A stretch of DNA of 64,000 nt. Source: Acidimicrobiales bacterium. GTDB lineage: Bacteria > Actinomycetota > Acidimicrobiia > Acidimicrobiales > SZUA-35. Position 1 is the first letter of the stretch, and each line of letters opens with the position of its first letter. The stretch is taken from NCBI GenBank assembly GCA_041594435.1, contig JBFHME010000001.1, forward strand, positions 716 to 64,715, in the 5' to 3' direction. Both the position numbers and the translations under genes were made by a program. Below are positions 1-64,000 of this stretch, one piece after another. The notes under the pieces are model-generated. The model was not told the origin of the DNA. It searched no databases and worked only from the letters and a program-made list of their open reading frames with translations.

Positions 1-1
1 C

Positions 2-1561
2 GACCTGGCCGAGTCGATCGAACGCCACGCGTACGGCCTCGACGAGAACCGCGCCGACGCCGTGGCCAAACGGCACGCCACCGGTCGGCGCACCGCCCGC
101 GAGAATCTGGCCGATCTCGTCGACGACGGATCCTTCACCGAATGGGGGCCACTGGTGGTGGCGGCTCAGCGACGACGTCGCAGCAAACAGGAACTGATCG
201 AGAAGACGCCCGGTGACGGTCTCATCGGTGGCATCGGCACGGTCAATGCGGACCTGTTCGGTGATGACGCCGCCACCACCAAGACCATGGTCGTTTCCTA
301 TGACTACATGGTCCTGGCCGGCACCCAGGGTCACAACAACCACCGCAAGAAGGACCGGCTGTTCGATCTGGCCGCCCGGCTCCGTACCCCGGCGGTGCTG
401 TTCGCCGAGGGCGGTGGCGGTCGCCCGGGCGACACGGACGGCACCGTTGTCGCCGGGCTCGACGGTCCCGCGTTCACCCGGTGGGCCCAACTGTCGGGGA
501 CGGTGCCGCTGATCGGCATCGTCGGCGGCTACTGCTTCGCCGGGAACGCCGCCCTCCTCGGCTGTTGCGACGTGATCATCGCCACCCGCCGGGCCAACAT
601 CGGGATGGGCGGCCCGGCGATGATCGAAGGGGGCGGCCTCGGCGTGTTCCATCCGACGGAGGTCGGGCCGACGGAGGTCCAGGCACCGAACGGCGTGATC
701 GACGTCCTCGTCGACGACGAAGCTGCCGCCGTGGCCGCGGCCAAGAGATACCTCTCATATTTTCAGGGTCGGCTCGAAACCTGGGAGGCTCACGACCAGC
801 GGCGGCTCCGCCATCTCGTTCCCGAGAACCGCCTGCGGGTCTACGACGTCCGGCAGGTCATCAACACCACGTTCGACGTCGACTCGGTGCTCGAGCTGCG
901 ACCCCGGTTCGGCCTCGGCATGATCACCGCCCTGGCCCGCATCGAGGGCCGCCCCGTGGGCGTCGTCGCCAACAACCCGTCGCACCTGGCCGGGGCGATC
1001 GACGCCGACGGCGCCGACAAGGCGTCACGGTTCATGCAGCTGTGCGACAGCTTCGGCCTGCCGATCGTCAGCTTCTGCGACACCCCTGGCATCATGGTCG
1101 GCCCGGAGGTGGAGAAGACTGCGCTGGTGCGCCATGCCAGCCGGATGTTCGTGACCGGCGCCAACCTCGACGTACCGCTCGGCACGATCGTGTTGCGCAA
1201 AGGCTACGGGCTCGGCGCCCAGGCCATGGCCGGTGGCGACTTCAAAGCGGGGGTGTTCACCGTGGGCTGGCCCACCAGCGAATTCGGCGGGATGGGACTC
1301 GAAGGCTTCGTGAAGCTCGGCTACCGCAACGAGCTCGCCTCCATCGACGATCCGGCCGAGCGGAGGGCCGAGTTCGAGGCCCGGGTGGCCAGACTCTACG
1401 AAGCGGGCAAGGGCGTGAGCCTGGCCGACCACTTCGAGATCGACGATGTCATCGACCCGCTCGACACCCGCCGCTGGATCATGATGATGGTGTCGACGGC
1501 CGAGCAGGCCGACCGCCGCGGTCGATCCGAACCGAGGCGCCCGAACATCGACACGTGGTAG
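2..1561 (+). CDS. Acyl-CoA carboxylase carboxyltransferase (beta-subunit family) protein, 5' end cut by window edge
   Basis: ORF 62..1561 stays open in frame back to nt 2 (DLAESIERHAYGLDENRADAV...). Carboxyltransferase signatures: GDGLIGGIGTVN, FAEGGGGRPGD, VGVVANNPSHLAGAIDADGADKASRFMQLCDSFGLPIVSFCDTPG. Confidence 0.88.
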   Translation, partial: DLAESIERHAYGLDENRADAVAKRHATGRRTARENLADLVDDGSFTEWGPLVVAAQRRRRSKQELIEKTPGDGLIGGIGTVNADLFGDDAATTKTMVVSYDYMVLAGTQGHNNHRKKDRLFDLAARLRTPAVLFAEGGGGRPGDTDGTVVAGLDGPAFTRWAQLSGTVPLIGIVGGYCFAGNAALLGCCDVIIATRRANIGMGGPAMIEGGGLGVFHPTEVGPTEVQAPNGVIDVLVDDEAAAVAAAKRYLSYFQGRLETWEAHDQRRLRHLVPENRLRVYDVRQVINTTFDVDSVLELRPRFGLGMITALARIEGRPVGVVANNPSHLAGAIDADGADKASRFMQLCDSFGLPIVSFCDTPGIMVGPEVEKTALVRHASRMFVTGANLDVPLGTIVLRKGYGLGAQAMAGGDFKAGVFTVGWPTSEFGGMGLEGFVKLGYRNELASIDDPAERRAEFEARVARLYEAGKGVSLADHFEIDDVIDPLDTRRWIMMMVSTAEQADRRGRSEPRRPNIDTW

Positions 1562-1607
1562 CACGGGCGGCGCTCGGTGGCGCCGCACGAGCCGACCCTT
1601 CCGCCCG

Positions 1608-3167
1608 CTAGGCCGGCGGTCGACCCGAGCCGGTGCGGACCAGTCGATCGAGCACGGGCTTGATGAGTTGGGTGGATGCGGTCTCGGCATGGCCCGCCTC
1701 GTGGCAGTCGAGGGCCGCCTCGACGAGGGCCGACGGATCGACCGGGGTCTCTCCCGGAGTGACGCCCATGTCGGCGGCGATATCGAGCAGCACGGCGACG
1801 GCTCGAGGGTCGAGGTGGGTGCCGGCGCCGTCGACGATGTGATCGAGCGCCCGGCTCGGTTCCCAGCCCGGCCGATAGGCCCGGTCGGTGACGAGGGCGT
1901 CCCAGACGTCGGCCACCGCGGTGATCCGCGCCAAGAGGGGGATCTCGTGCCCGCTGAGACCGTCGGGATAGCCGGTGCCGTCCATCCGTTCGTGGTGGTG
2001 ACGGATGATGGGGAGACACGGCTCGAGGACCCGGTGGGCCGACGCGATGTCACAGCCGATCTGGGGGTGGGTGTTGATGACCCTCCGCTCGTTCTCGTCG
2101 AGCCTGCCCGGTTTGTTGAGTATCCCGTCGGGGATCCCGAGCTTCCCGATGTCGTGGAGGTAGGCGCCCTGGGCGAGTGTGCGAAGGGCGCCGGCATCGA
2201 GACCCATGCGGACGCCAATGGCCACCGCCAGCGCCGCCGTGCGTGCGGAGTGGCCGGAGGTGTAGGCGTCCTTGACCTCGATGGCGTCGACCAGGCTGCG
2301 AAGCGCTTCCGGGTAGTTGGTGGCGATGAGAGCCATCGGGTCGTCCTCGAAGGCGTGTTCGAGCACGACGGCCGCGGTGTCGGCGGATCGACGGCGGGTG
2401 ATCACGGCGAAGGCGACCCCGGCGAACCCGGCGAGCAGGCAACCGTGGTAGTCCCACCAGGAGAGCCGCCACGGTTCACTGAAATACATGGAGACGAAGC
2501 CCACGGCGGTCATGGCGGCGGCGATGGCCAGCGATGCGTGCACGATGTCGAGACTCAAACGGAACCGTCGCCAGTGCGACCACGCCACCGGGAAGAGGAT
2601 GGCGATCGAACCGATCAGCACCACCCATTTCAGTGTCTCCTCGAACGGGAGCGCGGATTCGCCGCCGAGAATGGTCGGGTCGATGACCACCGCGGTGACC
2701 AGGATCACCAGCGGCAGGGTGATCGCCGCAAGCACGGAGCCGGCGTGTCGACCGAGGAGTCGGAGCGCCGGCTTCGACCCGAACGCCGATGCCGATCCCA
2801 GCAGAAGGCTGAACAGCGTGAGGGCCAGGTAGGGGAAACGGCCCACCCACTGGTTGACCGGTTGCCCCAGCGTGTCCGGGGTCGTGAGTCCGTGGCCGAG
2901 GAGCAGCAGCCCAACCGTGACGCAGGCGGCGGCCCTCAGGACGAGGCTGGGCTGACGGACCAGGGTGGACGCCCGGGCCACCAGCGCTGCGACGACCAGC
3001 GAGCAGATGGCGATGACGGACATCAGGATCACATGGATCGTCAACGCGAAGACCTCGACATCGAGCGTCGGCATCAGCCGCAACGCAGCCAGAATCATCA
3101 AGGGGGCGAGCAACAATCCCAGCAGAAGGCCGTGGCGGGTCAGCGTTCGAACAAGCGCATCGTGCAC
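1608..3167 (-). CDS. Polytopic-membrane HD-GYP domain protein (putative c-di-GMP phosphodiesterase)
   Basis: C-terminal HD-GYP motifs GHSARTA, YLHDIGKLGIP, RHHHERMDGTGYPDGL. The N-terminal ~270 aa is hydrophobic (about 8 TM). The track ORF runs to 3959 but would overlap the USP gene. Start placed at GTG 3167, preceded by GGAGA. Confidence 0.82.
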   Translation of the reverse strand: MHDALVRTLTRHGLLLGLLLAPLMILAALRLMPTLDVEVFALTIHVILMSVIAICSLVVAALVARASTLVRQPSLVLRAAACVTVGLLLLGHGLTTPDTLGQPVNQWVGRFPYLALTLFSLLLGSASAFGSKPALRLLGRHAGSVLAAITLPLVILVTAVVIDPTILGGESALPFEETLKWVVLIGSIAILFPVAWSHWRRFRLSLDIVHASLAIAAAMTAVGFVSMYFSEPWRLSWWDYHGCLLAGFAGVAFAVITRRRSADTAAVVLEHAFEDDPMALIATNYPEALRSLVDAIEVKDAYTSGHSARTAALAVAIGVRMGLDAGALRTLAQGAYLHDIGKLGIPDGILNKPGRLDENERRVINTHPQIGCDIASAHRVLEPCLPIIRHHHERMDGTGYPDGLSGHEIPLLARITAVADVWDALVTDRAYRPGWEPSRALDHIVDGAGTHLDPRAVAVLLDIAADMGVTPGETPVDPSALVEAALDCHEAGHAETASTQLIKPVLDRLVRTGSGRPPA

Positions 3168-3210
3168 GATTCTCCATCGGCGGGCGGCGCTTCGGGCTGA
3201 AGTGTCGCTC

Positions 3211-3225
3211 GGGACGTTGGGCTCT
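3211..3225 (+). promoter_or_regulatory. Candidate operator box f (GGGACGTTGGGCTCT)
   Basis: Lies in the divergent HD-GYP / USP intergenic region. Fits the recurrent GGGWC-N4-GNCYC-T pattern. Confidence 0.4.
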
Positions 3226-3284
3226 ACCGCCACCCCCCACCGGGGGGTTCGATAGAGACAGCACCCCTGACGAGGAGGAATCCC

Positions 3285-4151
3285 ATGCAACCCCACTCGA
3301 CCACAACCGCTCCGGCGCTGGACGGCGACCGGCCCATCACACGGATCGTGCTGCCGTCGGTCAGCGGCATGCCCTACGACCGCACGACGATGCTCGGCGT
3401 CCGGGTCGCCGAGTCCTGGGGTTGTGACGTCGAGCTGGTGCACGTCACCTCCTCGATCGCTTCGGTCGATCCGATGCTCGACCATCACGCCGACCAGGTC
3501 GCCACGACCCACCCCGAACTCGAAGTGCACGCCACCCATCTCTACGGAGACGATCCCGCCACCGCCATCGCCGATCACGTCGGCCCCGGGGCGCTGGTGG
3601 TCATGTCGACCGACCACATGGACGCGTGGCGGGTCAAGGACTCGGTCGCCGAGCGCATGCTGGATCGGATCGGAGGCCCCGTTCTGCTCCTCGGTCCGAA
3701 TGTGACCGCCGCCCGCATGCGGACAGGCGGCATCGATGGCGAAGTCGTCCTCGGAGTCGACGGATCGGCCGCCGCCGAGGCCGGTGTCGCTCCCGCGCTG
3801 GCACTGGCCAAGGCTCTCGGGCACCGGCTGTGGCTGGTACGGGTCGTCCCCGACCCGAAGCCGGGCGATCCAGCCCACCCCGAGATCGCGGCTCGTCTCC
3901 AGTCGCTGGCCGAGGCAGGCAGCGACGAGGTCGCCACCCGGTGGGAGGTGATCCAGCACAACGACCCGGCCGGGGCCCTCGATGCCTTCGCCGCTCGCCG
4001 TGACGCCGCCGTGGTGGTCATCAGCCGCCGCCGGCGGTCGGACGACGCCCGGCCGTCGATGGCCAGCACCGCAGCCGGGCTCGTGGCCAGGGCCGCTTGC
4101 CCCGTGCTCGTCCTGTCAGCGCCGGAGGTGCCGGCGGTCGAAGCGGGCTGA
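3285..4151 (+). CDS. Universal stress protein, tandem USP domains
   Basis: Two USP-like halves (IVLPSVSG...VVMSTDH...GPVLLLG and VVLGVDGSAAAE...VVVISRRRR...ACPVLVLS). GAGGAGGA RBS upstream of the ATG. Confidence 0.9.
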   Translation: MQPHSTTTAPALDGDRPITRIVLPSVSGMPYDRTTMLGVRVAESWGCDVELVHVTSSIASVDPMLDHHADQVATTHPELEVHATHLYGDDPATAIADHVGPGALVVMSTDHMDAWRVKDSVAERMLDRIGGPVLLLGPNVTAARMRTGGIDGEVVLGVDGSAAAEAGVAPALALAKALGHRLWLVRVVPDPKPGDPAHPEIAARLQSLAEAGSDEVATRWEVIQHNDPAGALDAFAARRDAAVVVISRRRRSDDARPSMASTAAGLVARAACPVLVLSAPEVPAVEAG

Positions 4152-4185
4152 GTCCTCCGTGGAGCGCGACCCGGGAACGTAGGGA

Positions 4186-5598
4186 GTGGTGATCGTGTCC
4201 GACCTTACGGTTCCGGTCTCGCCGGCGGCCGGTGCGCTGTGGCGACGCTGGGTCGGTGCCTTCGTGGTCGGTGAACTGATCGGCTTCGTCCCACCGGCGG
4301 TGACCGGTGCAGTGCTTGCCTCGCTCGACGCCCCCGACGTCGCCCTCGTGGTCGGGCTGACGGCGGCCGGTGCTGTCGAGGGCGCAGTGCTCGGCACCAC
4401 CCAGGCCCATGTGTTGGGGGGCCGCTGGCCGACGCTGCCGAAACGCCACTGGATTGTGGCCACGGCAGCGGCGGCCGGCCTGGCCTGGTTGGTCGGCATG
4501 GGCGGGTCGTCCCTGGCCTCGGGCGGCTACCTGTCGGCGGTCGGGGCTGCGATCCTGCTCGCCCCGTCCGCGGCCGTGGCGCTCGTTGCCATGGGGTTTC
4601 TCCAGTGGCGGGTGTTGCGAACCGTCGTCGGCGACTCCTTCCGGTGGGTGCCGGTGACAACGGGTGCCTGGCTCGTCGGGGTCATGATCCCGGTGGCCGC
4701 CCTGTCGCTGATTCCCGACGCGTGGCCGGTCGAGGCTCACGTGGTGGTGGCCGTCGTCTCGGCGGTCGCCATGGGCCTCGTCGTCGGCTCGATAACGGGC
4801 CTGACCCTGGAGACGCTGGCCGCCGAACCCGGGGTCGGGCTGGCCGGCGACCGTGCCGATGGCGTCCCGTCGGTGGCGCGCCGACTGGTGCTCGCCGTCC
4901 GATTCGCCCGGGCCGCGGTCTCCTGCTTCGTCGTCGTGAGCGTCATCGTGGGTTTGGCGGCTCTTCCCGCCACGACGTTCTACCGCTGGCACCTTGGGCT
5001 CGATCTCTCACCCGAACCACTCCGCCTGTTCCTGTTGTCGGCCGCCGTTCTCCCCGCCTATGTTCTGTTCGCACTGTCGTTCATGCTGCTGTCGGCCGAG
5101 GCCAGCCGGTTGCTTGGCTGGCGGCCACCCCGTCGAGCCGAACTGCGGATTGCCGATCTTCCACCCGAGCTGTTGGACTGGGCCCGATACGCCATCATGA
5201 ACCATCTGGTCCATGTTGTGGCCGGTATCGCGTTCCGTTCGACGCCGGTCTGGATCTGGTACATGCGGCGGAACGGGGCGCGGATCGGTCGCCACGTGTG
5301 GATCAACAGCCTGCAGGTGGGCGATGACTGCCTGCTCGAGTTCGGCGACGAGGTCGTCATCGGCGCCGGTGTCCACCTGTCGGCTCACACCGTCGAACGA
5401 GGCCACGTCCTGCTGGCCCCCGTGACGCTCGGTCCGGGAACCACCGTGGGTGTCGGCGCCCACATCGGAATCGGGGTCGAGACCGGCGAGGGCACGCAGG
5501 TCGGCTCGATGTCGGTCGTGCCCAAACACGCCCGCCTGGAGCCGCACACCACCTATGTCGGTATACCGGCCCGTCCACTACCGGCGGCCGAACGATGA
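4186..5598 (+). CDS. Membrane protein with C-terminal left-handed beta-helix (hexapeptide-repeat acyltransferase-like) domain
   Basis: The first ~330 aa are hydrophobic. The C terminus carries hexapeptide-like repeats (IGRHVWINSLQVGDDCLLEFGDEVVIGAGVHLSAHT...VGVGAHIGIGVETGEGTQVGSMSVV). GTG 4192 is an alternative start. Confidence 0.7.
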   Translation: MVIVSDLTVPVSPAAGALWRRWVGAFVVGELIGFVPPAVTGAVLASLDAPDVALVVGLTAAGAVEGAVLGTTQAHVLGGRWPTLPKRHWIVATAAAAGLAWLVGMGGSSLASGGYLSAVGAAILLAPSAAVALVAMGFLQWRVLRTVVGDSFRWVPVTTGAWLVGVMIPVAALSLIPDAWPVEAHVVVAVVSAVAMGLVVGSITGLTLETLAAEPGVGLAGDRADGVPSVARRLVLAVRFARAAVSCFVVVSVIVGLAALPATTFYRWHLGLDLSPEPLRLFLLSAAVLPAYVLFALSFMLLSAEASRLLGWRPPRRAELRIADLPPELLDWARYAIMNHLVHVVAGIAFRSTPVWIWYMRRNGARIGRHVWINSLQVGDDCLLEFGDEVVIGAGVHLSAHTVERGHVLLAPVTLGPGTTVGVGAHIGIGVETGEGTQVGSMSVVPKHARLEPHTTYVGIPARPLPAAER

Positions 5599-6353
5599 CC
5601 GGTTCCCACCCCGCCCACCTGCGCGATGTCTCGCCCAAAGGCGTCGACACCGTCGTGCTGGTACCCGGCCTCGACGGCACCGCCGAACTGTTCTACCGCC
5701 AGATCCCGCTGCTGGCCAGGCGATTCAATGTTGTGGCGTTCCCGTTGCCCGACCATCGCAACGCCACGATGGCGGATCTGGCCGACGAGCTGGCCGAACT
5801 CATCGAAGAGGTGAGCAGTGATGCCGCCCTCATGCTCGGGGAGTCATTCGGCGGCGCACTCAGCCTGCATGTCGCGCTCCGGCATCCCGAGGCCGTCAAG
5901 GGTCTCGTCATCGTCAACTCGTTTCCCTATCTCGACAACCGCCTCCAGCTACTGGCGGCCCCGCGCCTGCTCCGCCTCCTTCCGTGGGGGGCGATGCCGC
6001 TGGCCCGCCGGTTGACCGAGCACCGGATCCACAGTTCCCACGTCGGTGACGACGAGCTGAGGGAGTTCCGCCGCCGGACCAGGTCGATCGAGCGAACGGG
6101 CTACATCCGTCGCATGCAGATCCTGTTCGACCACGACGTTCGCGACGACCTCCAACGCATCACGGTGCCGACGTTGTTCCTGGCCGGCACCGAGGACCGT
6201 CTCGTGCCGTCGGCCCGCTGGGCCGCGTATATGGGCGAGCGCATGCCCGACGCCGAGGTGGTCCTCCTCGACGGCTACGGGCATTGCTGTCTGATCAACC
6301 ACGACCTCGACGTCGGCCGGATCGTGGCCGACTGGTGGGACCGCCGGAGCTGA
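5595..6353 (+). CDS. Alpha/beta hydrolase
   Basis: Nucleophile elbow GESFGG and typical fold order (VVLVPGLDG...; C-terminal GYGHCCLINH). The ATG overlaps the upstream stop (ATGA). Confidence 0.85.
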   Translation: MTGSHPAHLRDVSPKGVDTVVLVPGLDGTAELFYRQIPLLARRFNVVAFPLPDHRNATMADLADELAELIEEVSSDAALMLGESFGGALSLHVALRHPEAVKGLVIVNSFPYLDNRLQLLAAPRLLRLLPWGAMPLARRLTEHRIHSSHVGDDELREFRRRTRSIERTGYIRRMQILFDHDVRDDLQRITVPTLFLAGTEDRLVPSARWAAYMGERMPDAEVVLLDGYGHCCLINHDLDVGRIVADWWDRRS

Positions 6354-6398
6354 CCTTCGGCCCTGGTCGGGCCCGCCGTCTTCGACCAGTATCCACGT

Positions 6399-7082
6399 AT
6401 GGATCACAGCGAACGGGACGACCGTATCCGACGACAGGTCGCCGACGAGTTGGCCTGGGACTTCCTCATCGACGAATCGCAGATCGAGGTGGAGGTGACC
6501 GACGGCGTCGTCACCTTGGTCGGCACCGTCGGAAGCTATGCCGAGAAGATCGTGGCGCAACACGCGGCCGAGATGGTGGAGGGCGTTCACGACCTCGTCA
6601 ACTCGATCGACGTCAAACCGGCCGGTGAGCTGTATCCCACCGACGATGAACTCCTCGAGATCACCAAACAGGTTCTGACCTGGGATGCGCTGGTGCCCGA
6701 GCAGAATCTCACCGTCTCGGTGGTCGACGGTCTTGTGGCCTTGACCGGAACGTGCGCCACGAGGGCGCAGGCCCGTGAGGCGGAACGCGCCGTCAGCCAC
6801 CTGAGCGGTGTTCGGGCCGTACTCAACCGCATCCAGGTGACCCCGGCCGGCCCGACACCGGGCGACGTCCGTTCCGCGATCGAGGAGGCCCTGCGCCGTC
6901 GAGCCGCCCACCAGGCTTCACAGATCGATGTGATCGTCGACGGCAACCGGGTCACGCTTCGGGGGAAGGTGTCGTCGGCGCTCGAACGCCGGGCGGTGAT
7001 CGGTGCGGTGGGACACGCACCCGGGATCGCACGGGTGTGTGACGAACTCGAGCTCGTTGCCGAACGGGTGATCGACCGCTGA
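6399..7082 (+). CDS. BON domain protein (three BON repeats, OsmY-like)
   Basis: Three repeats of the pattern 'I.V.V.DGVVTL.G.V......A...A....GV..V.N.I.V'. Confidence 0.85.
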   Translation: MDHSERDDRIRRQVADELAWDFLIDESQIEVEVTDGVVTLVGTVGSYAEKIVAQHAAEMVEGVHDLVNSIDVKPAGELYPTDDELLEITKQVLTWDALVPEQNLTVSVVDGLVALTGTCATRAQAREAERAVSHLSGVRAVLNRIQVTPAGPTPGDVRSAIEEALRRRAAHQASQIDVIVDGNRVTLRGKVSSALERRAVIGAVGHAPGIARVCDELELVAERVIDR

Positions 7083-7088
7083 TCGGAT

Positions 7089-7553
7089 TCAGGGGGTGTC
7101 GTCGGTCTGGAGAAGGCGGAGCGGGGTGACAAGCACACCGATCGCCGATCCGAAGAGCCCGACCACGAGGATGAACCGGGCGACGAGATCCCAACGGAAC
7201 CCGTCCGGATCGAAGTCGAAGGGGAAGACGCTGAAGACCCGGAAGAGCGCGTAGAAGCCGATCGCGGTGACGATGCCTTCGATCAGCAGACCGATCCGTC
7301 GACCGGGGAACAGGATCCGCAGGACCAGACCGACAATGGTGGCGATGATGCTGACACTGATGGCACCGACGACACGGTCGTAGTCGTCGGTCAGAAACGG
7401 CAACAGCTCCCACTCGCCGAGATTGCGAACGACGGCGAGGAGAACGAGATTGATGGCGATGGCCACAAGGTGCCCGATCGACGCCACGATGCGTCCTCCG
7501 GTGTCGAACGAACCGGATCGATAGCGGCCATCGGCGTGGTGCTGCGCGGTCAT
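7089..7553 (-). CDS. Hypothetical integral membrane protein
   Basis: Four hydrophobic segments. The track ORF extends to a TTG at 7619, but I prefer ATG 7553 (MTAQHHADGR...). No family recognised. Confidence 0.55.
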   Translation of the reverse strand: MTAQHHADGRYRSGSFDTGGRIVASIGHLVAIAINLVLLAVVRNLGEWELLPFLTDDYDRVVGAISVSIIATIVGLVLRILFPGRRIGLLIEGIVTAIGFYALFRVFSVFPFDFDPDGFRWDLVARFILVVGLFGSAIGVLVTPLRLLQTDDTP

Positions 7554-7767
7554 CGGCTCATCACCCTCCCCGGCCGTCCCCGCCGGTCGCCGTTGCCGTC
7601 GACGTCGGAACCATTCCAACCTTCGAGCTCGGCCGCGATACCGAACCGGCAGACGTTGGCCAACGTCAGCTCGGTGCGGACGCCCGCCGCCGCTGGGAAG
7701 GCGGCTTGCTGCGGTTTGCGGGAGGTCCCCATGACTTCAGATTCGTTCACCATCGGTGAAGGGGAAA

Positions 7768-7782
7768 GGGTCCTACGTCCCT
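7768..7782 (+). promoter_or_regulatory. Candidate operator box a (GGGTCCTACGTCCCT; extended AAAGGGTCCTACGTCCCTTT)
   Basis: A 20-bp pseudo-palindrome about 90 nt upstream of USP ATG 7871. Resembles the DosR-type GGGAC-N4-GTCCC core. Confidence 0.5.
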
Positions 7783-7804
7783 TTTGGAGCGTGTCGATCA
7801 GCCG

Positions 7805-7819
7805 GGGACCTTCGACCCT
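7805..7819 (+). promoter_or_regulatory. Candidate operator box b (GGGACCTTCGACCCT)
   Basis: 51 nt upstream of USP ATG 7871. Nearly identical to box g at 20251-20265. Confidence 0.5.
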
Positions 7820-7870
7820 GGAGTGTTCGCCGCAGGTGGGGCACACTGGGAGAAACGAGAGGAGGCTTTC

Positions 7871-8686
7871 ATGTTTCACCGCCTACTCGTGCCGCTCGAC
7901 GGCACGCAGAGCGCGGCGGTCGCCCTACGAACCGCCGAGCGTTTGGCTGATCGTTGGGACGTCGACATCGCCGTCTTGACGGTGCTCAACAAAGAGAACG
8001 AGAAGCTCGGACTCGACCAGATCGTGGCTCGTCAGGTCGCCGGCATCGAACACGCCAGGGACATCGTCGTCAAACCGGGTTCGTACTCGATCGCAGACGA
8101 CATCACCGCGGCGTTCGACGAGGAGGATGACACCCTGTTGGTCATGAGCACCATGGCCCGGGGACGAGTTGCCGGTTTGGCAGCCAACGTCGCCGAGGAG
8201 GTGATGCGCCAGGTTCGGGAACCGACACTGCTCGTCGGCGCGGCGGTTGATCTGCCCGACAATTGGCCGACCGGCGATCTCATGATCTGCATCGACGGCT
8301 CGGACTTCGCCGACACGATCCTGCCGGTGGCCGCTCGCTGGTCGGACGCCCTGGATCTGAACCCGATGATCGTCGGGGTGATCGACCCGGCCAAGGTTCC
8401 CGCCGAGGTGCCGACCATCTATGAGAGAAACGCCGTGGCCCGGGCGGCGCACGATCTGCAGGACCTCACGGATCGGACCGTCAACTACGACACCCTCCAC
8501 GGCCCCGACCCGGCAAAGGCGATCGTTGACTACGCCCGCAAGACCAATGCCTCCCTGCTTGCGATGGCCACCCATATCCGTTCGGGCGTCGACCGTGTCC
8601 TTCACGACAGCGTCGCCATGGCGGTGGTGCGCAGCGCCACGTGCCCGGTTCTCGTGAACCGACCTCCGGTCGATCCCTCCAAGTAG
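7871..8686 (+). CDS. Universal stress protein, tandem USP domains
   Basis: MFHRLLVPLDGTQSAAVAL... and LMICIDGSDFAD...LLAMATHIRSGVDRVLHDSVAMAVVRSATCPVLV. ATG 7871 follows GAGGAGG, and the upstream part of the track ORF is discarded. Confidence 0.9.
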   Translation: MFHRLLVPLDGTQSAAVALRTAERLADRWDVDIAVLTVLNKENEKLGLDQIVARQVAGIEHARDIVVKPGSYSIADDITAAFDEEDDTLLVMSTMARGRVAGLAANVAEEVMRQVREPTLLVGAAVDLPDNWPTGDLMICIDGSDFADTILPVAARWSDALDLNPMIVGVIDPAKVPAEVPTIYERNAVARAAHDLQDLTDRTVNYDTLHGPDPAKAIVDYARKTNASLLAMATHIRSGVDRVLHDSVAMAVVRSATCPVLVNRPPVDPSK

Positions 8687-8696
8687 AGGAGTTGGG

Positions 8697-9596
8697 GTGA
8701 TGACCTCCACCAGCCGTCGGGCGAACGACAAGAGGTCGTGCGATGCTCGGCCGACCGGCATGGTGGTGGGCATCGACGGTTCCGGCCCCTCCCTCCATGC
8801 CCTTGAATGGGCGGTCGCCCGAACGGACCAATTCGGTCCGGTCCAACCGGTGATCGCCTGGCACCACCCCTGGTGGAGTTACATGGGACAGACCGTTCCG
8901 AGAGCCCGCCCGTTCGAGGACGCGGCTCGGGCGGAGATCGAACGGGCGATCAGCTCGGTTCGGTCGTCGATGATCGCCGAACCGATCGTGGTGCGAGCCC
9001 GGTCGGTGTCAGCCCTGATCGACGTCGGTGCATCGGCCGGTCTGATCGTGGTCGGGACTCGAGGTCGAAGCGGTCGTGCCGATGGACTCGTCGGATCGGT
9101 TGCCGCCGGCGTCGTGGCCCGGTCGCCGGTACCGGTCGCCGTCGTACCACCGTCGGCGCCGATCGATGATCGCCACCGGCGGGTCGTGGTCGGATTCGAC
9201 GGCTCGCCGAACTCGATTCGGGCCCTGCAATGGGCGGTCGACAACGTGCCCACCCCGTCGGTGATCGAGGCCGTCGAAGTGTGGGCTCCGGCTCCGCCGC
9301 TGCCGGGAGTGGCGTCTTCGCAGGACGCAACCGCGCAGGACGCCCACGCCCGGGCGCTTCTCGAGCGGACCCTGTCGGGCGTCGAGCGGCCAGAAGCGGG
9401 CGCAGCGACCGTGCAGGCCGACCTGGTCCACGGTGACCCCCGATCCGTGTTGCGGGAACGGTCGTCGGCGAGCGACCTGCTCGTGCTCGGAGCGCGCGGC
9501 CGAGGTGGGCTGGCCCACCTCCTCCTCGGCAGCGTTTCCACCGCCCTGGTTCACCACCCGAACGTGACAACCGTGGTCGTTCCCGCTCGTTCCTGA
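8697..9596 (+). CDS. Universal stress protein, tandem USP domains
   Basis: MVVGIDGSGPSLHALEWAV...LIVVGTRGRSG... and VVVGFDGSPNSIRALQWAV...LLVLGARGRGGLAHLLLGSVSTALVHH. GAGGAG RBS. Lies 10 nt after the preceding USP gene. Confidence 0.9.
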   Translation: MMTSTSRRANDKRSCDARPTGMVVGIDGSGPSLHALEWAVARTDQFGPVQPVIAWHHPWWSYMGQTVPRARPFEDAARAEIERAISSVRSSMIAEPIVVRARSVSALIDVGASAGLIVVGTRGRSGRADGLVGSVAAGVVARSPVPVAVVPPSAPIDDRHRRVVVGFDGSPNSIRALQWAVDNVPTPSVIEAVEVWAPAPPLPGVASSQDATAQDAHARALLERTLSGVERPEAGAATVQADLVHGDPRSVLRERSSASDLLVLGARGRGGLAHLLLGSVSTALVHHPNVTTVVVPARS

Positions 9597-9597
9597 G

Positions 9598-10110
9598 TCA
9601 ACGTCGAGGTTCGGTTGGTGATCCGGTCAGTGCACGGGCGATCTGGCGCGTCCACCCTTCGATCTCCTCCCAATCGCGGAGATCGCTGTCATGCGCACCG
9701 ACCCAACGGGCCATGAAACGCTCCTTGGTCGGCAGGCGGTCCAAGTCGAGCCGGCCACCGAAGAGCCGGTGCTCGACGGCTTCGGTCAACTCGAGGAGAC
9801 GGTCGACGACCTCAGAACGGATCGGTTCGGCCGGTGTGGCCGGACCGAACGGTCCACTGCTGAACAACCAGGTCGGCTTGGACCGGAGCTCCTCACCATG
9901 CTCTTCGACGAACGTGACGGCCGAATCGAGCCAGTCGCCGAAATAGAGGCTGCTGCCGATGATGTGGGCGTCGTAGGGCGACAGGTTGAACATCTGGTCG
10001 GGCTGGCTGACGTCGACGTCGAATCCTTCGGCTCGTAGGGTCTTGGCCATCGCTCGGCCGATCTCGGCGGTGCCGCCGAATCGGCTGGCGGGGACGATGA
10101 GCACTCGCAT
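9598..10110 (-). CDS. Flavodoxin-like domain protein (HemG/Flavodoxin_5-like)
   Basis: MRVLIVPASRFGGTAEIGRAMAKTL...IIGSSLYFGDWL pattern. Start taken at ATG 10110 rather than the track start 10134. Confidence 0.78.
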   Translation of the reverse strand: MRVLIVPASRFGGTAEIGRAMAKTLRAEGFDVDVSQPDQMFNLSPYDAHIIGSSLYFGDWLDSAVTFVEEHGEELRSKPTWLFSSGPFGPATPAEPIRSEVVDRLLELTEAVEHRLFGGRLDLDRLPTKERFMARWVGAHDSDLRDWEEIEGWTRQIARALTGSPTEPRR

Positions 10111-10162
10111 GACGAACCTCCGATCCAGATTCAACCATCACCCGAAATGTCGGATCAGGCCA

Positions 10163-10177
10163 GGGACCTTGGGCCCT
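10163..10177 (+). promoter_or_regulatory. Candidate operator box d (GGGACCTTGGGCCCT)
   Basis: Lies in the divergent flavodoxin-like / lipoprotein intergenic region. Confidence 0.4.
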
Positions 10178-10237
10178 TACCGGCATCGGCCGACCGGATC
10201 GATGTTTCGTTCGCCGCCCGCCCAGCGGTCTGAAAGC

Positions 10238-10252
10238 GGGACTTAGGGCTCT
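10238..10252 (+). promoter_or_regulatory. Candidate operator box e (GGGACTTAGGGCTCT)
   Basis: 34 nt upstream of the lipoprotein ATG 10287. Confidence 0.4.
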
Positions 10253-10286
10253 GGCGCCGGTTCAGGCTCGGGAGCACGCTGGACGT

Positions 10287-11120
10287 ATGACCAGCGAACC
10301 GTACCCACGCCGGTGGGTGATCGCTGTGATCGCCGCACTCGCCATCCTCATCGGTGCCTGCGCCGACGAGGGTGACGAGGCCACGACGACAAGCGACAGC
10401 ACCGAGGAAACCACATCGACCACCTCCGACTCGGTCACCACGGCGTCGACCGACTCGACGACGACCTCGACGACCTCGACCGAGTCGACGAACACGACGG
10501 CGTCGACCGACTCGACGGCCACCACGGCCACCACCGCCGGCTTGCCGGGGGAGGAAATCAGCGGGTATGTCACCGACGGTGACGTCCTCGGGGTCGTGGC
10601 GGTTCGCCACGACGACGTTCTCAACATCCGGGCCCTGCCGGGAACCAACCAGCGGGTTGTGACCACGGCCGACCCCACCGATGTCGATCTGGTGGCGACC
10701 GGTCGAGCCCGCCTGCTACCGAGGTCGATCTGGTGGGAGGTTGAGCATCGCGGCAGGACCGGATGGGCCAGCAGCCGATTCCTCGGTCACGTCGCCGGTA
10801 CCGACGACGTCACGGCGGCCTTCCTGGCCGACTACGGCGAGAGGCCGGTGGCCGAAACGCTCGTCGAGCTGGGTGAACTGGTGGCCGCCGAGTTCGCCTC
10901 GGTGGATCCCCCGTCGCGGATCGTGTTGACCGTCGGCCCCTCTGTTGGTGATCTCGGCGAGGTCACCTACGACGTGATCGGCCTCGGCGACGACTCCGTT
11001 CTCGGTTTCCGCCTGCACCTGTTCGCAGTCCAGCTTGACGACGGCGAGAGCTTCGAGCTGCGGACGATCGAGCAGACGCTGTTCTGTGCCCGAGGGACCA
11101 GCGGGGAGATTTGCGTTTGA
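10287..11120 (+). CDS. Putative lipoprotein with Thr/Ser-rich linker and SH3b-like domain
   Basis: Signal peptide with lipobox-like LIGAC, a 55-aa T/S/D linker, then VLNIRALPGTNQRVV...WWEVEHRGRTGWASSRFL (bacterial SH3-like). Confidence 0.7.
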   Translation: MTSEPYPRRWVIAVIAALAILIGACADEGDEATTTSDSTEETTSTTSDSVTTASTDSTTTSTTSTESTNTTASTDSTATTATTAGLPGEEISGYVTDGDVLGVVAVRHDDVLNIRALPGTNQRVVTTADPTDVDLVATGRARLLPRSIWWEVEHRGRTGWASSRFLGHVAGTDDVTAAFLADYGERPVAETLVELGELVAAEFASVDPPSRIVLTVGPSVGDLGEVTYDVIGLGDDSVLGFRLHLFAVQLDDGESFELRTIEQTLFCARGTSGEICV

Positions 11121-11160
11121 CGCCGTAGAGCTCCACCGGTTCGCCGCCGTCTGAGTCCCG

Positions 11161-13527
11161 TTGGCCTCAAACACGGGGCCTTTCGGTCGATGGACCTCTG
11201 AAATGGCTCTTTCCACTCCGCCTGCCATCGAGGCCGACAGGTTTGCCGTGAACACCGTCCATCGCACGGTGCTCATCGTGGGTCGTGACGACAAACGGCG
11301 GAGGGCATTGGAGCGCGCCGTCGAAGCCGGGGGCTGGTTGCCACTGTCCGTTTCCAGCGCCTCGGAGGCCTTGACCGCGCTCGAATCGGTGCCACCCAGT
11401 CTTGTCGTCCTCGCCGTCACCGAGCCGGACGGGCCCGAGTTCAAGGTTCTCGACGAGCTGCGAGCCGACCCCGACGGCGAGCGGGTACCGGCGGTTGTGG
11501 TGCTCTGGCGGCGGGACCGGGCAATCGTGCTCGAAGCGTTCGGCCGCCGAGCCGACGACGTCATCAGCGGCCGCGTTTCGAACGAGGAGCTCGTTGCCCG
11601 CTTGGCCGTCCGCATGGACCGGCCACCACTTCCCCGATCCGAGCTGGTCAAGGACCCGGTTACGGGCGCCGTCAACCCCGAGGCCCTGGAGCGGCAGACC
11701 GAACTCGAACTCGAACGGGTCTCGCGCCGCGGCCGGGTGGGCACCCTGGCGTATCTCGCCCTCGATGAGCTACCGGGCCTGCAGGCCCAGCTGGGGCCAC
11801 GGGCTCGTGACGAGTTGCTCGCCCAGGTCGTTCGCCTGGTCGAAGCCGATGGCCGCCAGCTCGATCACATCGGGTTCGACCGGGGGGTTTTGGCCCTGCT
11901 GCTGCCCGGCACACCCGCCAAGGGCGCCCAGATTCGACTCGAACGCCTTTCGAGAATCATTCATGGGCACGAGTTCTCGGTCACCGGAAACCCCGTACGC
12001 CTGACGCCGCTCATCGGCCACACACAGCTCGAAGCGGGTCTTTCCCGCGAGGAGCTGGAGGACCGGGCGTGGACGGCGCTGTCGTACGAGGCGGATCAAC
12101 TCGATCTCCATCCAACGCGATGGCAGCCGGCCATGTCCGGGGAGCAGGACGATTTCGGTCCCGTCCGAGCCGTCCTGGAGCGGCTCCGCACACCGCTTCA
12201 GGTCGCCGTCCAGCAGCTCACCTGTCTGGTGGTGCCGTTCTGTGCGTACGTCATTCTCGACCGTTTCGGTCTCGACATCACCGGTGCCGTCTACCTGTCG
12301 CTCGTCGCCGCCCTGGGGTTCACGACCACCCTGCTCTGGTTCGAGTGCCTGGCCGCCCGACACCGGCCCGAGCCGCCGCCACCGCCATCGGGCGAGCCGC
12401 CCAAGGCGTCGGCCATCATCGCCGCGTATCTGCCGAATGAGGCCGAGACGATCGTCGAAACCGTCGAGGCGTTCCTCGCCACCGACTATCCCGACCTGCA
12501 GATCATCCTCGCCTACAACACACCGCGTCCGATGCCGGTCGAACGCGAGTTGATTGCGATCGCCGAGCGGGACCCGCGCTTCGAGCCACTACGGGTCGAG
12601 GGTTCGGTGAGCAAGGCCCAGAACGTGAACGCCGCGGTCACCCGAGTTCGGGGGGAGTTCGTCGGCATGTTCGACGCCGACCACCACCCTCGACCGGGAT
12701 CCTTCCACCGAGCGTGGCGATGGCTGGCCGGCGGAGTTGACGTCGTCCAGGGGCACTGTGTCGTACGCAACGGCGGTCAGAACTGGCTGACCCGGCTGGT
12801 CGCCGCCGAGTTCGAGGTCATCTACGCCGTATCCCACCCCGGCCGGGCCCGCCTGCATTCGTTCGGGATCTTCGGCGGATCCAACGGCTACTGGCGAACC
12901 GAGCTGTTGGAGCGCACCCGGATGCGGGGGTTCATGCTCACCGAGGACATCGATTCGTCGCTTCGAGTCGTGACCGACGGGGGCCGAATCGTGTCCGACC
13001 CGGGGCTGACCTCGACCGAACTTGCGCCCGACACGGTCGGGGCACTGTGGAACCAGCGGCTGCGGTGGGCCCAGGGTTGGTCCCAGGTGTCGCTACGTCA
13101 TCTGCCTCGAATGACGCGGGGGTCGCTCAGCCTCCGTCAACGCTTGGGGGCGATTCACCTGCTCGGGTGGCGCGAGATCTATCCCTGGATGTCCCAGCAG
13201 ATTGCGCCGCTGTTCGTCTTCTGGTTTCTACGGGGCAGCCCGCCCATCGACTGGTTTGTGCCCGTGTTCGTGGTGACCACCGTGTTCACGCTGTCGATCG
13301 GCCCGGCCGAGACCTGGTTCGCCTGGCGTTTCGCCGATCCGTTGATCAAACGGAATCCACGCTGGTTCCTGCTCTACATGGTCATGTCCCTCCTCCCCTA
13401 CACGGAGGCGAAAAACGTCGTGGCCCGTACCGCCCACATCAAGGAGATCATGCGGGAACGAAAGTGGAAGGTGACTCCACGGTCCGTCGGCGCCGCTTCG
13501 AAGGCCTTGGATCATCAGTCGATCTGA
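11161..13527 (+). CDS. Pseudo-receiver / degenerate-GGDEF / family-2 processive glycosyltransferase fusion (exopolysaccharide synthase-like)
   Basis: GT2 motifs: FDADH (DxD), LTEDIDSS (TED), QRLRWAQGW (QxxRW), flanked by TM segments. The N terminus is REC-like with the acceptor Asp position occupied by Ala (SLVVLAVTEPDG). The GGDEF-like domain has DRGVL in place of GGDEF. Start uncertain (TTG 11161 or ATG 11203). Confidence 0.8.
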   Translation: MASNTGPFGRWTSEMALSTPPAIEADRFAVNTVHRTVLIVGRDDKRRRALERAVEAGGWLPLSVSSASEALTALESVPPSLVVLAVTEPDGPEFKVLDELRADPDGERVPAVVVLWRRDRAIVLEAFGRRADDVISGRVSNEELVARLAVRMDRPPLPRSELVKDPVTGAVNPEALERQTELELERVSRRGRVGTLAYLALDELPGLQAQLGPRARDELLAQVVRLVEADGRQLDHIGFDRGVLALLLPGTPAKGAQIRLERLSRIIHGHEFSVTGNPVRLTPLIGHTQLEAGLSREELEDRAWTALSYEADQLDLHPTRWQPAMSGEQDDFGPVRAVLERLRTPLQVAVQQLTCLVVPFCAYVILDRFGLDITGAVYLSLVAALGFTTTLLWFECLAARHRPEPPPPPSGEPPKASAIIAAYLPNEAETIVETVEAFLATDYPDLQIILAYNTPRPMPVERELIAIAERDPRFEPLRVEGSVSKAQNVNAAVTRVRGEFVGMFDADHHPRPGSFHRAWRWLAGGVDVVQGHCVVRNGGQNWLTRLVAAEFEVIYAVSHPGRARLHSFGIFGGSNGYWRTELLERTRMRGFMLTEDIDSSLRVVTDGGRIVSDPGLTSTELAPDTVGALWNQRLRWAQGWSQVSLRHLPRMTRGSLSLRQRLGAIHLLGWREIYPWMSQQIAPLFVFWFLRGSPPIDWFVPVFVVTTVFTLSIGPAETWFAWRFADPLIKRNPRWFLLYMVMSLLPYTEAKNVVARTAHIKEIMRERKWKVTPRSVGAASKALDHQSI

Positions 13528-13768
13528 TCCTCATGGTCCCGGGCCGGCTGCGCCCCTGGAGCCGAGGACCTGACGATTGTGGTTCGGGGCGGTCAGCGGC
13601 GAAATCGCCGTCGCTGGCTGTCGGAGTGACTCGTTCTGACCCAAGGCTGATTCCTCCGTGGTTTGGTCTCGAGTCCCTGCCGCTCCCGGCGTCGGTCGAG
13701 CCGGCCGAAAACGCGAATGTCACGAAGCCAGGTGGCGAACTTGCGGTTTGCGGTCACGATCCTTCCTC

Positions 13769-14464
13769 TCAGATGCCCATGCCGCTCAGGTGGTGGGCAA
13801 CGTCGTTGATCGCTGCGGTCAACGATGGGTGGTCGGTTTCGAACCGGTGCAGAGCGTCGAGCAATCGCTGATCGAGGCGACTGCGATCGGTCTCGGTCGG
13901 GTCGGGGAGGCGACCGAGTGCCGCCTCCCTCAGCTCGGACAGTTCGTCAACCTCGTCGGTACGGTCGATGAGATCGACCAGACGATCAACGGCGGCGACG
14001 AAACCCGGATGACTCGGTCCGGGACCGCTTGGCAGGACCAGGACCGGCCGGTCGACGACCTTGAGCAATGCCGAGGTGACGCTGTCCAGTCTGGGCCGGC
14101 CTTCGAGATCGTGCCGACGTGCGACGACCACGATCATCGCCGACCGCCACTCCTCGGCCTCGGCCAGAATCACATCGACCGGCGGGCCGACCAGTGTTGC
14201 AACCCGAGCGTCGATGCCGTCGTCCACGAAGGTTTGGGCCGACTCGGTCAGGCGTCGGCCGACCTCGTCGATTTCGTCGGCGGTCGACTCCTGTGGAACC
14301 GCGTTGACCAGCACGAGCGGCCATCCGGTGGCCAGGGCCAGGGTCTTGATCACCGAGGTCGGAGGTGGCGGGCTGGGAGGATCGATGGCCACGAGGATCG
14401 ACGAGGCGTCGACGTCTGGCACTCGATCGTCCCACTGGTTATCGGTGTCGTGCGTGTCCGGCAT
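13769..14464 (-). CDS. USP domain protein with C-terminal DUF4404-like tail
   Basis: USP-like core (ILVAIDPP...MIVVVARRHD...RPVLVLP). C terminus RFETDHPSLTAAINDVAHHLSGMGI matches my recollection of the DUF4404 ending. Confidence 0.78.
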   Translation of the reverse strand: MPDTHDTDNQWDDRVPDVDASSILVAIDPPSPPPPTSVIKTLALATGWPLVLVNAVPQESTADEIDEVGRRLTESAQTFVDDGIDARVATLVGPPVDVILAEAEEWRSAMIVVVARRHDLEGRPRLDSVTSALLKVVDRPVLVLPSGPGPSHPGFVAAVDRLVDLIDRTDEVDELSELREAALGRLPDPTETDRSRLDQRLLDALHRFETDHPSLTAAINDVAHHLSGMGI

Positions 14465-14495
14465 GTTCAGGTCGCTCCTTGTCGTCGTCTCGCCG

Positions 14496-16211
14496 TCATC
14501 GTCTCGCCAACTCGTCGACGAACGGTATGACGATCGGTCCGTCGGCCCCGAGAATCACGAGCACATCGTCGTCGGCTCGATCGGTGAGTTGCCGATCGAG
14601 GTCGACGATGTCGATCGGTCCCTCCTGGTGGTCGGTGCGGTGCCAGTGGACGACCGACGCCCCACTCGTCTCGGCCAGATGCCGGGCCAGTCCCGGATGG
14701 TCGGCCGCCACGAGCACCACCCGTCGGCCGGGCAGGTCCGGTTCGACCGGTTCCGGCGGCGCTGCCGGCCTCCCGGCGCCCGGTCGCTCCGATCGATACA
14801 CCCGATAGTGGTACCAGGCCGCTGCGGTTACCGTCGCCAGGATGGCCAGCCCCACGCGATCGTCGTGCAGCGTCTGACGGGAAAGACTGCCGTCGAGCAC
14901 ATCCTCGATCGTGGTGAACAGCACCGCCACTGCGCTGACCAGCACCAGAAGACCACCCACCCCGAACAAGGTGAAGAGGTAGACGCGCCTGACGGGCGAG
15001 TTGGTCTCGCCGGGTGGGTCGGCGCGAACATTCCGTTCGATCCGAGACCAGAACCAGGCCCAGACCGGTCCCGCGACGGCGACCATCGTGGCCCCCGCGA
15101 TCGCAACGTTGGCCACAGATCCCGGTCCGTCGTCGAACACGGCGACCAGGAGCGTCGCCACACCCACGACGGTGGCAACAAGTGACGCCAGCGCAAGCAG
15201 GTAGTCGTGGATCCGGATCGCCATACCCCGGTCGGGATCCGGCCCGAGCTCCCAGCGGTGGTACAGCCAGCACGCCAGCCCGGTGACCACCACACCGGCC
15301 AGAACCGGCAGCGAGTCGAAGTGACGCACTGCCGTGGCGGCGTCCGGGTTCCCGAGGAACCAGACCCCGACGCTGTCGACAGCGGCCGCCACCCCCACGA
15401 TGGTGGCCACGAATCCGGCGAGAGCCCCGATGGGTAGCACGGTGACGTACCATGTTTCCGTTCGACGCGACCGCCGGTAGTGGTTCAACCAGTACCAGGC
15501 CCAGGTGGCGCCCCCGACCGCGGCGAGGGCCACGAAGTAGGCAAGGCCCGGGTCCGTTGGCGCCGGCGACGGGTCGTCGGTGACGGCGTCGTAGAGCGCA
15601 TCGGCGGCGAGGTAGCCCATCCCGCCAAGGCCGACGGCAAGCGGCACGAGTCCAGCGATCGTACCGATCGCCAGGTGTAGGTCACCGAGGATTCCGTGGC
15701 GCCGCCGCGGCCCGAACCAGTGGCCAGCCCACACACCGCCCCAGACGGCGGCGGCGACGAAGTTGGACGTCTCGAAGGTCCGCTCGTCCCCCGAGGAGAG
15801 TGCTTCGTGGAGGAAGGCCTGGCCCTCGATGAGGAGGCCGAAGACGGAGGTGGCCAGGACGGCGTTGAGATACACCGTCCAGGCCAGGGCTCCACGCTCC
15901 TCCCACCCCGAGGCGAGACGTCGATCGATGTAGCGGCCGAGCAGGGCGGTCACCGGCAGTCCGACGATCAGGAAGCTCATGGCCCGGGCCAATGCGGTGT
16001 TGGACCGCCGGTCCGATTCGATCAGCTCGCGGGTCAGCTCGATGACGCCCTGGGCGGTCAGGATCACCGTGGCGTACAGCAGCCCGTAGAGGAACAGCCT
16101 CCGGACCATCGCCGCCGGATCCCGAGCGTCGGCGCCTGGATGCCGGGTGACCCGGATGATCAGCCAGACGGCGAGGAGGGCGATGACGAGCGTTGAGAGG
16201 CCGACCAGCAT
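14496..16211 (-). CDS. Polytopic membrane protein built from repeated two-helix units, with small C-terminal soluble domain
   Basis: About 13 TM segments. The Trp/Tyr-rich helix end plus Arg cluster recurs: VWGGVWAGHWFGPRRR, TWAWYWLNHYRRSRR, CWLYHRWE, VWAWFWSRIER, AAWYHYRVYRSER. Confidence 0.75.
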   Translation of the reverse strand: MLVGLSTLVIALLAVWLIIRVTRHPGADARDPAAMVRRLFLYGLLYATVILTAQGVIELTRELIESDRRSNTALARAMSFLIVGLPVTALLGRYIDRRLASGWEERGALAWTVYLNAVLATSVFGLLIEGQAFLHEALSSGDERTFETSNFVAAAVWGGVWAGHWFGPRRRHGILGDLHLAIGTIAGLVPLAVGLGGMGYLAADALYDAVTDDPSPAPTDPGLAYFVALAAVGGATWAWYWLNHYRRSRRTETWYVTVLPIGALAGFVATIVGVAAAVDSVGVWFLGNPDAATAVRHFDSLPVLAGVVVTGLACWLYHRWELGPDPDRGMAIRIHDYLLALASLVATVVGVATLLVAVFDDGPGSVANVAIAGATMVAVAGPVWAWFWSRIERNVRADPPGETNSPVRRVYLFTLFGVGGLLVLVSAVAVLFTTIEDVLDGSLSRQTLHDDRVGLAILATVTAAAWYHYRVYRSERPGAGRPAAPPEPVEPDLPGRRVVLVAADHPGLARHLAETSGASVVHWHRTDHQEGPIDIVDLDRQLTDRADDDVLVILGADGPIVIPFVDELARR

Positions 16212-16220
16212 TGCCGCCTC

Positions 16221-17645
16221 CTACTCCCGCTCCTCGTCGGCCGGGTTGATGAGGCCGTAGTGGCCGTCGTAACGGCGGTAGACGACGTTGCCCCGGCCGC
16301 TCGTCTGATCGACGAAGAACATGAACCGGTCACCCGTCGCTTCGAGTAGATCGACCGCGTCGGACGGCCGGAGCCTCGGCGGTGGGTTCTCGGCCATCGC
16401 CACCTTCGTCACACTGTTGATCGGGCCGTGCTCGGCCGGTTGCCGGAACTGGATCACCAGCGCGCCGTGGCCGTCGCCCGTCAAGACGGCATCGTCGCCG
16501 GTATCGGCCTCGACGAAAAGGAGGAACTCGTAATCGAGCATCTCGAGATCCCAGGCGGCCTCGTCGATCGTCAACTCGTCTGGGGTGAACGACCGATGAC
16601 GCACGATTTCCGGTTCGTCGGGTTTCATGGCGGCCGGTTCGAGCGACTCCGATGCGATCTGCCCGGGTGCGGTTCGGGAGCCGTTGAGCGGATCACGACC
16701 CCGTTGCCGGGCTCGGCGACGACTGCGGTCGTGGCGAATCCGGACCTGGAGGCGGTCGACGACCCGGTCGATGGCCTCCGTGAACGTCGGGGCCTCGGCA
16801 TGGGCCCGGACGATCGTGCGGTCGAGATCGAGCACGACCTCGGCCATCGCCGGGCGTTCGTATGCCGGATTGTCGACGGCGGTGAGCTTGACACGCACAA
16901 ACCGAACCGGTCGGCCGACGGTGTCGACGAGGTGCCCGATGCGGGTCCGGGCGTAGCGGGTGGCGTCGTCGGCAACGGTGCCGCGGACCGCAAGCTGGAA
17001 CGGCGGTGCCGTCGCCGTTTCGTCGCCCCGGGCGCCGTCGGGTTCGATGTCGACCCACTGCTCGACGATCTCACCCCGATCGATGATGAACGACGCACCA
17101 TGATCGTCGTCGTCGCATGGGCAGTCGACTCGAACGTAGCGGCCGAGACCGTAGATGTCGGCCTTCTCCGGATCGAGACCGGCCAGCGGGGAACGCTCGA
17201 GGGCCGCCCGCAGGCGGTTCCACCCGGTGAGATCGCCGTCGGCCTGATGGAGCACGGCGTCGGGTCGGTACAGGGCGGCCGCACCGTCGAAGTCCCGATC
17301 TCCCATCGCCTCGAGCCATGCCTCGACAACGCGGAACGGGGGAGACGAACTATCGATGCCGTAGTGACGGGCTACGGTGGTCGCCACCTTGGCTCCTGGT
17401 CGCCGGGCTCCGGTCAAATCGCCGAACCGGCGCTGCCTGCGGCTGGTTCGTGTGCCTCTGCGAAGGCGCACGTCGGCCGCCGACTCGTCACCGTGATCGC
17501 GGACGAGCCGGAACTCGACCCTTGCGTTGGGTACCCTCGCCTTCGGTTCGACCTGATCGAGTGGTGCCGCCAGAGTACGGCCCCTGCGGACGATGTAAGC
17601 CACGTCCCGCTGCTCGTCGATCCGTTTCACGCGTCCAGCCGGCAT
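16221..17645 (-). CDS. Ribosome hibernation factor (S30AE/HPF, Rv0079-like with duplicated C-terminal domain) fused to an N-terminal ~210-aa extension
   Basis: S30AE-like core (FQLAVRGTV...AEVVLDLDRTIVRAHAEAPTFTEAIDRVVDRLQVRIRH). Two HPF C-terminal-like modules (MLDYEFLLFVEADTGDDAVL; FMFFVDQTSGRGNVVYRRYDGHYGLI). N-terminal beta-barrel-like and NTF2/SnoaL-like (FRVVEAWLEAMGDRDFDGAAALY) segments. Confidence 0.85.
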   Translation of the reverse strand: MPAGRVKRIDEQRDVAYIVRRGRTLAAPLDQVEPKARVPNARVEFRLVRDHGDESAADVRLRRGTRTSRRQRRFGDLTGARRPGAKVATTVARHYGIDSSSPPFRVVEAWLEAMGDRDFDGAAALYRPDAVLHQADGDLTGWNRLRAALERSPLAGLDPEKADIYGLGRYVRVDCPCDDDDHGASFIIDRGEIVEQWVDIEPDGARGDETATAPPFQLAVRGTVADDATRYARTRIGHLVDTVGRPVRFVRVKLTAVDNPAYERPAMAEVVLDLDRTIVRAHAEAPTFTEAIDRVVDRLQVRIRHDRSRRRARQRGRDPLNGSRTAPGQIASESLEPAAMKPDEPEIVRHRSFTPDELTIDEAAWDLEMLDYEFLLFVEADTGDDAVLTGDGHGALVIQFRQPAEHGPINSVTKVAMAENPPPRLRPSDAVDLLEATGDRFMFFVDQTSGRGNVVYRRYDGHYGLINPADEERE

Positions 17646-17702
17646 AGATACTCCCAGCGTCGAGTTGAGTCCTACTCTGCGCCGCTCCCTGGTGTTGGAG
17701 AA

Positions 17703-17717
17703 GGGTCATTGGTCCCT
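17703..17717 (+). promoter_or_regulatory. Candidate operator box c (GGGTCATTGGTCCCT; extended GAAGGGTCATTGGTCCCTTC)
   Basis: A 20-bp pseudo-palindrome 57 nt upstream of the HPF-fusion gene start (17645, minus strand). Confidence 0.5.
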
Positions 17718-17757
17718 TCGTCGGTCGCCGGCGGCCACGACCGCCCTCCGGACGGTT

Positions 17758-17772
17758 GGGACCTCCGGCCCT
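17758..17772 (+). promoter_or_regulatory. Candidate operator box h (GGGACCTCCGGCCCT)
   Basis: 86 nt upstream of the CoA-binding gene ATG 17859. Confidence 0.4.
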
Positions 17773-17858
17773 GCCCATCGACAAACCAACAGACGACGAT
17801 GATCAACAACGATCGCTCTGCCATCGTTCAACCGAATCCGCTTGTGAGGAGGACCATC

Positions 17859-18335
17859 ATGGCCACCATTGCTGAGGCCGCCGCGGACTTTCTGGCCAAC
17901 AAACGTGTCGCTGTCACCGGGGTGTCCCGGACACCTGGCGCGCACGCGGCCAATGCGGTGTACAACCGGCTGAAAGATCGGGGATACGAGGTTTTTGCGG
18001 TGAATCCCAACGCGACGGAAGTCGAAGGTGATCCCGCGTATCCCGACCTGGCGACCATCCCGGGAGGTGTCGACGCCGTTGTCATCGGCACCGCCCCCGA
18101 TCAGGCCCCGGCAACCGTGCAGGAGTGCATCGACCTCGACATCGGCCACGTCTGGTTTCACCGTGGTCCCGGTCGGGGTAGCGCCAACCCGGCGGCCGCC
18201 GATCTGGGACGGATCAACGGGCTTGCCGTGATCGACGGTGGATGCCCCTGCATGTTCGGTCCGACAGCCGATGTCGGCCACCGTGTCATGCGACCCATTC
18301 TTCAACTCACCGGTAGCGTGCCTCGGCAGGTGTGA
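17859..18335 (+). CDS. CoA-binding domain protein (YccU/CoA_binding_2-like)
   Basis: KRVAVTGVSRTPGAHAANAVYNRLKDRGYEVFAVNPN...VDAVVIGT...HVWFHRG. ATG 17859 follows GAGGAGGA. The rest of the 635-aa track ORF is antisense to the HPF gene. Confidence 0.85.
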   Translation: MATIAEAAADFLANKRVAVTGVSRTPGAHAANAVYNRLKDRGYEVFAVNPNATEVEGDPAYPDLATIPGGVDAVVIGTAPDQAPATVQECIDLDIGHVWFHRGPGRGSANPAAADLGRINGLAVIDGGCPCMFGPTADVGHRVMRPILQLTGSVPRQV

Positions 18336-18357
18336 CGGTCCGAACCGGCCCGGTGGT

Positions 18358-18618
18358 TCAGCCGGCCTCGTCGCCCTGGTTCATCGGGTAATCGAGCGAG
18401 AGATCGGTCCAGTCGATGTCCGCTGTGCCTTCTTCGCGACCGGTTGTGAGGTCGACGACCTCACACTCGACACCGGGCTGTTCCTCCCAATGGGCGATGA
18501 TGTCGGCCGCCTCCTGCTCGGACTCGCACGACTGTCGGTGAATCTCGACGCCGTGGCGGAGCACGACAACCTCGGTGATCGGTGCATCGCTCGGATCTTG
18601 CAAGTGTGAATCCGTCAT
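18358..18618 (-). CDS. Small acidic hypothetical protein
   Basis: 86-aa ORF whose start overlaps the stop of the upstream DUF4389 gene by 4 nt (translational coupling). No family recognised. Confidence 0.55.
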   Translation of the reverse strand: MTDSHLQDPSDAPITEVVVLRHGVEIHRQSCESEQEAADIIAHWEEQPGVECEVVDLTTGREEGTADIDWTDLSLDYPMNQGDEAG

Positions 18619-20165
18619 CTCATTGACCTTTCCTGAGGTTGCGGCCCGGTATCGACACGGTGAGAGCGACCGGCGAGCGCCGTGAACGTCGACACCACCT
18701 CGGGTCGGTCTTGCGCCTCGGGGACATCGAGTGCGGCGTCTTCAGGAGAGGGTCGAGGTGGGACCGACGGGGGAACGGATTCGGTCCCGCCCTGGTCGAG
18801 CCGGAACGGTGGATACCGGTCCGTCATCAGCGCAGCATAGGCGATGACCCGGTAGACCCAGCGGTTCAGGCCGATGATCAGATCGAACAGATTACGAGGG
18901 TAGCCGCCTGTCACCAGCAGGATCACGGCCGCCACGAGCGTCAAGATGCCGACCAGACCGCCGCCGGTCGGACCCCAACCGATCGAGGCGCCGCCGTCGG
19001 TCTGCCATCTGAACCCGCCACCGGCGATCACGGCCACCACCACGTAGTGGGGCAGGGCCAGCAGCCACCACTTGACCAGCACCAGGCCCCGGGACAGTTG
19101 CTCCGGATACTCGACGTCGAGTGTGGCCGGATAGTCCGGTTCGTGGCCGAGGCTGAACGGTGGATACCGGTCGGTGCCGAGTCCGCCACTGAACGCGTAG
19201 TAGGAAACCCGCCAGCTCCAGCGGAGCACGCCGACGTTGAAGTCGAAGATGCTGCGGGGGTAACGGCCGGTGAACGCGATGACGAACCCGGCCACGATCG
19301 TCGTCATCAGGAAGGCGATCCAGAGCAGGACGAGAACGAGCAGATGGGGAATGGCGAGCAGCCATTTGATCAACCACATCCAGGGTGAAAGGTTCGGATC
19401 GAGGCGGGCTTCCAGCGACAGCGGATAGGGAGCCGGAGCGGGGGCCGCGGCGCCGTCTCCGACCGTGGTGGAGGGCGACTCGGAGGTTTCGGGTTCGGCT
19501 CCGAGGCCTCTGCCGCCGGCAACGATCAGTATGACGGCGCCCGCAATGGTGAGCACGCCGGCACCCAGGAGGCCCATGGCCACCGGCAGCACCGCCGCTG
19601 AGCGAACCCCGACGTCGACATCGACGTTGATGCCCGGTGATCCGTCGGCGTTCATCACGGCGACCGCCCACGTGCCGGATTCGGCCTCCCACACCAGCTC
19701 CTGGGTTCCGTCACCCGAAACCGAGATCGTCCAGAAGTCCTGGCCGGTCGGTGGGCTGACCGAGGCCGCGCCGGACCGGGAACGGAAGACGGCCTCCAGA
19801 CCGTCGTCGACCTCGAAAATCTCGTCGTGGGCCACGCCGGACAGGTACTCGTCGAGGTCGGCCTCGGGTGCCACGCCGACGAAGATCGGGCGTTGGCCGT
19901 CGGCGCCGGTGACCCGCAGCCTCACATCGGTGTCCAGGATGTCGATCACCCAGTCGGGAGTGCCGGGATCGGTGGCCAGATCGATCCGTTCGGCGGTCAC
20001 GGCCGCGGTCGGGCTGACCAGCGGATCGAGGGTCGCCTCGATGAAACCGTCGTCGGAGCGGGCGGCATAGCTTCCCCCCAGAACGGTGCCCGACACCAGC
20101 AGCACGGTGGCTACCAGACCGAGCAGGCTTCCGAGGACCAGGGCGACAATTCGTGTTGCTCTCAT
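18615..20165 (-). CDS. Membrane protein with extracytoplasmic N-terminal domain and two DUF4389-like modules
   Basis: Two copies of LLAIPH..V....(I)A......AF.....TGRYPR..FD...G..RW..RV..YA......DRYPPF. N-terminal TM. GGGAGGAG RBS. Confidence 0.8.
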   Translation of the reverse strand: MRATRIVALVLGSLLGLVATVLLVSGTVLGGSYAARSDDGFIEATLDPLVSPTAAVTAERIDLATDPGTPDWVIDILDTDVRLRVTGADGQRPIFVGVAPEADLDEYLSGVAHDEIFEVDDGLEAVFRSRSGAASVSPPTGQDFWTISVSGDGTQELVWEAESGTWAVAVMNADGSPGINVDVDVGVRSAAVLPVAMGLLGAGVLTIAGAVILIVAGGRGLGAEPETSESPSTTVGDGAAAPAPAPYPLSLEARLDPNLSPWMWLIKWLLAIPHLLVLVLLWIAFLMTTIVAGFVIAFTGRYPRSIFDFNVGVLRWSWRVSYYAFSGGLGTDRYPPFSLGHEPDYPATLDVEYPEQLSRGLVLVKWWLLALPHYVVVAVIAGGGFRWQTDGGASIGWGPTGGGLVGILTLVAAVILLVTGGYPRNLFDLIIGLNRWVYRVIAYAALMTDRYPPFRLDQGGTESVPPSVPPRPSPEDAALDVPEAQDRPEVVSTFTALAGRSHRVDTGPQPQERSMR

Positions 20166-20250
20166 TGTTGCTCCTCCCGATGAATCAGACTCGTGGATTC
20201 GTCGAGGCCCGGCGTCTCCTCCAGCGTGACTGGCTGCCCCGGATCCACCC

Positions 20251-20265
20251 AGAGTCGAAGGTCCC
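20251..20265 (-). promoter_or_regulatory. Candidate operator box g (minus strand GGGACCTTCGACTCT)
   Basis: About 85 nt upstream of the DUF4389 gene start (20165). Matches box b at 14 of 15 positions. Confidence 0.5.
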
Positions 20266-20294
20266 GGTGCCGGACGGGGGCTGCGCCTTCGATC

Positions 20295-21164
20295 TCACTC
20301 ACCCAGCGGAACGACGACCGTCGGCGACAACGGATGGTGCAACAGCGACGTGGTGGTCGAGCCGAGAAGCAGGTACGACACTCCCCGGTGACCGCGGGCG
20401 CCGATGATCAGCAGATCGGCAGCCTGCGCCAGCTCGCGCAGCACGATGCGGGGGTCACCGCGGCGCACCAGGGTTTCTATGGTGGCCGCCGGCCCGACGG
20501 CTTCGCCGGCCCTCGTGCGGACCATGGCGATGGTGCCCTCGACCATGGTGGCGGTCGACGCCTCGAGCTCGGAGTTCGGCAACGGTGGTTCGCCGAACAC
20601 GTGGTCGGTCCAGCAACCGACGGCGAGCACTTCACCAGCGGGATCGACGTGTCGAAGGGCCCAGTCGAGAGCCACGGCCGAGTTCGGCGAGCCGTCGATG
20701 CCGACGACGGCCCGGTTGATCGTCGGGTCGTTGTGATCGCCATCGGTGATGACGGCCACCGGCACCGTTGCGTGCTTCACACAGTAGGAGCCGACCGACC
20801 CGAACAGCGTCTCGGCCACGGCGCCCCGACCCCGGCTTCCAACGACGAGCAGGGAGGACTCGGCGGCAGCCCTCACCAGAGCCGGGCCGGCCTGATGGCG
20901 TACGAGCCGCGCCCGGTCCGCCACGGCGGGGAAGTCCTCGAGTGTGGCCTGTATCCGTTCTTCGGCGTCCTCCTTCACGACACGGTCGATCTCGAAGTAC
21001 ATGGCGGGCATCCCGAGTCCGTCCCCGAGCGGTTGCATGGCATAGGCCATCACCGGTGTGATCGGGCCCAGGACATCGGTCTTGGCCACGGCCCAGGCGA
21101 GCGCCCGTCTCGCGTGTTCCGACCCATCGATTCCGACGATGACCTCGCGGCGTTCGTTCTGCAT
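20295..21164 (-). CDS. Universal stress protein, tandem USP domains
   Basis: VIVGIDGSEHARRALAWAV...LLVVGSRGRGAVAETLFGSV and AVVGIDGSPNSAVALDWAL...LLIIGARGHRGVSYLLLGSTTTSLLHH. Confidence 0.9.
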   Translation of the reverse strand: MQNERREVIVGIDGSEHARRALAWAVAKTDVLGPITPVMAYAMQPLGDGLGMPAMYFEIDRVVKEDAEERIQATLEDFPAVADRARLVRHQAGPALVRAAAESSLLVVGSRGRGAVAETLFGSVGSYCVKHATVPVAVITDGDHNDPTINRAVVGIDGSPNSAVALDWALRHVDPAGEVLAVGCWTDHVFGEPPLPNSELEASTATMVEGTIAMVRTRAGEAVGPAATIETLVRRGDPRIVLRELAQAADLLIIGARGHRGVSYLLLGSTTTSLLHHPLSPTVVVPLGE

Positions 21165-21287
21165 TGTTGCCTCTCGGATCGCTGACTCGCACTCCCATGG
21201 TTTCCCGAACGGCGCCCACCGGCCAGAGGCGATGGTCCTGATCGCGCGGTTCCCACCGGAAGCGGCCCGCTTTGGGTCGTGGTGGTG

Positions 21288-22511
21288 TCAGCCGAGCGTC
21301 AGTTCGACCCGCCCGGATCCCTCGTCGAGCACGGCCGACACCCGATGCCAGCTGGCATCGAGTCCGGCCTCCAGCGCCAGGTCGTCGCCGGTTCTCCCAA
21401 GCGCGGGGTTGGATGGGTGCACCGTCAGCGTCATTCGGTCGAGATGGAGCGGGATCGCCTGGAGTTCGGTCGAGAAGGTTCGGTCGGGTTGCTCGGTGAC
21501 GGTGATCCGGACCATCAGTTCGTCTCGCCGGGACGGCTGGGGTGACGCCGAGAGCAGGTTGCCGAGTCCGTAGACCAGCCACTCGCCGTCGATCCGGTCG
21601 ATCGGCTGGACGACGTGAGCGTGATGGCCGACGATCAGGTCGATGTCGGGTGAGGCCAGCAGGTGGGATCCCAGGTCGCGCTGCGATCGGTTCGGAGCAT
21701 GCTGGTACTGGTCACCCCAGTGCAGGGACAGCAACAGGTACTCGGCTCCCGCGGCCCGGGCCCGGGCGGCGTCGGCCAGGATCACCTGCTCGTCGATACG
21801 GTTCGACAACCACGGCATGTCGGACGGCACGGCGAATCCGTTGAAGCCGTAGGTGTACGACAGGTGGGCCACCGTCACGTCGCCCGCCTCGATCCAGATG
21901 CTGTCGAACCGTTCCTCGGGGGTGCGGGCCGAACCTGTGTGTCCGAGATCGGCGGCATCGAGGACGCCAAGCGTCTCGGCCACCCCCCTGGACCCGTGGT
22001 CGAGGACATGGTTGGATGCGGTGCTGCAGGAGTCGTAGCCGACTCTCCGCACGTCGTGGGCGATGTCTCCGGGGGCCCGGAACACGGGAAACGAACGGAG
22101 GCGGGTGTTGTCGGCCGACAGGCTCACCTCGAGATGGCAGACGGCCCAGTCGACCTCGGCGATGAGGTCGGCAATCGGCGCGAGGAGCGACTCGTAGTCG
22201 TACTCCCGGTAGTCGTCGTCGGCGGCGTTGGCGGCGGCTGCGGCGTTGACCCGGCTGTGGAGGAGAAGGTCGCCGGTGAAGGCCATCGTGAAGGAGCGAC
22301 GACGCGGCTGGGTGGTCGTCTCGTCGGCGGCGTCGGGACCGGCGACGGTGCTTGTCGAGGAGTCGACCGTGGTTGTCGTGGGATCGACGGCCGGGCTCGA
22401 TGGTCGGACCACGCCGGTTGCCGGCCCGGCGACCTGGCTGTACTCCGCGGGCGCGCAGGCAACGGTCAGCGCGAGTAGCGCCGCTCCCACCAGGCCGCCG
22501 AGTCGAAGCAT
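21288..22511 (-). CDS. CapA-family (PGA_cap metallophosphatase-like) lipoprotein
   Basis: Lipobox LTVAC. CapA-like motifs FTGDLLLH, NHVLDHG, SLHWGDQY, VGHHAHVVQP. Confidence 0.85.
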   Translation of the reverse strand: MLRLGGLVGAALLALTVACAPAEYSQVAGPATGVVRPSSPAVDPTTTTVDSSTSTVAGPDAADETTTQPRRRSFTMAFTGDLLLHSRVNAAAAANAADDDYREYDYESLLAPIADLIAEVDWAVCHLEVSLSADNTRLRSFPVFRAPGDIAHDVRRVGYDSCSTASNHVLDHGSRGVAETLGVLDAADLGHTGSARTPEERFDSIWIEAGDVTVAHLSYTYGFNGFAVPSDMPWLSNRIDEQVILADAARARAAGAEYLLLSLHWGDQYQHAPNRSQRDLGSHLLASPDIDLIVGHHAHVVQPIDRIDGEWLVYGLGNLLSASPQPSRRDELMVRITVTEQPDRTFSTELQAIPLHLDRMTLTVHPSNPALGRTGDDLALEAGLDASWHRVSAVLDEGSGRVELTLG

Positions 22512-22617
22512 GCGATGAGTATGAGCTCATCCACCGTCGCCGGGAAGGGCCGATGGTCACATCGAACGCTCTCGGGTTCGGGTGATGAGTCGAGCAGCCA
22601 GGGAGCGGCCCCGAACG

Positions 22618-23598
22618 CTACGGCTCGTTGTGGACGATGGCGTCGACTCGATCTTCGATGTGCTTCTGCCAGAAGCTGACGACCCGTGGATTGGACTCGA
22701 CGGTTCCGAGGAGCCACGCCTTGAGGTGCGTGGCCTCGATGATCAGACGTTGCGCACCTCGGCGTTGTTGCGAGGCCATGAATCCCGGATGCCGGCCGAG
22801 TTCGGCCAGTGGATAGGGATCGACGGCGAGTAGTGAGCCGAGTCGAAGGGTCTGAGGCCGGCGGCGAGGTTCTCGAAGGGTGTGGAGGATCCGTGCCAGG
22901 TCGAGCATGTCACGACCTGGTCCGTCGTGGATCCACTCCCTGATGTCGGGATAACGGGTCAGGACGTTCTCCGTCATCGTTTCGACCTTGGCGGCGTCCT
23001 TTGCCCGCAGGCCCGAGATCGACCGCGTCAGGTAGTTCAGAATCGTGGTACCAGGATGGGAGGTCGGGGCGGGCGGCCGCCCGCCGATCACGAGTTGGAA
23101 CGTGTCGAAGGTTTCGGTCGTGATCGGCACCCGAAACGGGTAGAGCGCCTTGAATCCTTCAGTGATCGTCGTCTCCCGTCGGACGTCCGGGACGGTCGTG
23201 ACGTAGCGGTCGGCGAGGAAGATCCTCGCCACGGATCGAGCCGGTCGTCGGCGCTGATCGTGGAGCTCGGTCAGGGGTTTCAAGCCGAAGACGCTGATCT
23301 TCAGCTCGCCGCCGATCGACTCCTCACCCAGAAGCCGGACGGCCTCGATTTCCTGCGGGTCGGTCGAGAGGACGAGGGTGTCGAGATCCCGTACGGACCG
23401 GTCGGCTCTCAGCCGGGGGAGATCGCACGTCGCCGGAGCTCGGATCGTGCGCGACTCGAGGTCGATCTCCGTTTCATCGCTCAACAGCGCTGCTGCACCG
23501 TTGCCTCCGATGATCTGGACCGGAGGCAGATCCGACCGTTCGCCCAGCGCTCGAACAAACGTCTCCGTGATCTGACCACAGCGCATCTCGTCGGTCAC
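22618..23598 (-). CDS. Hypothetical protein (possible nucleotidyltransferase fold)
   Basis: 326-aa ORF with coding-like composition. IIGGNGAAALL ... RDLDTLVLS is loosely reminiscent of G[GS]...DxD NTase motifs. No confident family. Confidence 0.55.
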   Translation of the reverse strand: MTDEMRCGQITETFVRALGERSDLPPVQIIGGNGAAALLSDETEIDLESRTIRAPATCDLPRLRADRSVRDLDTLVLSTDPQEIEAVRLLGEESIGGELKISVFGLKPLTELHDQRRRPARSVARIFLADRYVTTVPDVRRETTITEGFKALYPFRVPITTETFDTFQLVIGGRPPAPTSHPGTTILNYLTRSISGLRAKDAAKVETMTENVLTRYPDIREWIHDGPGRDMLDLARILHTLREPRRRPQTLRLGSLLAVDPYPLAELGRHPGFMASQQRRGAQRLIIEATHLKAWLLGTVESNPRVVSFWQKHIEDRVDAIVHNEP

Positions 23599-23651
23599 CG
23601 GTCTCGCCGGTACCGGCGTCTTGTGTATGGACCGAGGATCGCCACGATTCG

Positions 23652-24146
23652 TCAGGCGAACGAGTCGCCGGGGCCGGGTGCCGAACCCGATCGGTTCGCG
23701 GCCTCCGTCGCCCGCCGGTGGTAGCGGCGAATGTAGGCCGACAGATAGGCGACGAAGCCGTGGAGGCAGATCGCCACGAAGCCGTACATGGCTGCGGCGA
23801 AGAGCAGCGAGGCGTCGAACACCGAACGACCGTCGATCTCCTGAATCGGGTACATGCCGCGGAAGGGCTGCATCGCCCGCTCCGTGGTTCGGTACATCCA
23901 GTCGACGAACGCCGCCTCCGGACTGGCTCCGGCCAGGTGGAGGAGGAAGCCGAGCGTCAGAATGGAGAAGGTGATGAGGATCACGACGTTGACCACCATG
24001 ACCAACGCCTTGGCCCCCCGCAACAACATCTCGATGGTTTCCGCGCTCACGAGCTCCGGTTCGGAGTCCTCCTCGTCGTCGTAGGCCGGACGGTCCGGCG
24101 GACGTTCGATGATGCCGGGATGCTTCCGATCGTTGACTGCGGTCAT
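23652..24146 (-). CDS. Hypothetical membrane protein (weakly YggT-like)
   Basis: Acidic N terminus and two or three TM segments. QPFRGMYPIQEIDGRSVFDASLLFAAAMY resembles the YggT loop motif. Confidence 0.55.
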   Translation of the reverse strand: MTAVNDRKHPGIIERPPDRPAYDDEEDSEPELVSAETIEMLLRGAKALVMVVNVVILITFSILTLGFLLHLAGASPEAAFVDWMYRTTERAMQPFRGMYPIQEIDGRSVFDASLLFAAAMYGFVAICLHGFVAYLSAYIRRYHRRATEAANRSGSAPGPGDSFA

Positions 24147-24186
24147 CTTTTCTGCTCCTTTCCGTTCGTCGCCCCTCGATCGTTGA

Positions 24187-25092
24187 TCATGTGCCGTCGA
24201 ACAGGATGCGGGTCACGGCGGCCTCCCAGATCCGGTCGTCTTCACCGCCCGACGTCGTCAGCACGAGCGCTCCACCGCCGGCCCCGGGGTCAGACCATTC
24301 GATGGTGGTTTCGAACGGCCGCGGTACGTCACCGCCACCGGTTGCGAAGGTCTCGACCAGCGGTCGGGTGCCGCCGTCGGTTCTCATGGTCACATCGACG
24401 TGGCCTTCGAAGGCGAGAGCCGTGCCGGTGATCGTCAACGGCGACTCGATCTCCGACATCGCCGTCGGCTGGGTGACCGTGATGTTGGCGGTCGCGGCTC
24501 CGAGGACCCACCAGGTGTCGTCGGAGCCGAGCAGACGAACGATCACGACGGTCACCGGGCCATCGGCCACCGGCCGAATCTCGACTTCGCCGGAGCGGCT
24601 GTCGCCCTGTTGGAACTCGCCGACCACGGGATCGGTGAACCCGATGAAGTCCACCGCGAAGCCCAGGGCCGCGTCGACCGGATCGGTGTAACGGGTGGCG
24701 GACTCGGGCCACGGCCACACGGCGCTGCGGTAGGTGTCGGGATCGGGCGCCGGCGTCGTGGTCGAGCTTGACGTTGCGGTCGAGTCCGTCTTGGTCGGCT
24801 CGGCCGTTGTCGTCGAGTCCGACGAGGCTGTTGTGGCGTCGGTGGTCGAGGCCGTGGTCTCCGCGGTGGTCGATTCCGTCGTCGTCGTGCCGGCGGTCGA
24901 TGTGTCGGTCGTGTCGATCGATGTGTCGTCGTTGCCGAGGAGGGCCAACACCACGACGATGACCACGATGGCCGAGATCAGAACGCCGGCGGCGAGAACA
25001 ACGAGCTCCGATGACGGTGGTCGGTTGTCGTCACGACCTCGTCCATTGGTGGGCATCGGTTGCCGATTGAAGACTTCCGGGTTGTCAGCCAT
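24187..25092 (-). CDS. Membrane-anchored protein with Thr/Ser-rich linker and Gmad2/GerM-like Ig-like domain
   Basis: Single TM, a 63-aa T/S/D-rich linker, then IESPLTITGTALAFEGHVDVTMRTDGG (Gmad2-like). Alternative GTG start at 25131. Confidence 0.7.
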   Translation of the reverse strand: MADNPEVFNRQPMPTNGRGRDDNRPPSSELVVLAAGVLISAIVVIVVVLALLGNDDTSIDTTDTSTAGTTTTESTTAETTASTTDATTASSDSTTTAEPTKTDSTATSSSTTTPAPDPDTYRSAVWPWPESATRYTDPVDAALGFAVDFIGFTDPVVGEFQQGDSRSGEVEIRPVADGPVTVVIVRLLGSDDTWWVLGAATANITVTQPTAMSEIESPLTITGTALAFEGHVDVTMRTDGGTRPLVETFATGGGDVPRPFETTIEWSDPGAGGGALVLTTSGGEDDRIWEAAVTRILFDGT

Positions 25093-25260
25093 CTCCGTGG
25101 CCCTTTCGTCGCGACGGTCTGACGCCGCCACTGACTACCAGTTTCATCGTCCGCCTCACCCGGTTGGGGTTCCAGAGTCCAAGGTCCTTGACACCGCGCG
25201 CCGGCATCACCAGGGCACGGGGCCGGACATCGCTGGTGACGTACTGTGACAGCAGGCATA

Positions 25261-25286
25261 TTTACCAAACGGTTGCGTATGGTAAA
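25261..25286. promoter_or_regulatory. Inverted repeat TTTACCA-N12-TGGTAAA, probable TetR operator
   Basis: Perfect 7-bp AT-rich arms that end 10 nt upstream of the TetR GTG (25296), within the divergent TetR / Gmad2 region. Confidence 0.5.
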
Positions 25287-25295
25287 CTGAGGGCT

Positions 25296-25886
25296 GTGAT
25301 CGAAACCGCCGAAACCAAACGCCGAGGTCGTCCCCGGGACCCATCACGGGATCGAATGATCCTGACGGCGGCCCGCGACGTGATGGCCCGACGCGGGTTC
25401 ACCGGCGCCACCATGGAGGAGATCGCCACCACTGCCGGCGTCGGCAAAGACACCCTCTACCGCCGTTGGTCGTCCAAGGAGCAGCTCGTCATCGATCTGG
25501 TGCAGACCATGGCCGGCGAGGCCGTCGGCCCGGTTCCGCTCGATCCCGATCCCCGCTTCAATCTCTTCACCTTTCTCAAGGACATCGTCCGCTTCAACCG
25601 CACCACCGATTTCGGGCCTCTGATCGCCGGCATTGTCGGCGAAGCGGCTCGCAACGTCGAACTGGCCGACAGTTTCCATGCGTTCTGGCGTCATCGTCGA
25701 GCGCTCGCTGCGGAGCTGGTGGCCGATGTCATCGGCCCCGAGGCCCCGGCTGAGGTCCTCGACCACATGCTCGACCGACTGCTCGCCCCCATCTACTACC
25801 GGCTCCTCCTCACCGGGGACGACATCAGCGACGAGTACCTCTGGGATCTCGTCGCCTCGATTCCCTGGTCGACCGAACCGGAATGA
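25296..25886 (+). CDS. TetR-family transcriptional regulator
   Basis: HTH region RDRMILTAARDVMARRGFTGATMEEIATTAGVGKDTLYRRWSSKEQL. GTG 25296 follows GAGGG. The upstream part of track ORF 25164.. is discarded. Confidence 0.85.
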   Translation: MIETAETKRRGRPRDPSRDRMILTAARDVMARRGFTGATMEEIATTAGVGKDTLYRRWSSKEQLVIDLVQTMAGEAVGPVPLDPDPRFNLFTFLKDIVRFNRTTDFGPLIAGIVGEAARNVELADSFHAFWRHRRALAAELVADVIGPEAPAEVLDHMLDRLLAPIYYRLLLTGDDISDEYLWDLVASIPWSTEPE

Positions 25887-25962
25887 TCCGGTCACGTGCC
25901 CACCGCTCGAACCACTCCCCCCAAGCAACCAAACCTAGAAGAGAAGAAGAAAGAAGGCTGAC

Positions 25963-26397
25963 ATGACCAAGCGTGAACACCTCCTCACCCTCGTCGAGCC
26001 CACCAAGGGCGGCGACGCCACGCTCGATCTGGCCCACTCCACTGTCGAACGGGGCGGCGACGCCACGGTCGTCATGCTCATCACCGACCGCGTACGACGC
26101 GACATCAGCGACTACGCCACCTCCGAGAACCTCGACCGCGCCGAGGCCGAAGGCCGGGCCATGGACCAGCTCGACGGCTACTGCCGCAGTCGAGTCGGCG
26201 GCGACACCACCGTCGTCGCCAGCTACCGGTGGCCCCACACCGACGTCGCCAAACTCGTCACCCCCGGGATCACCGCGATCGCGGTGCCCGAGCGGCTGGT
26301 CAGCAAGCGTTCGGTCCGCAAGCTGGTGAAGCGCACCGGTCTGCCGGTTGTCGTCGCGCCGAGTGGCTCCGATCGCACCCCCGACGTCGCCGCCTAG
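25963..26397 (+). CDS. USP-like (adenine-nucleotide alpha-hydrolase fold) protein, divergent
   Basis: LLTLVEPTKGGDATLDLA...VVMLITD...ITAIAVPERL...GLPVVVAP follows the USP strand order but lacks a clear G-x2-G-x9-G(S/T) ATP motif. Purine-rich RBS region. Confidence 0.6.
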   Translation: MTKREHLLTLVEPTKGGDATLDLAHSTVERGGDATVVMLITDRVRRDISDYATSENLDRAEAEGRAMDQLDGYCRSRVGGDTTVVASYRWPHTDVAKLVTPGITAIAVPERLVSKRSVRKLVKRTGLPVVVAPSGSDRTPDVAA

Positions 26398-26463
26398 AAC
26401 GACCGAGGCTTTCGGGTCACCCCGTCGATCGACACCGGTCGGCCGGGGCGGCCCGTGCCCCGG

Positions 26464-27339
26464 TCAGCAGTGCGAGTCGAGCCAGCCGATGATGTCGGCC
26501 GTGACCTCGTCCCGGTTGGTCTCGTTGAGAATCTCGTGGCGGGCGGCCGGGTAGATCGTGACGGTGACGTCGTCGATCCCGGCCGCCCGATATCGTTCGC
26601 CGAGCAGCGTCACCAGTTCGCCGCCCCCGGCCAACGGGTCGTCGCTACCCGACGCAAGCAACAACGGCAGATCGGACCGAATCCCACCGAGTGCCTCCGG
26701 GTCGGCGAGACGGGCCGCACCGCCGAAGAGTAGCGGGATCGTCTCCGGTGGAGTCTCGAATCCACACCACGGGTCGGCTACGTAGGCGTCGACCTCGGCT
26801 TCGTCCCGCGACAACCATTCGAATCCCGTGCGATGCTCGAATCCGGCGTTGAAGGCCTCCAGCCCGACCGGGCCCTCGGCCTCGGCCATGCCGGCGGCCA
26901 GCACGTCGAGCGCCGTCGATCCCGACAGCACCACGCCACGCCAGATGTCATGGTGATCAATGATGGCGGTCTGTGCCGCAAAGGATCCCATCGAATGACC
27001 GACGAGGAAGACCGGTAGGGCAGGGTACGATCCGCCGATCCACTGTCCGAATTGGACGACATCGGCGATGAGGCCGTCGAAGCCGACATCACCGAAGTGG
27101 CCAAGGCCTTGCCCACTGTTCTCGCCGGTTCGACCGTGACCCCGATGATCGGTGGCGAAGACGACAAACCCGGCGTCGTTGAGGGCTCGGGCGAAGCGGT
27201 CGTAACGGGCCGCATGTTCGGCGAGGCCGTGGGCGATCTGAACGGCCCCCCTCGGTGAGTCCTCGACGTCGACCCAGGCGGTGGTGGCGATCTCGGTGCC
27301 GTCGGCCGCCGAGGTGAAAGACGATTCTGTGGCGCTCAT
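26464..27339 (-). CDS. Alpha/beta hydrolase (lysophospholipase / monoacylglycerol-lipase-like)
   Basis: HGLAEHAARY, DHRGHGRT, GHSMGS nucleophile elbow, C-terminal ARHEILNE. ATG 27339. The upstream 143 codons of the track ORF are discarded. Confidence 0.85.
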   Translation of the reverse strand: MSATESSFTSAADGTEIATTAWVDVEDSPRGAVQIAHGLAEHAARYDRFARALNDAGFVVFATDHRGHGRTGENSGQGLGHFGDVGFDGLIADVVQFGQWIGGSYPALPVFLVGHSMGSFAAQTAIIDHHDIWRGVVLSGSTALDVLAAGMAEAEGPVGLEAFNAGFEHRTGFEWLSRDEAEVDAYVADPWCGFETPPETIPLLFGGAARLADPEALGGIRSDLPLLLASGSDDPLAGGGELVTLLGERYRAAGIDDVTVTIYPAARHEILNETNRDEVTADIIGWLDSHC

Positions 27340-27380
27340 CGGCCAATCATGGCACACCGCGGCGAGCGCTCGCAGCACCG

Positions 27381-27848
27381 TCACGAGCCCAGGGTGGTGA
27401 TCACATCGGGCGGGGCCTGCACCAGTTCGATCAGCACTCCGACACCCGACAGAGGGAACTCGTCGTTGCCTTTCGGGTGGACGAAGACGATGTCGTGCCC
27501 CGCAGCGCCGGGTCGGATCCCGCCCGGTGTGAACCGCATGCCCTGGTCGGTCAGCCATTCGACGGCAGCCGGCAGGTCGTCGACCCACAGGCCGATGTGG
27601 TTGAGCGTCGGTTCGTGCACCTTCGGCTTCGACTCGGGATCGAGCGGCTGCATCAGATCGATCTCCACGGCGTGAGCTCCCGCGCCCAGCCGCAGGATCT
27701 CCTCCTGAACGTTTTCGTTCTCGCTCGTGTACCGACCCACCTTGGGCACACCGAACGTATCGACCCACAGTGTGCTGAGCGCGGCCAGATCGAGGCTCCC
27801 GATGGCGATCTGCTGCAGGCCGAGGATCTTGAAAGGACGCTCGCTCAT
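27381..27848 (-). CDS. VOC-family protein (glyoxalase / methylmalonyl-CoA-epimerase-like)
   Basis: [14 protein letters not shown]...[11 protein letters not shown]...FVHPKG...LIELVQ pattern. ATG 27848. Confidence 0.82.
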
Positions 27849-28009
27849 GGCCGGAAATGGTAGTGGCGGCACCGATCGTCGGATGGATCGGGTGGAGCCG
27901 GATCCGGCGACCGGGCCAAGGCTCGATGCCGGGTCCGTCTCGGCTGCGGAGCTACATTTGGACCGTCCGCCCGAATGCTCACACCCGTTGCGCACCGTCA
28001 GGAGATTTC

Positions 28010-29053
28010 GTGGGTCAAGACGACAACACGGTCAACGCCGAGCCGCCCCATCGCCGACTCGATCGGAAACTGGGTCGGGTGCTGGATGGCAGCTACACCA
28101 ACGCCGATTTCATCATCGCGGACGCGAAGGACGCCGATATGGCCTTCGGTGTCACCGCCGCCGGGCCCCGACCGGAGACCTACATCCCCGTCGGCGATGC
28201 CGGGCCCGGCCGCTACCGCACCCGAGCCGAGTATCTCGATGCCATGAGGGCTCTCATCGGGCAGGGCGAGATCGACATTCTCCTGACCTCGGCCTCCAAT
28301 GGCGAGCGTCTGGCCGGTGGTGGCGATCTCGCCGTCGATAGCGACCTCACCCTTGCCGTCCGGGCCAACGACACCACCGACATCTGGAACCAGCGCGGCT
28401 CCCAGTACTCGTCGATCCCGTCGCGGCCGTTCCGCACCGCCGACCTGGCCTCGGTTCGTCCGTTCTGCGATCTCGTCCTCTACTCGATCACGTTCAACAA
28501 CGATCTCGAACTCGACCGGCAAGCACTCGACGACTACGCGCGGTTCCGAATCGATGCGGCGGCCGTCGGTATCCGCCACTTCCTCGAGGTGTTCAACCCG
28601 AACGCTCCCGATCGGCTTGATCCCAAACACGTCGGATCGTTCGTCAACGACTCGATCGTGCGGGCGCTGGCCGGTGTCACCTCCGCCCACCGACCGCTGT
28701 TCCTGAAGATGGCCTACAACGGGCCCGGGGCGCTCACCGAATTGGCCGAACACGATCCGACGCTCGTCATCGGGATCCTGGGCGGTTCGGCCGGTACCAC
28801 CCGCGACACGTTCGAGCTGTTGCATCAGGCTGAGCACTGCGGCGCCCGTGTGGCGCTGTTCGGCCGCAAGATCCAACGCTGCGAATCCCAACTCGACCTG
28901 CTTCGACACATGCGGATCGTGCTGCGGGAGGAGCTGAGCCCGGCCGATGCCGTGCGCTCGTACCATCAGGCGCTGGCCGATGTCGGGGTCTCGCCGTTTC
29001 GATCGCTCGAGGATGACCTGGAGATCACCGAGCCGGTTCTGCGGGAGGCCTAG
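28010..29053 (+). CDS. Conserved hypothetical, possibly class-I-aldolase-like TIM-barrel protein
   Basis: 347-aa ORF from GTG 28010 (GGAG RBS). Weak resemblance to DeoC/LacD/DhnA-type aldolases ([19 protein letters not shown]). A PfkB kinase gene starts 6 nt after its stop. Family call is tentative. Confidence 0.55.
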
Positions 29054-29058
29054 TCGCC

Positions 29059-30147
29059 GTGAGTGGTGCGTCCGAGGGATCCGCTGCGGTGGCACGGGGC
29101 ATCACCTCGGTCGGATGCGCGGTCGTCGACATGGCCAAGATCATCGACCGGTATCCCGAACCGGACCATCTGGCGATGATCACCGAGGTCTCGCTGAGCA
29201 GCGGCGGTCCCGCGCTCAACATGGCGGTCAACCTTCGCCAGCTCGGTGTCGACTACCCCGTGTCGTTTCACGGCGCCCTCGGTGACGACGAGCACGGCCG
29301 GTTTCTCCTGGCCGAGTGCGACCGTCTCGGGATCGACCGGTCCGGATTCCTGGTGCTACCTGGCGTGGCCACATCGTTCACCGACGTCTTCCTCGAACGC
29401 AGCGGTGGCCGCCGCACCATGTTCTATCACGCCGGGGCCAACGACGCCTTCGACGCGGCCGGATCCGCCATCGAGCAGTCCGGGGCCCGCATTCTGCACG
29501 CCGGATCACCGGGCGCCCTGAAGATGATGGACACACCGATCGACGGCGATCGAGCCGGGGGCGACCCATCCGGCGGAACCGGCTGGTCTCGCCTCCTGGC
29601 CCGGGGCCAGGCGGCCGGCATGCACACCAATATGGAGATGGTCGACCTCGACGACGACCTCGCCCGTGCACTCGTCACCCCCTGCCTGCCGCACCTCAGC
29701 AGCATCGTCATCAACGAGCTGGAGGCCGGAGCGATCACCGGGATCACGTCACCCAGCCCCGACGCGGAGGGCCCGGTTGACTGGCCGACGCTCGAAGCCA
29801 TGGCGTTGCGTCTGGTCGAGATGGGGGTGTCGACGTTGGCGGTCGTCCACTTCCCGACCGGCGCGGTGGCCGCCGCCCCGGGTGGTCACACGTGGCGCCA
29901 GGGTTCGGTGCGACTCCCGCCCGAGGGCGTGCGCAGTGCCGTCGGAGCCGGCGACGCCTTCGCCGCGGGGGTGATCCACGGCTTCCACGAGGAGTGGGAG
30001 GTGGAAGACTGTCTGCGTCTGGCGGTGGCGTCGGCCGCTGCCTGTGTGCAGGAGGCTCATACATCGGCCGGTATCAAACCGGTCGACGACTGCCTGGCCG
30101 AAGCCGACCAGCTCGGCTACCGCCCCACAGCCCCCCGGAACTTGTAG
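29059..30147 (+). CDS. PfkB-family carbohydrate kinase
   Basis: N-terminal GCAVVD...SSGGPALNMA and C-terminal AVGAGDAFAAG (PfkB signature 2). Confidence 0.85.
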   Translation: MSGASEGSAAVARGITSVGCAVVDMAKIIDRYPEPDHLAMITEVSLSSGGPALNMAVNLRQLGVDYPVSFHGALGDDEHGRFLLAECDRLGIDRSGFLVLPGVATSFTDVFLERSGGRRTMFYHAGANDAFDAAGSAIEQSGARILHAGSPGALKMMDTPIDGDRAGGDPSGGTGWSRLLARGQAAGMHTNMEMVDLDDDLARALVTPCLPHLSSIVINELEAGAITGITSPSPDAEGPVDWPTLEAMALRLVEMGVSTLAVVHFPTGAVAAAPGGHTWRQGSVRLPPEGVRSAVGAGDAFAAGVIHGFHEEWEVEDCLRLAVASAAACVQEAHTSAGIKPVDDCLAEADQLGYRPTAPRNL

Positions 30148-30171
30148 CGGCTTGCCGCCTCGAAGCGTTCC

Positions 30172-31083
30172 CTACAGGGCGGCGATGACCTCGGCGGCGA
30201 AGCGTTCGTAGGCCTCCCGCCGCTCCGCCGGGGAATCACCCAAGGTGGCGCTGAGGAGGATGAACTCGTCGAAGCCGGCCTCCGCGTAGGCACCGAGTTC
30301 CTCGACCAACTGTGCCGGGGTGCCGACGAGCGACCGTTCCAGGTCGACCTCGGCTCGCCGCTCGGCCAGCGCGGAGCCGTCGTCGCTCATGAACACCAGC
30401 GCCTGTGACGAGGTGCGAATCGTGGCCGGATCGGTGCCGACCGCATCACACGCATCGCCGAAGCGGCCCCGCTGCCTGGCGGCGAGCTCCGGGGCACCCC
30501 AGGCGTTCCACTCGTCGGCCCACCGGGCGGTGATCCGCATCATCCGTGCGCCCGCCGTTCCCACGACGATCGGCAGCTTTCCCTGGACCGGATGAGGCTC
30601 ACAGGGGGCGTCGGTGATGCTGTAGTGGGTGCCGTTGAAGTTGGTGCGTTCGTTGTCGAGCAGTGAACGCACGATCTGGATGCCCTCCTCGAAACGGTCG
30701 ACGCGTGTCCTGGGTGGCTCGAGCTCGATGCCGTAGGCGTGGTGTTCGTTGACCTGCCACCCGGCACCCAACCCGAGGATGAAACGACCGCCCGAGATGT
30801 GATCGATGGTGGCTGCCCGGTTGGCGAGCAGCGCGGGGTGGTGAACCGACGTCGGCGAGACCAGTGGTCCAAGCCGGACCCGCCCGGTCACGGCGGCCAG
30901 ACCGGCCAGCACCGCCCACGCTTCGTGACTGTCACCATCGACCGGTTCGCCGGAGGAGGTGTTGGGCATGTAGTGGTCGGCGAACCAGATCGACGACCAG
31001 GCCGGATCGCCGTCGGCAAGCTTCGCCAACTCGACGATCTCGTCCCAGCCGAGCTGGTTGTGAATCCACATCGACACCTTCAC
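30172..31083 (-). CDS. LLM-class (luciferase-like) F420-dependent oxidoreductase
   Basis: SIWFADHYM, LGPLVSPTSVHHPALLANRAATIDHISGGRFILGLGAGW: typical Rv1855c-type LLM pattern. Confidence 0.85.
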   Translation of the reverse strand: MKVSMWIHNQLGWDEIVELAKLADGDPAWSSIWFADHYMPNTSSGEPVDGDSHEAWAVLAGLAAVTGRVRLGPLVSPTSVHHPALLANRAATIDHISGGRFILGLGAGWQVNEHHAYGIELEPPRTRVDRFEEGIQIVRSLLDNERTNFNGTHYSITDAPCEPHPVQGKLPIVVGTAGARMMRITARWADEWNAWGAPELAARQRGRFGDACDAVGTDPATIRTSSQALVFMSDDGSALAERRAEVDLERSLVGTPAQLVEELGAYAEAGFDEFILLSATLGDSPAERREAYERFAAEVIAAL

Positions 31084-31085
31084 GG

Positions 31086-31490
31086 TCAGAGCCTCTTGAT
31101 GGAGAACGCCGGAATGACCCGGGGTGCCGCCGACTCGACGTACTCGGCGAACTGTGGTGCGATTTGGGCCTGGCGGGCCAGCGCCGCCCGCGCTTCGGAC
31201 TCGGGTAACTCCTCGACGCGGGCGGTGAACGACTCCGACCCGTACTCGACGTTGATCTCGGGGTGGGCCTTCAGGTTGTAGTACCAGTCGGGATGGGTCG
31301 GCGCGCCAGCCTTCGAGGCGAACACGACCATGGCGTCGTCCTCGACGAGGGCCACCAGGGGGATCTCTCGCACCTGGCCCGATTTGGCCCCGATGGTGCT
31401 CAGTACGACCAGCGGAGCGTCACCGAACTGGGCGACCTTGCCGTTGTTGGCCCGGAACTCCTCGATGACCTGCTTGTTCCAATCATTCAT
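31086..31490 (-). CDS. Deazaflavin (F420H2)-dependent nitroreductase/quinone reductase family protein (Ddn-like)
   Basis: NKQVIEEFRANNGKV...PLVVLSTIGAKSGQVREIPL...KAGAPTHPDWYYNLKAHPEINVE. Confidence 0.85.
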   Translation of the reverse strand: MNDWNKQVIEEFRANNGKVAQFGDAPLVVLSTIGAKSGQVREIPLVALVEDDAMVVFASKAGAPTHPDWYYNLKAHPEINVEYGSESFTARVEELPESEARAALARQAQIAPQFAEYVESAAPRVIPAFSIKRL

Positions 31491-31534
31491 ACGGCAAACC
31501 CTAACGCCGACCCGCGGTAAGTAGGCTGGGCCGC

Positions 31535-31696
31535 ATGCTCACTCTGGCTCGACGGGTGATGGCCGCGCTCGGTTTGACCGGCCTGATCGCCACCCTCTTT
31601 CGGTTGCGGGGCAGGGGCGGCGTCCCTCCCCAGACCGGCGGTTGGCGGGAACTCACCGAGGCTGAACTCATCGAGTTCCTCGGTTCCGACGAATGA
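31535..31696 (+). CDS. Possible small membrane protein (53 aa), not in the ORF track
   Basis: My translation: MLTLARRVMAALGLTGLIATLFRLRGRGGVPPQTGGWRELTEAELIEFLGSDE. One TM. Its stop overlaps the ATG of the next gene (ATGA at 31693-31696). RBS is weak. Confidence 0.35.
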   Translation: MLTLARRVMAALGLTGLIATLFRLRGRGGVPPQTGGWRELTEAELIEFLGSDE

Positions 31697-32691
31697 CCCC
31701 GACGGTCGCCGTCGCCGGTCTCGGAACCACCGGCACGAACATCGTCCGCCATCTCGTCGACGACCGGTCCCCGCCGCTTTCGCTGCGGCTCCACGACATC
31801 GACGCCACGGCCATCGAGCGGGCCGAACGGCTTGCCGGGGAGCGGGCCGGCGGCACTCCCATCGGTCCGAGTCCGGGCGTCGATCCACCCGACGTCGTCA
31901 TCCTGGCCACGCCGTGCGGTACCCATCCGGCGCTGGCCGCCACGCTGTTGACGGCGGGGAGCCATGTCGTGTCGATCTCCGACTCACCCTCCGACGTCGT
32001 CGCCCTTCTGGAACTCGACGCCCTCGCCCGCCGCGCCGGCCGGTCGATGGTTGTCGGAGCCGGGATGGCCCCCGGCCTCGGCTGCCTGCTGGCCCGCTAC
32101 GCCGGTGACCAACTCGACACCGTCGACTCCATCAACATCGCCAAAGCCGGAACCGCCGGTCCGGCCTGCGCCCGGCAGCACCACCAGGCGCTCAAAAGTC
32201 CGGGTCGGGACTGGGTGGGATCGGGTTGGGAGTTACGGGCCGGAGGCTCGGGGCGCGATCTGGCGTGGTTTCCCGAACCGATCGGCGCCAGAGACTGCTA
32301 CCGGGGCGCGCTGGCAAGTCCGATTCTCCTCCATCGAACGTATCCCGAGGCCAAACGTCTCTCGGCCCGGGTGTCGGCCACCCGCCGTGATCGGCTGACG
32401 TCGCGACTGCCCATGCTCCGGAAGCCACACCACGATGGTGGTCCGGGTGCCGTTCGGGCCGAAGTCCGGGGGTGGCGGACCGGACGGGTGGAGTCGATCG
32501 TGTATGCCGTCACGGCTTTCCCGTCGGTGGTTGCCGCGGCAGTCGCCACCGTGATCGCGCTTCGACTGATCGACGGACTCGGCCCGACCGGCGCCTCCGG
32601 TCTGAGCGAGTGGGAGGACGGCAACATGATCCTGGTCGACCTCCACCGCCGGGGAGTTCCGATTTCGCAGTTCAGCGGCGTCGGCGGCTAG
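31693..32691 (+). CDS. Saccharopine-dehydrogenase-like NAD(P)-binding protein
   Basis: Rossmann start VAVAGLGTTGTNIVRHL, then VVILATPCG...VVGAGMAPGL typical of Sacchrp_dh_NADP proteins. Confidence 0.78.
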   Translation: MTPTVAVAGLGTTGTNIVRHLVDDRSPPLSLRLHDIDATAIERAERLAGERAGGTPIGPSPGVDPPDVVILATPCGTHPALAATLLTAGSHVVSISDSPSDVVALLELDALARRAGRSMVVGAGMAPGLGCLLARYAGDQLDTVDSINIAKAGTAGPACARQHHQALKSPGRDWVGSGWELRAGGSGRDLAWFPEPIGARDCYRGALASPILLHRTYPEAKRLSARVSATRRDRLTSRLPMLRKPHHDGGPGAVRAEVRGWRTGRVESIVYAVTAFPSVVAAAVATVIALRLIDGLGPTGASGLSEWEDGNMILVDLHRRGVPISQFSGVGG

Positions 32692-32715
32692 TCCGGCTCG
32701 CCGAAGCGGAGCCGA

Positions 32716-34254
32716 TCAGACCGCCGCAGGTTTGCCGTTGGACGAGACGGCCGTGTCGCTGTCCGACCTCGTGCTGGGCAGCAGTATCCGGAAGGTCGTG
32801 CCCGTGCCGACCTCACTCTCGATCTCGATCCGACCACCGAGACCGGTGACCAGCGAATGAGCGATGGAGAGGCCCTGACCGGTACCCCGGCCGACCTCCT
32901 TGGTGGTGAAGAACTGCTCGAAGATGCGGTTCTGCAGCTCGGGCGGAATGCCGCACCCGTTGTCGGTGACCGACACCGCCACCATCCGGTCGTCGTGTTG
33001 GGTGGTCGAGATCCGAATAACGCCCGGGTCGCCTGTATCGCCTCGCTCCTCGATGGCGTGAGCGGCGTTGACGATCAGGTTGAGAAGAACCTGATTGAAC
33101 GAGCCGGCCGGCACCGGGACCGCCGGGATGTCGGGATCGAGATCGAGATCGACGTCGGCCACGTACTTCCATTCGCTGCGCGACACGGTGATCGTGGTGG
33201 AGACCAGGCCGTTGATGTCGTTCGGCTCGATCTCGTTGCGGGGATGGGAGAAGCCCTTCATGGCCAGAACGATCTGCGCCACCCGGTCGATCCCCTCCTT
33301 GCTCTGGGTCACCGCCGGTAGCGCCTCCTCGAGGGCGAATTCCAGGTCGACCTCGTTGGCCACGACCTTCAATGCCTCGAGCGCGGCCATTGCCCGTTGC
33401 GGATCGACGAAATCCTCCCGGTGGTCCAGCCACGTCTGAACGAAGCGGTTGGTGTCGGACGTGGTTTCGGAAAGGAACCGGAGGTTGTCGCCCACGAACT
33501 GAATCGGGGTGTTGATCTCGTGGGCGACACCGGCCGCCAGCGAACCGATCGATTCGAGCTTCTGGGCTTCGACCAGCTTGGACTGGGCGTCCTTCAGATC
33601 ATGAAGTGCATCGACCAACTCCAAACGTCGGCGGTCGGAGAAGTTCCAGTGGACCACCATGACCACCGAAAGAGCGACGATGAACGCGGCGTGGATCAAT
33701 CCCCACGTGAACGGAGCGGTGAGCGCGGGCTCATGGTTGTACATGGATTCCGGGGAGATCGTACCGCCGATCCCGTGTGTGCCGGCCACGTAGATCACGG
33801 CGTAGAGGTAGGGACGCCAATCGGCGTAGAGGGCGATCAGAGGAAGGGTCACGAAAAACCCGAAGTGTGACTCGATGAGTCCGTCAGTGCCGTGAACCAG
33901 CAGTCCACAGCCGATGAGAATCCCGGTCGTTGTCGTGAGCTGTTGGAGCTGGCGACCGGGGACGAGGGGCAGGAGTGCGGCGGGTGCGGCGGCGACGATG
34001 GCCTCGGTGATGGTGTGGGAGATGTCGAAATCCCCCTGGTCGAGATCTATGAGAACGGCGACGATCAGGGCGATCGATGCCGTCACCATGTAGCCGATGA
34101 CGAGGATGTGATGTCGCTGGCGCCATTCTTCATCCTTCAGCACGTCCGACGATGGGATGCAGGCCGTCATCTGTTTGAGCAGGGATCCGCCGTTCCGGTC
34201 CTCGCCCCCGTCGACGCTCATCGCGTGAACATCGCTAGGTGGGTTGTCTGTCAT
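32716..34254 (-). CDS. Membrane sensor histidine kinase
   Basis: H-box [25 protein letters not shown]. HATPase N/G boxes (LLNLIVNAAHA, DNGCGIP, GTGQGL). His-rich polytopic N-terminal domain. Alternative start ATG 34221. Confidence 0.85.
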   Translation of the reverse strand: MTDNPPSDVHAMSVDGGEDRNGGSLLKQMTACIPSSDVLKDEEWRQRHHILVIGYMVTASIALIVAVLIDLDQGDFDISHTITEAIVAAAPAALLPLVPGRQLQQLTTTTGILIGCGLLVHGTDGLIESHFGFFVTLPLIALYADWRPYLYAVIYVAGTHGIGGTISPESMYNHEPALTAPFTWGLIHAAFIVALSVVMVVHWNFSDRRRLELVDALHDLKDAQSKLVEAQKLESIGSLAAGVAHEINTPIQFVGDNLRFLSETTSDTNRFVQTWLDHREDFVDPQRAMAALEALKVVANEVDLEFALEEALPAVTQSKEGIDRVAQIVLAMKGFSHPRNEIEPNDINGLVSTTITVSRSEWKYVADVDLDLDPDIPAVPVPAGSFNQVLLNLIVNAAHAIEERGDTGDPGVIRISTTQHDDRMVAVSVTDNGCGIPPELQNRIFEQFFTTKEVGRGTGQGLSIAHSLVTGLGGRIEIESEVGTGTTFRILLPSTRSDSDTAVSSNGKPAAV

Positions 34255-35983
34255 CTGGCGCTACTTCCTTGGGGATGGTGATCGTGAATGTCGTCGTGCC
34301 TTCGTCGGTGTCGGTGTCGACGGTCAGGGTGCCGCCGTGGTCCCGGGTCACGATTCTGTGAGCCAGCGAGAGACCCTGTCCGCTTCCCTTGCCCACCTCC
34401 TTGGTGGTGAAGAAGGGCTCGAAGATATGGGGCAGAACATCATCGGCGATGCCGCCTCCGGTGTCGGATACCGAGATCTCGATTGCGTCTTCGGTGGCTC
34501 GGGTGGTGACGGTGATGCGACCCAGCCGGTCGGTGTCGGCCCGTTCGGCGATCGCCTGGGCGGCGTTGACCACGAGGATCAGGATCACCTGACCGATCTT
34601 GCCGGGCCGGCAGCACGCCTGGGGAAGATCGGGGTCGAGGGCCAACTCCACCTCGGCCACGTACTTCCACTCATTGGACGCCACCGAAATCGTCGACGTG
34701 ATCACATCGTTGACCTGGGTCGGCTCGGGTTCCTCACCCCCGGGATGGGCGAATTCCTTCAGCGCCCGCACGATCCTGCTGACCCGCTCGACGCCTTCCC
34801 GGGACTGATCGACGGCTCGCGGTACCTCGTCGTTCAGGAAGTTGAGATCGGCCTGTTCGCAGGCCGCTATCAGAGCCTCGGCCTTGGCCTTTGCCGTCGA
34901 CTCCGCATCGGTGACGACCGCTTCGTTGACGACCGTCTCGGCCACGTCGACCGCCGTGAACAACAACCGAGTCAGATCGTGGGTAACGGACTTCAGGAAG
35001 CTCAGATTGTCACCGACGAACTGAATGGGTGTGTTGATCTCGTGGGCGACGCCCGAGGCCAGTTGACCGATCGCCTCCATCTTGGAACCGTCGGCCAACC
35101 GGGCTTCGAGAGTCTGCCTCTCGGTGATGTCACGGAACATGAGCAGCAGACCCGTCACGATCCCGCCGGCGTCGGTGAGGGGCACCCGACTGATGTCGAG
35201 ATGACGGGTTCGACCCTCGTCGGTCTCGACCGTGACGAGTTCGTGGGCCTCGGTTCCTCCGGGGCCCATCACCGCTTCGTTGCCGGCGGTGAGGGTCTCC
35301 AACCAATCCGGAACGACTCCGGGGAGATCGTTCGCTGCCAAACCGGTGATCTGGTCGTTGGGGTGCAGACCGACCAACGCCTTGAAGGCCGGGTTGGCGC
35401 CGAGGAATCGGTGCCGGCGATCCTGCCAGGCGATCTGGTAGGGGATGTTGCTCAGTATCTTGTCGAGAACGTCCCGCTCGGCCGCCAGTTGTTGCTCGAT
35501 TTCCACCCGGTCCGAAATGTCGGTGGAGATGCCGAGCAGCCCGATCACCGTGTCGTCATCATCGGTCAGGGGGACCAGGCTGAACTGGACATGTCCCGAA
35601 CTCGATCCCTGGTCGAGCCACGTTTGAGCGTTCCTCACAGGAACCTTGGTCCGCATCACCCGCTGGTCGTCGAGCTCGAACTTGTGAGCGAGTTCGGAGG
35701 GCAACGGGAGATCGTGATCGGTCAGTCCGATCAGATCCCTCGGTGACTCGAACCCGAAGCCTTCGGCGAACGCCTGGTTGCATCCCATGATCTCGCCCTC
35801 GGTGTTCTTCCACCAGATCCGGTGATCGACCGACGACAGCAGTGCGTCGAAGGCGATACCGTCGAGTTCGCTGAGGGCCGCCCAAGCACACAACGGGGAG
35901 CGGTGGTCGTCGCAGCGCGTGGCCGTCCGGTCTACGGGGTGGATCGTTCTGTCGGGAACGGTGGCGTTCGACGGTGGCTGCAC
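34235..35983 (-). CDS. Cytoplasmic multi-PAS sensor histidine kinase
   Basis: PAS-like repeats ([17 protein letters not shown]..., [17 protein letters not shown]...). H-box [26 protein letters not shown]. HATPase (VVNAAQA, DTGGGI, GSGQGL). AAGGAG RBS before GTG 35983. Confidence 0.85.
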
Positions 35984-36063
35984 GCTTCACTCCTTGGCAA
36001 GGAAATCGGCCGAATCATGGTCGGAGTTGAGGCGCAATGGTGGAGAACAGATCGGTCAACAGC

Positions 36064-36091
36064 TAACAGCCGGTGGGAGTCGACCCGATAG
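36064..36091 (+). promoter_or_regulatory. Sigma-28-like promoter candidate: TAAC-N16-CCCGATAG
   Basis: 33 nt upstream of the REC-HDOD GTG (36125). Shares TCGACCCGAT with the site upstream of the tadE-like gene. Confidence 0.3.
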
Positions 36092-36124
36092 GCAACCGTC
36101 AACGCCGACGCGGAGGGCTGATGT

Positions 36125-37303
36125 GTGCTGAAGATCCTGTTCGTGGATGACGAGCCGAATATCCTGCAGGGCACGCGCCGTGCCACGCGCGACATGCGAA
36201 GCGAATGGGAGATGTACTTCGCCCAGAGCGGTGAAGAGGCGCTGTCGCTGGCGGAGGACATCAACTTCGATGTCGTCGTGACCGATATGCGGATGCCGAC
36301 GATGGACGGCGCCGAGTTGTTGACCGCGATCCGGGCCACCAGTCCCTCGACGGCTCGAGTCATTCTGTCCGGCTACGCCGAGGAGGAGTCGGTCTTTCGT
36401 TCCACCCGCGTCGCCCACCAGTTTCTGAGCAAACCGTGTGACGTTCGGATCCTGAAGAACACCATCGCAGCGATCCGTACTGCTCAACAGACGGTGGGGT
36501 CGGAGCATATCAGGGATCTGGTCGGCCGCATCGACCAGCTTCCCGCCTTGGGCGACGTCTACCATCGACTCGTCGCCGCCATCGAGACCGATCGGGCCGA
36601 CAACAACGAGTTGGCCCAGATCCTCAACGAGGACGTCGCGCTCACCGCTGAGATCCTCCGCCTGGTCAACTCGGCCTTCTTCGGATTGAACCGCCGGGTG
36701 GAGTCGGTCGGCCAGGCCATCGGCTTCCTCGGAGTGGACGTGCTTCGAGCCATCGTGGCCGGCTACTCGGTCTTCAACTCCACCGAGTCGGCGGTCCTCG
36801 AGGTCGACGCCATCAGCCGCCGGAGTCAAAAGGTGGCGGCGCTGGCCCGACGAACTCACACCCTGCTGAACGGCGCCTCCACGAACGAGGCGGCAGAGGC
36901 CTACCTGGCCGGAACGCTGCACGAGGTCGGTGCGCTTGTCCTGTCCATGGTGGAGGGGGTGGATCCCGTCGACCTACGAGGCGTCCTGGGCAGCAACGAC
37001 GTGACCAACGAACGGCTGACCTTCGGTGTTGATCGGTTCGCCGTTGGTGGGTACCTGCTCGGTCTGTGGGCCTTCCCGCTCGAAATCGTTGAGGCGGTCA
37101 GCTCGCTCAGCCGGCCGCTCGACGAGCGGGCTCACGGCTCTCCCATGGCCTGGGCGCTCGGCCTGGCCCGCCATGCGGTGATCGAGGATCTCGTACCCAC
37201 GAGCCCGTCGTCCGAGACGTGTGTGCTGGACGACGTGATCGGAGAACTCGACGGGCGACTCCGAAAGGAGCTTACGGTGGCCACGCCGGGAACGAGCGGA
37301 TGA
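36125..37303 (+). CDS. Response regulator, REC + HDOD domains
   Basis: REC (ILFVDDEPN, VVVTDMRMPTMDG, SKP). HDOD-like (LPALGDVYHRLVAAI...ILNEDVALTAEILRLVNSAFFGLNRRVESVGQAIGFLG). Confidence 0.85.
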   Translation: MLKILFVDDEPNILQGTRRATRDMRSEWEMYFAQSGEEALSLAEDINFDVVVTDMRMPTMDGAELLTAIRATSPSTARVILSGYAEEESVFRSTRVAHQFLSKPCDVRILKNTIAAIRTAQQTVGSEHIRDLVGRIDQLPALGDVYHRLVAAIETDRADNNELAQILNEDVALTAEILRLVNSAFFGLNRRVESVGQAIGFLGVDVLRAIVAGYSVFNSTESAVLEVDAISRRSQKVAALARRTHTLLNGASTNEAAEAYLAGTLHEVGALVLSMVEGVDPVDLRGVLGSNDVTNERLTFGVDRFAVGGYLLGLWAFPLEIVEAVSSLSRPLDERAHGSPMAWALGLARHAVIEDLVPTSPSSETCVLDDVIGELDGRLRKELTVATPGTSG

Positions 37304-38430
37304 CCCAACGAATCCTCTTTGTCGACGACGAGCCCAATGTGTTGGACGGGTTTCGTCGAACATTGAGGCGCGCGTACGAGTTCGACACGGCGGTCGGCGG
37401 CCACGAGGGACTGAACCTGCTGAATCAGCATCTGTACGCCGTTGTGGTCTCCGACATGCGGATGTCGAACATGAGCGGCGAGGAGTTTCTGGCCAAGGCG
37501 CATGAGGTTCAACCCGACGCCATACAGATGATCCTGAGTGGCCAGGCCAACCTGGACTCGACGGTGGCCGCGGTCAACGGTGGGAGCATCTTCCGCTTTC
37601 TGATCAAGCCCATGGACAAGGAGGCGCTGACCGGCGCCCTTGACAAGGCACTTGAACAGTTCCGTCTCGTGTCGGCCGAACGTCAACTGCTCGAGCAGAC
37701 ACTGTCCGGTGCGGTCGAAGCACTGACCGAGGTTGTCGGCATGGTCAGCCCGAGGGTGACCAGGCGAACCCGCCATGTGGTCGAGGTGGTGCAGGGCGTG
37801 GCCGGTGTGTACGGCCTGGAGGACGATTGGCAAATGAGGTTGGCCGCCATGCTGGGAGGTGTCGGCTACACGGCCGTTCCCGCCGCCGTCCTGGAGAAGG
37901 CCGAGCTTCGACAGCCACTCAGCGAGGCCGAACAGGCGATGCTGGACCGCCACCCGGATGTGACCGCCCAGCTGTTGGGCCACATCCCTCGACTCGAGGG
38001 GGTCTCCACGATCATCCGCTCCGAAGCCGGAGCAGAGACGCATCCCGACGAATTGGCCCGTCACGTCGAGATCCTGGCGTTCGCCAATGCCGTCGCCGAC
38101 CGTCTTCTGCTCGGTGGCGAGATCGACACCGTGTTGGGTGAGCTGGAGCGGTCGGAATCTCACGACAAGGAACTGATCGACCGGGCCCGACGCAGGCTGC
38201 GGCGCGATGGCACGGTGATCGAGGAGCGGGCGCTGCACCAGCTCGCCGCCGGGATGGTGTTGCGACAGGATGTGTTCACCGTTACCGACGTCATGCTGGC
38301 CGCTGCCGGCACGACACTGAGCGGGTCGCTGCTCGAGCGGCTCAGGAACTTCAACGCCTCGGTTGGTCTGCGGAGTCCGATCAAGGTCGAGTTCGAAGAG
38401 GCGAGAGTTCTCGGGGGCGTTGTCGGCTGA
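37300..38430 (+). CDS. Response regulator, REC + degenerate HD(-GYP)-like output domain
   Basis: REC (ILFVDDEPN, VVVSDMRMSNMSG, IKP). Output resembles RpfG-type HD-GYP (MLDRHPDVTAQLLGHIP) but has no HHE...GYP. The ATG overlaps the upstream stop (ATGA). Confidence 0.8.
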   Translation: MTQRILFVDDEPNVLDGFRRTLRRAYEFDTAVGGHEGLNLLNQHLYAVVVSDMRMSNMSGEEFLAKAHEVQPDAIQMILSGQANLDSTVAAVNGGSIFRFLIKPMDKEALTGALDKALEQFRLVSAERQLLEQTLSGAVEALTEVVGMVSPRVTRRTRHVVEVVQGVAGVYGLEDDWQMRLAAMLGGVGYTAVPAAVLEKAELRQPLSEAEQAMLDRHPDVTAQLLGHIPRLEGVSTIIRSEAGAETHPDELARHVEILAFANAVADRLLLGGEIDTVLGELERSESHDKELIDRARRRLRRDGTVIEERALHQLAAGMVLRQDVFTVTDVMLAAAGTTLSGSLLERLRNFNASVGLRSPIKVEFEEARVLGGVVG

Positions 38431-38529
38431 ACGCGCCGGTTGCCCCGGCCCGATCCGGACCGGGAAGTTTCTCAAGTGGCGAGCGGATGTGGCCGAAACT
38501 CGGACCAGAGAACTTTTCGCAGTTTCCGC

Positions 38530-38557
38530 TAAAGGTTTCGCCGGATCGTGTCGAGAA
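38530..38557 (+). promoter_or_regulatory. Sigma-28 (FliA/WhiG)-like promoter: TAAAGGTT-N12-GTCGAGAA
   Basis: About 40 nt upstream of the sigma-factor ATG (38600). Compare the E. coli consensus TAAAGTTT-N11-GCCGATAA. Confidence 0.4.
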
Positions 38558-38599
38558 CCCTTTTTGTCATGGAGGACTATCGAAGGGTGAGATCAACCA

Positions 38600-39508
38600 A
38601 TGGGTGACACAACTCGAGTATCGGGGAAACAGCGGGGGGAGCTCAATGCTCGCATCGAGGCGAATCTGCCGCTGGTCAAGCACGTCGTCTACCAGGTCGC
38701 GGTGCACTTTCCCCGCCACGTCGACCGCGAGGAGCTGGCCCGGGCCGGAGCGCTCGGTCTGGTCGAGGCGGCCCGCCGTTACGACGAGAGTCGAGGAGTG
38801 CCCTTCGAGCGGTTCGCCGCTCAGCGGATCCGGGGATCGATCCTCGATTCGGTCCGAGCCGCCGACTGGGCACCCCGCTCGGTTCGACTGCTGGCTCGCC
38901 GGCTCGAGTCCGCCGAACAGCAGCTGGCCAGCGAACTGGGCCGTCTGCCCGACATCGACGAGACCGCCAAGGCGCTCGGTGTCAGCAAGGACGAGTTGGC
39001 CCGGCTGCGGGACCGTCTCTTCCGCTCCGTCGTCCTGGCTCTCGATCACGAGACCAGCGCCGACACCGATGAGGATCTGACCCTCGTCGACATCCTGAGC
39101 GACGACAGCGCCGTCGAGCCGTCGGAGGAACTCGAGACCCGCGAGCTGCACAACTACCTGCGTGACGCCGTGAAGTTGCTTCCTGAACGTCAACGCCTGG
39201 TGATCGTCGGCTACTTCCTCGAGGGCAAGACCTCGAAGGAACTGGCCCGCTTCCTCGGTGTGACCGAGTCCCGGGTGTCGCAGCTCCGGAGCGAGGCCCT
39301 GCGCAATCTCAAGCTCGGTATCGAAGCCCAATACGACTCGTCGAACGACGATGAGGCGCCCGTCGGACGGGTGGCCAAACGTCAGGCCGCCTACGTCGAC
39401 CAGATCGGCGAGGCTTCCCAGTGGCGCAACCGTCTCGACTCCTGGGACGACGAGTACGAGGTCCCGGAGGATCCGTTGCTGCCGCTCCGCCGGGTCGCCC
39501 TGACCTAG
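38600..39508 (+). CDS. FliA/WhiG-family (group 3, sigma-28-type) RNA polymerase sigma factor with C-terminal extension
   Basis: Region 2 (NLPLVKHVVYQV...DREELARAGALGLVEAARRYD...FERFAAQRIRGSILD). Region 4.2 (KELARFLGVTESRVSQLRSEALRNL). About 55 extra acidic residues at the C terminus. Confidence 0.9.
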   Translation: MGDTTRVSGKQRGELNARIEANLPLVKHVVYQVAVHFPRHVDREELARAGALGLVEAARRYDESRGVPFERFAAQRIRGSILDSVRAADWAPRSVRLLARRLESAEQQLASELGRLPDIDETAKALGVSKDELARLRDRLFRSVVLALDHETSADTDEDLTLVDILSDDSAVEPSEELETRELHNYLRDAVKLLPERQRLVIVGYFLEGKTSKELARFLGVTESRVSQLRSEALRNLKLGIEAQYDSSNDDEAPVGRVAKRQAAYVDQIGEASQWRNRLDSWDDEYEVPEDPLLPLRRVALT

Positions 39509-39615
39509 GCGGCCCAGGGCCCGGATCGCCGCATCCTGGATCGCCGCACCTCCGATCCGGGGATGTCAGGTGGCACCGAGGCCATCCGAGCTGCACGGTT
39601 CGGGAGGGCGGAGGG

Positions 39616-40371
39616 TCAGAAGGCGGCGGCGGTCTGCCAGCGGTCGAGGAGTGTGGCGTCACCGAAGAGTTCGAGCCGGCTCGGGGGGAGTCGGCACCAC
39701 ACCAGGAGCAGCAGGTCCGACGCCGTGCCGCGGGCGGCCACGTCGGATTTGGCGTGGGCGTGCTCCCACGAGATCCCGTCGGGCCGGTAGGTGACCACCC
39801 ACTCGCCGTCTTCGACGTCGGTGGCGTGAAGGTGCACGGTTTCACCGTTGCCGGCCAAGACGTCGAACTGCATCCGGTTGGGGGCGAAGATCTCGAGGAT
39901 CTCGTCGATGCCGTCGATGGCCTGGCGTGCGTCGATGGGGCTCGGGGTGGCGGTGGCCGACTCGGCGTCCCACCGGTGCATCGCCACTTCGTGGGCCATC
40001 CGACGCAGCCACCAGAAAGCCGGTTGCGGGCCGGTCCACGTCGGGTGGAGGCTGTCGAGGTCGATCTCCGACAGTGTCTTTCCCAGCTCGTCGCCGCCCT
40101 CGGCCGTCCACTCGATCACCTCGGGTCCGTGTGGCGGCTCCGGCACGGAGCCCCGGTTGGGTGGACTGTCGGGGTCGGCGAGCAGCGACATGTTGGCGAA
40201 CCGATAGACCCAGCCGGTGTGGCCGACCACCGATTGCACCGTCCAGCCCTCGAGGTGAGGGATCTCCACCCTGAGGTCACGTTCTTCGACCTGGTTGAGC
40301 CGGGCCGCCTCCACTCGGAATAGATGTTGGTAATCGGCTGCCGACAGTCGGGTCACAACCACCTCATTCAA
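39616..40371 (-). CDS. Maleylpyruvate-isomerase-family mycothiol-dependent enzyme (DinB-like, TIGR03083-type)
   Basis: EGWTVQSVVGHTGWVYRF...WWLRRMAHEVAMHRWDAE pattern. Confidence 0.82.
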   Translation of the reverse strand: MNEVVVTRLSAADYQHLFRVEAARLNQVEERDLRVEIPHLEGWTVQSVVGHTGWVYRFANMSLLADPDSPPNRGSVPEPPHGPEVIEWTAEGGDELGKTLSEIDLDSLHPTWTGPQPAFWWLRRMAHEVAMHRWDAESATATPSPIDARQAIDGIDEILEIFAPNRMQFDVLAGNGETVHLHATDVEDGEWVVTYRPDGISWEHAHAKSDVAARGTASDLLLLVWCRLPPSRLELFGDATLLDRWQTAAAF

Positions 40372-40426
40372 GACGTTGGTTCGGATCTGCGCTAACGAGG
40401 TTCAAGGGTAGTCTCTGCGCTGACCG

Positions 40427-41425
40427 CTATCGAGGGTCCCCGTTGCGATCCACCGAATCAATCCACAGATCGAGTTCGATCCAACGGCTGCGGAGCCACT
40501 CCGCCCGGTCGTGAGGGTCGGTTGGGAGTTCGCTTCGGGTGTGAACCCAGTAGCGCACCGCGATCGGATTCCGGAGCGGCAGTTGCCGTCGGAAGCCTTG
40601 CAGATCGGCCATGTCCTCCAGTCCGACATGACCGAGGATGACGACATCGGCGTTGGGTCGATGGCTCATCAACGCCAGCGAGCCGGCCGGCTTCGGCGGT
40701 AGCAGATGGTTCAACTTCTCGGCGTAGGCCACGACATCGGCATCGAGTTCACCGGCCCGGGCCTTGCGGCGCAACGACTCGAGCACCCGGGTCCGGTTGC
40801 GGGGCGTGGCGTAGGTTCCCTCGGGGAAGATGACGAGGGCCGAGTCGGGCAGCGCCCCGCCGGCGAGCCGGGCGATGCCGTCGAGGTCGGCGTCGGTTCG
40901 CGATCCCCGCCCCACGAACTGGTTGCCGAGCCGTTTGCCGAAGATGTTGATGACCGGATCCCACAGCAGCTCATCCTTCAACACGTAGTGCGCGTAGCGT
41001 TTCAGGTGGGTGCAGATCAACACGATCGGCAGGACGGCATCGACCATCGAGGTGTGGCGGCTCATGAGGATGAACGACCCTGCCGGTACGTGCGACAGGT
41101 CGACGGGATCGAAATGGACCCCGAGAAGGCGGCGTGCCCACTGCAGAAGCGACGAGGCCCACCAGGCCTGCACGTCGCGCTCTGCCGGCAGACTGCTGCC
41201 CCGGGTGAGTCGGGAGGTGACCGAGATCTCAACCGCCCGTGCGACACCCACCCACTGATGGGCCAGGTACACGACACCGAAGCCGGCCAGACGGAGAGTC
41301 GGAAAACGCCAGAGGCGGCTGACGAGGTCAGCCGCCATGGTGAGCAGTATCCAGACGGGGGCCGTGATCACGGCCGCCGGGAAGGCCACTCCGACGGCGG
41401 TGATGCTGACCAGCCGACGAAGCAT
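40427..41425 (-). CDS. Lysophospholipid (1-acyl-sn-glycerol-3-phosphate) acyltransferase family protein
   Basis: HX4D motif (SRHTSMVD) and FPEGT motif. N-terminal TM segments. Confidence 0.85.
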   Translation of the reverse strand: MLRRLVSITAVGVAFPAAVITAPVWILLTMAADLVSRLWRFPTLRLAGFGVVYLAHQWVGVARAVEISVTSRLTRGSSLPAERDVQAWWASSLLQWARRLLGVHFDPVDLSHVPAGSFILMSRHTSMVDAVLPIVLICTHLKRYAHYVLKDELLWDPVINIFGKRLGNQFVGRGSRTDADLDGIARLAGGALPDSALVIFPEGTYATPRNRTRVLESLRRKARAGELDADVVAYAEKLNHLLPPKPAGSLALMSHRPNADVVILGHVGLEDMADLQGFRRQLPLRNPIAVRYWVHTRSELPTDPHDRAEWLRSRWIELDLWIDSVDRNGDPR

Positions 41426-41444
41426 GGTGTCGCTTTCGCCGACG

Positions 41445-41505
41445 CTAGTTTCCCGGCGTCATGTGTGCCGGCGACGCGGTGAGGGACGCACTGCGGGGAA
41501 ACTAG
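41445..41505. repeat. Inverted repeat CTAGTTTCCC ... GGGAAACTAG (10-bp perfect arms, 41-nt spacer with inner GCGTC/GACGC stem)
   Basis: Read directly. Lies between the rpmG stop (41533) and the acyltransferase start (41425). Confidence 0.6.
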
Positions 41506-41532
41506 AGGCCGAGACCGACGGTCGAAGGCACG

Positions 41533-41700
41533 TCAGCGTTCTTCTTTGAAGATGACGTGCTGGCGGACGACCGGATCGTACTTCTTCAGCTCGATCCGTT
41601 CGCGGCTGTTGACCTTGTTCTTGCGGGTGACGTACATGTAACCGGTACCGGCGGTGGACCGCAGCTTGATGATGGGGCGCTTGTCGCCTGCTTTTGCCAT
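41533..41700 (-). CDS. rpmG: 50S ribosomal protein L33 (Cys-less form)
   Basis: [55 protein letters not shown]. Its start overlaps the rpmB stop (TGATG). Confidence 0.92.
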
Positions 41701-41936
41701 CAGACCTTCACCCCCCGTCGACGCATATCGGCAACGACGGACTCGATGCCCTTCTTGTTGATGGTCTTGATTCCCTTGGCCGACACGGTCAGCGTGACCC
41801 AACGCTTCTCGCTTGGGAGCCAGAAGCGCTGTGTTTGGATGTTCGGGTTCCAACGTCGGTTGGTGACGCGGTGCGAGTGGGAAATGCTCCTACCGAACGA
41901 CGGCTTGCGGCCGGTCACCTGGCAGATCTTGGACAT
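41700..41936 (-). CDS. rpmB: 50S ribosomal protein L28 (Cys-less form)
   Basis: [34 protein letters not shown]... is a canonical L28 N terminus. Confidence 0.92.
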
Positions 41937-42076
41937 CGTGGGACCTCAGGGCAATCTAAGGAGGAGTGAAGACGGTGTTCCCCGTGTGCTCGGACCGGTT
42001 TTCGGCGCCGTGTGTTCTCAGCCGTGGAGTACGGCGGAGACCTCGTAGGGAACCATTCAAGGCTAGCGAGCCGGGA

Positions 42077-42107
42077 GAAAACCGAAAACCCGCACCCGAA
42101 CAGGGTC
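42077..42107 (-). terminator. Possible intrinsic terminator after the TadG-like gene
   Basis: The minus strand reads GACCCTGTTCGGGTGCGGGTTTTCGGTTTTC: a short GC stem (ACCC/GGGT) followed by two T-rich tracts immediately after the stop codon. Confidence 0.35.
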
Positions 42108-43865
42108 TCAACGGATGAGTTTTCCTCGATCCTCGGGAAATGCCGCCGCCCTGCTTGGGATGGGTCGTATGTCCAGCAGACCAACGCCGTTGGTGCTCAG
42201 CCTCTTGGTGATGAACTGCGCCGACACCTGCTCCTGGCCGCTGTTGCCGGTGTAGACGAACTCGGCGTGCGGGGCGAAGAAGATCCCCTCCATCTCGAGC
42301 GAGGATCCACCGGCGAACTTGTGCTGGTCGGTCGACTCCGACCACAACAGCAGATCCTCGAACGGCCCGATCGTCGGGGCGATCCACGTCATGCTTCCCG
42401 AACCGTCACCGACGTCGAGCCTCGACGAGGCGCTCACGTACATCATCACGTTGTGGAGTTCGACCAACGACTGGGATCCCTTCGACAGGGTGCCGTTGCG
42501 GAGGAGGACGAACGCCGCCTCATCGGAGCTGTCGCGGATGTCGTAGAGCGAGCCGTCCGTCCAACTGAAGGTGTTGGTGTTGGAGGTGTTGAAGCGGAGG
42601 GTGGCCTGCCCGGACAGTCCGACGTCGCCGTCGAAGACGACGTTGCCACCGCTGAAGGTCAACTCCTCACCGATCGTCAGGTCACAGTCGACCACCCAGT
42701 TCCCTTCCGGCACGACGACGGTCTCGTTGTTCTTGATCGTGCACGGATAGCCCTCGTCCCGATAGCTACGGAAGCCGGTCGGCGTGCCCGAGGAGCCGAC
42801 GTCATCAACCAGACGGTCGATGTAGGCCGGTCGGGTGGCGGCGTCGCGGCAACCGCCGATCTCGAGATCGGCCGGGTAGGTCGACTTGCAGTTGTACATC
42901 CAATCGAGCGCGGCCCGGGTCATCGGGCTTGATGAGCTGGTCGGGTTCGGTGCGACCATGCCGGTACTGGAGCAGGCCGGGTAGCCGCAGGCACCGGACC
43001 CTGCGGCCACCACTTCGATCCGACCGCAACCGGCGCCGGCAGCGGCGGGCAACTCCGTGTCACAGCCGGGTTCGCCATCGGCTCGGATGGTGGCGTTGCT
43101 GCCACTGGTGTTGATGACTCCTTTGGACTTGCAGGAGCCCGAACCGTCCGAATCGACCATGATCCGGCCGGGAAACACTTCGCCGGTGGCGTCGTCGACG
43201 AACGAGCTCACAACGATGCCGCCTTTGCCTCCGCCGGCACCCGAGACGTTCAGGACTTCGCACTCCTCGCGTTCCAGGAGCAGCAGGTTGATGACCCGAC
43301 CGTCGTCGGGTCCGGGACCGTTCATCGCCACGGCGTGGATGGAGGTCTTCAGTTCGTCGGTGCCGACCACGTGGCCGAAGAAGGCGATGTGGGTCTCCTC
43401 GATTCGCACCCCGAATCGGTCACAGGGGTCGCCGTCACCGGAAACCAGGGGCTGGCCGACCGCACCGATGGCCCCCGGCGACATGAGCGGGCTCGAGTCG
43501 GGCACGGGATGGATGAGCTCGAACGTCGTGGATCCGGCGGTGCCACGGCTCACGACGCTTGTCGTGCTGTCGGTGCATCGGTGGGGAAACGATGCGCAGG
43601 ACAGTCCGGAGATCGTCTGTACCGACGCTTCCTCCAGATAGCCGACCGCGGCCAGACAGGCACCGTCACCGCCGACATCGCCGAGAAGATCCGCCGCCGC
43701 CGAGGCGGCAGAGTCGGCGGCGACCTGGTTGGAGGCTCGATCGGTACGGGCCGCGGCGAGATCGACGACCGTGGCGGCGATGGCCGTGAGTCCGATCAGC
43801 ATGAACGCCACCATCACGATGGTGGCGCCCCGCTCGTTGCGTCGCTCGCCGCCGCTCATGGTCAT
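42108..43865 (-). CDS. TadG-like (Flp pilus-assembly TadG N-terminal domain) large secreted protein
   Basis: N terminus ERGATIVMVAFMLIGLTAIAATVVDLAAA is typical of TadG-related proteins. The Gly/Ser/Thr/Cys-rich remainder suggests a beta-solenoid. Confidence 0.72.
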   Translation of the reverse strand: MTMSGGERRNERGATIVMVAFMLIGLTAIAATVVDLAAARTDRASNQVAADSAASAAADLLGDVGGDGACLAAVGYLEEASVQTISGLSCASFPHRCTDSTTSVVSRGTAGSTTFELIHPVPDSSPLMSPGAIGAVGQPLVSGDGDPCDRFGVRIEETHIAFFGHVVGTDELKTSIHAVAMNGPGPDDGRVINLLLLEREECEVLNVSGAGGGKGGIVVSSFVDDATGEVFPGRIMVDSDGSGSCKSKGVINTSGSNATIRADGEPGCDTELPAAAGAGCGRIEVVAAGSGACGYPACSSTGMVAPNPTSSSSPMTRAALDWMYNCKSTYPADLEIGGCRDAATRPAYIDRLVDDVGSSGTPTGFRSYRDEGYPCTIKNNETVVVPEGNWVVDCDLTIGEELTFSGGNVVFDGDVGLSGQATLRFNTSNTNTFSWTDGSLYDIRDSSDEAAFVLLRNGTLSKGSQSLVELHNVMMYVSASSRLDVGDGSGSMTWIAPTIGPFEDLLLWSESTDQHKFAGGSSLEMEGIFFAPHAEFVYTGNSGQEQVSAQFITKRLSTNGVGLLDIRPIPSRAAAFPEDRGKLIR

Positions 43866-44407
43866 CCCGAGGTCCGCTCGAAGCGGGTTACCGAGTTTGC
43901 GTTGAGGGTGATGGTCCGCGAGAAGATCACGGCTTCGATCTCGGTGTCGCGGGCCAACTGGACCTGAACCCGGCGCTCGTCGGACGGGCGCCCGTCATCG
44001 AAACACGTCTGCCCGGTTTGTACCTGACGGGTTCCCGACCGTTCGACCAGTCGAACCGTCTGGTCGTTGGAGCCGATTCCGTTGGGATACACGTAGGCGA
44101 CGCAGATGAACTGTCCGGCCACGCCGGAGTCGAGATCGCCGGTGGCCGACCCGACGGCGACGTCGGCCACCGTTTCGAGCCATCCGGTGAGATCGTTCTC
44201 GATCGGTCTCACCGCGCCGTAACGCGACGATTCCCGGGCCGCGTTGTTCATGGAGATGCTGCGGTCGTAGGCGGTGCCGACCGTGACGGTGCCGAGAAGG
44301 AACGCCAGGAGGACCGGCAGAACGAGCGCGAACTCGACCATGACGGCACCTCGTTCGTCTCGTCTCCGGGCTTGGCGTTGCCCGTCTTGTCGACCGTATC
44401 TGATCAC
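43862..44407 (-). CDS. TadE-like pseudopilin
   Basis: RDERG/AVMVEFALVLPVLLAFLLG gives a G/xxxxEF prepilin-peptidase-type site plus the TadE hydrophobic segment. 4-nt overlap with the downstream TadG-like gene. Confidence 0.8.
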   Translation of the reverse strand: MIRYGRQDGQRQARRRDERGAVMVEFALVLPVLLAFLLGTVTVGTAYDRSISMNNAARESSRYGAVRPIENDLTGWLETVADVAVGSATGDLDSGVAGQFICVAYVYPNGIGSNDQTVRLVERSGTRQVQTGQTCFDDGRPSDERRVQVQLARDTEIEAVIFSRTITLNANSVTRFERTSG

Positions 44408-44414
44408 CTCCTAC

Positions 44415-44442
44415 ACATCGGGTCGAGGCTCGGACCGCTTGA
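44415..44442 (-). promoter_or_regulatory. Sigma-28-like promoter candidate: TCAA-N16-CCCGATGT
   Basis: Its -10-like octamer ends 8 nt upstream of the TadE-like GTG (44407), implying a leaderless or very short-leader mRNA. Confidence 0.3.
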
Positions 44443-44557
44443 GGATGGGCGGCACCTCCGCCCACCGTCGCCGGGCCGAACGACCCGGGTCCCGCGGCCC
44501 GGGCTCCAAGGCCGTTGCCGCCCCCCACTCCGGCCCCTCGGACGGTCGGGCCGACGG

Positions 44558-45229
44558 TCAGTCGGTGGCGTCGGGTGGTGGGATCCTGGTGCCCGGCACC
44601 CAGCGGCGATCGCTGTTGGCCGGGACCCGTATCATCGGGACGATGACGAGCAGGTAGGCAACGGCGGCGAGGGCGAGCGCCGCGACCGGCATCCACAGCC
44701 AGGCCCGCTGCGTGCCCTCGCCGATGGCCACCGCGGCCCCGATACCGACGAGCCCGATTCCGCCGGCGACCGCCACCGCCATTGCCGATCCGACGAAGAC
44801 CGAGGTGTCGATCACCGCGTCGCGCCGCCGCATGTGGTTGATGCGAACGGTCTCGTTGTAGGCCAACGCGCTGACCCCGCCGACGGTCAGCGCCAAGGGT
44901 CCGAGGTCGGACAGCAGCGCCACGTAGGCCACCAGCGCGTAGAGCAGCACGGCCCCGGTCGCCAACCACATCCACGTGTGACTGCCCGTTTCCATGGCCA
45001 CGTAGTGCAGGATCACGCCGAAGACCACCGCCCCGGCCCCGAAATACAGGCCTGCGTCGGCGAACGCGACCACGGCCCACAACAACATGATCGTCAGGCC
45101 CCCGAGCCACTCGGCATGGGTGTGGTGGGTGACGAAGTTGCCGCGCCAGTCGTTCATCCGCCCTCGCACACCGGCCTTCGCCGGCCCGGGCGCCTTCGAC
45201 CCGGCCGCCGACCTTCCGTTACGCCACAT
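44558..45229 (-). CDS. Hypothetical integral membrane protein
   Basis: Five or six TM segments and no family recognised. Alternative start ATG 45157 (MNDWRGNF). Confidence 0.58.
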   Translation of the reverse strand: MWRNGRSAAGSKAPGPAKAGVRGRMNDWRGNFVTHHTHAEWLGGLTIMLLWAVVAFADAGLYFGAGAVVFGVILHYVAMETGSHTWMWLATGAVLLYALVAYVALLSDLGPLALTVGGVSALAYNETVRINHMRRRDAVIDTSVFVGSAMAVAVAGGIGLVGIGAAVAIGEGTQRAWLWMPVAALALAAVAYLLVIVPMIRVPANSDRRWVPGTRIPPPDATD

Positions 45230-46474
45230 GGTGCGACCGGCCGATGCTGTTACGTTTCCGCACGGCGACCCGGCGCAGCACGTGCTCGAGCGAATCGTCG
45301 GGCTTCCACGGGATCACGACGACCTGACGTTCCCGCAGCCAACGCTCGTTCAGCTCGTTGCCGACGGCAAAGATCCGCCGGGCCAGTTCGCCGATCGTGT
45401 CCTCCGGCTCCGGCAAGGCGGGTTTGATGACCATGATGTCGTGGCCTCGGCTTCGCAGTGTCACCAGCATCGACAGGGTGCGCTCGTTCAGCAGCGGCGA
45501 GATGGCGACGATGGTGGCCGACGGCGGCAGGTTGGCCGGGAGCACCGCCTGCTGTGGGTTGACGTCCTGGGGGAACACCTCGGTGGCCAGCAGGGAGTCG
45601 ACGATCGTGTGGAGGTGGCGGCGCCCGAGCCTCGGCGGCAGCCAGCGGATCGTGCGGCCAACGTCGAGCAGGCCAAGCCGGTCCTGGGCTCGGAGGTGAC
45701 GTTCGCCCAGCGCCATCGCCGCCGTCACCGTCCAACGCAACGACGTTTCGATGTCGACACCGAGATCCTGCGCCGAATCGACGAGAAGAACAATGGTGGA
45801 GGATCGGTCCGGGTGCCGTTCGATCACCATGGGCGTGCCTCGACGGGCGGTCAGCTGGGGGTGGATCATGCGGACCGAATCGCCATGGCGATAGGGACGG
45901 ATCTCGGCGAACTCGCTACCCGTGCCTTTGCTCGTGGCCCGATGTTCTCCGGTCACCGGGCGTTCCCGGTAGAGGGGAATCAGACTGGTCAACCGCTCGG
46001 CCGGCGGATGGACCCGGACCGGTTGATTCACCGGATGTCGGTACACCCGCTCGGAGAGCCCGAGCCGGTCGCGGTTCGTGATGATCACCCATTCGGGCCC
46101 GCTTGCCCCCCATCGCCTGGCCTCGAGTTCGACAGGGAAGGTTCGCCGACTCGACACCGTGGCCACGAACCGGGCCGACGTCACGGGAATCAAGGTTGCC
46201 GGGAACTGGATTTCGATGTCGGCCTCGGTCGCCTGGTCGGCCTCCACCGTCACGGTGAAGGTCAGCCTGTCGCCCTCGACGACCCGATCGACGCTCACGC
46301 CGGTCGACAGCATCCGGACCTCGGGCCACCAGCCGTCGGCCAGCGAGAAGGCCAGTGCGCCGATGAACGGGGCGGCGAGGGCTGCCGGTTCGAGGGCGCG
46401 GAACACCAGTGCCAGGGTCAACCCGCCGAGGCCGATGACGAGGCACAGCCAGAACCGGTGGGTGAGGTGACGGG

Positions 46475-46478
<4 letters not shown>
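45219..46478 (-). CDS. DUF58 domain protein (MoxR-associated)
   Basis: EFAEIRPYRHGDSVRMIHPQLTARRGTPMVIERHPDRSSTIVLLVDS is the DUF58 core. Two N-terminal TM segments. 4-nt overlap with the MoxR gene. Confidence 0.85.
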
Positions 46479-47776
<1,298 letters not shown>

Positions 47777-47788
47777 TCGGTGCTGATC

Positions 47789-48154
47789 CTATCCATGGCG
47801 GAGGTCGAGGCGCGATTCGAGCACTTCGACGATGCGCTCGATGTCGTCGTTCGATGCGTCGAGCGGGATCGGGGCCAGATCGGTGCGATCCCGGCTCGCC
47901 GTGATCAACCGGTTGACCGTGGCCACCAGATCCTGCCGGGCCACCGACTTCCTCGGGGAACGCAGCTGGAGATCGATCGCCTCCAGTTCCCACGGAGTGG
48001 CCGTCAGGCCCGGCGGGCTTGGCGGTTCGACGGTCCGTGGGCCCGCTGAGCGACTCCCCCGGCTGATTCGCCGGTTCAATCGCAACAACAGAACTGCCAG
48101 CCCGATGACGGTGAGCGTCCCGATCAGAGGAAGGAGGTCGGCCAGCAGCGTCAT
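47789..48154 (-). CDS. Small single-pass membrane protein
   Basis: 121-aa ORF with an N-terminal TM, tightly packed between the DUF4129 and MoxR genes. No family recognised. Confidence 0.55.
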   Translation of the reverse strand: MTLLADLLPLIGTLTVIGLAVLLLRLNRRISRGSRSAGPRTVEPPSPPGLTATPWELEAIDLQLRSPRKSVARQDLVATVNRLITASRDRTDLAPIPLDASNDDIERIVEVLESRLDLRHG

Positions 48155-48158
48155 GGGC

Positions 48159-49313
48159 TCACCGGGCCTCGACGGCTCCGGCGGGCCGGGGCGTGTGGGT
48201 CCCGTGGACCAGCCGTTGGAGATGGTCGATCATGTCGCGGCGATCCTGTTCCGTGGCCCTCCCGGGCGCGAATCGGGCCGTGGCGTACAGGTCACAGATC
48301 CGGCCGAGCGTCGTCTCGATGGCGGGAACCGTGTCACTGGCCCGCCGATGCCACTCGAACGGGGTTTCGGTCTCGCTTCGGACCGGCAGACCGCTCAACC
48401 CCTGCTCGACGGCGTGGAAGGCGAGACGGATCGCCCTGGTGGGGTCGGGGTCGGCCGCCAGACGATCGAGGAAGCCGTCGAAATCCTCGGCTCCGTCGGT
48501 GGCCCAGTCGAGCGTCATGGTGACGGAAAAGGTCGGCTCGACATGATTGCGATGCAGGAGGTAGCCGGTGAGGGCACTGGCCACGGCCAGGGCGCCGATG
48601 GTGGCGGCGATCCAGCGCCACGGCAGGGTGCGGGGTGCGGCGATGACGGTCGCCGTGCTCTCCCCCGGCAACTCGATGGGGCTGATGGTGGTTCCGTCGT
48701 TGAGGGCCACGGTGCCGTCGAGCCCGGTGAGCGGGGTCACGGTGTCGCCATCGAATTCCGTGGCCGACACACCCCCGGCTCGCCCGTCGGGCCTCAGCTC
48801 CACCGTCGGGTTGCCGGGAGCGAGAAGGTCGACGCCCCGGTCGGTCGGGGTCAATCCGAGATCATCGGGTCCGATTATTCCCGGCGGCACCGGCTCCAAG
48901 GTTCCGTCGGAGGTGAGTCGGATCCCTGAGCTCGTTCCCGGCACGAGATCGTATTCGCCGTCGCTTTCCTCCACGCTGGCGCGCGCCACGCCGTCGGGAT
49001 CGAACCGGACGACGATGGAACCGTCGTCGCCCGTGATCGTGACCGATGGGGGATCGGCGCTCGTCTGGTTGGCGCTTGGTTCGGGCGGCGGCAGGTTCCG
49101 GGGATCCGGGCCGGGCTGCTCGCTCGGTTGTGCTTGGTCGGCCTCGGGCCGGGGGGCCGCGGAGAGGGCCAGCCCAACCATCACCAGGAGGAAGACCGCT
49201 GCTGGTATCACCACCCAGCGGGTACTACGAACAAGACCGGACACGGCTACCAGTGTGCCCTGGAATGGCACCCCGAGCGAGGGCGACGACCGCGTTTGGG
49301 GAGAGAAGCCCAT
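48159..49313 (-). CDS. DUF4129 domain membrane protein
   Basis: C terminus FDGFLDRLAADPDPTRAIRLAFHAVEQGL...TPFEWHRRA...LYATARFAPGRATEQD matches the DUF4129 pattern. Two TM segments flank an extracytoplasmic region. Confidence 0.75.
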   Translation of the reverse strand: MGFSPQTRSSPSLGVPFQGTLVAVSGLVRSTRWVVIPAAVFLLVMVGLALSAAPRPEADQAQPSEQPGPDPRNLPPPEPSANQTSADPPSVTITGDDGSIVVRFDPDGVARASVEESDGEYDLVPGTSSGIRLTSDGTLEPVPPGIIGPDDLGLTPTDRGVDLLAPGNPTVELRPDGRAGGVSATEFDGDTVTPLTGLDGTVALNDGTTISPIELPGESTATVIAAPRTLPWRWIAATIGALAVASALTGYLLHRNHVEPTFSVTMTLDWATDGAEDFDGFLDRLAADPDPTRAIRLAFHAVEQGLSGLPVRSETETPFEWHRRASDTVPAIETTLGRICDLYATARFAPGRATEQDRRDMIDHLQRLVHGTHTPRPAGAVEAR

Positions 49314-49343
49314 GGCCGCCGCTCGGCCGAAGATCTCCGGACC

Positions 49344-50240
49344 TCAGGTTCCGTCCTCGAAGTCGGCCTGGCCGACCGGCCTGGGGGGAGCGACGACGGT
49401 GTCGTCGAGGTTGTCGAGATCGGCAATGTCCGTTGTCCGGTTCGAGCGTCCGGAGGAGCGGCCGCCCGAGCGGCTGGGGCCGAAGAGACGGCGCAGAATC
49501 GAGGGTAGGCGTACCGGGCGTTCGGCCCGGGGTTTGATCGTGACGGCCCGCGATTCGGCCATCTTCTCCCTCGACAGCGGGTCCTTGACCGAACCCAGCG
49601 CCGTCGTGGAGAGACCGATGAGGATGTTGTAGAAGATGTCGGGCTGGTTCAGAAAGGTGATGAGGCCCAGCGCCTGGTCTTGGCCGGCGCTTTCGATTCG
49701 GAGCGTGCCGTAGTCCAAGATCTCACCGGGAACGGTTCGTTTGAAGGCGATGTCGGTGATACGGGTCAGCGGCATGGCGTCGATGTGGGCCCCGAGAAAG
49801 CCGGCGGAGGCGATCACCCGGCGATTGGTGATGAACAGGCGCTCGTAGAACGCCCACATGCCCGCCCGGTACACGAACCGACTCGCGGCCAGGAGGATCA
49901 GCGTGATCGCCATCGTCTCGAGCCCGAGCACGACGAACCCGACGACCAGCCCTGCCGCCGCGGCGTAGAGGGAGATCTTCTTCCAGTTGTTCTGGCGGTA
50001 CATCACGATGGCGATGGCCAGGGCGAGCAAAAAGAGAAAGCCGCCGAGCGCTCCATCGGGCAGCCCGCCGGCGAACATGGTGATGAGGATGAGGATGGCC
50101 ACCGTCTCGAGGAACGGCTGGATGAGGCTGGCCCAGTGCTTGCGCTCGTTGTACTGCACGACCTCATCGGGAATGAGGACGTCGAGAACGTTGAGGGGGG
50201 TGAAGAGTGATGACGTGCCGCGTGATCCCCGAGCGGCCAT
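49344..50240 (-). CDS. Bacterial PH (bPH_2/YdbT-like) domain membrane protein
   Basis: Two TM hairpins, then FITNRRVIASAGFLGAHIDAMPLTRITDIAFKRTVPGEILDYGTLRIES. Confidence 0.72.
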   Translation of the reverse strand: MAARGSRGTSSLFTPLNVLDVLIPDEVVQYNERKHWASLIQPFLETVAILILITMFAGGLPDGALGGFLFLLALAIAIVMYRQNNWKKISLYAAAAGLVVGFVVLGLETMAITLILLAASRFVYRAGMWAFYERLFITNRRVIASAGFLGAHIDAMPLTRITDIAFKRTVPGEILDYGTLRIESAGQDQALGLITFLNQPDIFYNILIGLSTTALGSVKDPLSREKMAESRAVTIKPRAERPVRLPSILRRLFGPSRSGGRSSGRSNRTTDIADLDNLDDTVVAPPRPVGQADFEDGT

Positions 50241-50251
50241 GACCCGCTACC

Positions 50252-50542
50252 TCAACCGCCGGTGATGCCGTGCTGGTGGCCGTGCACGTAGAGGTCGGTC
50301 GTCGGTGACGTCGGTACGGTTACCTGAGGTCGAATCGTGAGGTTGGCGCCGGTTCCGGCGGACGTCGAGGTCGAGGTCGAGCCGTCCGCGCTGAACAGAC
50401 CGGAGAAGAATTCACCAAGGGCACTGATGAGTCGTCCTACGAAGTCGGCGAAGGCGGCGGCCATGCTTCCGGCCCCCGTTGGATCGTTGTAGATCACGAA
50501 AAGGAGGAAGACGAATGCGAGTGGATAAACCCATTTAGGCAT
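50252..50542 (-). CDS. Small hypothetical membrane protein
   Basis: ATG 50542 (MPKWVYPLAFVFLLFVIY...) follows a GGAGG RBS. The track start 50587 is a GTG without an RBS. GC is lower than in neighbouring genes. Confidence 0.55.
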   Translation of the reverse strand: MPKWVYPLAFVFLLFVIYNDPTGAGSMAAAFADFVGRLISALGEFFSGLFSADGSTSTSTSAGTGANLTIRPQVTVPTSPTTDLYVHGHQHGITGG

Positions 50543-50598
50543 GTTGTGCCTCCGTAGAGGGTCGGAAAAATAACTCGACGACTCCACCCGTCACGTCG

Positions 50599-50628
50599 AT
50601 ACTAACGCCAACTCGGCCCCAATGTCGA
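50599..50628 (-). promoter_or_regulatory. Sigma-70-like promoter TCGACA-N18-TAGTAT
   Basis: Minus-strand reading, 56 nt upstream of ATG 50542 of the small membrane-protein gene. Confidence 0.35.
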
Positions 50629-50669
50629 TCACTGAGGCATTTCTCCGGTGGTGCGACTTCCACAGCAAG

Positions 50670-50688
50670 TTATCCACAGGGTGTGGAT
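50670..50688. promoter_or_regulatory. Exact DnaA-box 9-mer TTATCCACA inside the palindrome ATCCACA-GGG-TGTGGAT
   Basis: Read directly. Additional TCCACA/CCCACA-core copies lie at 50659-50664 and 50693-50703. Confidence 0.45.
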
Positions 50689-50756
50689 GGTTTGTGGGTA
50701 TAAGTTGGGGGAGGGTGGGGGAGCTTGTTCGTCCGAGTCCATGATCACCATGGAAA

Positions 50757-53162
50757 TCAGCGGCACACCCGCTCATACAGCGTGGTTCGTTGGGCCAGGG
50801 AGCGGTTGATCGACGCAGCCAGCGCCTCGAAATCGGCGACCGTGACCTCCTGGCCGTGCGTGGCTCCGGCGGCCCGGGAGATGTTTTCGTCCATGAGGGT
50901 GCCGCCGACATCGTTGCAGCCGGCCCTCAGCAACTGACGCACGCTGTCGAAACCGATCTTGACCCAACCGGACTGAATATTGTCGATCACACCGCGGTAG
51001 GCGATGCGGGCCACGGCGTGCACCAACAGGTTCTCCCGGAACGTCGGCCCCCGTCTGGACTTGCGCTGCAGGTAGATCGGGGCGGCCATGTGCACGAAGG
51101 GGAGGCCCACGAACTCGGTGAACCCACCGGTGTCCGATTGGAGCTCGCGGGTGAGGAGCAGGTGGCGGACCCACGATTCGGGCTGCTCGATGGATCCGAA
51201 CATCATGGTGACGTTCGAACGCAGACCCACCGAGTGGGCTGTGCGATGAGCGTCGAGCCACTCATCGGTCGAGAGTTTGTCGGGGCACAGGTCGCGGCGC
51301 ACGTCGTCGTCGAGGATCTCGGCCGCCGTGCCCGGCAGCGATCGCAGGCCGGCGTCCATGGCTCGACGGAGGTAGTCGGCCAGCGGCTCGCCCAGCCGTT
51401 TGGCCCCCTCGGTCACCTCGAGCGCGGTGAATCCGTGAACATGCATCTCGGGCGCCACCTCCTTCACCGCTCGACACACGTCGATGTAGTAGTCGCCGTC
51501 GAAGTCGGGATGGATGCCGCCTTGCAGGCAGACCTCCGTCGCCCCCTTCTCCCATGCTTCGACGACGCGGGCCTGCATCTCCTCCAGCGTGAGCAGGTAA
51601 GGAGTCCCTCGCAGGTTCAGGCTGAGCGGCCCCTTGGAGAATCCGCAGAACCGGCATTTGAACGTGCAGACGTTGGTGTAGTTGATGTTCCGGTTGATGA
51701 CGTAGGTGATCTCGTCGCCCACGATCTCCCGCCGGAGGTCGTCGGCCAGTGCGGCCACGGCGGCCACTTCGGGGCCGCGGGCCCGGAACAGGGTGAGCAG
51801 CTCATCGAAACCCGGCTGTTCGCCGGCCCGCACCCCGGCGATCACCTCGGCCACGGGCCCGCCGGTCACCGTGACGGCCAGTTCGGGGTCGACGAGGTTG
51901 AGCGGGGTGACCGGCGCGCCCGAGTACCACTGGCTGCTTCGGTCCCCGATGAGAATGACATCGGCGCCACCATCGGAGGAACGGTCACCCTGTTTCACGA
52001 ACGCGGCCTTCTCGGGGAAGACGGCGCCGGGGTCGTCGCGGCCGAGGCCCTCGGCGTCGGAGCGATCGAGCACCGGGAAGCGCAGAGCCGGGTCGAGCCA
52101 CCGGTGCGGTTCGAGCGCGTACTCGGGATGGATCGTGAGGCGAGGGGCCAGGGCGAACCCCCGCGCCTCGGTGGCGGTGCGGAGCCGGTCGAGCGCCGGC
52201 CACGGTCGCTCCGGGTTGACGTGGTCGGCGGTGATCGGGGAGACGCCACCCCAATCGTCGATTCCGGCGTCGAGCAACACGGCGAAGTCGTCGGACAGGT
52301 TGGGGGGTGCCTGGATGTGGACGGCGGGCGGCAGGATCATCCGGGCCAGCGCAATCGCCCGGAGGTACGCGTCGGTGGGACACGGGTCCGACCGCCACAT
52401 TGCCGTGCCCGGTTTGGGCAGGAAGTTCTGGACGATCACCTCCTGCACGTGGCCGTGCCGACGGTGGCTCTCGGCGATGGCGGCGAGGGCCTCGATCCGG
52501 TCGGCCTCGGACTCGCCGATGCCGACGAGGATGCCGGTGGTGAACGGGATGGCCAGCTGACCCGCTGCGTCCAGGGTGGCGAGGCGCCGCTCCGGTGTTT
52601 TGTCGGGGGCGTTGCGATGGCAGTCGAGATCGGCGCGGAGGGTCTCGATCATCATGCCCTGACTGGGTGACACGGCCCGCAGCAGAGCGAGTTCGTCGGC
52701 GTCGAGCGCTCCGGCGTTGGCGTGGGGCAGCAGGCCGGTTTTCTCCAGGACGAGTTCGGCCATGGCGCCCAGGTAGTCGATCGTCGACCCGAAGCCGTGG
52801 TCGTCGAGCCACTGCCGCGCTGCCGGATAGCGCAGCTCGGGTCGCTCGCCCAGGGTGAACAGCGCCTCGTGGCAGCCGACCTTCGCTCCCTGCCGGGCGA
52901 TGGCCACCACCTCGTCCGGGCCGAGGTAGGGCGCCTCGACCCGGGCCGGGGGCTGGGCGAAGGTGCAGTAGCCGCACTGGTCACGGCAGAGTTTGGTCAG
53001 GGGAATGAACACCTTCGGGGAGTAGGTGATCCGGCGGCCGAACGCGTCGTTCCGGCGGCGGGCGGCCCGAGCCAGCAGCTCCGCGGTCGGCAGACCGTGG
53101 TCGATCCACTCGGCCGGCGGCGAGGCGTCGTGGCCGGGGGACGGTGTAGCGGTTGCGGTCAT
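50757..53162 (-). CDS. fbiC: Bifunctional FO synthase (CofG+CofH fusion) for F420 biosynthesis
   Basis: Two radical-SAM halves with CxxxCxxC (CRDQCGYCTF and CTFKCRFCGF). 801-aa length and domain order typical of actinobacterial FbiC. Confidence 0.92.
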   Translation of the reverse strand: MTATATPSPGHDASPPAEWIDHGLPTAELLARAARRRNDAFGRRITYSPKVFIPLTKLCRDQCGYCTFAQPPARVEAPYLGPDEVVAIARQGAKVGCHEALFTLGERPELRYPAARQWLDDHGFGSTIDYLGAMAELVLEKTGLLPHANAGALDADELALLRAVSPSQGMMIETLRADLDCHRNAPDKTPERRLATLDAAGQLAIPFTTGILVGIGESEADRIEALAAIAESHRRHGHVQEVIVQNFLPKPGTAMWRSDPCPTDAYLRAIALARMILPPAVHIQAPPNLSDDFAVLLDAGIDDWGGVSPITADHVNPERPWPALDRLRTATEARGFALAPRLTIHPEYALEPHRWLDPALRFPVLDRSDAEGLGRDDPGAVFPEKAAFVKQGDRSSDGGADVILIGDRSSQWYSGAPVTPLNLVDPELAVTVTGGPVAEVIAGVRAGEQPGFDELLTLFRARGPEVAAVAALADDLRREIVGDEITYVINRNINYTNVCTFKCRFCGFSKGPLSLNLRGTPYLLTLEEMQARVVEAWEKGATEVCLQGGIHPDFDGDYYIDVCRAVKEVAPEMHVHGFTALEVTEGAKRLGEPLADYLRRAMDAGLRSLPGTAAEILDDDVRRDLCPDKLSTDEWLDAHRTAHSVGLRSNVTMMFGSIEQPESWVRHLLLTRELQSDTGGFTEFVGLPFVHMAAPIYLQRKSRRGPTFRENLLVHAVARIAYRGVIDNIQSGWVKIGFDSVRQLLRAGCNDVGGTLMDENISRAAGATHGQEVTVADFEALAASINRSLAQRTTLYERVCR

Positions 53163-53202
53163 CGAGGTCCGTTTCGGAGGGGGCGTCGAGTCGGCGATGG
53201 GG

Positions 53203-53631
53203 TCATCGGTGGCGGCTGGCGATCTCGGTCGGGCCGACGGGCTGGTCGCATGCGGTGCAGCGAACGTTCAGCTCGAGGCGGCTCCCGCACCGGTCGTGGT
53301 ACAGCTCGACGGGCGGACCGTCTTCGGCGTACCAGCGGTCCCCCCAGCGCATGAGGGCGATCAGAGCGGGTGACAGGTCGGCGCCCTTGGTGGTGAGTCG
53401 ATACTCGTGACGCACGGGCCGGTCCTGGTAGGGCACCCGTTCGACGATCTCGGCATCGAGGAGTTTGCCGAGGCGATCCGACAGCACGTTGCGGGCGAGG
53501 CCGACGTCGTCCGCAATGTCGTTGAACCGGTGGTGGCCACGAAAGATGGTGCGAAGGATCAGCAAGGTCCAGCGGTCGCCGACGACGCCGGTGGTGGCGG
53601 CGATCGAACAGGTGATGGGGGAGGCAGTCAC
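53203..53631 (-). CDS. HxlR-family transcriptional regulator
   Basis: CSIAATTGVVGDRWTLLILRTIFRGHHRFNDIADDVGLARNVLSDRLGKLLDAEIVERVPY...EYRLTTKG. Start is GTG 53631 or GTG 53664. Confidence 0.8.
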   Translation of the reverse strand: MTASPITCSIAATTGVVGDRWTLLILRTIFRGHHRFNDIADDVGLARNVLSDRLGKLLDAEIVERVPYQDRPVRHEYRLTTKGADLSPALIALMRWGDRWYAEDGPPVELYHDRCGSRLELNVRCTACDQPVGPTEIASRHR

Positions 53632-53699
53632 AGCCCGGGCGACAGTAGCCGGAGTGGGTTTCACTCTGCAACTCAGTCCGCCTGTCGAGCGGGAGACGG

Positions 53700-54671
53700 T
53701 CAGCGAGGTGACGGCGTCAGCTGGATGCCGCCCCGACTCGCCGGCCGGCGGTCGAAGTCGGCCTTGGCCTCGCAGCCCGCCGCCCAACCGCAGGTCGAAC
53801 AGGTGAAGGCGGAGGGGGTGCGGCTCAGCCGTCGGGGCGGCTCGGCGACACCGGGGGTACGTGCCGTGACGGCGTCGGCGGCCCGGGCGGCGGCGTCGAT
53901 ACCCCGGTCGAACAGTTCGTCGGTGGCGAGACGGTGAAGCGTTCCCGTGGGCAACTCGACGACCAGTACCTCGTCGGGAGGCTTGCGTTGGTTGATCGTC
54001 CAGAGCCCGATGTTGAACGCCGCCTGATCGAGGATCGCCGGATGAAGCGTCGACAGCACGAACACCGGGGTGTGATTGCCGACGACGGGCAGGGCGAGAT
54101 CGACTCTCCCGTCGAGGGTGAGGCCCCGGCCGGGATAGCGCCAGCGGGGGCGGAGGTCGAACCGCCAGCCCCGGGTGTGCTTCGGGTCGTCGGCGCCGAG
54201 CACGTCGAGGGTGGTGGTCAGCCACGTGGTCGCTCGGGCCGCGATACGCACCCGTACGTCGATTGGGGCCAAAACCGGATCGGCCAGGTACTCGCCGAGC
54301 CAGTCGATGTCGGGTGTCGGGGTGTCATCGGTCGGATCATGATCGGCTCGACGAGCGTGGCGCATGGTGTGGGCGACGGCGTCGACCACCGAGCCCTTCC
54401 GTCGCAACCACCGCAACGATCGCAGCGCCACCGCCCGGCTGGTGGTGAAGATGTTGGGCTCGAACGCCGACGGCATGGCCGCGGCCCTGGCCTGGCAGCG
54501 GGCGGCGAGCCCGACATCGTGGTCGGAGACCCTGACAACCTGGTCGCGGTCGAGATCCCGGACCTCCCCCTCCTCGCAGCGAAGCGCCGGTTCGGTCAGC
54601 CGGTCGGTCAGCTCCATCGCGAGGCGTCGATGCAGGCGGGGCTCGCCACGTTCGCCGGGCAGGGCGGTCAC
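53700..54671 (-). CDS. Cas4/RecB-like PD-(D/E)xK-fold protein with C-terminal CX2CX5C, catalytic motifs apparently degenerate
   Basis: C-terminal FTCSTCGWAAGCEAK. The core has GRVDLAL but no E-x-K (VFVLSTL instead). 4-nt overlap with the upstream paralogue-like gene. Confidence 0.62.
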   Translation of the reverse strand: MTALPGERGEPRLHRRLAMELTDRLTEPALRCEEGEVRDLDRDQVVRVSDHDVGLAARCQARAAAMPSAFEPNIFTTSRAVALRSLRWLRRKGSVVDAVAHTMRHARRADHDPTDDTPTPDIDWLGEYLADPVLAPIDVRVRIAARATTWLTTTLDVLGADDPKHTRGWRFDLRPRWRYPGRGLTLDGRVDLALPVVGNHTPVFVLSTLHPAILDQAAFNIGLWTINQRKPPDEVLVVELPTGTLHRLATDELFDRGIDAAARAADAVTARTPGVAEPPRRLSRTPSAFTCSTCGWAAGCEAKADFDRRPASRGGIQLTPSPR

Positions 54672-55858
54672 GATGCGTCGCCCTCCGATTCCTCGAACTC
54701 GTCGGCGGCGTCACCGGCGTGGACGGCGGGGTCGAAATCCGGGTCGAAGCGCTGGGGTTCCAGGGGACGGAGCGACTCGTTGACCTCGGCCATCACGAGG
54801 TCGGGTGCGTCGCCGCACTCCGACACCCGACGACACCAGCGGCAGTGATCGCCAGGGTTTGTGGGCGGCCGCCCGCCGACCTTCATGGTCTCGTCGATGG
54901 CCAGGAGGCCCTTGGTGGTGTCGAGTAGGCGGCGGGCGGACGTCTCCAGCATCTCCGTGCTGGGAACGAGCGGTACGACGGCCAGATCGCCGAGGCTGAT
55001 CGAACAACCGATCATCAGCTTCGGTGGCTCCTCGGGTTCGGTGCGGGCGGCCGCTGAACCGGCTGCCGGCCCAGCGCCCTCGGGCTCCGGGGGCAGCTGC
55101 TGCAGGGTGGTGATCAGCGCGTAATGGCCCAGCTCATCGGCGATGCGCGGGTTGAACCGGCCGCTCTTCACCTCGGCCAGCAGCCGGCCTCGCACCACAC
55201 CGTCGATGGCGAGGTCACACGAGATGTCGATCTCACCCGTGATCTGCACGCCGGGCACCGGGACATGGGCGATACGGTGGTGCACCGTGGGGCGGTGGGG
55301 GCGGAGGTCACCCAACAGGTCGGGGAGTACGCCACACAGATCGTCGACGACATGGTCGAAGTCGGCTCGATCGCTGCGGCCGAGTTGGTCGACGAATTCG
55401 ATGAGGTGGGGGTGCTCCTGATCGAGGCTGGGTCGAAGGCCCTCGAACCAGCCGAACCCGTTCGAGGGCCGGAATCCGGGGTGAAGGACGAGGATGCCGG
55501 CCGCGGCGTCGCAGACGATGCCGACCGCGATGTTGAAGTTGATGCCGAACGGGTTGACCTCCGCCAGGACCTGGGCCGGGCAGATCGCCGCCGTTCGGAC
55601 CCTGCCCTTGGTCAGACGCAGAGGAGCCACCGCACCCGGCTCGGAGCCGAGGTCACGGTCGGCAACCAGATCGGCCAGACCCAGCCGCAGGTATCGCCGC
55701 AGTCTGCGGAGGTCGCTCCACGACGGTCCGCCGGCGGCCGGATCGCTGCTCGGGTTTGTCGATTCGGCCGATCCGAGGTCGAGGTGCGGGCCGGCGTCGG
55801 CCGCCAGCTCGGCCAGGGAAAGGGTCACGTTCATCACCATAGCCAGACCCGATGACAC
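54668..55858 (-). CDS. Cas4/RecB-like PD-(D/E)xK nuclease with Fe-S cluster cysteines
   Basis: N-terminal Cys (AAICPAQV), GEIDIS (motif II Asp), LLAEVKSG (E-x-K), ELGHYALI (QxxxY-like), C-terminal HCRWCRRVSEC (CX2CX5C). Confidence 0.7.
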   Translation of the reverse strand: MSSGLAMVMNVTLSLAELAADAGPHLDLGSAESTNPSSDPAAGGPSWSDLRRLRRYLRLGLADLVADRDLGSEPGAVAPLRLTKGRVRTAAICPAQVLAEVNPFGINFNIAVGIVCDAAAGILVLHPGFRPSNGFGWFEGLRPSLDQEHPHLIEFVDQLGRSDRADFDHVVDDLCGVLPDLLGDLRPHRPTVHHRIAHVPVPGVQITGEIDISCDLAIDGVVRGRLLAEVKSGRFNPRIADELGHYALITTLQQLPPEPEGAGPAAGSAAARTEPEEPPKLMIGCSISLGDLAVVPLVPSTEMLETSARRLLDTTKGLLAIDETMKVGGRPPTNPGDHCRWCRRVSECGDAPDLVMAEVNESLRPLEPQRFDPDFDPAVHAGDAADEFEESEGDAS

Positions 55859-55911
55859 CCTTTGGGCCGGTTCGCCCCGACCTTCCCTCGCTCAACCTCT
55901 ACCCTGGGCCG

Positions 55912-57018
55912 ATGGCGGCCATTGCCTTTCCCTCCCCGATGCCCTCCGACCTCGTGCCGCTGCCTCCCCAGCCGCCCGGTGTCGAGTATCCGACGCATCG
56001 CTGGCCGACCGGGTCGCCGGTCGGGGCCGACGAGATCCGCCTCCGGACCGAGATCAACCGCGTGTTCGCCGAACCGAACGAGCCGACCGGCGGAACGAGC
56101 CTCGGTCAGTCGCTCGCGCTGGTCGTGGTGCAGGGCGGCCGGATCGTGGCCGAACGCTATCACCCCGAGTCCACGCCGATCGAGCCGCTGATCTCGTGGT
56201 CGATCGCCAAGTCGTTCACCCACGCCCTACTGGGGATTCTGGTGCGGCAGGGCCGATTCGACGCCGACCTCGGGCCCGCTCCCGTGGCAGCATGGGCCGA
56301 CGACGGGCGGGCTGCCATCACCACCGCCCAACTCCTCGAGATGCGCTCCGGTCTGCACTGGGTCGAAGAGTACGAGGAGGACGACGACGGGCAACTCACC
56401 GACGTGTTGGAGATGCTGTTCGGCGCCGGCGCCGTCGACATGGCGGCGTTCGCCGCCGACAAGCCGCTCGCCCATCCACCGGGGGAGCACTACTACTATT
56501 CGAGCGGTACGACGAACATCGTGTCGCGGCTGATCACCGAGGCGGTGGCCGGACCCGGGGCCACGATCGCCGATCAGGAGGCCGCCGTCCGACAATTCAT
56601 GGCCGACGAGCTGTTCGGCCCCCTCGGGATGACCTCCGCCGAGCCCTGTTTCGATGGGTCGGGCACGTTCGTCGGCTCCAGCTTCCTCTACGCCACCGCC
56701 CGTGACTTCGCCCGGTTCGGTCTCCTCCACCTGCGGAATGGTCTGTGGGATGGCCACCGGATCCTTCCCGAGGGCTGGGTCGACGACGCTCGCCGCCCGC
56801 TGTCGGTCGAACCCGACTCGCTCAACTGGTACGCCCGCCACTGGTGGGTGTATCCGTGCGGCCACGGCTCGTTCCGGGCCAGCGGTTACGAGGGCCAGGT
56901 GATCGTGGTTGTACCGGGGCTCGACCTGGTGATCGCACGTCTGGGCAAAACCCCGTTCGAAAACGGTGGCGACCCGCTTTTTGCCCACCTGGCGGAACTC
57001 ATCGCCTGTTTCGAGTAG
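55912..57018 (+). CDS. Serine hydrolase (class C beta-lactamase / esterase family)
   Basis: S-x-x-K motif (SIAKSF), YSSG (Y-x-N-like region), beta-lactamase-fold length. The track start 55852 would overlap the divergent nuclease gene, so ATG 55912 is preferred. Confidence 0.78.
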   Translation: MAAIAFPSPMPSDLVPLPPQPPGVEYPTHRWPTGSPVGADEIRLRTEINRVFAEPNEPTGGTSLGQSLALVVVQGGRIVAERYHPESTPIEPLISWSIAKSFTHALLGILVRQGRFDADLGPAPVAAWADDGRAAITTAQLLEMRSGLHWVEEYEEDDDGQLTDVLEMLFGAGAVDMAAFAADKPLAHPPGEHYYYSSGTTNIVSRLITEAVAGPGATIADQEAAVRQFMADELFGPLGMTSAEPCFDGSGTFVGSSFLYATARDFARFGLLHLRNGLWDGHRILPEGWVDDARRPLSVEPDSLNWYARHWWVYPCGHGSFRASGYEGQVIVVVPGLDLVIARLGKTPFENGGDPLFAHLAELIACFE

Positions 57019-57026
57019 GCGGTCAC

Positions 57027-57060
57027 CTGCCGGATCTGCCGGATCTGCCGATCTCCCGAT
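57027..57060 (+). repeat. Short tandem repeat CTGCCGGAT x2 followed by CTGCCGAT and CTCCCGAT
   Basis: Read directly, in the intergenic region upstream of the DUF2237 gene. Confidence 0.6.
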
Positions 57061-57094
57061 AGCGGTTGTCGGTGGATGCTGGTTGAATCAAGAC

Positions 57095-57469
57095 ATGCCC
57101 CTCAATGTTCTCGGCGGAGATCTGCAGGTCTGTTCGATGAATCCCCGGACGGGCTGGTTTCGTGACGGATGCTGTAATACCGACGGCAACGACAACGGCG
57201 TGCACACGGTGTGCGCAATCATGACCGACGAGTTTCTCGAGTTCTCGGCCGCAAAGGGCAACGACCTGTCGACGCCCCGCCCGGAGTTCGGTTTCGTCGG
57301 GCTCTCCGACGGTGACCAGTGGTGCCTGTGCGCGCCCCGGTGGGCTGAAGCGCTGGAGGCGGGTATGGCCCCCAAGGTGGTCCTGGCCGCCACGCACGCC
57401 CGCACACTCGACTGGTGCGAGTTGGCCGACCTGAAGGCCTACGCCGTCGACAATCCCGACGCCGACTGA
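57095..57469 (+). CDS. DUF2237 family protein
   Basis: NVLGGDLQVCSMNPRTGWFRDGCCNT...GVHTVCAIMTDEFLEFSAAKGNDLSTP...GDQWCLCAPRWAEA matches the DUF2237 pattern. Confidence 0.8.
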   Translation: MPLNVLGGDLQVCSMNPRTGWFRDGCCNTDGNDNGVHTVCAIMTDEFLEFSAAKGNDLSTPRPEFGFVGLSDGDQWCLCAPRWAEALEAGMAPKVVLAATHARTLDWCELADLKAYAVDNPDAD

Positions 57470-57542
57470 GCGTCCCGCTCCAACCCGTCATCAGGCGGTT
57501 GCGCCGCCGGACGACGAAGCCATCAGGCCGGGGTGGCCGTGA

Positions 57543-57911
57543 TCAAGCCTTGCCTTCCTCGGGGATGATGATCCAGGCGACGATGTAGGCCAGGGGGAGG
57601 GCCGGCATTGTCAGCAGGGCCAGGCCCGCCAGGACGAGGCGGATGACGGTGGGGTCGATGTCGAAGTAGTCGGCGATACCGCCGGCGACTCCGGCGATCA
57701 TGCCGTTCTTCCGCTCGAGTACCTTGACCCGGGGGTTGACGCTCGCCGATGGGGGCGACGCCGATGGGGGTGATGGCGAGGTGCCGGAATCGGAGGGGGA
57801 GGTTTCGGAGGCCGAGGTGTCGAATCCCGACGAACCGTTGGTCATGTCGGCGGGAGGAACCTCGTTGCCCTGGAGTGAGGTTGTGGTGTTGATCTCGTTC
57901 ATGTGTTCCAT
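57543..57911 (-). CDS. PspC domain membrane protein
   Basis: RKNGMIAGVAGGIADYFDIDPTVIRLVLAGLALLT..., preceded by a Ser/Pro-rich N terminus. Confidence 0.8.
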   Translation of the reverse strand: MEHMNEINTTTSLQGNEVPPADMTNGSSGFDTSASETSPSDSGTSPSPPSASPPSASVNPRVKVLERKNGMIAGVAGGIADYFDIDPTVIRLVLAGLALLTMPALPLAYIVAWIIIPEEGKA

Positions 57912-57948
57912 GATGAGTCCACGAGCGACAAACGGCTATCAGGTCTCA

Positions 57949-57977
57949 CCCTGATTCGACCCTGATGCGCCCCTGAC
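57949..57977 (-). repeat. Three direct repeats (A/G)TCAGGG phased at 11 bp, plus an inverted copy at 57939-57944
   Basis: The plus strand reads CCCTGAT at 57949 and 57960, CCCTGAC at 57971, and ATCAGG at 57939. All lie 28-66 nt upstream of the PspC-domain gene ATG (57911). Confidence 0.6.
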
Positions 57978-58002
57978 CATCGGCAGACCGGCCGATGGCA
58001 CG

Positions 58003-58545
58003 TCAGTCGGCAAGCGGATCGATGACGTGGATCGGCCAGCCCCACTCGGCCGCCTTGGTGACGAAGTCGGCGGTACCCCCGGTGCCGGGACAGTTTCCGC
58101 TCCGCACCACAACCGCGGCGATCGGGTTCGTTGCCTGACCGTTGAGTCGGCTGCTGGCCTCGACGGCGCAATCGTGTAGCAGGTCGTTGCCCCGCCGCCA
58201 CCAGTCCTCGTGATCCGACAGATCCGTCGTCACGATGGTGTCGGCGCGCGACAACGAATGCTCGAACGCCTCGACCCAACGATCCCCCTGGTCGGCCACC
58301 GACCGCCGAACGAACTCGTCGACCGGGAGAGCCAGTGCCACGATTCTTGGAATGAAGAGGTCTTCGGCCACCCGCAACATCAGCAGATCGGCCCCACCGG
58401 CGGCAGCCGTCACCACCAGTTGTGGGCGCAGCCCCATCATGAGGAGGTAGAGCCGCCGGTAGACGCTCCCGTCACGTTCGGGTGGGAACAGCCCGGTTGC
58501 CCGTTGCGGCGTGTCGACCCGGTGGCCGGCGTGCACGACGATCAC
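58003..58545 (-). CDS. Hypothetical protein, possible LOG/SLOG-like Rossmann fold
   Basis: VVTAAAGGADLL and CPGTGGTADF loosely recall the LOG-family GGGxG and PGGxGT motifs. No confident family. Confidence 0.5.
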   Translation of the reverse strand: MIVVHAGHRVDTPQRATGLFPPERDGSVYRRLYLLMMGLRPQLVVTAAAGGADLLMLRVAEDLFIPRIVALALPVDEFVRRSVADQGDRWVEAFEHSLSRADTIVTTDLSDHEDWWRRGNDLLHDCAVEASSRLNGQATNPIAAVVVRSGNCPGTGGTADFVTKAAEWGWPIHVIDPLAD

Positions 58546-58575
58546 GACCGCAGCCCCCTCACACCAGCAGCCCTC

Positions 58576-59388
58576 TCATGACAAGAACACCGCAGCGAGA
58601 ATGATCACAACGAGAAGGGCAACGGCGATGATGATCACGATCGGGCTGACGCCGTTGCGGGTGAAGGCCGGCGTCGGACGATGATACGCGTCGCCGTCTC
58701 CGAGCCCGTCGTCCGCGATGGGTCCCCGGCTCCGCTCGCGCCCTCGCGCGCTTTCGGGATGGCTGCCACCGAATGGCCCGTCGTAACCAGGGCCGGAGCC
58801 GAGCACGCCGCCGTTCTCGTCGCCGGCGAAAGCGCCGTAGCCCTCGGTGACGGCTTCGATGTCGGTGATGGTGATACCGGTCGGCGGTCCCGTACGCAGG
58901 GTTACCGGTGCCAACGGCTCGGTCGGGACACGCGGCGGTTCGTCCGGCAGGTGATGATCGACGAGAGGCCTGTCGGCGTCGTCGTAGGTGATCGTTGGGA
59001 CCCCGCCGGCCTTCGACCGACTCTCGTGTGAAGGTGGCGGCGGGACCGAGGCCGCCGGCTCGTCGAGATCGATGACGGACGGCAGCCCGACGACCGCTTC
59101 GATGCCGCCGAATTCGATCACGTCGCCATCGGTCAAGGTGGTCCACCCCACGACCGGCACCCCGTTGACCAGCGTCCCGTTGGTGGAGTTGAGGTCCAGC
59201 ACCTTCAGCTGGCCCTTCTGCCACGAGAGGCGCGCGTGATAGGTGCTGACGAAGGTTTCGGACAGGCGGAGGTCGGCGTCGGCGGCTCGACCAAGAACCT
59301 GCTCGCCCTCGCGGATCGTCAGCTCGGTCGGTGTCGACGACGCGTCGCCAAACCATAGAGTGGGCTGCACCGACACGCTTCCAGTCAA
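58576..59388 (-). CDS. FHA domain protein with C-terminal membrane anchor
   Basis: GRAADADLRLSETFVSTYHARLSWQKGQLKVLDLNSTNGTLVNGVPV (FHA core). Terminal TM IVIIIAVALLVVIILAAVFL. Confidence 0.85.
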   Translation of the reverse strand: MTGSVSVQPTLWFGDASSTPTELTIREGEQVLGRAADADLRLSETFVSTYHARLSWQKGQLKVLDLNSTNGTLVNGVPVVGWTTLTDGDVIEFGGIEAVVGLPSVIDLDEPAASVPPPPSHESRSKAGGVPTITYDDADRPLVDHHLPDEPPRVPTEPLAPVTLRTGPPTGITITDIEAVTEGYGAFAGDENGGVLGSGPGYDGPFGGSHPESARGRERSRGPIADDGLGDGDAYHRPTPAFTRNGVSPIVIIIAVALLVVIILAAVFLS

Positions 59389-59546
59389 GCACTACTCATG
59401 GTGTCCGTCGAGCCCGTGGAACACGCTGAGTCGATGGATGGGCTGAAGAACCGAAACCCCGGGCCCGGGCGGCGCCCTCAACGCCGCGATCACCGATCGC
59501 CCGAGGGCGGCATCATCGGCCATCGTCGGGCGTTCTGGTTCTCACC

Positions 59547-59575
59547 TTGTTCGCCTGGTGCCCCCGACCTACTAT
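59547..59575 (+). promoter_or_regulatory. Sigma-70-like promoter TTGTTC-N17-TACTAT
   Basis: Read directly from the sequence, 50 nt upstream of the ADH ATG 59626. Confidence 0.4.
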
Positions 59576-59625
59576 CAAACCGTTGCCATCCGTCAGGGAT
59601 GTGTCCATCGAAGAAGGGGTACCTC

Positions 59626-60753
59626 ATGAGAACTCGAGCCGCGGTGTTGCGGGAAATGAACCAGCCATGGAGTGTCGAGGAGATCGAACTCGATCCGCCG
59701 AAACGCAACGAGGTTCTGGTGAAGATGGTGGCGTCGGGTATGTGCCATTCCGATGAGCACGCCATGGACGGCCACATCGCCGGACTGGTACCCGGCCCGC
59801 CGATGATCGGCGGTCACGAGGGCGCCGGCATCGTGCAGGAGGTCGGCGACGGGGTCGACTGGCTCGAGCCGGGCGACCATGTGGTCTTCGGTTTCATCCC
59901 CGCCTGCGGCCGCTGTCCGTCGTGCGCCGATGGCCATTCCAACCTCTGTGACCTGCTGGCCACCTTCGCCGAGGGCACCCAGGCCCTCGACGGTACACAC
60001 CGGCACCACACGCTCGACGGTCAGGACCTCGGCCTCATGTGCCTGATCGGTACCTTCGCCGAGCACACAGTGGTCAACGAGGCCAGCTGCATCAAGGTCG
60101 ACAAGGACTGGCCGCTCGACAAGGGCTGCCTCCTCGGCTGCGGCGTGGTCACCGGCTGGGGGTCCGCCGTCTACTCGGCCCAGGTCGAACCCGGAGATTA
60201 CGTGGCCGTCGTCGGCTGCGGTGGCATCGGCTCGAACGCCGTGCAGGGTGCGGCCATGGCCGGCGCCCGTGTGGTGGCCGCCATCGACCCGGTGGCGTTC
60301 AAGCGTGAAAAGGCCATGGAGTTCGGGGCCACCCACAGCTTCTCCTCCATGGCGGAAGCCATGGAGAAGCTTGGCGAGACCACCTGGGATCGCGGCTACG
60401 ACAAGGTCATCATGACCATGGGCACCGGCGATGCCGCCAGCCTGGGTGAGGGCTTCAACCTTGGTGGGAAGCGGGCCAAGATCGTGGTCACCAATCTGCA
60501 CTCCACCTCCGAGGGCACGGTCAACGTGCCGGCGATCATGCTGACCATGATGGAGAAGCAGCTGATCGGGTCGCTGTTCGGCTCGGCCAACATCCGCAAG
60601 GACATCCCCCGTCTGTTCGAGCTCTATCTCGACGGCAAGTTGAAGATCGACGAGCTGGTCACGAGGACCTACACCCTGGATCAGATCAACGAGGGGTATC
60701 AGGCCATGCGCGACGGCGAGAACATTCGCGGTGTGATCCTGTTCGACCAGTAG
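59626..60753 (+). CDS. Zn-dependent alcohol dehydrogenase, NDMA-dependent (Rxyl_3153-type) family
   Basis: MRTRAAVLREMNQPWSVEEIELDPPKRNEVLVKMVASGMCHSDEH..., GHEGAG, CGRCPSC, GCGGIGSNA. ATG 59626 follows a purine-rich RBS. Confidence 0.9.
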   Translation: MRTRAAVLREMNQPWSVEEIELDPPKRNEVLVKMVASGMCHSDEHAMDGHIAGLVPGPPMIGGHEGAGIVQEVGDGVDWLEPGDHVVFGFIPACGRCPSCADGHSNLCDLLATFAEGTQALDGTHRHHTLDGQDLGLMCLIGTFAEHTVVNEASCIKVDKDWPLDKGCLLGCGVVTGWGSAVYSAQVEPGDYVAVVGCGGIGSNAVQGAAMAGARVVAAIDPVAFKREKAMEFGATHSFSSMAEAMEKLGETTWDRGYDKVIMTMGTGDAASLGEGFNLGGKRAKIVVTNLHSTSEGTVNVPAIMLTMMEKQLIGSLFGSANIRKDIPRLFELYLDGKLKIDELVTRTYTLDQINEGYQAMRDGENIRGVILFDQ

Positions 60754-60799
60754 GTCGGATCCGCCTTCGACAATGTGACTCGACCACCCGGCCACCGCG

Positions 60800-61627
60800 G
60801 TGGCCGGGTCGTCGCGCGCCCACCGGATCAGGCTCTGGGCTACCATGTTGGCTGCTGCGGGCGCGGATTCGGCGGGAGGGCCGGTGGTCGACATCATCGA
60901 CAGGCGGAGCTGGGGGGCGCGGGCACCTCGTCGGCGCTTGACGATCCCGGTTCCCACCGTCGAACTTTGGCTGCACCACACCGCCGGTGGTGAACGGGGA
61001 GCAGCCGGCGTTCGCTCGATCCAGAACTTTCACATGGACGTGCGGGGCTGGTCCGACATCGCCTATTCCTTTGTCATCGATCGCGACTCCCTCGCCGTGT
61101 ACGAGGGGCGGGGGGCCGGCGTGCTGGGTGGCCACACATTCGGTCGCAATTCGATCTCGCACGCCATCTGCGTGATGGGAAACTTCGACAGGACTCCGGT
61201 CTCCGATGGGCTGGTCGGCCGGATCGCCGAGCTGGTGGCCCACGGCCATGAGCAGGGCTGGTGGCCGGCGATCCTCACCGGCGGGCACCGCGACGTTCGG
61301 GCAACGTCATGTCCGGGTGACAACCTGTACGTGCGGATCGACGAGATCAATCGCCGGGCCGTGGACCCCGGCGATGAGGAGGACAACGTGGTGCTACGAA
61401 ACGGCGATCGAGGAGAGGCGGTCCGGCGGTTCCAGACCGCCCTCAAAGGGTGGAACGCCCGATCGCTGCCCAGGTTCGGAGCCGACGGTGACTTCGGCGA
61501 CGAGACCGAAACGTGGGTGCGGAGCTTCCAGTCGGCGCACGACCTCGGAGTCAGCGGAGCCATCGATGGGGTGACGGCGGCACTGCTCCTCGAATACCGC
61601 GCCGACGACGTCGACGATTCGGCCTGA
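60800..61627 (+). CDS. N-acetylmuramoyl-L-alanine amidase (Amidase_2/PGRP) with C-terminal PG_binding_1 domain
   Basis: LWLHHTAG...WSDIAYSFVID...GGHRDVRATSCPG (amidase_2). GDRGEAVRRFQTAL...DGDFGDETETWVRSFQ (peptidoglycan-binding). Alternative start ATG 60845. Confidence 0.83.
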   Translation: MAGSSRAHRIRLWATMLAAAGADSAGGPVVDIIDRRSWGARAPRRRLTIPVPTVELWLHHTAGGERGAAGVRSIQNFHMDVRGWSDIAYSFVIDRDSLAVYEGRGAGVLGGHTFGRNSISHAICVMGNFDRTPVSDGLVGRIAELVAHGHEQGWWPAILTGGHRDVRATSCPGDNLYVRIDEINRRAVDPGDEEDNVVLRNGDRGEAVRRFQTALKGWNARSLPRFGADGDFGDETETWVRSFQSAHDLGVSGAIDGVTAALLLEYRADDVDDSA

Positions 61628-61633
61628 CGCCGA

Positions 61634-62530
61634 TCAGCCGGCTGCCCCCGGAGCCGACAGCATGCCGGTGGCCTGCGCCGCCCCCCGGATCGGCGAGAAG
61701 CGATGGCGGGCCCATTCGGCGATGGCGATACCCAGCGGTGCCGAGAACCAGATGCAGATGAGGATGGCGGCTGCGTTGTAGTTCCGCAGCAGCGGGTCGA
61801 GCACGAACAGCATCACCCGGAACAACCAGAACGAACCCCACATCGACCCGGCGAAGCGGATCATCCAGACCCGGTGGGAGACGGCGTCGGACCGCCGGGC
61901 TGCGGCCACCCCCATGACGGCGCAGACGTACACACACGCCGACATGAACCAGAACCCGACCATCGACAGGTTGCCGCCGTACTCGTCGACCGAGCCGTGT
62001 TCGGAAGCCAGGATGACCGCACACAGCGTGCCGATCGTGAGTGTGGCAAACGAGACCCGACCGACGAGGCGATGCCGGTTGCGCCGCCGGGCGTCACCGG
62101 AGCCCGGCCGGGCAAGCTGCCAGTGCAGCAGCACGAAGGTCACCGAGTTGAACGCGATGTGTCCGTACAGCAACCCGTTTCGGAGGCCGGAACCGTTCAC
62201 GAATCGGTCGTAGAACGCCACGCCCCACGCGGGATGCCGGGTGAAACGATCACCCCAGACCGTGCAGGAGTTGTCGGGGCACGCGGCCATCGCCGCGGCC
62301 GTGTCGGACTCGCCGAGTCCGAGGTTGTCGAGCAGATCGTAGATGCCGATGAAGAAGGGAATGGCGCCCGAGGATCCCTCGATGAAGTAGCGCACGTTGA
62401 GGGCGAGCAACAGCAGCACGCCGAAGCCGAGGAAGTAGCGGAAGGCGCGGCGCCGCCACCCGTCGATCAGCAGCGCCGCCCACACGACAAGAGCGGCGTA
62501 GATCGCGATGACACCCCAGGGAACGTCCAT
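61634..62530 (-). CDS. DUF2306-like integral membrane protein
   Basis: Multi-TM with HIAFNSVTFVLLHWQL...RNRHRLVGRVSF. ATG 62530 follows GGAGGAAGAGG. Confidence 0.65.
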   Translation of the reverse strand: MDVPWGVIAIYAALVVWAALLIDGWRRRAFRYFLGFGVLLLLALNVRYFIEGSSGAIPFFIGIYDLLDNLGLGESDTAAAMAACPDNSCTVWGDRFTRHPAWGVAFYDRFVNGSGLRNGLLYGHIAFNSVTFVLLHWQLARPGSGDARRRNRHRLVGRVSFATLTIGTLCAVILASEHGSVDEYGGNLSMVGFWFMSACVYVCAVMGVAAARRSDAVSHRVWMIRFAGSMWGSFWLFRVMLFVLDPLLRNYNAAAILICIWFSAPLGIAIAEWARHRFSPIRGAAQATGMLSAPGAAG

Positions 62531-62649
62531 GCCTCTTCCTCCGCCTCTCACGGTAGTCCTTGGACATGGTCGGAGCCAGATGGCGGCGGCCCGTGGCGGT
62601 GCGGCTAGTCTCGGCTTAGCGGCAGCGCGGCAGAGTTGCAGATCAGGGA

Positions 62650-63369
62650 GTGTCCATGACCACATCACGCACCGAAACCATCACCGTCGACGACGGGGCC
62701 TTCGACGCCCACCTCGTCGTGCCCGCCTCGGGGTCCGGACCGGGACTGGTCGTGCTCCAGGAGATCTTCGGGGTGAACACCTATATCAAGTCGGTGTGTG
62801 AACGGTTGGCCGAGATGGGCTACGTCGCGCTGGCGCCCGACATGTTCTGGCGACAGGAACCGGGCTTCGTCGTCGAGCCCGAGCAGGGTGAGGAGGGCAT
62901 GCAGTCGGCCTTCGCCATGGTGGGCGGCTTCGACTTCGCCACCATGCCCGGTGACCTCGGGGCGGCACTTGATCATCTCCGGGCAGTACCCGAATGCACC
63001 GGCGACGCCGGGCTCATCGGGTTCTGTTTCGGCGGCACGCTCGCCTACCTCGGTGCCGCGGCGCTCGATCCGACCTGCGCGGTCAGCTACTACGGCAGCG
63101 GCGTGGCCGGCAACCTCGATCAGGCCGACAACATCGACTGCCCGATCCTGTTCCATTTCGGCGGCTCCGACCCCTACCTGCCGAGCGAGGACTCGCAGGC
63201 GGTGGCCGACCGCTTTGCCTCGGTGGCCACTGCGGACGTCATCATCCAGTCCGATGCCGGCCACGCGTTCGACAACCACCTCAACCCGATGTTCTCGAAC
63301 CCGCCGGCCGCAGCATCGGCCTGGGCGGCGACCGCGGCGTTCCTCGCCGACCATCTCCCGGTCGACTGA
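62650..63369 (+). CDS. Dienelactone hydrolase family protein
   Basis: GPGLVVLQEIFGVNTYIKSVCERLAEMGYVALAPDMFWR..., GFCFGG nucleophile motif, C-terminal DAGHAF. Confidence 0.9.
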   Translation: MSMTTSRTETITVDDGAFDAHLVVPASGSGPGLVVLQEIFGVNTYIKSVCERLAEMGYVALAPDMFWRQEPGFVVEPEQGEEGMQSAFAMVGGFDFATMPGDLGAALDHLRAVPECTGDAGLIGFCFGGTLAYLGAAALDPTCAVSYYGSGVAGNLDQADNIDCPILFHFGGSDPYLPSEDSQAVADRFASVATADVIIQSDAGHAFDNHLNPMFSNPPAAASAWAATAAFLADHLPVD

Positions 63370-63403
63370 CGGCGGAATAGCCGGGAGCGGCGCAGTCCGC
63401 ACC

Positions 63404-63547
63404 GACCGGCTCGGCCCTTAGAGCTCCACGTCGACTCATTGCCGCCGCGACCGGCTCGGCCCCGTCGAGCTCCGCGTCGACTCATTGCCGCCGCGACCGG
63501 CTCGGCCCCGTCGAGCTCCACGTCGACTCATGCCGCCGCGACCGGCT
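63404..63547. repeat. 45/46/45-nt tandem repeat (three full copies plus a partial fourth), MIRU-like minisatellite
   Basis: Copies start at 63404, 63449, 63495 and 63540 (GACCGGCTCGGCCCCGTCGAGCTCC(A/G)CGTCGACTCAT(T)GCCGCCGC). The unit length is not a multiple of 3. Confidence 0.8.
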
Positions 63548-63606
63548 GCGAGGCTCTCGCCCATGGGCAAAACCTCTCCTTCGTGGTGCGCATGTCTACA
63601 TCGACA

Positions 63607-63635
63607 TTGACCGACGAGGATGCGTAACCTATGGT
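63607..63635 (+). promoter_or_regulatory. Sigma-70-like promoter TTGACC-N17-TATGGT
   Basis: Read directly from the sequence, about 83 nt upstream of the secreted-protein ATG 63719, in the lowest-GC part of this intergenic region. Confidence 0.45.
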
Positions 63636-63718
63636 AGTTGGGGCGATGTCTGGGAGCGCTCCCAACCTCGTGCTCTCACAGCCCGTTACAGACTCCTCAT
63701 CCGGAAGGACCTCGATCC

Positions 63719-64000
63719 ATGCGACCGACCAGCCGTCTCCGTTCGTTGCTGACCCTACTGACGGGGCTCGCACTCGTGGCCGCCGTCCTGACGGTTGCGC
63801 CGTCGACGGCATCCGCCGTCGACACGGTCATCGACGACTTCAACGACGGCGACACGTCGGACTGGCTCTTCTTCGGCGGTAACAACGCCGGAGGCGGGGG
63901 CGGCCCGGCGGTCGATCGACCCTACGAGGGCACCCACTACTTCAGCACCGGCTGGGGTGGTGAGGGCACCGCCTCCGGGTTCTACGGCGGCGCCTTCCGC
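63719..64000 (+). CDS. Secreted protein, 3' end cut by window edge (not in the ORF track)
   Basis: My translation: MRPTSRLRSLLTLLTGLALVAAVLTVAPSTASAVDTVIDDFNDGDTSDWLFFGG... Signal peptide with an ASA/V cleavage-like site. The frame stays open to nt 64000. GGAAGGA lies upstream. Confidence 0.6.
   Translation, partial: MRPTSRLRSLLTLLTGLALVAAVLTVAPSTASAVDTVIDDFNDGDTSDWLFFGGNNAGGGGGPAVDRPYEGTHYFSTGWGGEGTASGFYGGAFR

Follow-up and report, generated by a model that had tools for sequence, protein, structure and literature searches.

Whether a polysaccharide synthase can carry its own c-di-GMP receptor within one polypeptide is the question raised by a gene in the 64,000-nucleotide stretch of Acidimicrobiales DNA that we analyzed here (the window). 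Control of exopolysaccharide synthases by c-di-GMP is a central theme in biofilm biology. In all of the studied cases that we know of, the sensor is a PilZ domain (BcsA, Alg44), a separate degenerate-GGDEF protein (PelD, PssE, YdaK, BcsE), or a subunit interface (PgaCD). A sequence-only reading of the window had proposed a single 788-codon ORF that joins a pseudo-receiver, a degenerate GGDEF domain with an RxxD element, and a processive-type family 2 glycosyltransferase (GT2).

The ORF and its three parts

The ORF is present on the + strand at 11161–13527, with 788 codons from a TTG at 11161. It encodes, in order, a pseudo-receiver, a degenerate GGDEF domain, two transmembrane (TM) helices, a GT2 domain, and a bundle of TM and interface helices. 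The probable start is the ATG at 11203, which gives a protein of 774 amino acids and is the one found in public gene calls for an identical protein (P0001). There had been a concern that the true start might lie downstream of the N-terminal domains. We found that TTG 11161, ATG 11203 and GTG 11248 are all 5' of the first receiver strand at about nt 11266. We believe that the N-terminal domains are translated, and are not an artifact of ORF extension, because GC3 stays at 0.80–0.85 across all domains of the ORF and the full-length architecture is retained in more than 100 homologs.

The peptides originally quoted in support of the three parts each occur exactly once in the translation: SLVVLAVTEPDG (aa 80–91), DPVTGAVNPEAL (165–176), LALDELPGLQAQLG (199–212), RQLD (232–235) and DRGVL (240–244) in the N-terminal half, and FDADH (504–508), TED (594–596) and QRLRWAQGW (632–640) in the GT2. 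The three-part architecture was borne out by HMMs, a match to PleD, AF2 and Foldseek. The AF2 model of the whole protein has a pLDDT of 87.6 and a pTM of 0.78, and with this model Foldseek matched the N-terminus to WspR, DgcR and PleD and the remainder to BcsA, hyaluronan synthase and PcManGT. The N-terminus might have failed to model as receiver and GGDEF folds; AF2 and Foldseek instead gave both.

The pseudo-receiver

The pseudo-receiver occupies aa 37–148 (11269–11604, + strand) as judged by Pfam, the PleD model and profile, the AF2 fold and column statistics. The Pfam receiver model (PF00072) matches this region at 17 bits, which is under its gathering score of 30.2. We nevertheless kept the assignment because the NCBIfam PleD model covers aa 31–311 (E 3e-10), the family profile matches PleD in the PDB at E 3e-28 over receiver and GGDEF together, and AF2 gives a (beta-alpha)5 CheY-like fold from E22 to H139 (774-aa numbering) with pLDDT above 90. 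The same profile also matches the receivers of PhoB, KdpE and MtrA (E 1e-13 to 1e-16).

The phospho-acceptor position is Ala85 (nt 11413–11415), and here the alignment agrees with what had been proposed. The sequence-only reading also had an arginine at the conserved lysine position. This was wrong by one residue: the alignment gives Gly137, with the arginine at 138, in a segment where ADDVISGR stands in place of ADDYLxKP. The Thr/Ser position of the receiver is absent as well. With Ala85 and without the lysine, this receiver is predicted to be incapable of being phosphorylated, and we rejected phosphorylation control of the window protein on the basis of Ala85 and Gly137.

The degenerate GGDEF domain and its I-site

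The GGDEF domain is found at aa 165–307 (11653–12081, + strand) by Pfam, Foldseek and alignments to active cyclases. The Pfam model (PF00990) scores 28.1 bits, above its gathering score of 23.8, and Foldseek superposes the domain on the c-di-GMP-bound structure 3ign with a TM of 0.88 and an rmsd of 1.9 Å. Column statistics and the cyclase alignments show DRGVL (11878–11892, + strand) replacing GG(D/E)EF. In addition, the metal-binding Asp column is Ala200 and the guanine-binding Asn column is Gln208. Because of these three replacements we conclude that the domain, judged by its residues, is not a cyclase and that its active site is destroyed.

RQLD (R232–D235), just upstream, aligns with the RxxD of the active cyclases PA0861, SiaD and 6d9m, so the cyclase alignments back both the loss of GGDEF and the retention of RQLD that had been claimed. 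The linker from RxxD to the A-site is one residue shorter than canonical. Within the I-site motif D230-G-R232-Q-L-D235 (11848–11865, + strand), none of the 121 close homologs departs from D230, R232 or D235. A helix reading R259-L-E-R262-L (11935–11949, + strand) contributes R262 as a candidate secondary I-site arginine. It is 13 residues after a conserved proline, the same distance as in PleD, and it is invariant in an alignment of a 105-sequence subset of these homologs. Going by this motif spacing, R262 is the putative counterpart of PleD R390 and PelD R402. D230, R232, D235 and R262 make up four of only 14 invariant columns of the 143-residue domain in the 105-sequence alignment. We conclude that the predicted allosteric I-site (R232-x-x-D235 and R262) is kept under strict selection in this clade.

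The best PDB sequence match of the domain is the GGDEF domain of FimX, which is not known to bind c-di-GMP, and the match to PelD has an E of about 0.7. As a counterpoint to the c-di-GMP reading, the conserved Arg and Asp residues could form inter-domain salt bridges.

One family, two clades

The fusion is a member of a large family and not a one-off, which was absent from the sequence-only reading. Reference genomes contain at least 129 relatives, and at E<=1e-30 there are 431 clusters. They come mainly from Actinomycetota and Chloroflexota, and none carries an annotation more specific than "glycosyltransferase". In one relative (P0121) the GT2 is fused to a complete PleD-like REC-REC-GGDEF arrangement. 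Full-text searches of the literature turned up no account of a GGDEF-GT2 or REC-GGDEF-GT2 fusion; an earlier passing mention is possible.

There are two clades in the family. Clade A, to which the window protein belongs, has a dead receiver and an I-site, and the receiver lysine is lost throughout (ADDV..G instead of ADDYLxKPF). Clade B has an intact receiver, with SDVM and ADDYLxKPF at the receiver sites, lacks the I-site, and is often adjoined by a GAF/PAS histidine kinase and a single-domain receiver. When we counted genome loci, the I-site triad occurred with a degenerate receiver in 30 and an intact receiver without the I-site in 38, while three loci had both and five had neither. R232 is present at 31 of 31 clade A loci versus 6 of 45 in clade B, and R262 at 30 of 31 versus 8 of 45. 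The same split is seen in a tree built from the TM and GT part alone, and the synthase core is 71–79% identical between the clades. The 30-versus-38 split should not be read as 68 independent observations because the contrast between clades is essentially one evolutionary event. Given this contrast and the kinase neighbors in clade B, we believe that the module is a regulatory input whose type of signal depends on the clade. The candidate role as a c-di-GMP receptor gains real comparative support from R232, D235 and R262, which are invariant in clade A and lost in its sister.

Could the receiver still be the input, phosphorylated by a histidine kinase as in clade B, with the I-site only a vestige of feedback? 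An Asp is still at the acceptor position in 53 of the 121 close relatives, and there are kinase genes near three close loci (L001, L002 and L010). For the window protein, however, we consider this extremely unlikely, since Ala85 is accompanied by the absence of the Lys and Thr/Ser residues, the Lys is lost clade-wide, and the Pfam receiver score is 17 bits against a cut-off of 30.2.

A different explanation is that the tandem has become a ligand-independent adaptor or dimerization module, a PleD-like fossil in which R232, D235 and R262 hold an interface, and that control comes from transcription (a stress regulon) or from a protein partner. Clade B keeps the degenerate GGDEF domain without an I-site, so the domain has a role that is independent of c-di-GMP. 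The FimX match is to a degenerate GGDEF domain, and the gene lies behind DosR-like boxes amid stress genes (see below). We still find an adaptor of this kind rather unlikely. The residues that stay invariant where the receiver decays are the I-site positions of PleD, PelD and BcsE, and an arbitrary interface is unlikely to recreate that set. The clade B adaptor is fed by a phosphorylatable receiver and neighboring kinases, so an input of some kind is the norm for the family.

The synthase

Two N-terminal TM helices (aa about 334–398; 12160–12354, + strand) join the sensor to the GT domain. They are supported by hydropathy and by AF2, which places helices at 320–354 and 360–384 (774-aa numbering). 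The family 2 GT-A catalytic domain follows at 12400–13080 (+ strand), identified from Pfam (Glyco_tranf_2_3, aa 414–689, E 1e-21), PDB sequence matches, Foldseek and its motifs, which are YLPNE (12427–12441), SKAQNVN (12610–12630), FDADH (12670–12684), TED (12940–12948) and QRLRWAQGW (13054–13080), all on the + strand. The three processive-synthase motifs that had been named (FDADH, TED and QRLRWAQGW) are all in place: FDADH, TED and QRLRW (632–636) align with FDADH, TED and QRGRW of BcsA, and FDADH is invariant in both clades. In processive synthases TED provides the catalytic base on the finger helix, QxxRW binds the acceptor, and the gating loop is FxVTxK (PMC8892547).

The C-terminal bundle of TM and interface helices (aa 641–768; 13081–13464, + strand) is taken from AF2 and from Foldseek, which pairs it with the membrane portions of BcsA, HAS and PcManGT. 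It is followed by WKVTPR (13465–13482, + strand), which fits [FW]xVTx[KR] and resembles the FxVTxK of BcsA (PMC8892547). Each position of WKVTPR is conserved at 80% or more in clade A; in clade B this also holds for the W, T, P and R, the V is found in 50–80%, and the K position varies. We treat this as a putative gating loop because pLDDT is low there. The protein stops 14 residues later and lacks the pair of TM helices that BcsA has after its gating loop, leaving a total of about five TM helices.

By sequence, the GT part matches BcsA best (E 9e-11 and 1e-13). The best NCBIfam match is PgaC (TIGR03937, E 4e-22), but the score of 78.6 bits is far under the cut-off of 422.3, and so the window protein is not a PgaC ortholog. 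Equivalog membership in PgaC, CelA and NodC was rejected on score. The Pfam scan of the protein at E<=1 did not find a PilZ domain. Our results point to an inner-membrane, cellulose-synthase-like synthase that is predicted to make a polymer.

The output could instead be a lipid. The GT2 part would then glycosylate lipids or lipid carriers (GtrB, DPMS, PcManGT or GT21-like) and serve to remodel the envelope under stress. This alternative concerns the output only and fits either regulatory reading. The best target-normalized structural match in Foldseek is the minimal mannosyltransferase PcManGT (TM 0.72), several family members match Glyco_transf_21, the protein has only about five TM helices and no further domain or helix beyond its gating-loop-like motif, and the window holds no partner gene for it. 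We judge a lipid product unlikely because the full D, DxD, TED and QxxRW set together with an FxVTxK-like motif is typical of processive synthases. Relatives of the core at 40–46% identity are fused to TPR and PgaA-like beta-barrel porins and sit beside GH5 genes, which is export and trimming machinery for a secreted polymer, and Acyl_transf_3 and GH30 genes adjoin the GT2 gene at clade B loci. The porin fusions beside GH5 genes suggest that the product is a secreted polysaccharide.

Genomic neighborhood

Upstream of the synthase gene is an SH3_3-like lipoprotein gene (10287–11120, + strand), described earlier as SH3b-like, for which we found a Pfam SH3_3 match (E 4e-5) and a lipobox (LIGAC). 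The two genes are probably co-transcribed, as the gap is 40–82 nt and no terminator was found. A promoter and terminator scan of 10050–13850 detected neither a sigma-70-type promoter nor, in the gap from the SH3 gene to the target, a terminator; this is uninformative for a high-GC actinobacterium. The SH3_3 gene is restricted to this genome and its near-identical contig. We rejected an SH3-GT2 functional pair because the SH3_3 gene is not kept beside orthologs of the synthase. No gene is conserved beside the target across 80 loci.

The two stress boxes that had been suggested are real palindromes. The first, GGGACCTTGGGCCC, is at 10163–10176 in a divergent promoter region and is also kept beside the flavodoxin gene in L001, L002 and L010. 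The second, GGGACTTAGGGCTC, is at 10238–10251 (+ strand), 36 nt upstream of the SH3_3 gene, and in L004, L005 and L008 the orthologous GT2 gene has a box like it 94–158 nt upstream. The neighbors include Usp, BON, HPF and flavodoxin genes, which form an island of stress, dormancy and hibernation genes. Given the DosR-like boxes and these neighbors, the gene is probably transcribed as part of a stress or dormancy regulon.

The HD-GYP phosphodiesterase gene that had been pointed out nearby is at 1608–4115 (− strand), about 7 kb off, with the HD and HHExxDGxGYP motifs intact (the latter as HHERMDGTGYP). Because this gene is intact, c-di-GMP turnover is encoded near the target. We found no diguanylate cyclase among the 20 window ORFs scanned, where the only c-di-GMP-related genes were the HD-GYP gene and a REC-HDOD gene. 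There are no export or modification partners within about 5 kb, as the sequence-only reading had it. Rfam over the whole window gave no GEMM or other riboswitch and no RNA family, and a repeat search of 5500–18500 yielded a Thr/Ser-rich coding repeat and otherwise only chance matches.

The neighborhood bears on which nucleotide the I-site-like pocket might hold. If it bound pGpG, 3'3'-cGAMP, (p)ppGpp or GTP and not c-di-GMP, polymer synthesis would be tied to stringent or dormancy signaling. This would suit a gene in a stress and hibernation island and a linker one residue short of canonical, and the PDB PleD structures 9g85 and 9g86 hold ppGpp and pppGpp together with c-di-GMP. Against this, the RxxD I-site has been described as a c-di-GMP site (PMC2170427, PMC4125290, PMC7439463), the A-site residues for GTP (the metal Asp, the Asn and GG(D/E)EF) are gone, and the phosphodiesterase encoded nearby would act on c-di-GMP. 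We regard a different ligand as quite improbable.

Comparison with known systems

PelD and PssE had been named as known sensors that are separate degenerate-GGDEF proteins. They are of the same degenerate-GGDEF kind, but the tandem of BcsE is closer (PMC7439463). The GIL domain of BcsE is, like the window protein, a degenerate receiver followed by a dead GGDEF domain, and it serves a GT2 exopolysaccharide synthase; its GGDEF domain binds c-di-GMP at a conserved RxxD I-site (PMC7439463). However, BcsE is a soluble protein of its own, has an additional N-terminal domain and acts via BcsQ, BcsR and BcsF on the PilZ-bearing BcsA, whereas in the window protein the tandem is covalently joined to TM1 of a synthase without PilZ. 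BcsE was absent among the PDB sequence and Foldseek matches listed.

PelD (Pseudomonas), PssE (Listeria) and YdaK (Bacillus) likewise have a dead GGDEF domain with a kept RxxD, and are membrane-anchored. They bind c-di-GMP and are required for polysaccharide synthesis (PMC2170427, PMC4125290, PMC5422440). PssE and YdaK are encoded beside a GT2 (PssC and YdaM). In these systems, unlike ours, the receptor and the glycosyltransferase are separate polypeptides, and the partner domain in PelD is a GAF and not a degenerate receiver. The Pel transferase is a GT4.

BcsA likewise combines a processive membrane GT2 and a c-di-GMP receptor domain in one polypeptide (PMC8892547, PMC8461298). It differs in that its sensor is a C-terminal PilZ beta-barrel, it has eight TM helices, and it needs BcsB; there is no BcsB near the window gene. 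The closest homologs of the N-terminal module are PleD, WspR and DgcR, which share its REC-GGDEF order and the position of its I-site. Those are active cyclases under phosphorylation control in which the I-site serves product inhibition, whereas the window protein has apparently lost both activities and its output would be the fused synthase. PgaC/PgaD is likewise a small synthase (2 + 3 TM helices) and is directly activated by c-di-GMP (PMC12564702, PMC10333796), but the ligand is bound at the PgaC-PgaD interface without a GGDEF domain.

Proposed mechanism

Our preferred reading is that c-di-GMP binds the I-site and switches on the fused synthase, and we consider this probable, though well short of secure. 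The protein would be an inner-membrane synthase with a cytoplasmic N-terminal tandem like that of PleD and BcsE, in which both original activities are lost. The ligand, probably an intercalated c-di-GMP dimer like those in PleD, PelD and BcsE, would bind at R232-x-x-D235 and R262. Binding would alter the packing or dimerization of the module, which is tethered to TM1, and the altered module would open the active site or the gating loop. A beta-linked exopolysaccharide would then be polymerized and translocated, and the nearby HD-GYP enzyme would lower the c-di-GMP signal. There are precedents for degenerate-GGDEF I-site receptors that activate polysaccharide synthesis, namely PelD (PMC2170427), PssE with a Kd of 0.79 uM (PMC4125290), and the degenerate tandem of BcsE (PMC7439463). 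Ligand binding, activation rather than inhibition, and the identity and secretion of the polymer are the steps that we infer.

Implications for the family

More tentatively, and with some doubt, we suggest that the family may represent an undescribed synthase-dependent exopolysaccharide pathway. It would have a minimal GT2 core, partners that depend on the lineage (GH5/GH30, acyltransferase-3, TPR/PgaA-like porin), and a PleD-derived module on the synthase. A single switch would have replaced receiver phosphorylation, the input in Chloroflexota, Cellulomonas, Kineococcus and Frankiales, with binding of c-di-GMP at the I-site, the input in Acidimicrobiia, Gaiellales and Thermoleophilia.

This is a modest kind of claim, as each of the parts is already known. 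If true, it would be the first case of a GGDEF I-site receptor that is covalently linked to the enzyme it targets, and a sensor and synthase in one polypeptide would be the simplest system for seeing I-site occupancy relayed to a glycosyltransferase. Members of the family are common in little-studied Actinomycetota and Chloroflexota of soil and sediment, for which, to our knowledge, almost nothing is known of matrix polymers or c-di-GMP effectors. Clade B, with its 71–79% identical core, phosphorylatable receiver, missing I-site and adjacent kinases, is a natural control. Together the two clades would be a natural paired system in which the same adaptor passes two different signals to a synthase.

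The gene and its domains

The open reading frame at 11161..13527 (+) is present in the window, which has a G+C content of about 66%; residue numbers count from its TTG at 11161 (788 codons) unless stated otherwise. GC3 is 0.80–0.85 in every domain versus 0.67 in the first 36 codons, so we take this to be a translated gene with its true start slightly downstream of the first TTG. The public gene call for an identical protein (P0001, 774 aa, assembly GCA_041615375.1) starts at the ATG at 11203. All candidate starts lie upstream of the first receiver strand, and each peptide that the sequence-only reading quoted occurs once in the protein, where it had been placed.

Pfam assigns GGDEF to aa 165–307 (28.1 bits against a gathering score of 23.8) and GT2 to aa 414–689 (three overlapping models, E 1e-21), while the receiver (REC, aa 37–148) reaches only 17 bits, below its gathering score of 30.2. 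The PleD model of NCBIfam covers aa 31–311, and a profile built from 105 family members matched the second receiver and GGDEF domain of PleD with an E-value of 3e-28 (DgcR 8e-25, WspR 1e-19). We computed an AlphaFold2 model from the alignment of these 105 members, and it is confident (pLDDT 87.6, pTM 0.78). In the model (774-aa numbering) a (beta-alpha)5 receiver fold is followed by a GGDEF fold, two long transmembrane (TM) helices, a GT-A domain and a C-terminal helix bundle. Searching the PDB with Foldseek gave WspR, DgcR and PleD for the N-terminus and the c-di-GMP-bound structure 3ign for the GGDEF domain alone (TM 0.88, rmsd 1.9 Å). For the rest of the protein it found BcsA and the Chlorella-virus and Xenopus hyaluronan synthases (TM ~0.57), as well as PcManGT (“minimal cellulose-synthase-like”, TM 0.72). 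Because the HMMs, the PleD profile match, the model and Foldseek agree, we accept the earlier proposal that the N-terminus consists of REC and GGDEF folds.

A dead cyclase with a retained I-site

The phospho-acceptor position of the receiver is Ala85, as first read, but at the Lys of the ADDYLxKPF motif the protein has Gly137 and not the Arg first assigned there, which stands one residue further on. Alignments to the active cyclases PA0861, SiaD and 6d9m put DRGVL in place of GG(D/E)EF, Ala200 in place of the metal-binding Asp and Gln208 in place of the guanine-binding Asn. With all three replaced, cyclase activity is excluded. In the same alignments R232-Q-L-D235 falls on the RxxD c-di-GMP site (I-site), so the description of a degenerate GGDEF with a retained RxxD stands. 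Among 121 close homologues (56–100% identity) the cyclase active site (A-site) is degenerate in all, and D230, R232, D235 and G238 are invariant. R262, which lies 13 residues past a conserved Pro and which we take to correspond to PleD R390, is invariant in the 105-sequence alignment. The 143-residue degenerate GGDEF domain has only 14 invariant columns, and D230, R232, D235 and R262 account for four of them.

The reading we lean towards, with somewhat better than even confidence, is that the dead GGDEF domain would take up c-di-GMP at its I-site and that this occupancy would allosterically activate the fused synthase. We infer the binding from conservation, and activation as the direction of the effect is suggested by analogy only. 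PelD is a precedent for I-site receptor control of exopolysaccharide (EPS) synthesis (PMC2170427), as is PssE (Kd 0.79 uM; PMC4125290). The GIL domain of BcsE, which binds c-di-GMP at RxxD (PMC7439463), is an especially close precedent because it is a tandem of degenerate REC and GGDEF domains, as in the target. Set beside the invariant I-site columns, a ligand-independent adaptor is in our view unlikely. Another nucleotide might occupy the I-site pocket, since PleD-ppGpp structures exist (9g85), and next to the retained RxxD we consider this quite improbable.

Family and two clades

A survey of the phylogenetic spread of the fusion, one of the checks proposed with the sequence-only reading, found that it is not a singleton. 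The best 120 database matches to the target are all full-length, and the few named entries among them bear automatic annotations such as “glycosyltransferase” or “GGDEF domain-containing protein”. Taking one genome per species, there are at least 129 relatives. Those in Acidimicrobiia are 81–83% identical to the target, in line with a probable Acidimicrobiales source for the window, and others occur in Gaiellales, Thermoleophilia, Cellulomonas, Actinotalea, Kineococcus, Demequina, Frankiales and many Chloroflexota, with a few in Proteobacteria or Acidobacteriota MAGs.

We compared the window's branch (clade A) with its sister branch (clade B) in an alignment of 76 full-length family members. 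Clade B includes orthologues from Cellulomonas aerilata (L030) and Actinotalea sp. AC32 (L045). The GGDEF A-site is dead in both. In clade A the receiver is decayed (ADDV..G) and RxxD is invariant (R232 in 31/31 members, R262 in 30/31), whereas in clade B the receiver is canonical (DD, xSDVM, ADDYLxKPF) and RxxD is mostly absent (R232 in 6/45, R262 in 8/45). Thirty of the 76 members have the I-site with a degenerate receiver, 38 have an intact receiver without the I-site, three have both and five have neither. A neighbour-joining tree from the TM and GT part alone gives the same split, so the contrast amounts in essence to a single evolutionary change, maintained since then by long purifying selection, and not to 68 independent trials.

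A GAF/PAS-HisKA-HATPase kinase lies within 3 kb in 13 of the 38 loci with an intact receiver and no I-site, and 10 of the 38 have a single-domain receiver gene. Identity to the window protein is 79% (clade A) and 71% (clade B) in the GT domain, 45% and 27% in the receiver, and 57% and 33% in the degenerate GGDEF domain, so the same enzyme bears a rapidly evolving input module. Our reading is that the ancestral form was a PleD-like adaptor under phosphorylation control, and we infer that clade A exchanged this input for ligand binding at the I-site. Residual phosphorylation control of the target itself would use a receiver that is canonical in clade B and decayed in clade A, and we regard it as extremely improbable. 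Two proteobacterial MAG loci placed within clade B (L069, L071) and the proteins P0124 and P0126 have an intact receiver (Asp and Lys) plus the full I-site triad; these could be intermediates in evolution or forms with two inputs.

Synthase core, partners and product

The motifs YLPNE, SKAQNVN, FDADH, QGHCVVRN, FGGSNGYWR, TED and QRxRWAQGW are kept in both clades, and the GT2 motifs of the target line up with the corresponding BcsA motifs. The C-terminal WKVTPR, which lies in a low-confidence tail of the model with no TM helices after it, matches [FW]xVTx[KR]; FxVTxK is the gating loop of BcsA (PMC8892547). WKVTPR is conserved in clade A, and clade B keeps W, T, P and R, with V weaker and the K position variable. 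The target falls into no curated family; for PgaC/IcaA it reaches 78.6 bits, where the cut-off is 422.

Across 1.84 billion cluster representatives, an exhaustive search gave 431 clusters with E<=1e-30. The GT2 core of ~430 residues occurs alone or with a degenerate GGDEF only, and in P0121 (1131 aa) it is joined to REC-REC and a degenerate GGDEF, the full PleD order. P0133, P0137, P0141, P0153 and P0165 have ~150–330 N-terminal residues without domain assignment ahead of the degenerate GGDEF or the GT2, and these may be unrecognised sensor domains.

In P0152 (1967 aa) TPR repeats and a PgaA-type outer-membrane beta-barrel follow the core as a C-terminal fusion, and in P0157 (1610 aa; locus L082, 6841-11673) the core is fused to TPR repeats; the hosts are presumably diderm. 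Both have GH5 “cellulase”-family genes as flanking neighbours, and P0157 additionally has a stand-alone PgaA_barrel gene nearby. A single polypeptide, P0152, unites the synthase with a TPR scaffold and a porin; we know no description of such an arrangement. In clade B an Acyl_transf_3 gene is directly downstream of the fusion gene in 11/80 loci and a GH30 glycosidase gene adjoins it in 5/80 (examples of such partners are L045 14344-15912, L054 8126-9445 and L078 7984-9687), a hint of an O-acylated beta-glycan product. Together, the TPR/barrel fusions and the GH5, Acyl_transf_3 and GH30 partners point to a synthase-dependent route, and we argue for a putative product that is a secreted polysaccharide, probably beta-linked and sometimes O-acylated. 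The GT2 of the target might be lipid-directed and not polymer-forming, a matter separate from the regulation question; beside the motifs shared with BcsA and these partners, we judge this unlikely.

Neighbourhood in the window

The gene directly upstream of the target encodes an SH3_3 lipoprotein (10287-11120, +), and an HD-GYP gene with intact catalytic motifs lies at 1608-4115 (-); the sequence-only reading had recognised both. It was also right that no export or modification gene is adjacent, as we found none within 5 kb of the target. This would be unsurprising if, in an actinobacterium, the outer membrane is absent as we assume. Imperfect 27–30 nt direct repeats (family D1, 10421-10539) encode a Thr/Ser/Asp-rich low-complexity linker of the lipoprotein, likely an O-glycosylated or extended stalk.

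The BON gene (6399-7082), two tandem-Usp genes (7784-9596) and a flavodoxin gene (9598-10134, -), together with Usp-DUF4404 (13769-14464, -), DUF5671 (14496-16211, -) and a long hibernation factor (HPF; 16221-17645, -), form a dense stress and hibernation island (6399-9596 and 13769-17645). The hibernation factor is unusually long (474 aa) and has a SnoaL_2-like domain at its N-terminus as well as two S30AE_C stretches.

Palindromic GGGACNWWRGNCCC boxes precede the Usp, flavodoxin/SH3-GT2 and hibernation-factor genes. The two candidate stress boxes noticed earlier are present near flavodoxin/SH3-GT2, GGGACCTTGGGCCC at 10163-10176 and GGGACTTAGGGCTC at 10238-10251. Similar boxes lie at the Usp start (7768-7781, 7805-7818) and 58 nt ahead of the HPF gene (17703-17716), and a further GGGACNWWRGNCCC box is at 3211-3224. 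The 9 matches observed, against 3.8 expected, are weakly above chance (9 was reached in 3/100 shuffles). In orthologous loci, boxes are kept in front of either the GT2 or the flavodoxin gene, and in L004, L005 and L008 similar ones lie 94–158 nt upstream of the GT2 genes. The boxes are similar to the mycobacterial DosR/DevR box and suggest that this Acidimicrobiia genome has a dormancy-type regulon. We found no riboswitch or other Rfam family in the window.

A PGA_cap gene (CapA-like, poly-gamma-glutamate capsule family; 21288-22511, -) follows the target at a distance of 8 kb. At 32716-37303, two neighbouring histidine-kinase-like genes (HATPase_c, one with PAS too) are divergent from a REC-HDOD response-regulator gene (36125-37303); HDOD domains are related to HD-GYP and, as far as is known, uncharacterised. 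An 801-aa protein (50757-53162, -) has two radical-SAM stretches as well as a CofH_C region and resembles an FbiC-type F420 biosynthesis enzyme.

Significance

We found no description of a REC-GGDEF-GT2 fusion in the literature searched, and an earlier passing mention is possible. The components are all known already, and so is the logic by which an I-site receptor controls an EPS synthase. What is new beyond the first reading is the size of the fusion family, the partner genes indicating a synthase-dependent EPS system, and the dichotomy of phosphorylation versus I-site on a constant catalytic core.

Follow-up and report, generated by a model that had tools for sequence, protein, structure and literature searches.

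In Escherichia coli, RssB joins a receiver to a pseudo-enzyme output and controls the sigma factor RpoS by contact, and in Streptomyces WhiG is sequestered by RsiG together with c-di-GMP. Branched two-component systems with sink receivers are also well known. To our knowledge, HDOD is among the commonest signalling domains whose mechanism is still unclear. Two HDOD regulators, GsmR of Xanthomonas campestris, which affects flagellar gene expression, and MmoQ of Methylococcus capsulatus (PDB 3LJX/3P3Q), consist of a receiver and a non-catalytic HDOD domain with no DNA-binding domain, and we know of no description of either as paired with a pseudo-HD-GYP regulator. GsmR is described as a REC-HDOD regulator without phosphodiesterase activity (cited in PMC4114195). 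In Pseudomonas, the HDOD protein SadB (YbaK-like plus HDOD) works as an adaptor: it hands AmrZ over to Lon and binds no ligand in doing so (PMC12075610).

Degenerate HD-GYP domains have been described in two systems close to ours. The HnoK-HnoB-HnoD network of Shewanella oneidensis and Vibrio cholerae (Plate and Marletta 2012, as summarised in the preprint 10.1101/2021.11.05.467447) is presented there as a kinase feeding several receivers. According to the same summary, HnoD joins a receiver to a degenerate HD-GYP domain, with SE for HD, QLE for HHE and no phosphodiesterase activity; it acts by contacting its partner regulator and inhibits the phosphodiesterase HnoB. The second system, DvhD of Desulfovibrio vulgaris (PDB 9RBZ/9RC0), has an HD-GYP fold with SQ for HD; it is non-catalytic, lacks a metal site and binds c-di-GMP at ~99 nM without metals (PMC13090378).

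Here we analysed a window of 64,000 nucleotides from an Acidimicrobiales bacterium, in which a pair of kinase genes and a pair of response regulator genes are transcribed divergently over a 141-nt spacer (35984-36124). The kinases HK1 (32716-34254, 512 aa) and HK2 (34235-35983, 582 aa) lie on the minus strand, HK2 upstream of HK1, and their reading frames overlap by 20 nt. The regulators RR1 (36125-37303) and RR2 (37300-38430) lie on the plus strand, with a 4-nt overlap of the RR1 stop and the RR2 start, the true start of RR2 being the ATG at 37300 and not the GTG at 37219. The spacer contains no match to the sigma-70 consensus and no sigma-28-like match. The next gene, on the same strand as the regulators, encodes a FliA/WhiG-family sigma factor (38600-39508) and starts 169 nt downstream of RR2. 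No intrinsic terminator was predicted in this gap, and in this species transcripts of RR2 may continue into the sigma gene. The divergent arrangement around an overlapping regulator pair was thus as the original prediction had stated.

Both kinases have a DHp H-box with its phospho-accepting histidine, together with an ATPase domain of the GHKL type (Pfam HATPase_c, 86.8 bits in HK1 and 79.7 bits in HK2, against a cut-off of 26.4 bits), and HK1 also gave a weak Pfam HisKA match. A membrane sensor had been expected in one kinase and several PAS domains in the other, and this was found: HK1 has a multi-pass membrane N-terminal sensor, with hydrophobic segments within residues 50-201 by hydropathy analysis, and HK2 is cytoplasmic with two PAS domains (Pfam PAS_4, 96.1 bits over two stretches). 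The near-identity noted for their H-boxes also held, as the 15-letter H-box core is the same in both. The kinase cores are 48% identical, and the two proteins are paralogues of one DHp/H-box subfamily, whose signature, G-x-LAAG-[IV]-AHEINTP-[IV]-Q-[YF]-[VI]-GDN, is present in the kinases of at least 41 loci. Among the Acidimicrobiia loci that carry related genes, HK2 has orthologues at all (48-57% identity), and HK1 at only one, L004 (61.5% identity).

RR1 is a REC-HDOD response regulator with the architecture of GsmR and MmoQ, a receiver (Pfam Response_reg, 71.7 bits) being followed by an HDOD domain that covers profile positions 1-192 of 196 (129.8 bits against a cut-off of 22.9 bits). The receiver residues, read directly, are DDEP...TDMRMP...LSG...SKP, which supply the acidic pair, the phospho-acceptor Asp, the Ser/Thr and the Lys expected of a receiver. 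The best solved relatives in the PDB are HDOD proteins, 3m1t, MmoQ (3ljx/3p3q) and 3hc1, with E values from 1e-13 to 1e-10. Of the usual histidines of the HDOD pocket a single one is left (LHEVG). SadB, a pure protein adaptor, has likewise lost most of these histidines; unlike RR1, it has no receiver domain and stands outside any two-component system.

In RR2 a long helical linker joins a receiver (54.8 bits) to a pseudo-HD-GYP domain, and a C-terminal beta-rich domain lies at about residues 300-366, which is conserved, unannotated and without a Pfam match. Pfam HD_5 matched RR2 in part (56.8 bits, profile positions 3-102 of 170), and the NCBIfam profile for NosR-family REC-HD-GYP phosphodiesterases gave 185.6 bits, under its 400-bit cut-off. 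AlphaFold2 models (pLDDT 86 and 90) adopted the HD-GYP fold with a Foldseek probability of 1.00, the best match being the DvhD HD-GYP domain (9RBZ), followed by 4R8Z (PA4781), 4MCW (PmGH) and 3TMB (Bd1817). The metal-binding H...HD...H...HHE...D residues and the GYP motif of RpfG-family phosphodiesterases are lacking: RR2 has GG at the HD position, RSEAG at the HHE position and no GYP. In relatives HD becomes SQ or SG; across the family HHE becomes RSEAG or AQAG, GYP is missing, and the first metal histidine is replaced by an invariant arginine. In an alignment of 82 family members, the HD and HHE metal ligands were absent from all, and the receiver residues D9, D10, D52, S/T80 and K103 were kept in all. 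Full-length homologues of about 379 aa (38-43% identity) occur in many phyla, and a search with the output module alone, at E <= 1e-10, retrieved the representatives of 1,658 clusters (50% identity). Almost all of these are 370-395 aa long and carry the module around residues 132-375.

Judged by these residues, both regulator outputs are catalytically dead HD-superfamily domains. Neither regulator gave a Pfam match to an HTH or any other DNA-binding family. The domain and catalytic-residue searches therefore agree with the description first given of the pair, REC-HDOD and a REC protein whose HD-GYP-like domain has lost HHE and GYP, neither with a known DNA-binding motif. With no DNA-binding domain and with outputs that appear dead, protein contact, or less likely ligand binding, is a reasonable reading of how the pair would act, as had also been suggested. 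HnoD, SadB and GsmR serve as precedents for an output by contact.

Like the Hno network, this locus would have its kinases feed several receivers, and RR2 resembles HnoD in joining a receiver to a degenerate HD-GYP domain, a likeness that is drawn from the description of HnoD and not from its sequence. In contrast, the HnoD partner is given in the preprint as an active REC-EAL phosphodiesterase and the input as an H-NOX nitric-oxide sensor, whereas here the partner is a dead REC-HDOD regulator and RR2 bears the extra C-terminal beta domain. A scan of the four genes and of 20 genes flanking them found no EAL or H-NOX domain. No EAL, GGDEF or H-NOX gene is linked to this locus, and no EAL or H-NOX family recurred nearby in the 81 loci compared.

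The four-gene set is not a product of chance, since it recurs in dozens of genomes. In the 81 loci, which come from many phyla, a kinase of the same subfamily lies within 4.5 kb in 71, and a REC-HDOD gene within 3 kb in 68. The commonest order, found in 45 loci, is kinase, HDOD regulator and HD5 regulator on one strand. Of 54 loci, 19 show a 4-nt overlap between the stop of the HDOD gene and the start of the HD5 gene, and in 38 the distance between the two is -14 to +6 nt. No other gene family recurs beside this cassette in more than 13 of the 81 loci. Cultured carriers include Desulfosediminicola flagellatus, Desulfopila aestuarii, Planosporangium mesophilum and Stieleria sedimenti. The cassette is widespread but uncharacterised, and no function for it was described in the literature searched. 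The cassette of the window is most likely an ordinary member of this type.

We next compared the window with sister genomes. A 5.78-kb block (32689-38470), which holds exactly the four signalling genes, is missing from the same site in sister genomes whose sigma factor is 94-96% identical. By blastn, 31507-32688 of the window matched 3935-5167 of the sister sequence L089, and 38471-47796 matched 5265-14516, with nothing between. In L088/L089 the flanking genes on both sides are all retained and the four signalling genes are absent, a clean indel, and in sister genomes the sigma gene comes directly after a conserved 333/334-aa gene with no signalling genes in between. The block sits between a conserved Rossmann-type gene and the intact upstream region of the sigma gene. 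With 63.6% GC, compared with 67.2% in the remainder of the window, it is the lowest-GC 5.8-kb block there. No flanking repeats, tRNA, integrase or mobile-element scars were found at its edges. The lower GC content and the differing sites of the cassette's relatives suggest that this may be an insertion here rather than a loss in the sister species. The closest relatives of the cassette (66-77% identity) occupy other chromosomal sites, never beside a sigma gene, and in all 7 Acidimicrobiia loci that hold them the cassette lies elsewhere without a sigma gene. The five-gene arrangement was seen only in a single species-level population, in at least six assemblies with 100% identical RR2. The cassette therefore adjoins the sigma gene only because this one species has the block at that site.

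These comparisons bear directly on the original prediction that the adjacent sigma factor is the target. As predicted, the neighbour belongs to the FliA/WhiG subfamily (TIGR02479, 198.8 bits against a cut-off of 189.6 bits), and it scores under the cut-off of 343 for the WhiG equivalog (NF004935, 184.4 bits). In a version confined to this species, RR1 and/or RR2 would, once the cassette had landed beside the sigma gene, bind the sigma factor in a phosphorylation-dependent manner and act either as an anti-sigma factor or as an adaptor for proteolysis, in the way that RssB acts on RpoS. The short gap on one strand with no predicted terminator, the stability of the arrangement among the assemblies of the species, the precedent of SadB for an HDOD adaptor in the proteolysis of a transcription factor, and a conserved C-terminal extension of the sigma factor (~55 aa) as a candidate docking site all speak for it, as does a distant locus, L012, where the cassette directly follows flhA-flhF-fliA-like-motA-motB. 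However, only 1 of the 81 loci across phyla has a FliA-like sigma gene within 10 kb of the cassette (0 of 7 in Acidimicrobiia), and the linkage is missing in every related genome examined. The sigma gene belongs to the highly conserved core of this actinobacterial class, with orthologues 74-98% identical in many Acidimicrobiia assemblies, whereas the cassette is patchy and relocating. Moreover, the sigma upstream region (38471-38599, plus strand), which lies outside the cassette and contains TAAAGGTT-N12-GTCGAGAA at 38530-38557, is the same with or without the cassette, showing ~88% column identity with L089 and L087, both of which lack it, and no sigma-28-like promoter motif links the two. 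We found no homology of the cassette to the PP2C-like domain of RssB or to RsiG, and none of the conserved linkage to a sigma gene that a dedicated sigma-control module of either type would be expected to show. Control of the sigma factor by the cassette is thus very improbable; the five genes are not syntenic in related genomes, the outcome that the original prediction had itself named as refuting it, and the FliA/WhiG-type neighbour lies outside the signalling system.

Other readings concern RR2 itself. It could be a receptor for a cyclic dinucleotide (c-di-GMP, cGAMP or pGpG) with a metal-free pocket like that of DvhD, joining phosphorylation to the level of a second messenger. DvhD, which binds its ligand without metals, is the best match to RR2 in the PDB both by profile (E 7.7e-9) and by fold (TM 0.5-0.6), most RR2-family members share its SQ at the HD position, and the invariant residues R156, W177, E211 and I-P-R 229-231 could line a pocket. 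However, DvhD is a dCache-TM-PAS inner-membrane receptor and not a response regulator, and RR2 of the window has GG in place of SQ. When the published DvhD contacts (Y523, L577, K582, Y621, M646, R650, Y652, R653 and E668) were compared by profile alignment, only the equivalent of L577 (L207) was conserved among those of the canonical site; K582 and Y621 are substituted, and the RR2 family has a gap in place of the segment with M646, R650, Y652 and R653 and lacks the GYP tyrosine. We regard a receptor of this kind as unlikely, and the proposed analogy to c-di-GMP and RsiG is not supported by these residues either. RR2 might instead be a phosphate sink or decoy that tunes the phosphorylation of RR1, the real output, its own degenerate domain having none; the two receivers are co-translated members of one REC subfamily (37-40% identity), and sink receivers have ample precedent. 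Against this, conservation across phyla extends over the whole RR2 output module, which has invariant residues well away from the receiver as well as an additional conserved C-terminal domain. Such conservation suggests that the module has its own function under selection, and a sink alone is quite improbable. Finally, one of the two HD-superfamily domains might still hydrolyse some nucleotide substrate, given that the HDOD domain of DVU0330 from D. vulgaris, in isolated form, is weakly active on bis-pNPP (PMC4114195); DVU0330 keeps the HD residues, however, whereas RR1 keeps its one histidine and RR2 neither HD nor HHE, and we give this reading hardly any credence.

Collectively, our results suggest that the four genes probably form a self-contained branched two-component cassette whose output would be protein contact with a target encoded elsewhere in the genome, the sigma factor not included. 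Its core would be a sensor kinase of the dedicated DHp subfamily, followed by two co-translated response regulators, REC-HDOD and REC-pseudo-HD-GYP, and in this genome the membrane-embedded sensor of HK1 and the two cytoplasmic PAS domains of HK2 would serve as paralogous inputs. Phosphotransfer is predicted from HK1 or HK2 to the receivers of both RR1 and RR2, and the two pseudo-enzyme outputs would then work as a pair through protein-protein contacts, for example with one regulator modulating the other, or with both docking on a common partner. A bolder proposal, which we hold only tentatively and with some doubt, is that kinase, REC-HDOD and REC-pseudo-HD-GYP regulator are an ancient obligate trio, in which overlapping genes supply the two dead regulators at a fixed ratio and phosphorylation controls the heteromeric switch that they form.

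In summary, the idea of phosphorelay control over a WhiG-like sigma factor depends on a gene adjacency found in one species only, and for this window alone the result has little significance. The more useful by-product is the cassette, a common and architecturally uniform one that pairs a REC-HDOD with a REC-pseudo-HD-GYP regulator. If the heteromeric switch is real, it would add to the two-component output devices a class so far unrecognised and without a characterised member, which occurs in well over 1,000 protein clusters of at least 12 phyla. A conserved, obligate partner would provide a concrete handle on what HDOD regulators do.

With a GC content of about 67%, the window was assigned to the actinobacterial class Acidimicrobiia; its proteins have their closest homologues in entries labelled Acidimicrobiia, Acidimicrobiales or Ilumatobacter, and F420- and mycothiol-related genes flank the signalling region. 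All four signalling genes occupied the predicted coordinates. On the minus strand, the histidine kinase HK2 (34235–35983) carries two PAS domains and HATPase_c, and HK1 (32716–34254), whose start lies 20 nt before the HK2 stop, joins a hydrophobic multi-pass N-terminal region to the same catalytic core (48% identity between the cores). A divergent spacer of 141 nt separates the kinase genes from the plus-strand regulators RR1 (36125–37303, REC-HDOD) and RR2 (start ATG at 37300, REC plus a partial HD_5 match), which overlap by 4 nt. Neither regulator matched any DNA-binding family. The gene 169 nt beyond RR2 (38600–39508), termed sigma here, scored 198.8 bits against the NCBIfam FliA/WhiG subfamily cut-off of 189.6, and did not reach the WhiG equivalog threshold. 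Gene calls, domain matches and thresholds thus bore out the whole descriptive part of the original prediction: a membrane-sensor and a multi-PAS kinase with near-identical H-boxes, exactly as it had written them, an overlapping regulator pair transcribed away from them and lacking DNA-binding motifs, and a FliA/WhiG-type sigma gene, at subfamily level, as the next gene.

The locus fits the description of an ordinary two-component system on every testable criterion. T2SS_HK as the identity of the kinases (about 200 bits against a 450-bit NCBIfam cut-off) and NosR as that of RR2 (185.6 against 400) were rejected as sub-threshold core or receiver matches that confer no membership. An Rfam scan of the whole window gave no match. 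Elsewhere in the window, a 2-kb composition profile had local GC-skew peaks at 22001–24000 (0.106) and 52001–54000 (0.141), and five coding-looking ORFs with high third-position GC had no Pfam match (27857–29053, 44558–45229, 47789–48154, 53700–54671 and 54668–55858).

The predicted loss of catalytic residues from the HD-like domain was confirmed by an alignment of 82 full-length RR2 relatives, tabulated at the canonical HD-GYP positions. Both HD and HHE were absent from all 82; the HD position reads SQ, SG, GG or AP (GG in the window), and an invariant Arg takes the place of the first metal-binding His. The receiver residues D9, D10, D52, S/T80 and K103 were kept in every member. AlphaFold2 modelled RR2 (pLDDT 86 for the whole protein, 90 for residues 131–376) with a predicted receiver, long helix, all-helical domain and small beta-rich C-terminal domain (about residues 300–366). 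Because the receiver dominated both a PDB sequence search with full-length RR2 and a first Foldseek run, the output part was modelled and searched separately. Foldseek against the PDB then returned HD-GYP domains only, DvhD (9RBZ) at the top, followed by PA4781, PmGH and Bd1817; a profile of 15 output modules also placed DvhD first (E 7.7e-9), then V-cGAP3, and the profile alignment set the family's MLSQIGC / MLGGVGY onto the LLHDIGK motif. A scan of the 15 modules at E <= 1 matched the beta domain to no Pfam family, DUF3391 included. RR2 is an HD-GYP fold without the catalytic residues; since the catalytic definition fails despite this fold, it is not an RpfG-type phosphodiesterase. RR1 is a member of the REC-HDOD class, and its output domain matches solved HDOD proteins, among them the regulator MmoQ. 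By our reading of its sequence, the only histidine retained is that of LHEVG, with R/S, R and S-L at the positions of the histidines in metal-binding HDOD domains.

As the main alternative to a contact-type output, RR2 could be a cyclic-dinucleotide receptor of the DvhD kind. DvhD binds c-di-GMP metal-independently at about 99 nM (PMC13090378) and, like HnoD, has a dead HD-GYP domain in common with RR2. We mapped the DvhD contact residues onto the profile alignment of the output modules. Only the equivalents of L577 (L207) and of the bridging-site P567 (invariant P194) are kept; K582 and Y621, the GYP tyrosine, carry substitutions, and the segment with M646, R650, Y652 and R653 aligns to a gap. 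RR2 therefore fails the ligand-contact test and is unlikely to bind a ligand in the DvhD manner, although the invariant R156, W177, E211 and IPR 229–231 could form a different site.

Among the candidates scored, RR2 had 2,487 matches at E <= 1e-5, and full-length homologues of about 379 aa (38–43% identity) were annotated from Acidobacteriota, Pseudomonadota and others. Its output module alone matched 1,658 cluster representatives (50% identity clusters, E <= 1e-10), almost all of 370–395 aa with the module at residues about 132–375. A scan of one genome per species yielded 80 loci, whose record titles named Acidobacteriota, Planctomycetota, Verrucomicrobiota, Gamma- and Alphaproteobacteria, Myxococcota, Desulfobacterota, Chloroflexota, Nitrospirales, Actinomycetota, Hydrogenedentota, Zixibacteria, Latescibacteria, Krumholzibacteriia and Ignavibacteriaceae. 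Linkage was counted by tblastn of the window's domains against the scan loci and two further ones, with a denominator of 81 loci. A kinase of the same core subfamily (about 45% identity) lay within 4.5 kb of the RR2 homologue in 71/81 and a REC-HDOD gene within 3 kb in 68/81; the commonest order, kinase, HDOD regulator and HD5 (pseudo-HD-GYP) regulator on one strand, occurred in 45. The H-box signature G-x-LAAG-[IV]-AHEINTP-[IV]-Q-[YF]-[VI]-GDN recurs in the kinases of at least 41 loci, so the near-identical H-boxes are typical of the family. A 4-nt overlap between the HDOD and HD5 genes occurs in 19 of 54 loci, and in 38 of the 54 their spacing lies within −14 to +6 nt, the pattern expected of proteins made together.

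All-against-all clustering of the ORFs from cassette loci revealed no recurrent neighbour family except the cassette genes themselves, antisense shadow ORFs and a stand-alone receiver in 13 loci. The cassette forms a self-contained unit whose target is not encoded alongside it. The stand-alone receiver is a small protein of about 170 aa placed after the cassette (for example at 11189–11701 of locus L015). Some Acidimicrobiia relatives carry extra REC-HDOD paralogues directly after the RR2 homologue, one each in L001 (11270–12457) and L085 (11251–12444) and two in L004 (8084–10526); the window copy has none. A comparison across loci for correlated divergence of the three cassette proteins was uninformative with the two close relatives left out.

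The original prediction had put forward the sigma gene as a plausible target. This part was not supported: relatives lack the five-gene synteny on which the prediction had itself staked the idea. On the sister-genome contigs L088 and L089, a 96% identical sigma gene has the same neighbours as in the window, with a PfkB kinase, a luciferase-like oxidoreductase and a 334-aa Rossmann-type protein on one side and MDMPI, acyltransferase, L33/L28, DUF7305, TadE, DUF58 and MoxR on the other, and none of the four signalling genes. In a complete 5.39-Mb genome, whose sigma is 94% identical, a 333-aa gene directly precedes the sigma gene with no signalling genes between; the remaining neighbours differ from the window's. 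By blastn, window segments 31507–32688 and 38471–47796 matched adjacent L089 segments 97 bp apart, and the 5.78-kb block between them (32689–38470), exactly the four signalling genes, had no L089 counterpart. The GC content of this block (63.6% versus 67.2%) is the lowest of any 5.8-kb stretch in the window; its ends bore neither tRNA nor integrase, and terminal repeats, direct or inverted, did not exceed chance. Conversely, the close cassette relatives in Acidimicrobiia (L084, L090 and L091 at 75–77% identity, L085/L086 at 71%, L004 at 68%, L001 at 67%) carry the cassette at a different place, with flanks that match nothing in the 64-kb window and no sigma gene nearby. Across phyla, a FliA-like sigma lay within 10 kb of the RR2 homologue in 1 of 81 loci. 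At least six assemblies share the five-gene arrangement; their RR2 is 100% identical, and they represent one species-level population. Two other features emerged from these comparisons: an F420H2-dependent quinone reductase gene (31086–31506) forms a second small indel relative to L089, where it is missing, and lies elsewhere in the sister genome L087, and the sister genomes share a downstream minus-strand cluster at 42108–49313 that has nothing to do with the cassette (DUF7305, TadE-like, one gene lacking annotation, DUF58, MoxR AAA+ ATPase, a small gene and DUF4129).

Sigma is a core gene of Acidimicrobiia, with orthologues 74–98% identical in many assemblies, while the best non-self RR2 relative reaches only 77%; it is a bystander to the cassette. 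In the cassette-less genomes, the roughly 130 nt before its start (window 38471–38599) are conserved to about 88%, so sigma retains its own expression signals. This region holds a sigma-28-like TAAAGGTT-N12-GTCGAGAA (38530–38557) and an almost invariant leader to the start codon, which could reflect autoregulation or a conserved leader element. A sigma-28/WhiG-type promoter tying sigma to the cassette was rejected: this motif and the classical TAAA-N15-GCCGATAA are no more frequent elsewhere than chance predicts, and the 141-nt divergent promoter region contains neither. Control of sigma by the cassette is a species-specific possibility only; no terminator was predicted between RR2 and sigma (local fold no better than shuffles, z = −0.29), so read-through from the regulator operon is possible. 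Sigma also has a C-terminal extension of about 55 aa past region 4 (residues about 246–302, window 39335–39505), conserved across Acidimicrobiia with the pattern P-x-GRVAKRQAAY ... W ... RL..WD..Y.VPE.PLLP and possibly a docking site. The sole locus with a FliA-like sigma nearby, the Sorangium-labelled L012 (1327–12024), has kinase, HD5 regulator and HDOD regulator directly after flhA, flhF, the sigma gene, motA and motB, hinting at a link to motility there.

The other part of the original interpretation, a non-DNA-binding, contact-type output, is supported. The cassette combines two sensors having one transmitter type with two receivers having all phospho-acceptor residues and two dead HD-superfamily outputs, and its obligate linkage and translational coupling extend across phyla. 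We propose that each kinase would phosphorylate both RR1 and RR2, and that the two regulators may act jointly through protein contacts with a partner whose gene lies elsewhere. This proposal is backed by three precedents. HnoD, a degenerate HD-GYP regulator, inhibits the phosphodiesterase HnoB and does not hydrolyse c-di-GMP (10.1101/2021.11.05.467447); SadB, an HDOD protein with a depleted histidine pocket, is a ligand-independent adaptor passing AmrZ to Lon (PMC12075610); and GsmR, a regulator of the REC-HDOD type, lacks phosphodiesterase activity and influences flagellar genes (cited in PMC4114195). The Hno system differs in having EAL and H-NOX partners, both of which the cassette lacks. 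No description of a cassette that pairs HDOD with pseudo-HD-GYP came up in the searchable literature, itself incomplete. The components of the window locus are of known kinds, and their HDOD / pseudo-HD-GYP pairing is widespread; as an uncharacterised arrangement, this pairing deserves a modest flag.
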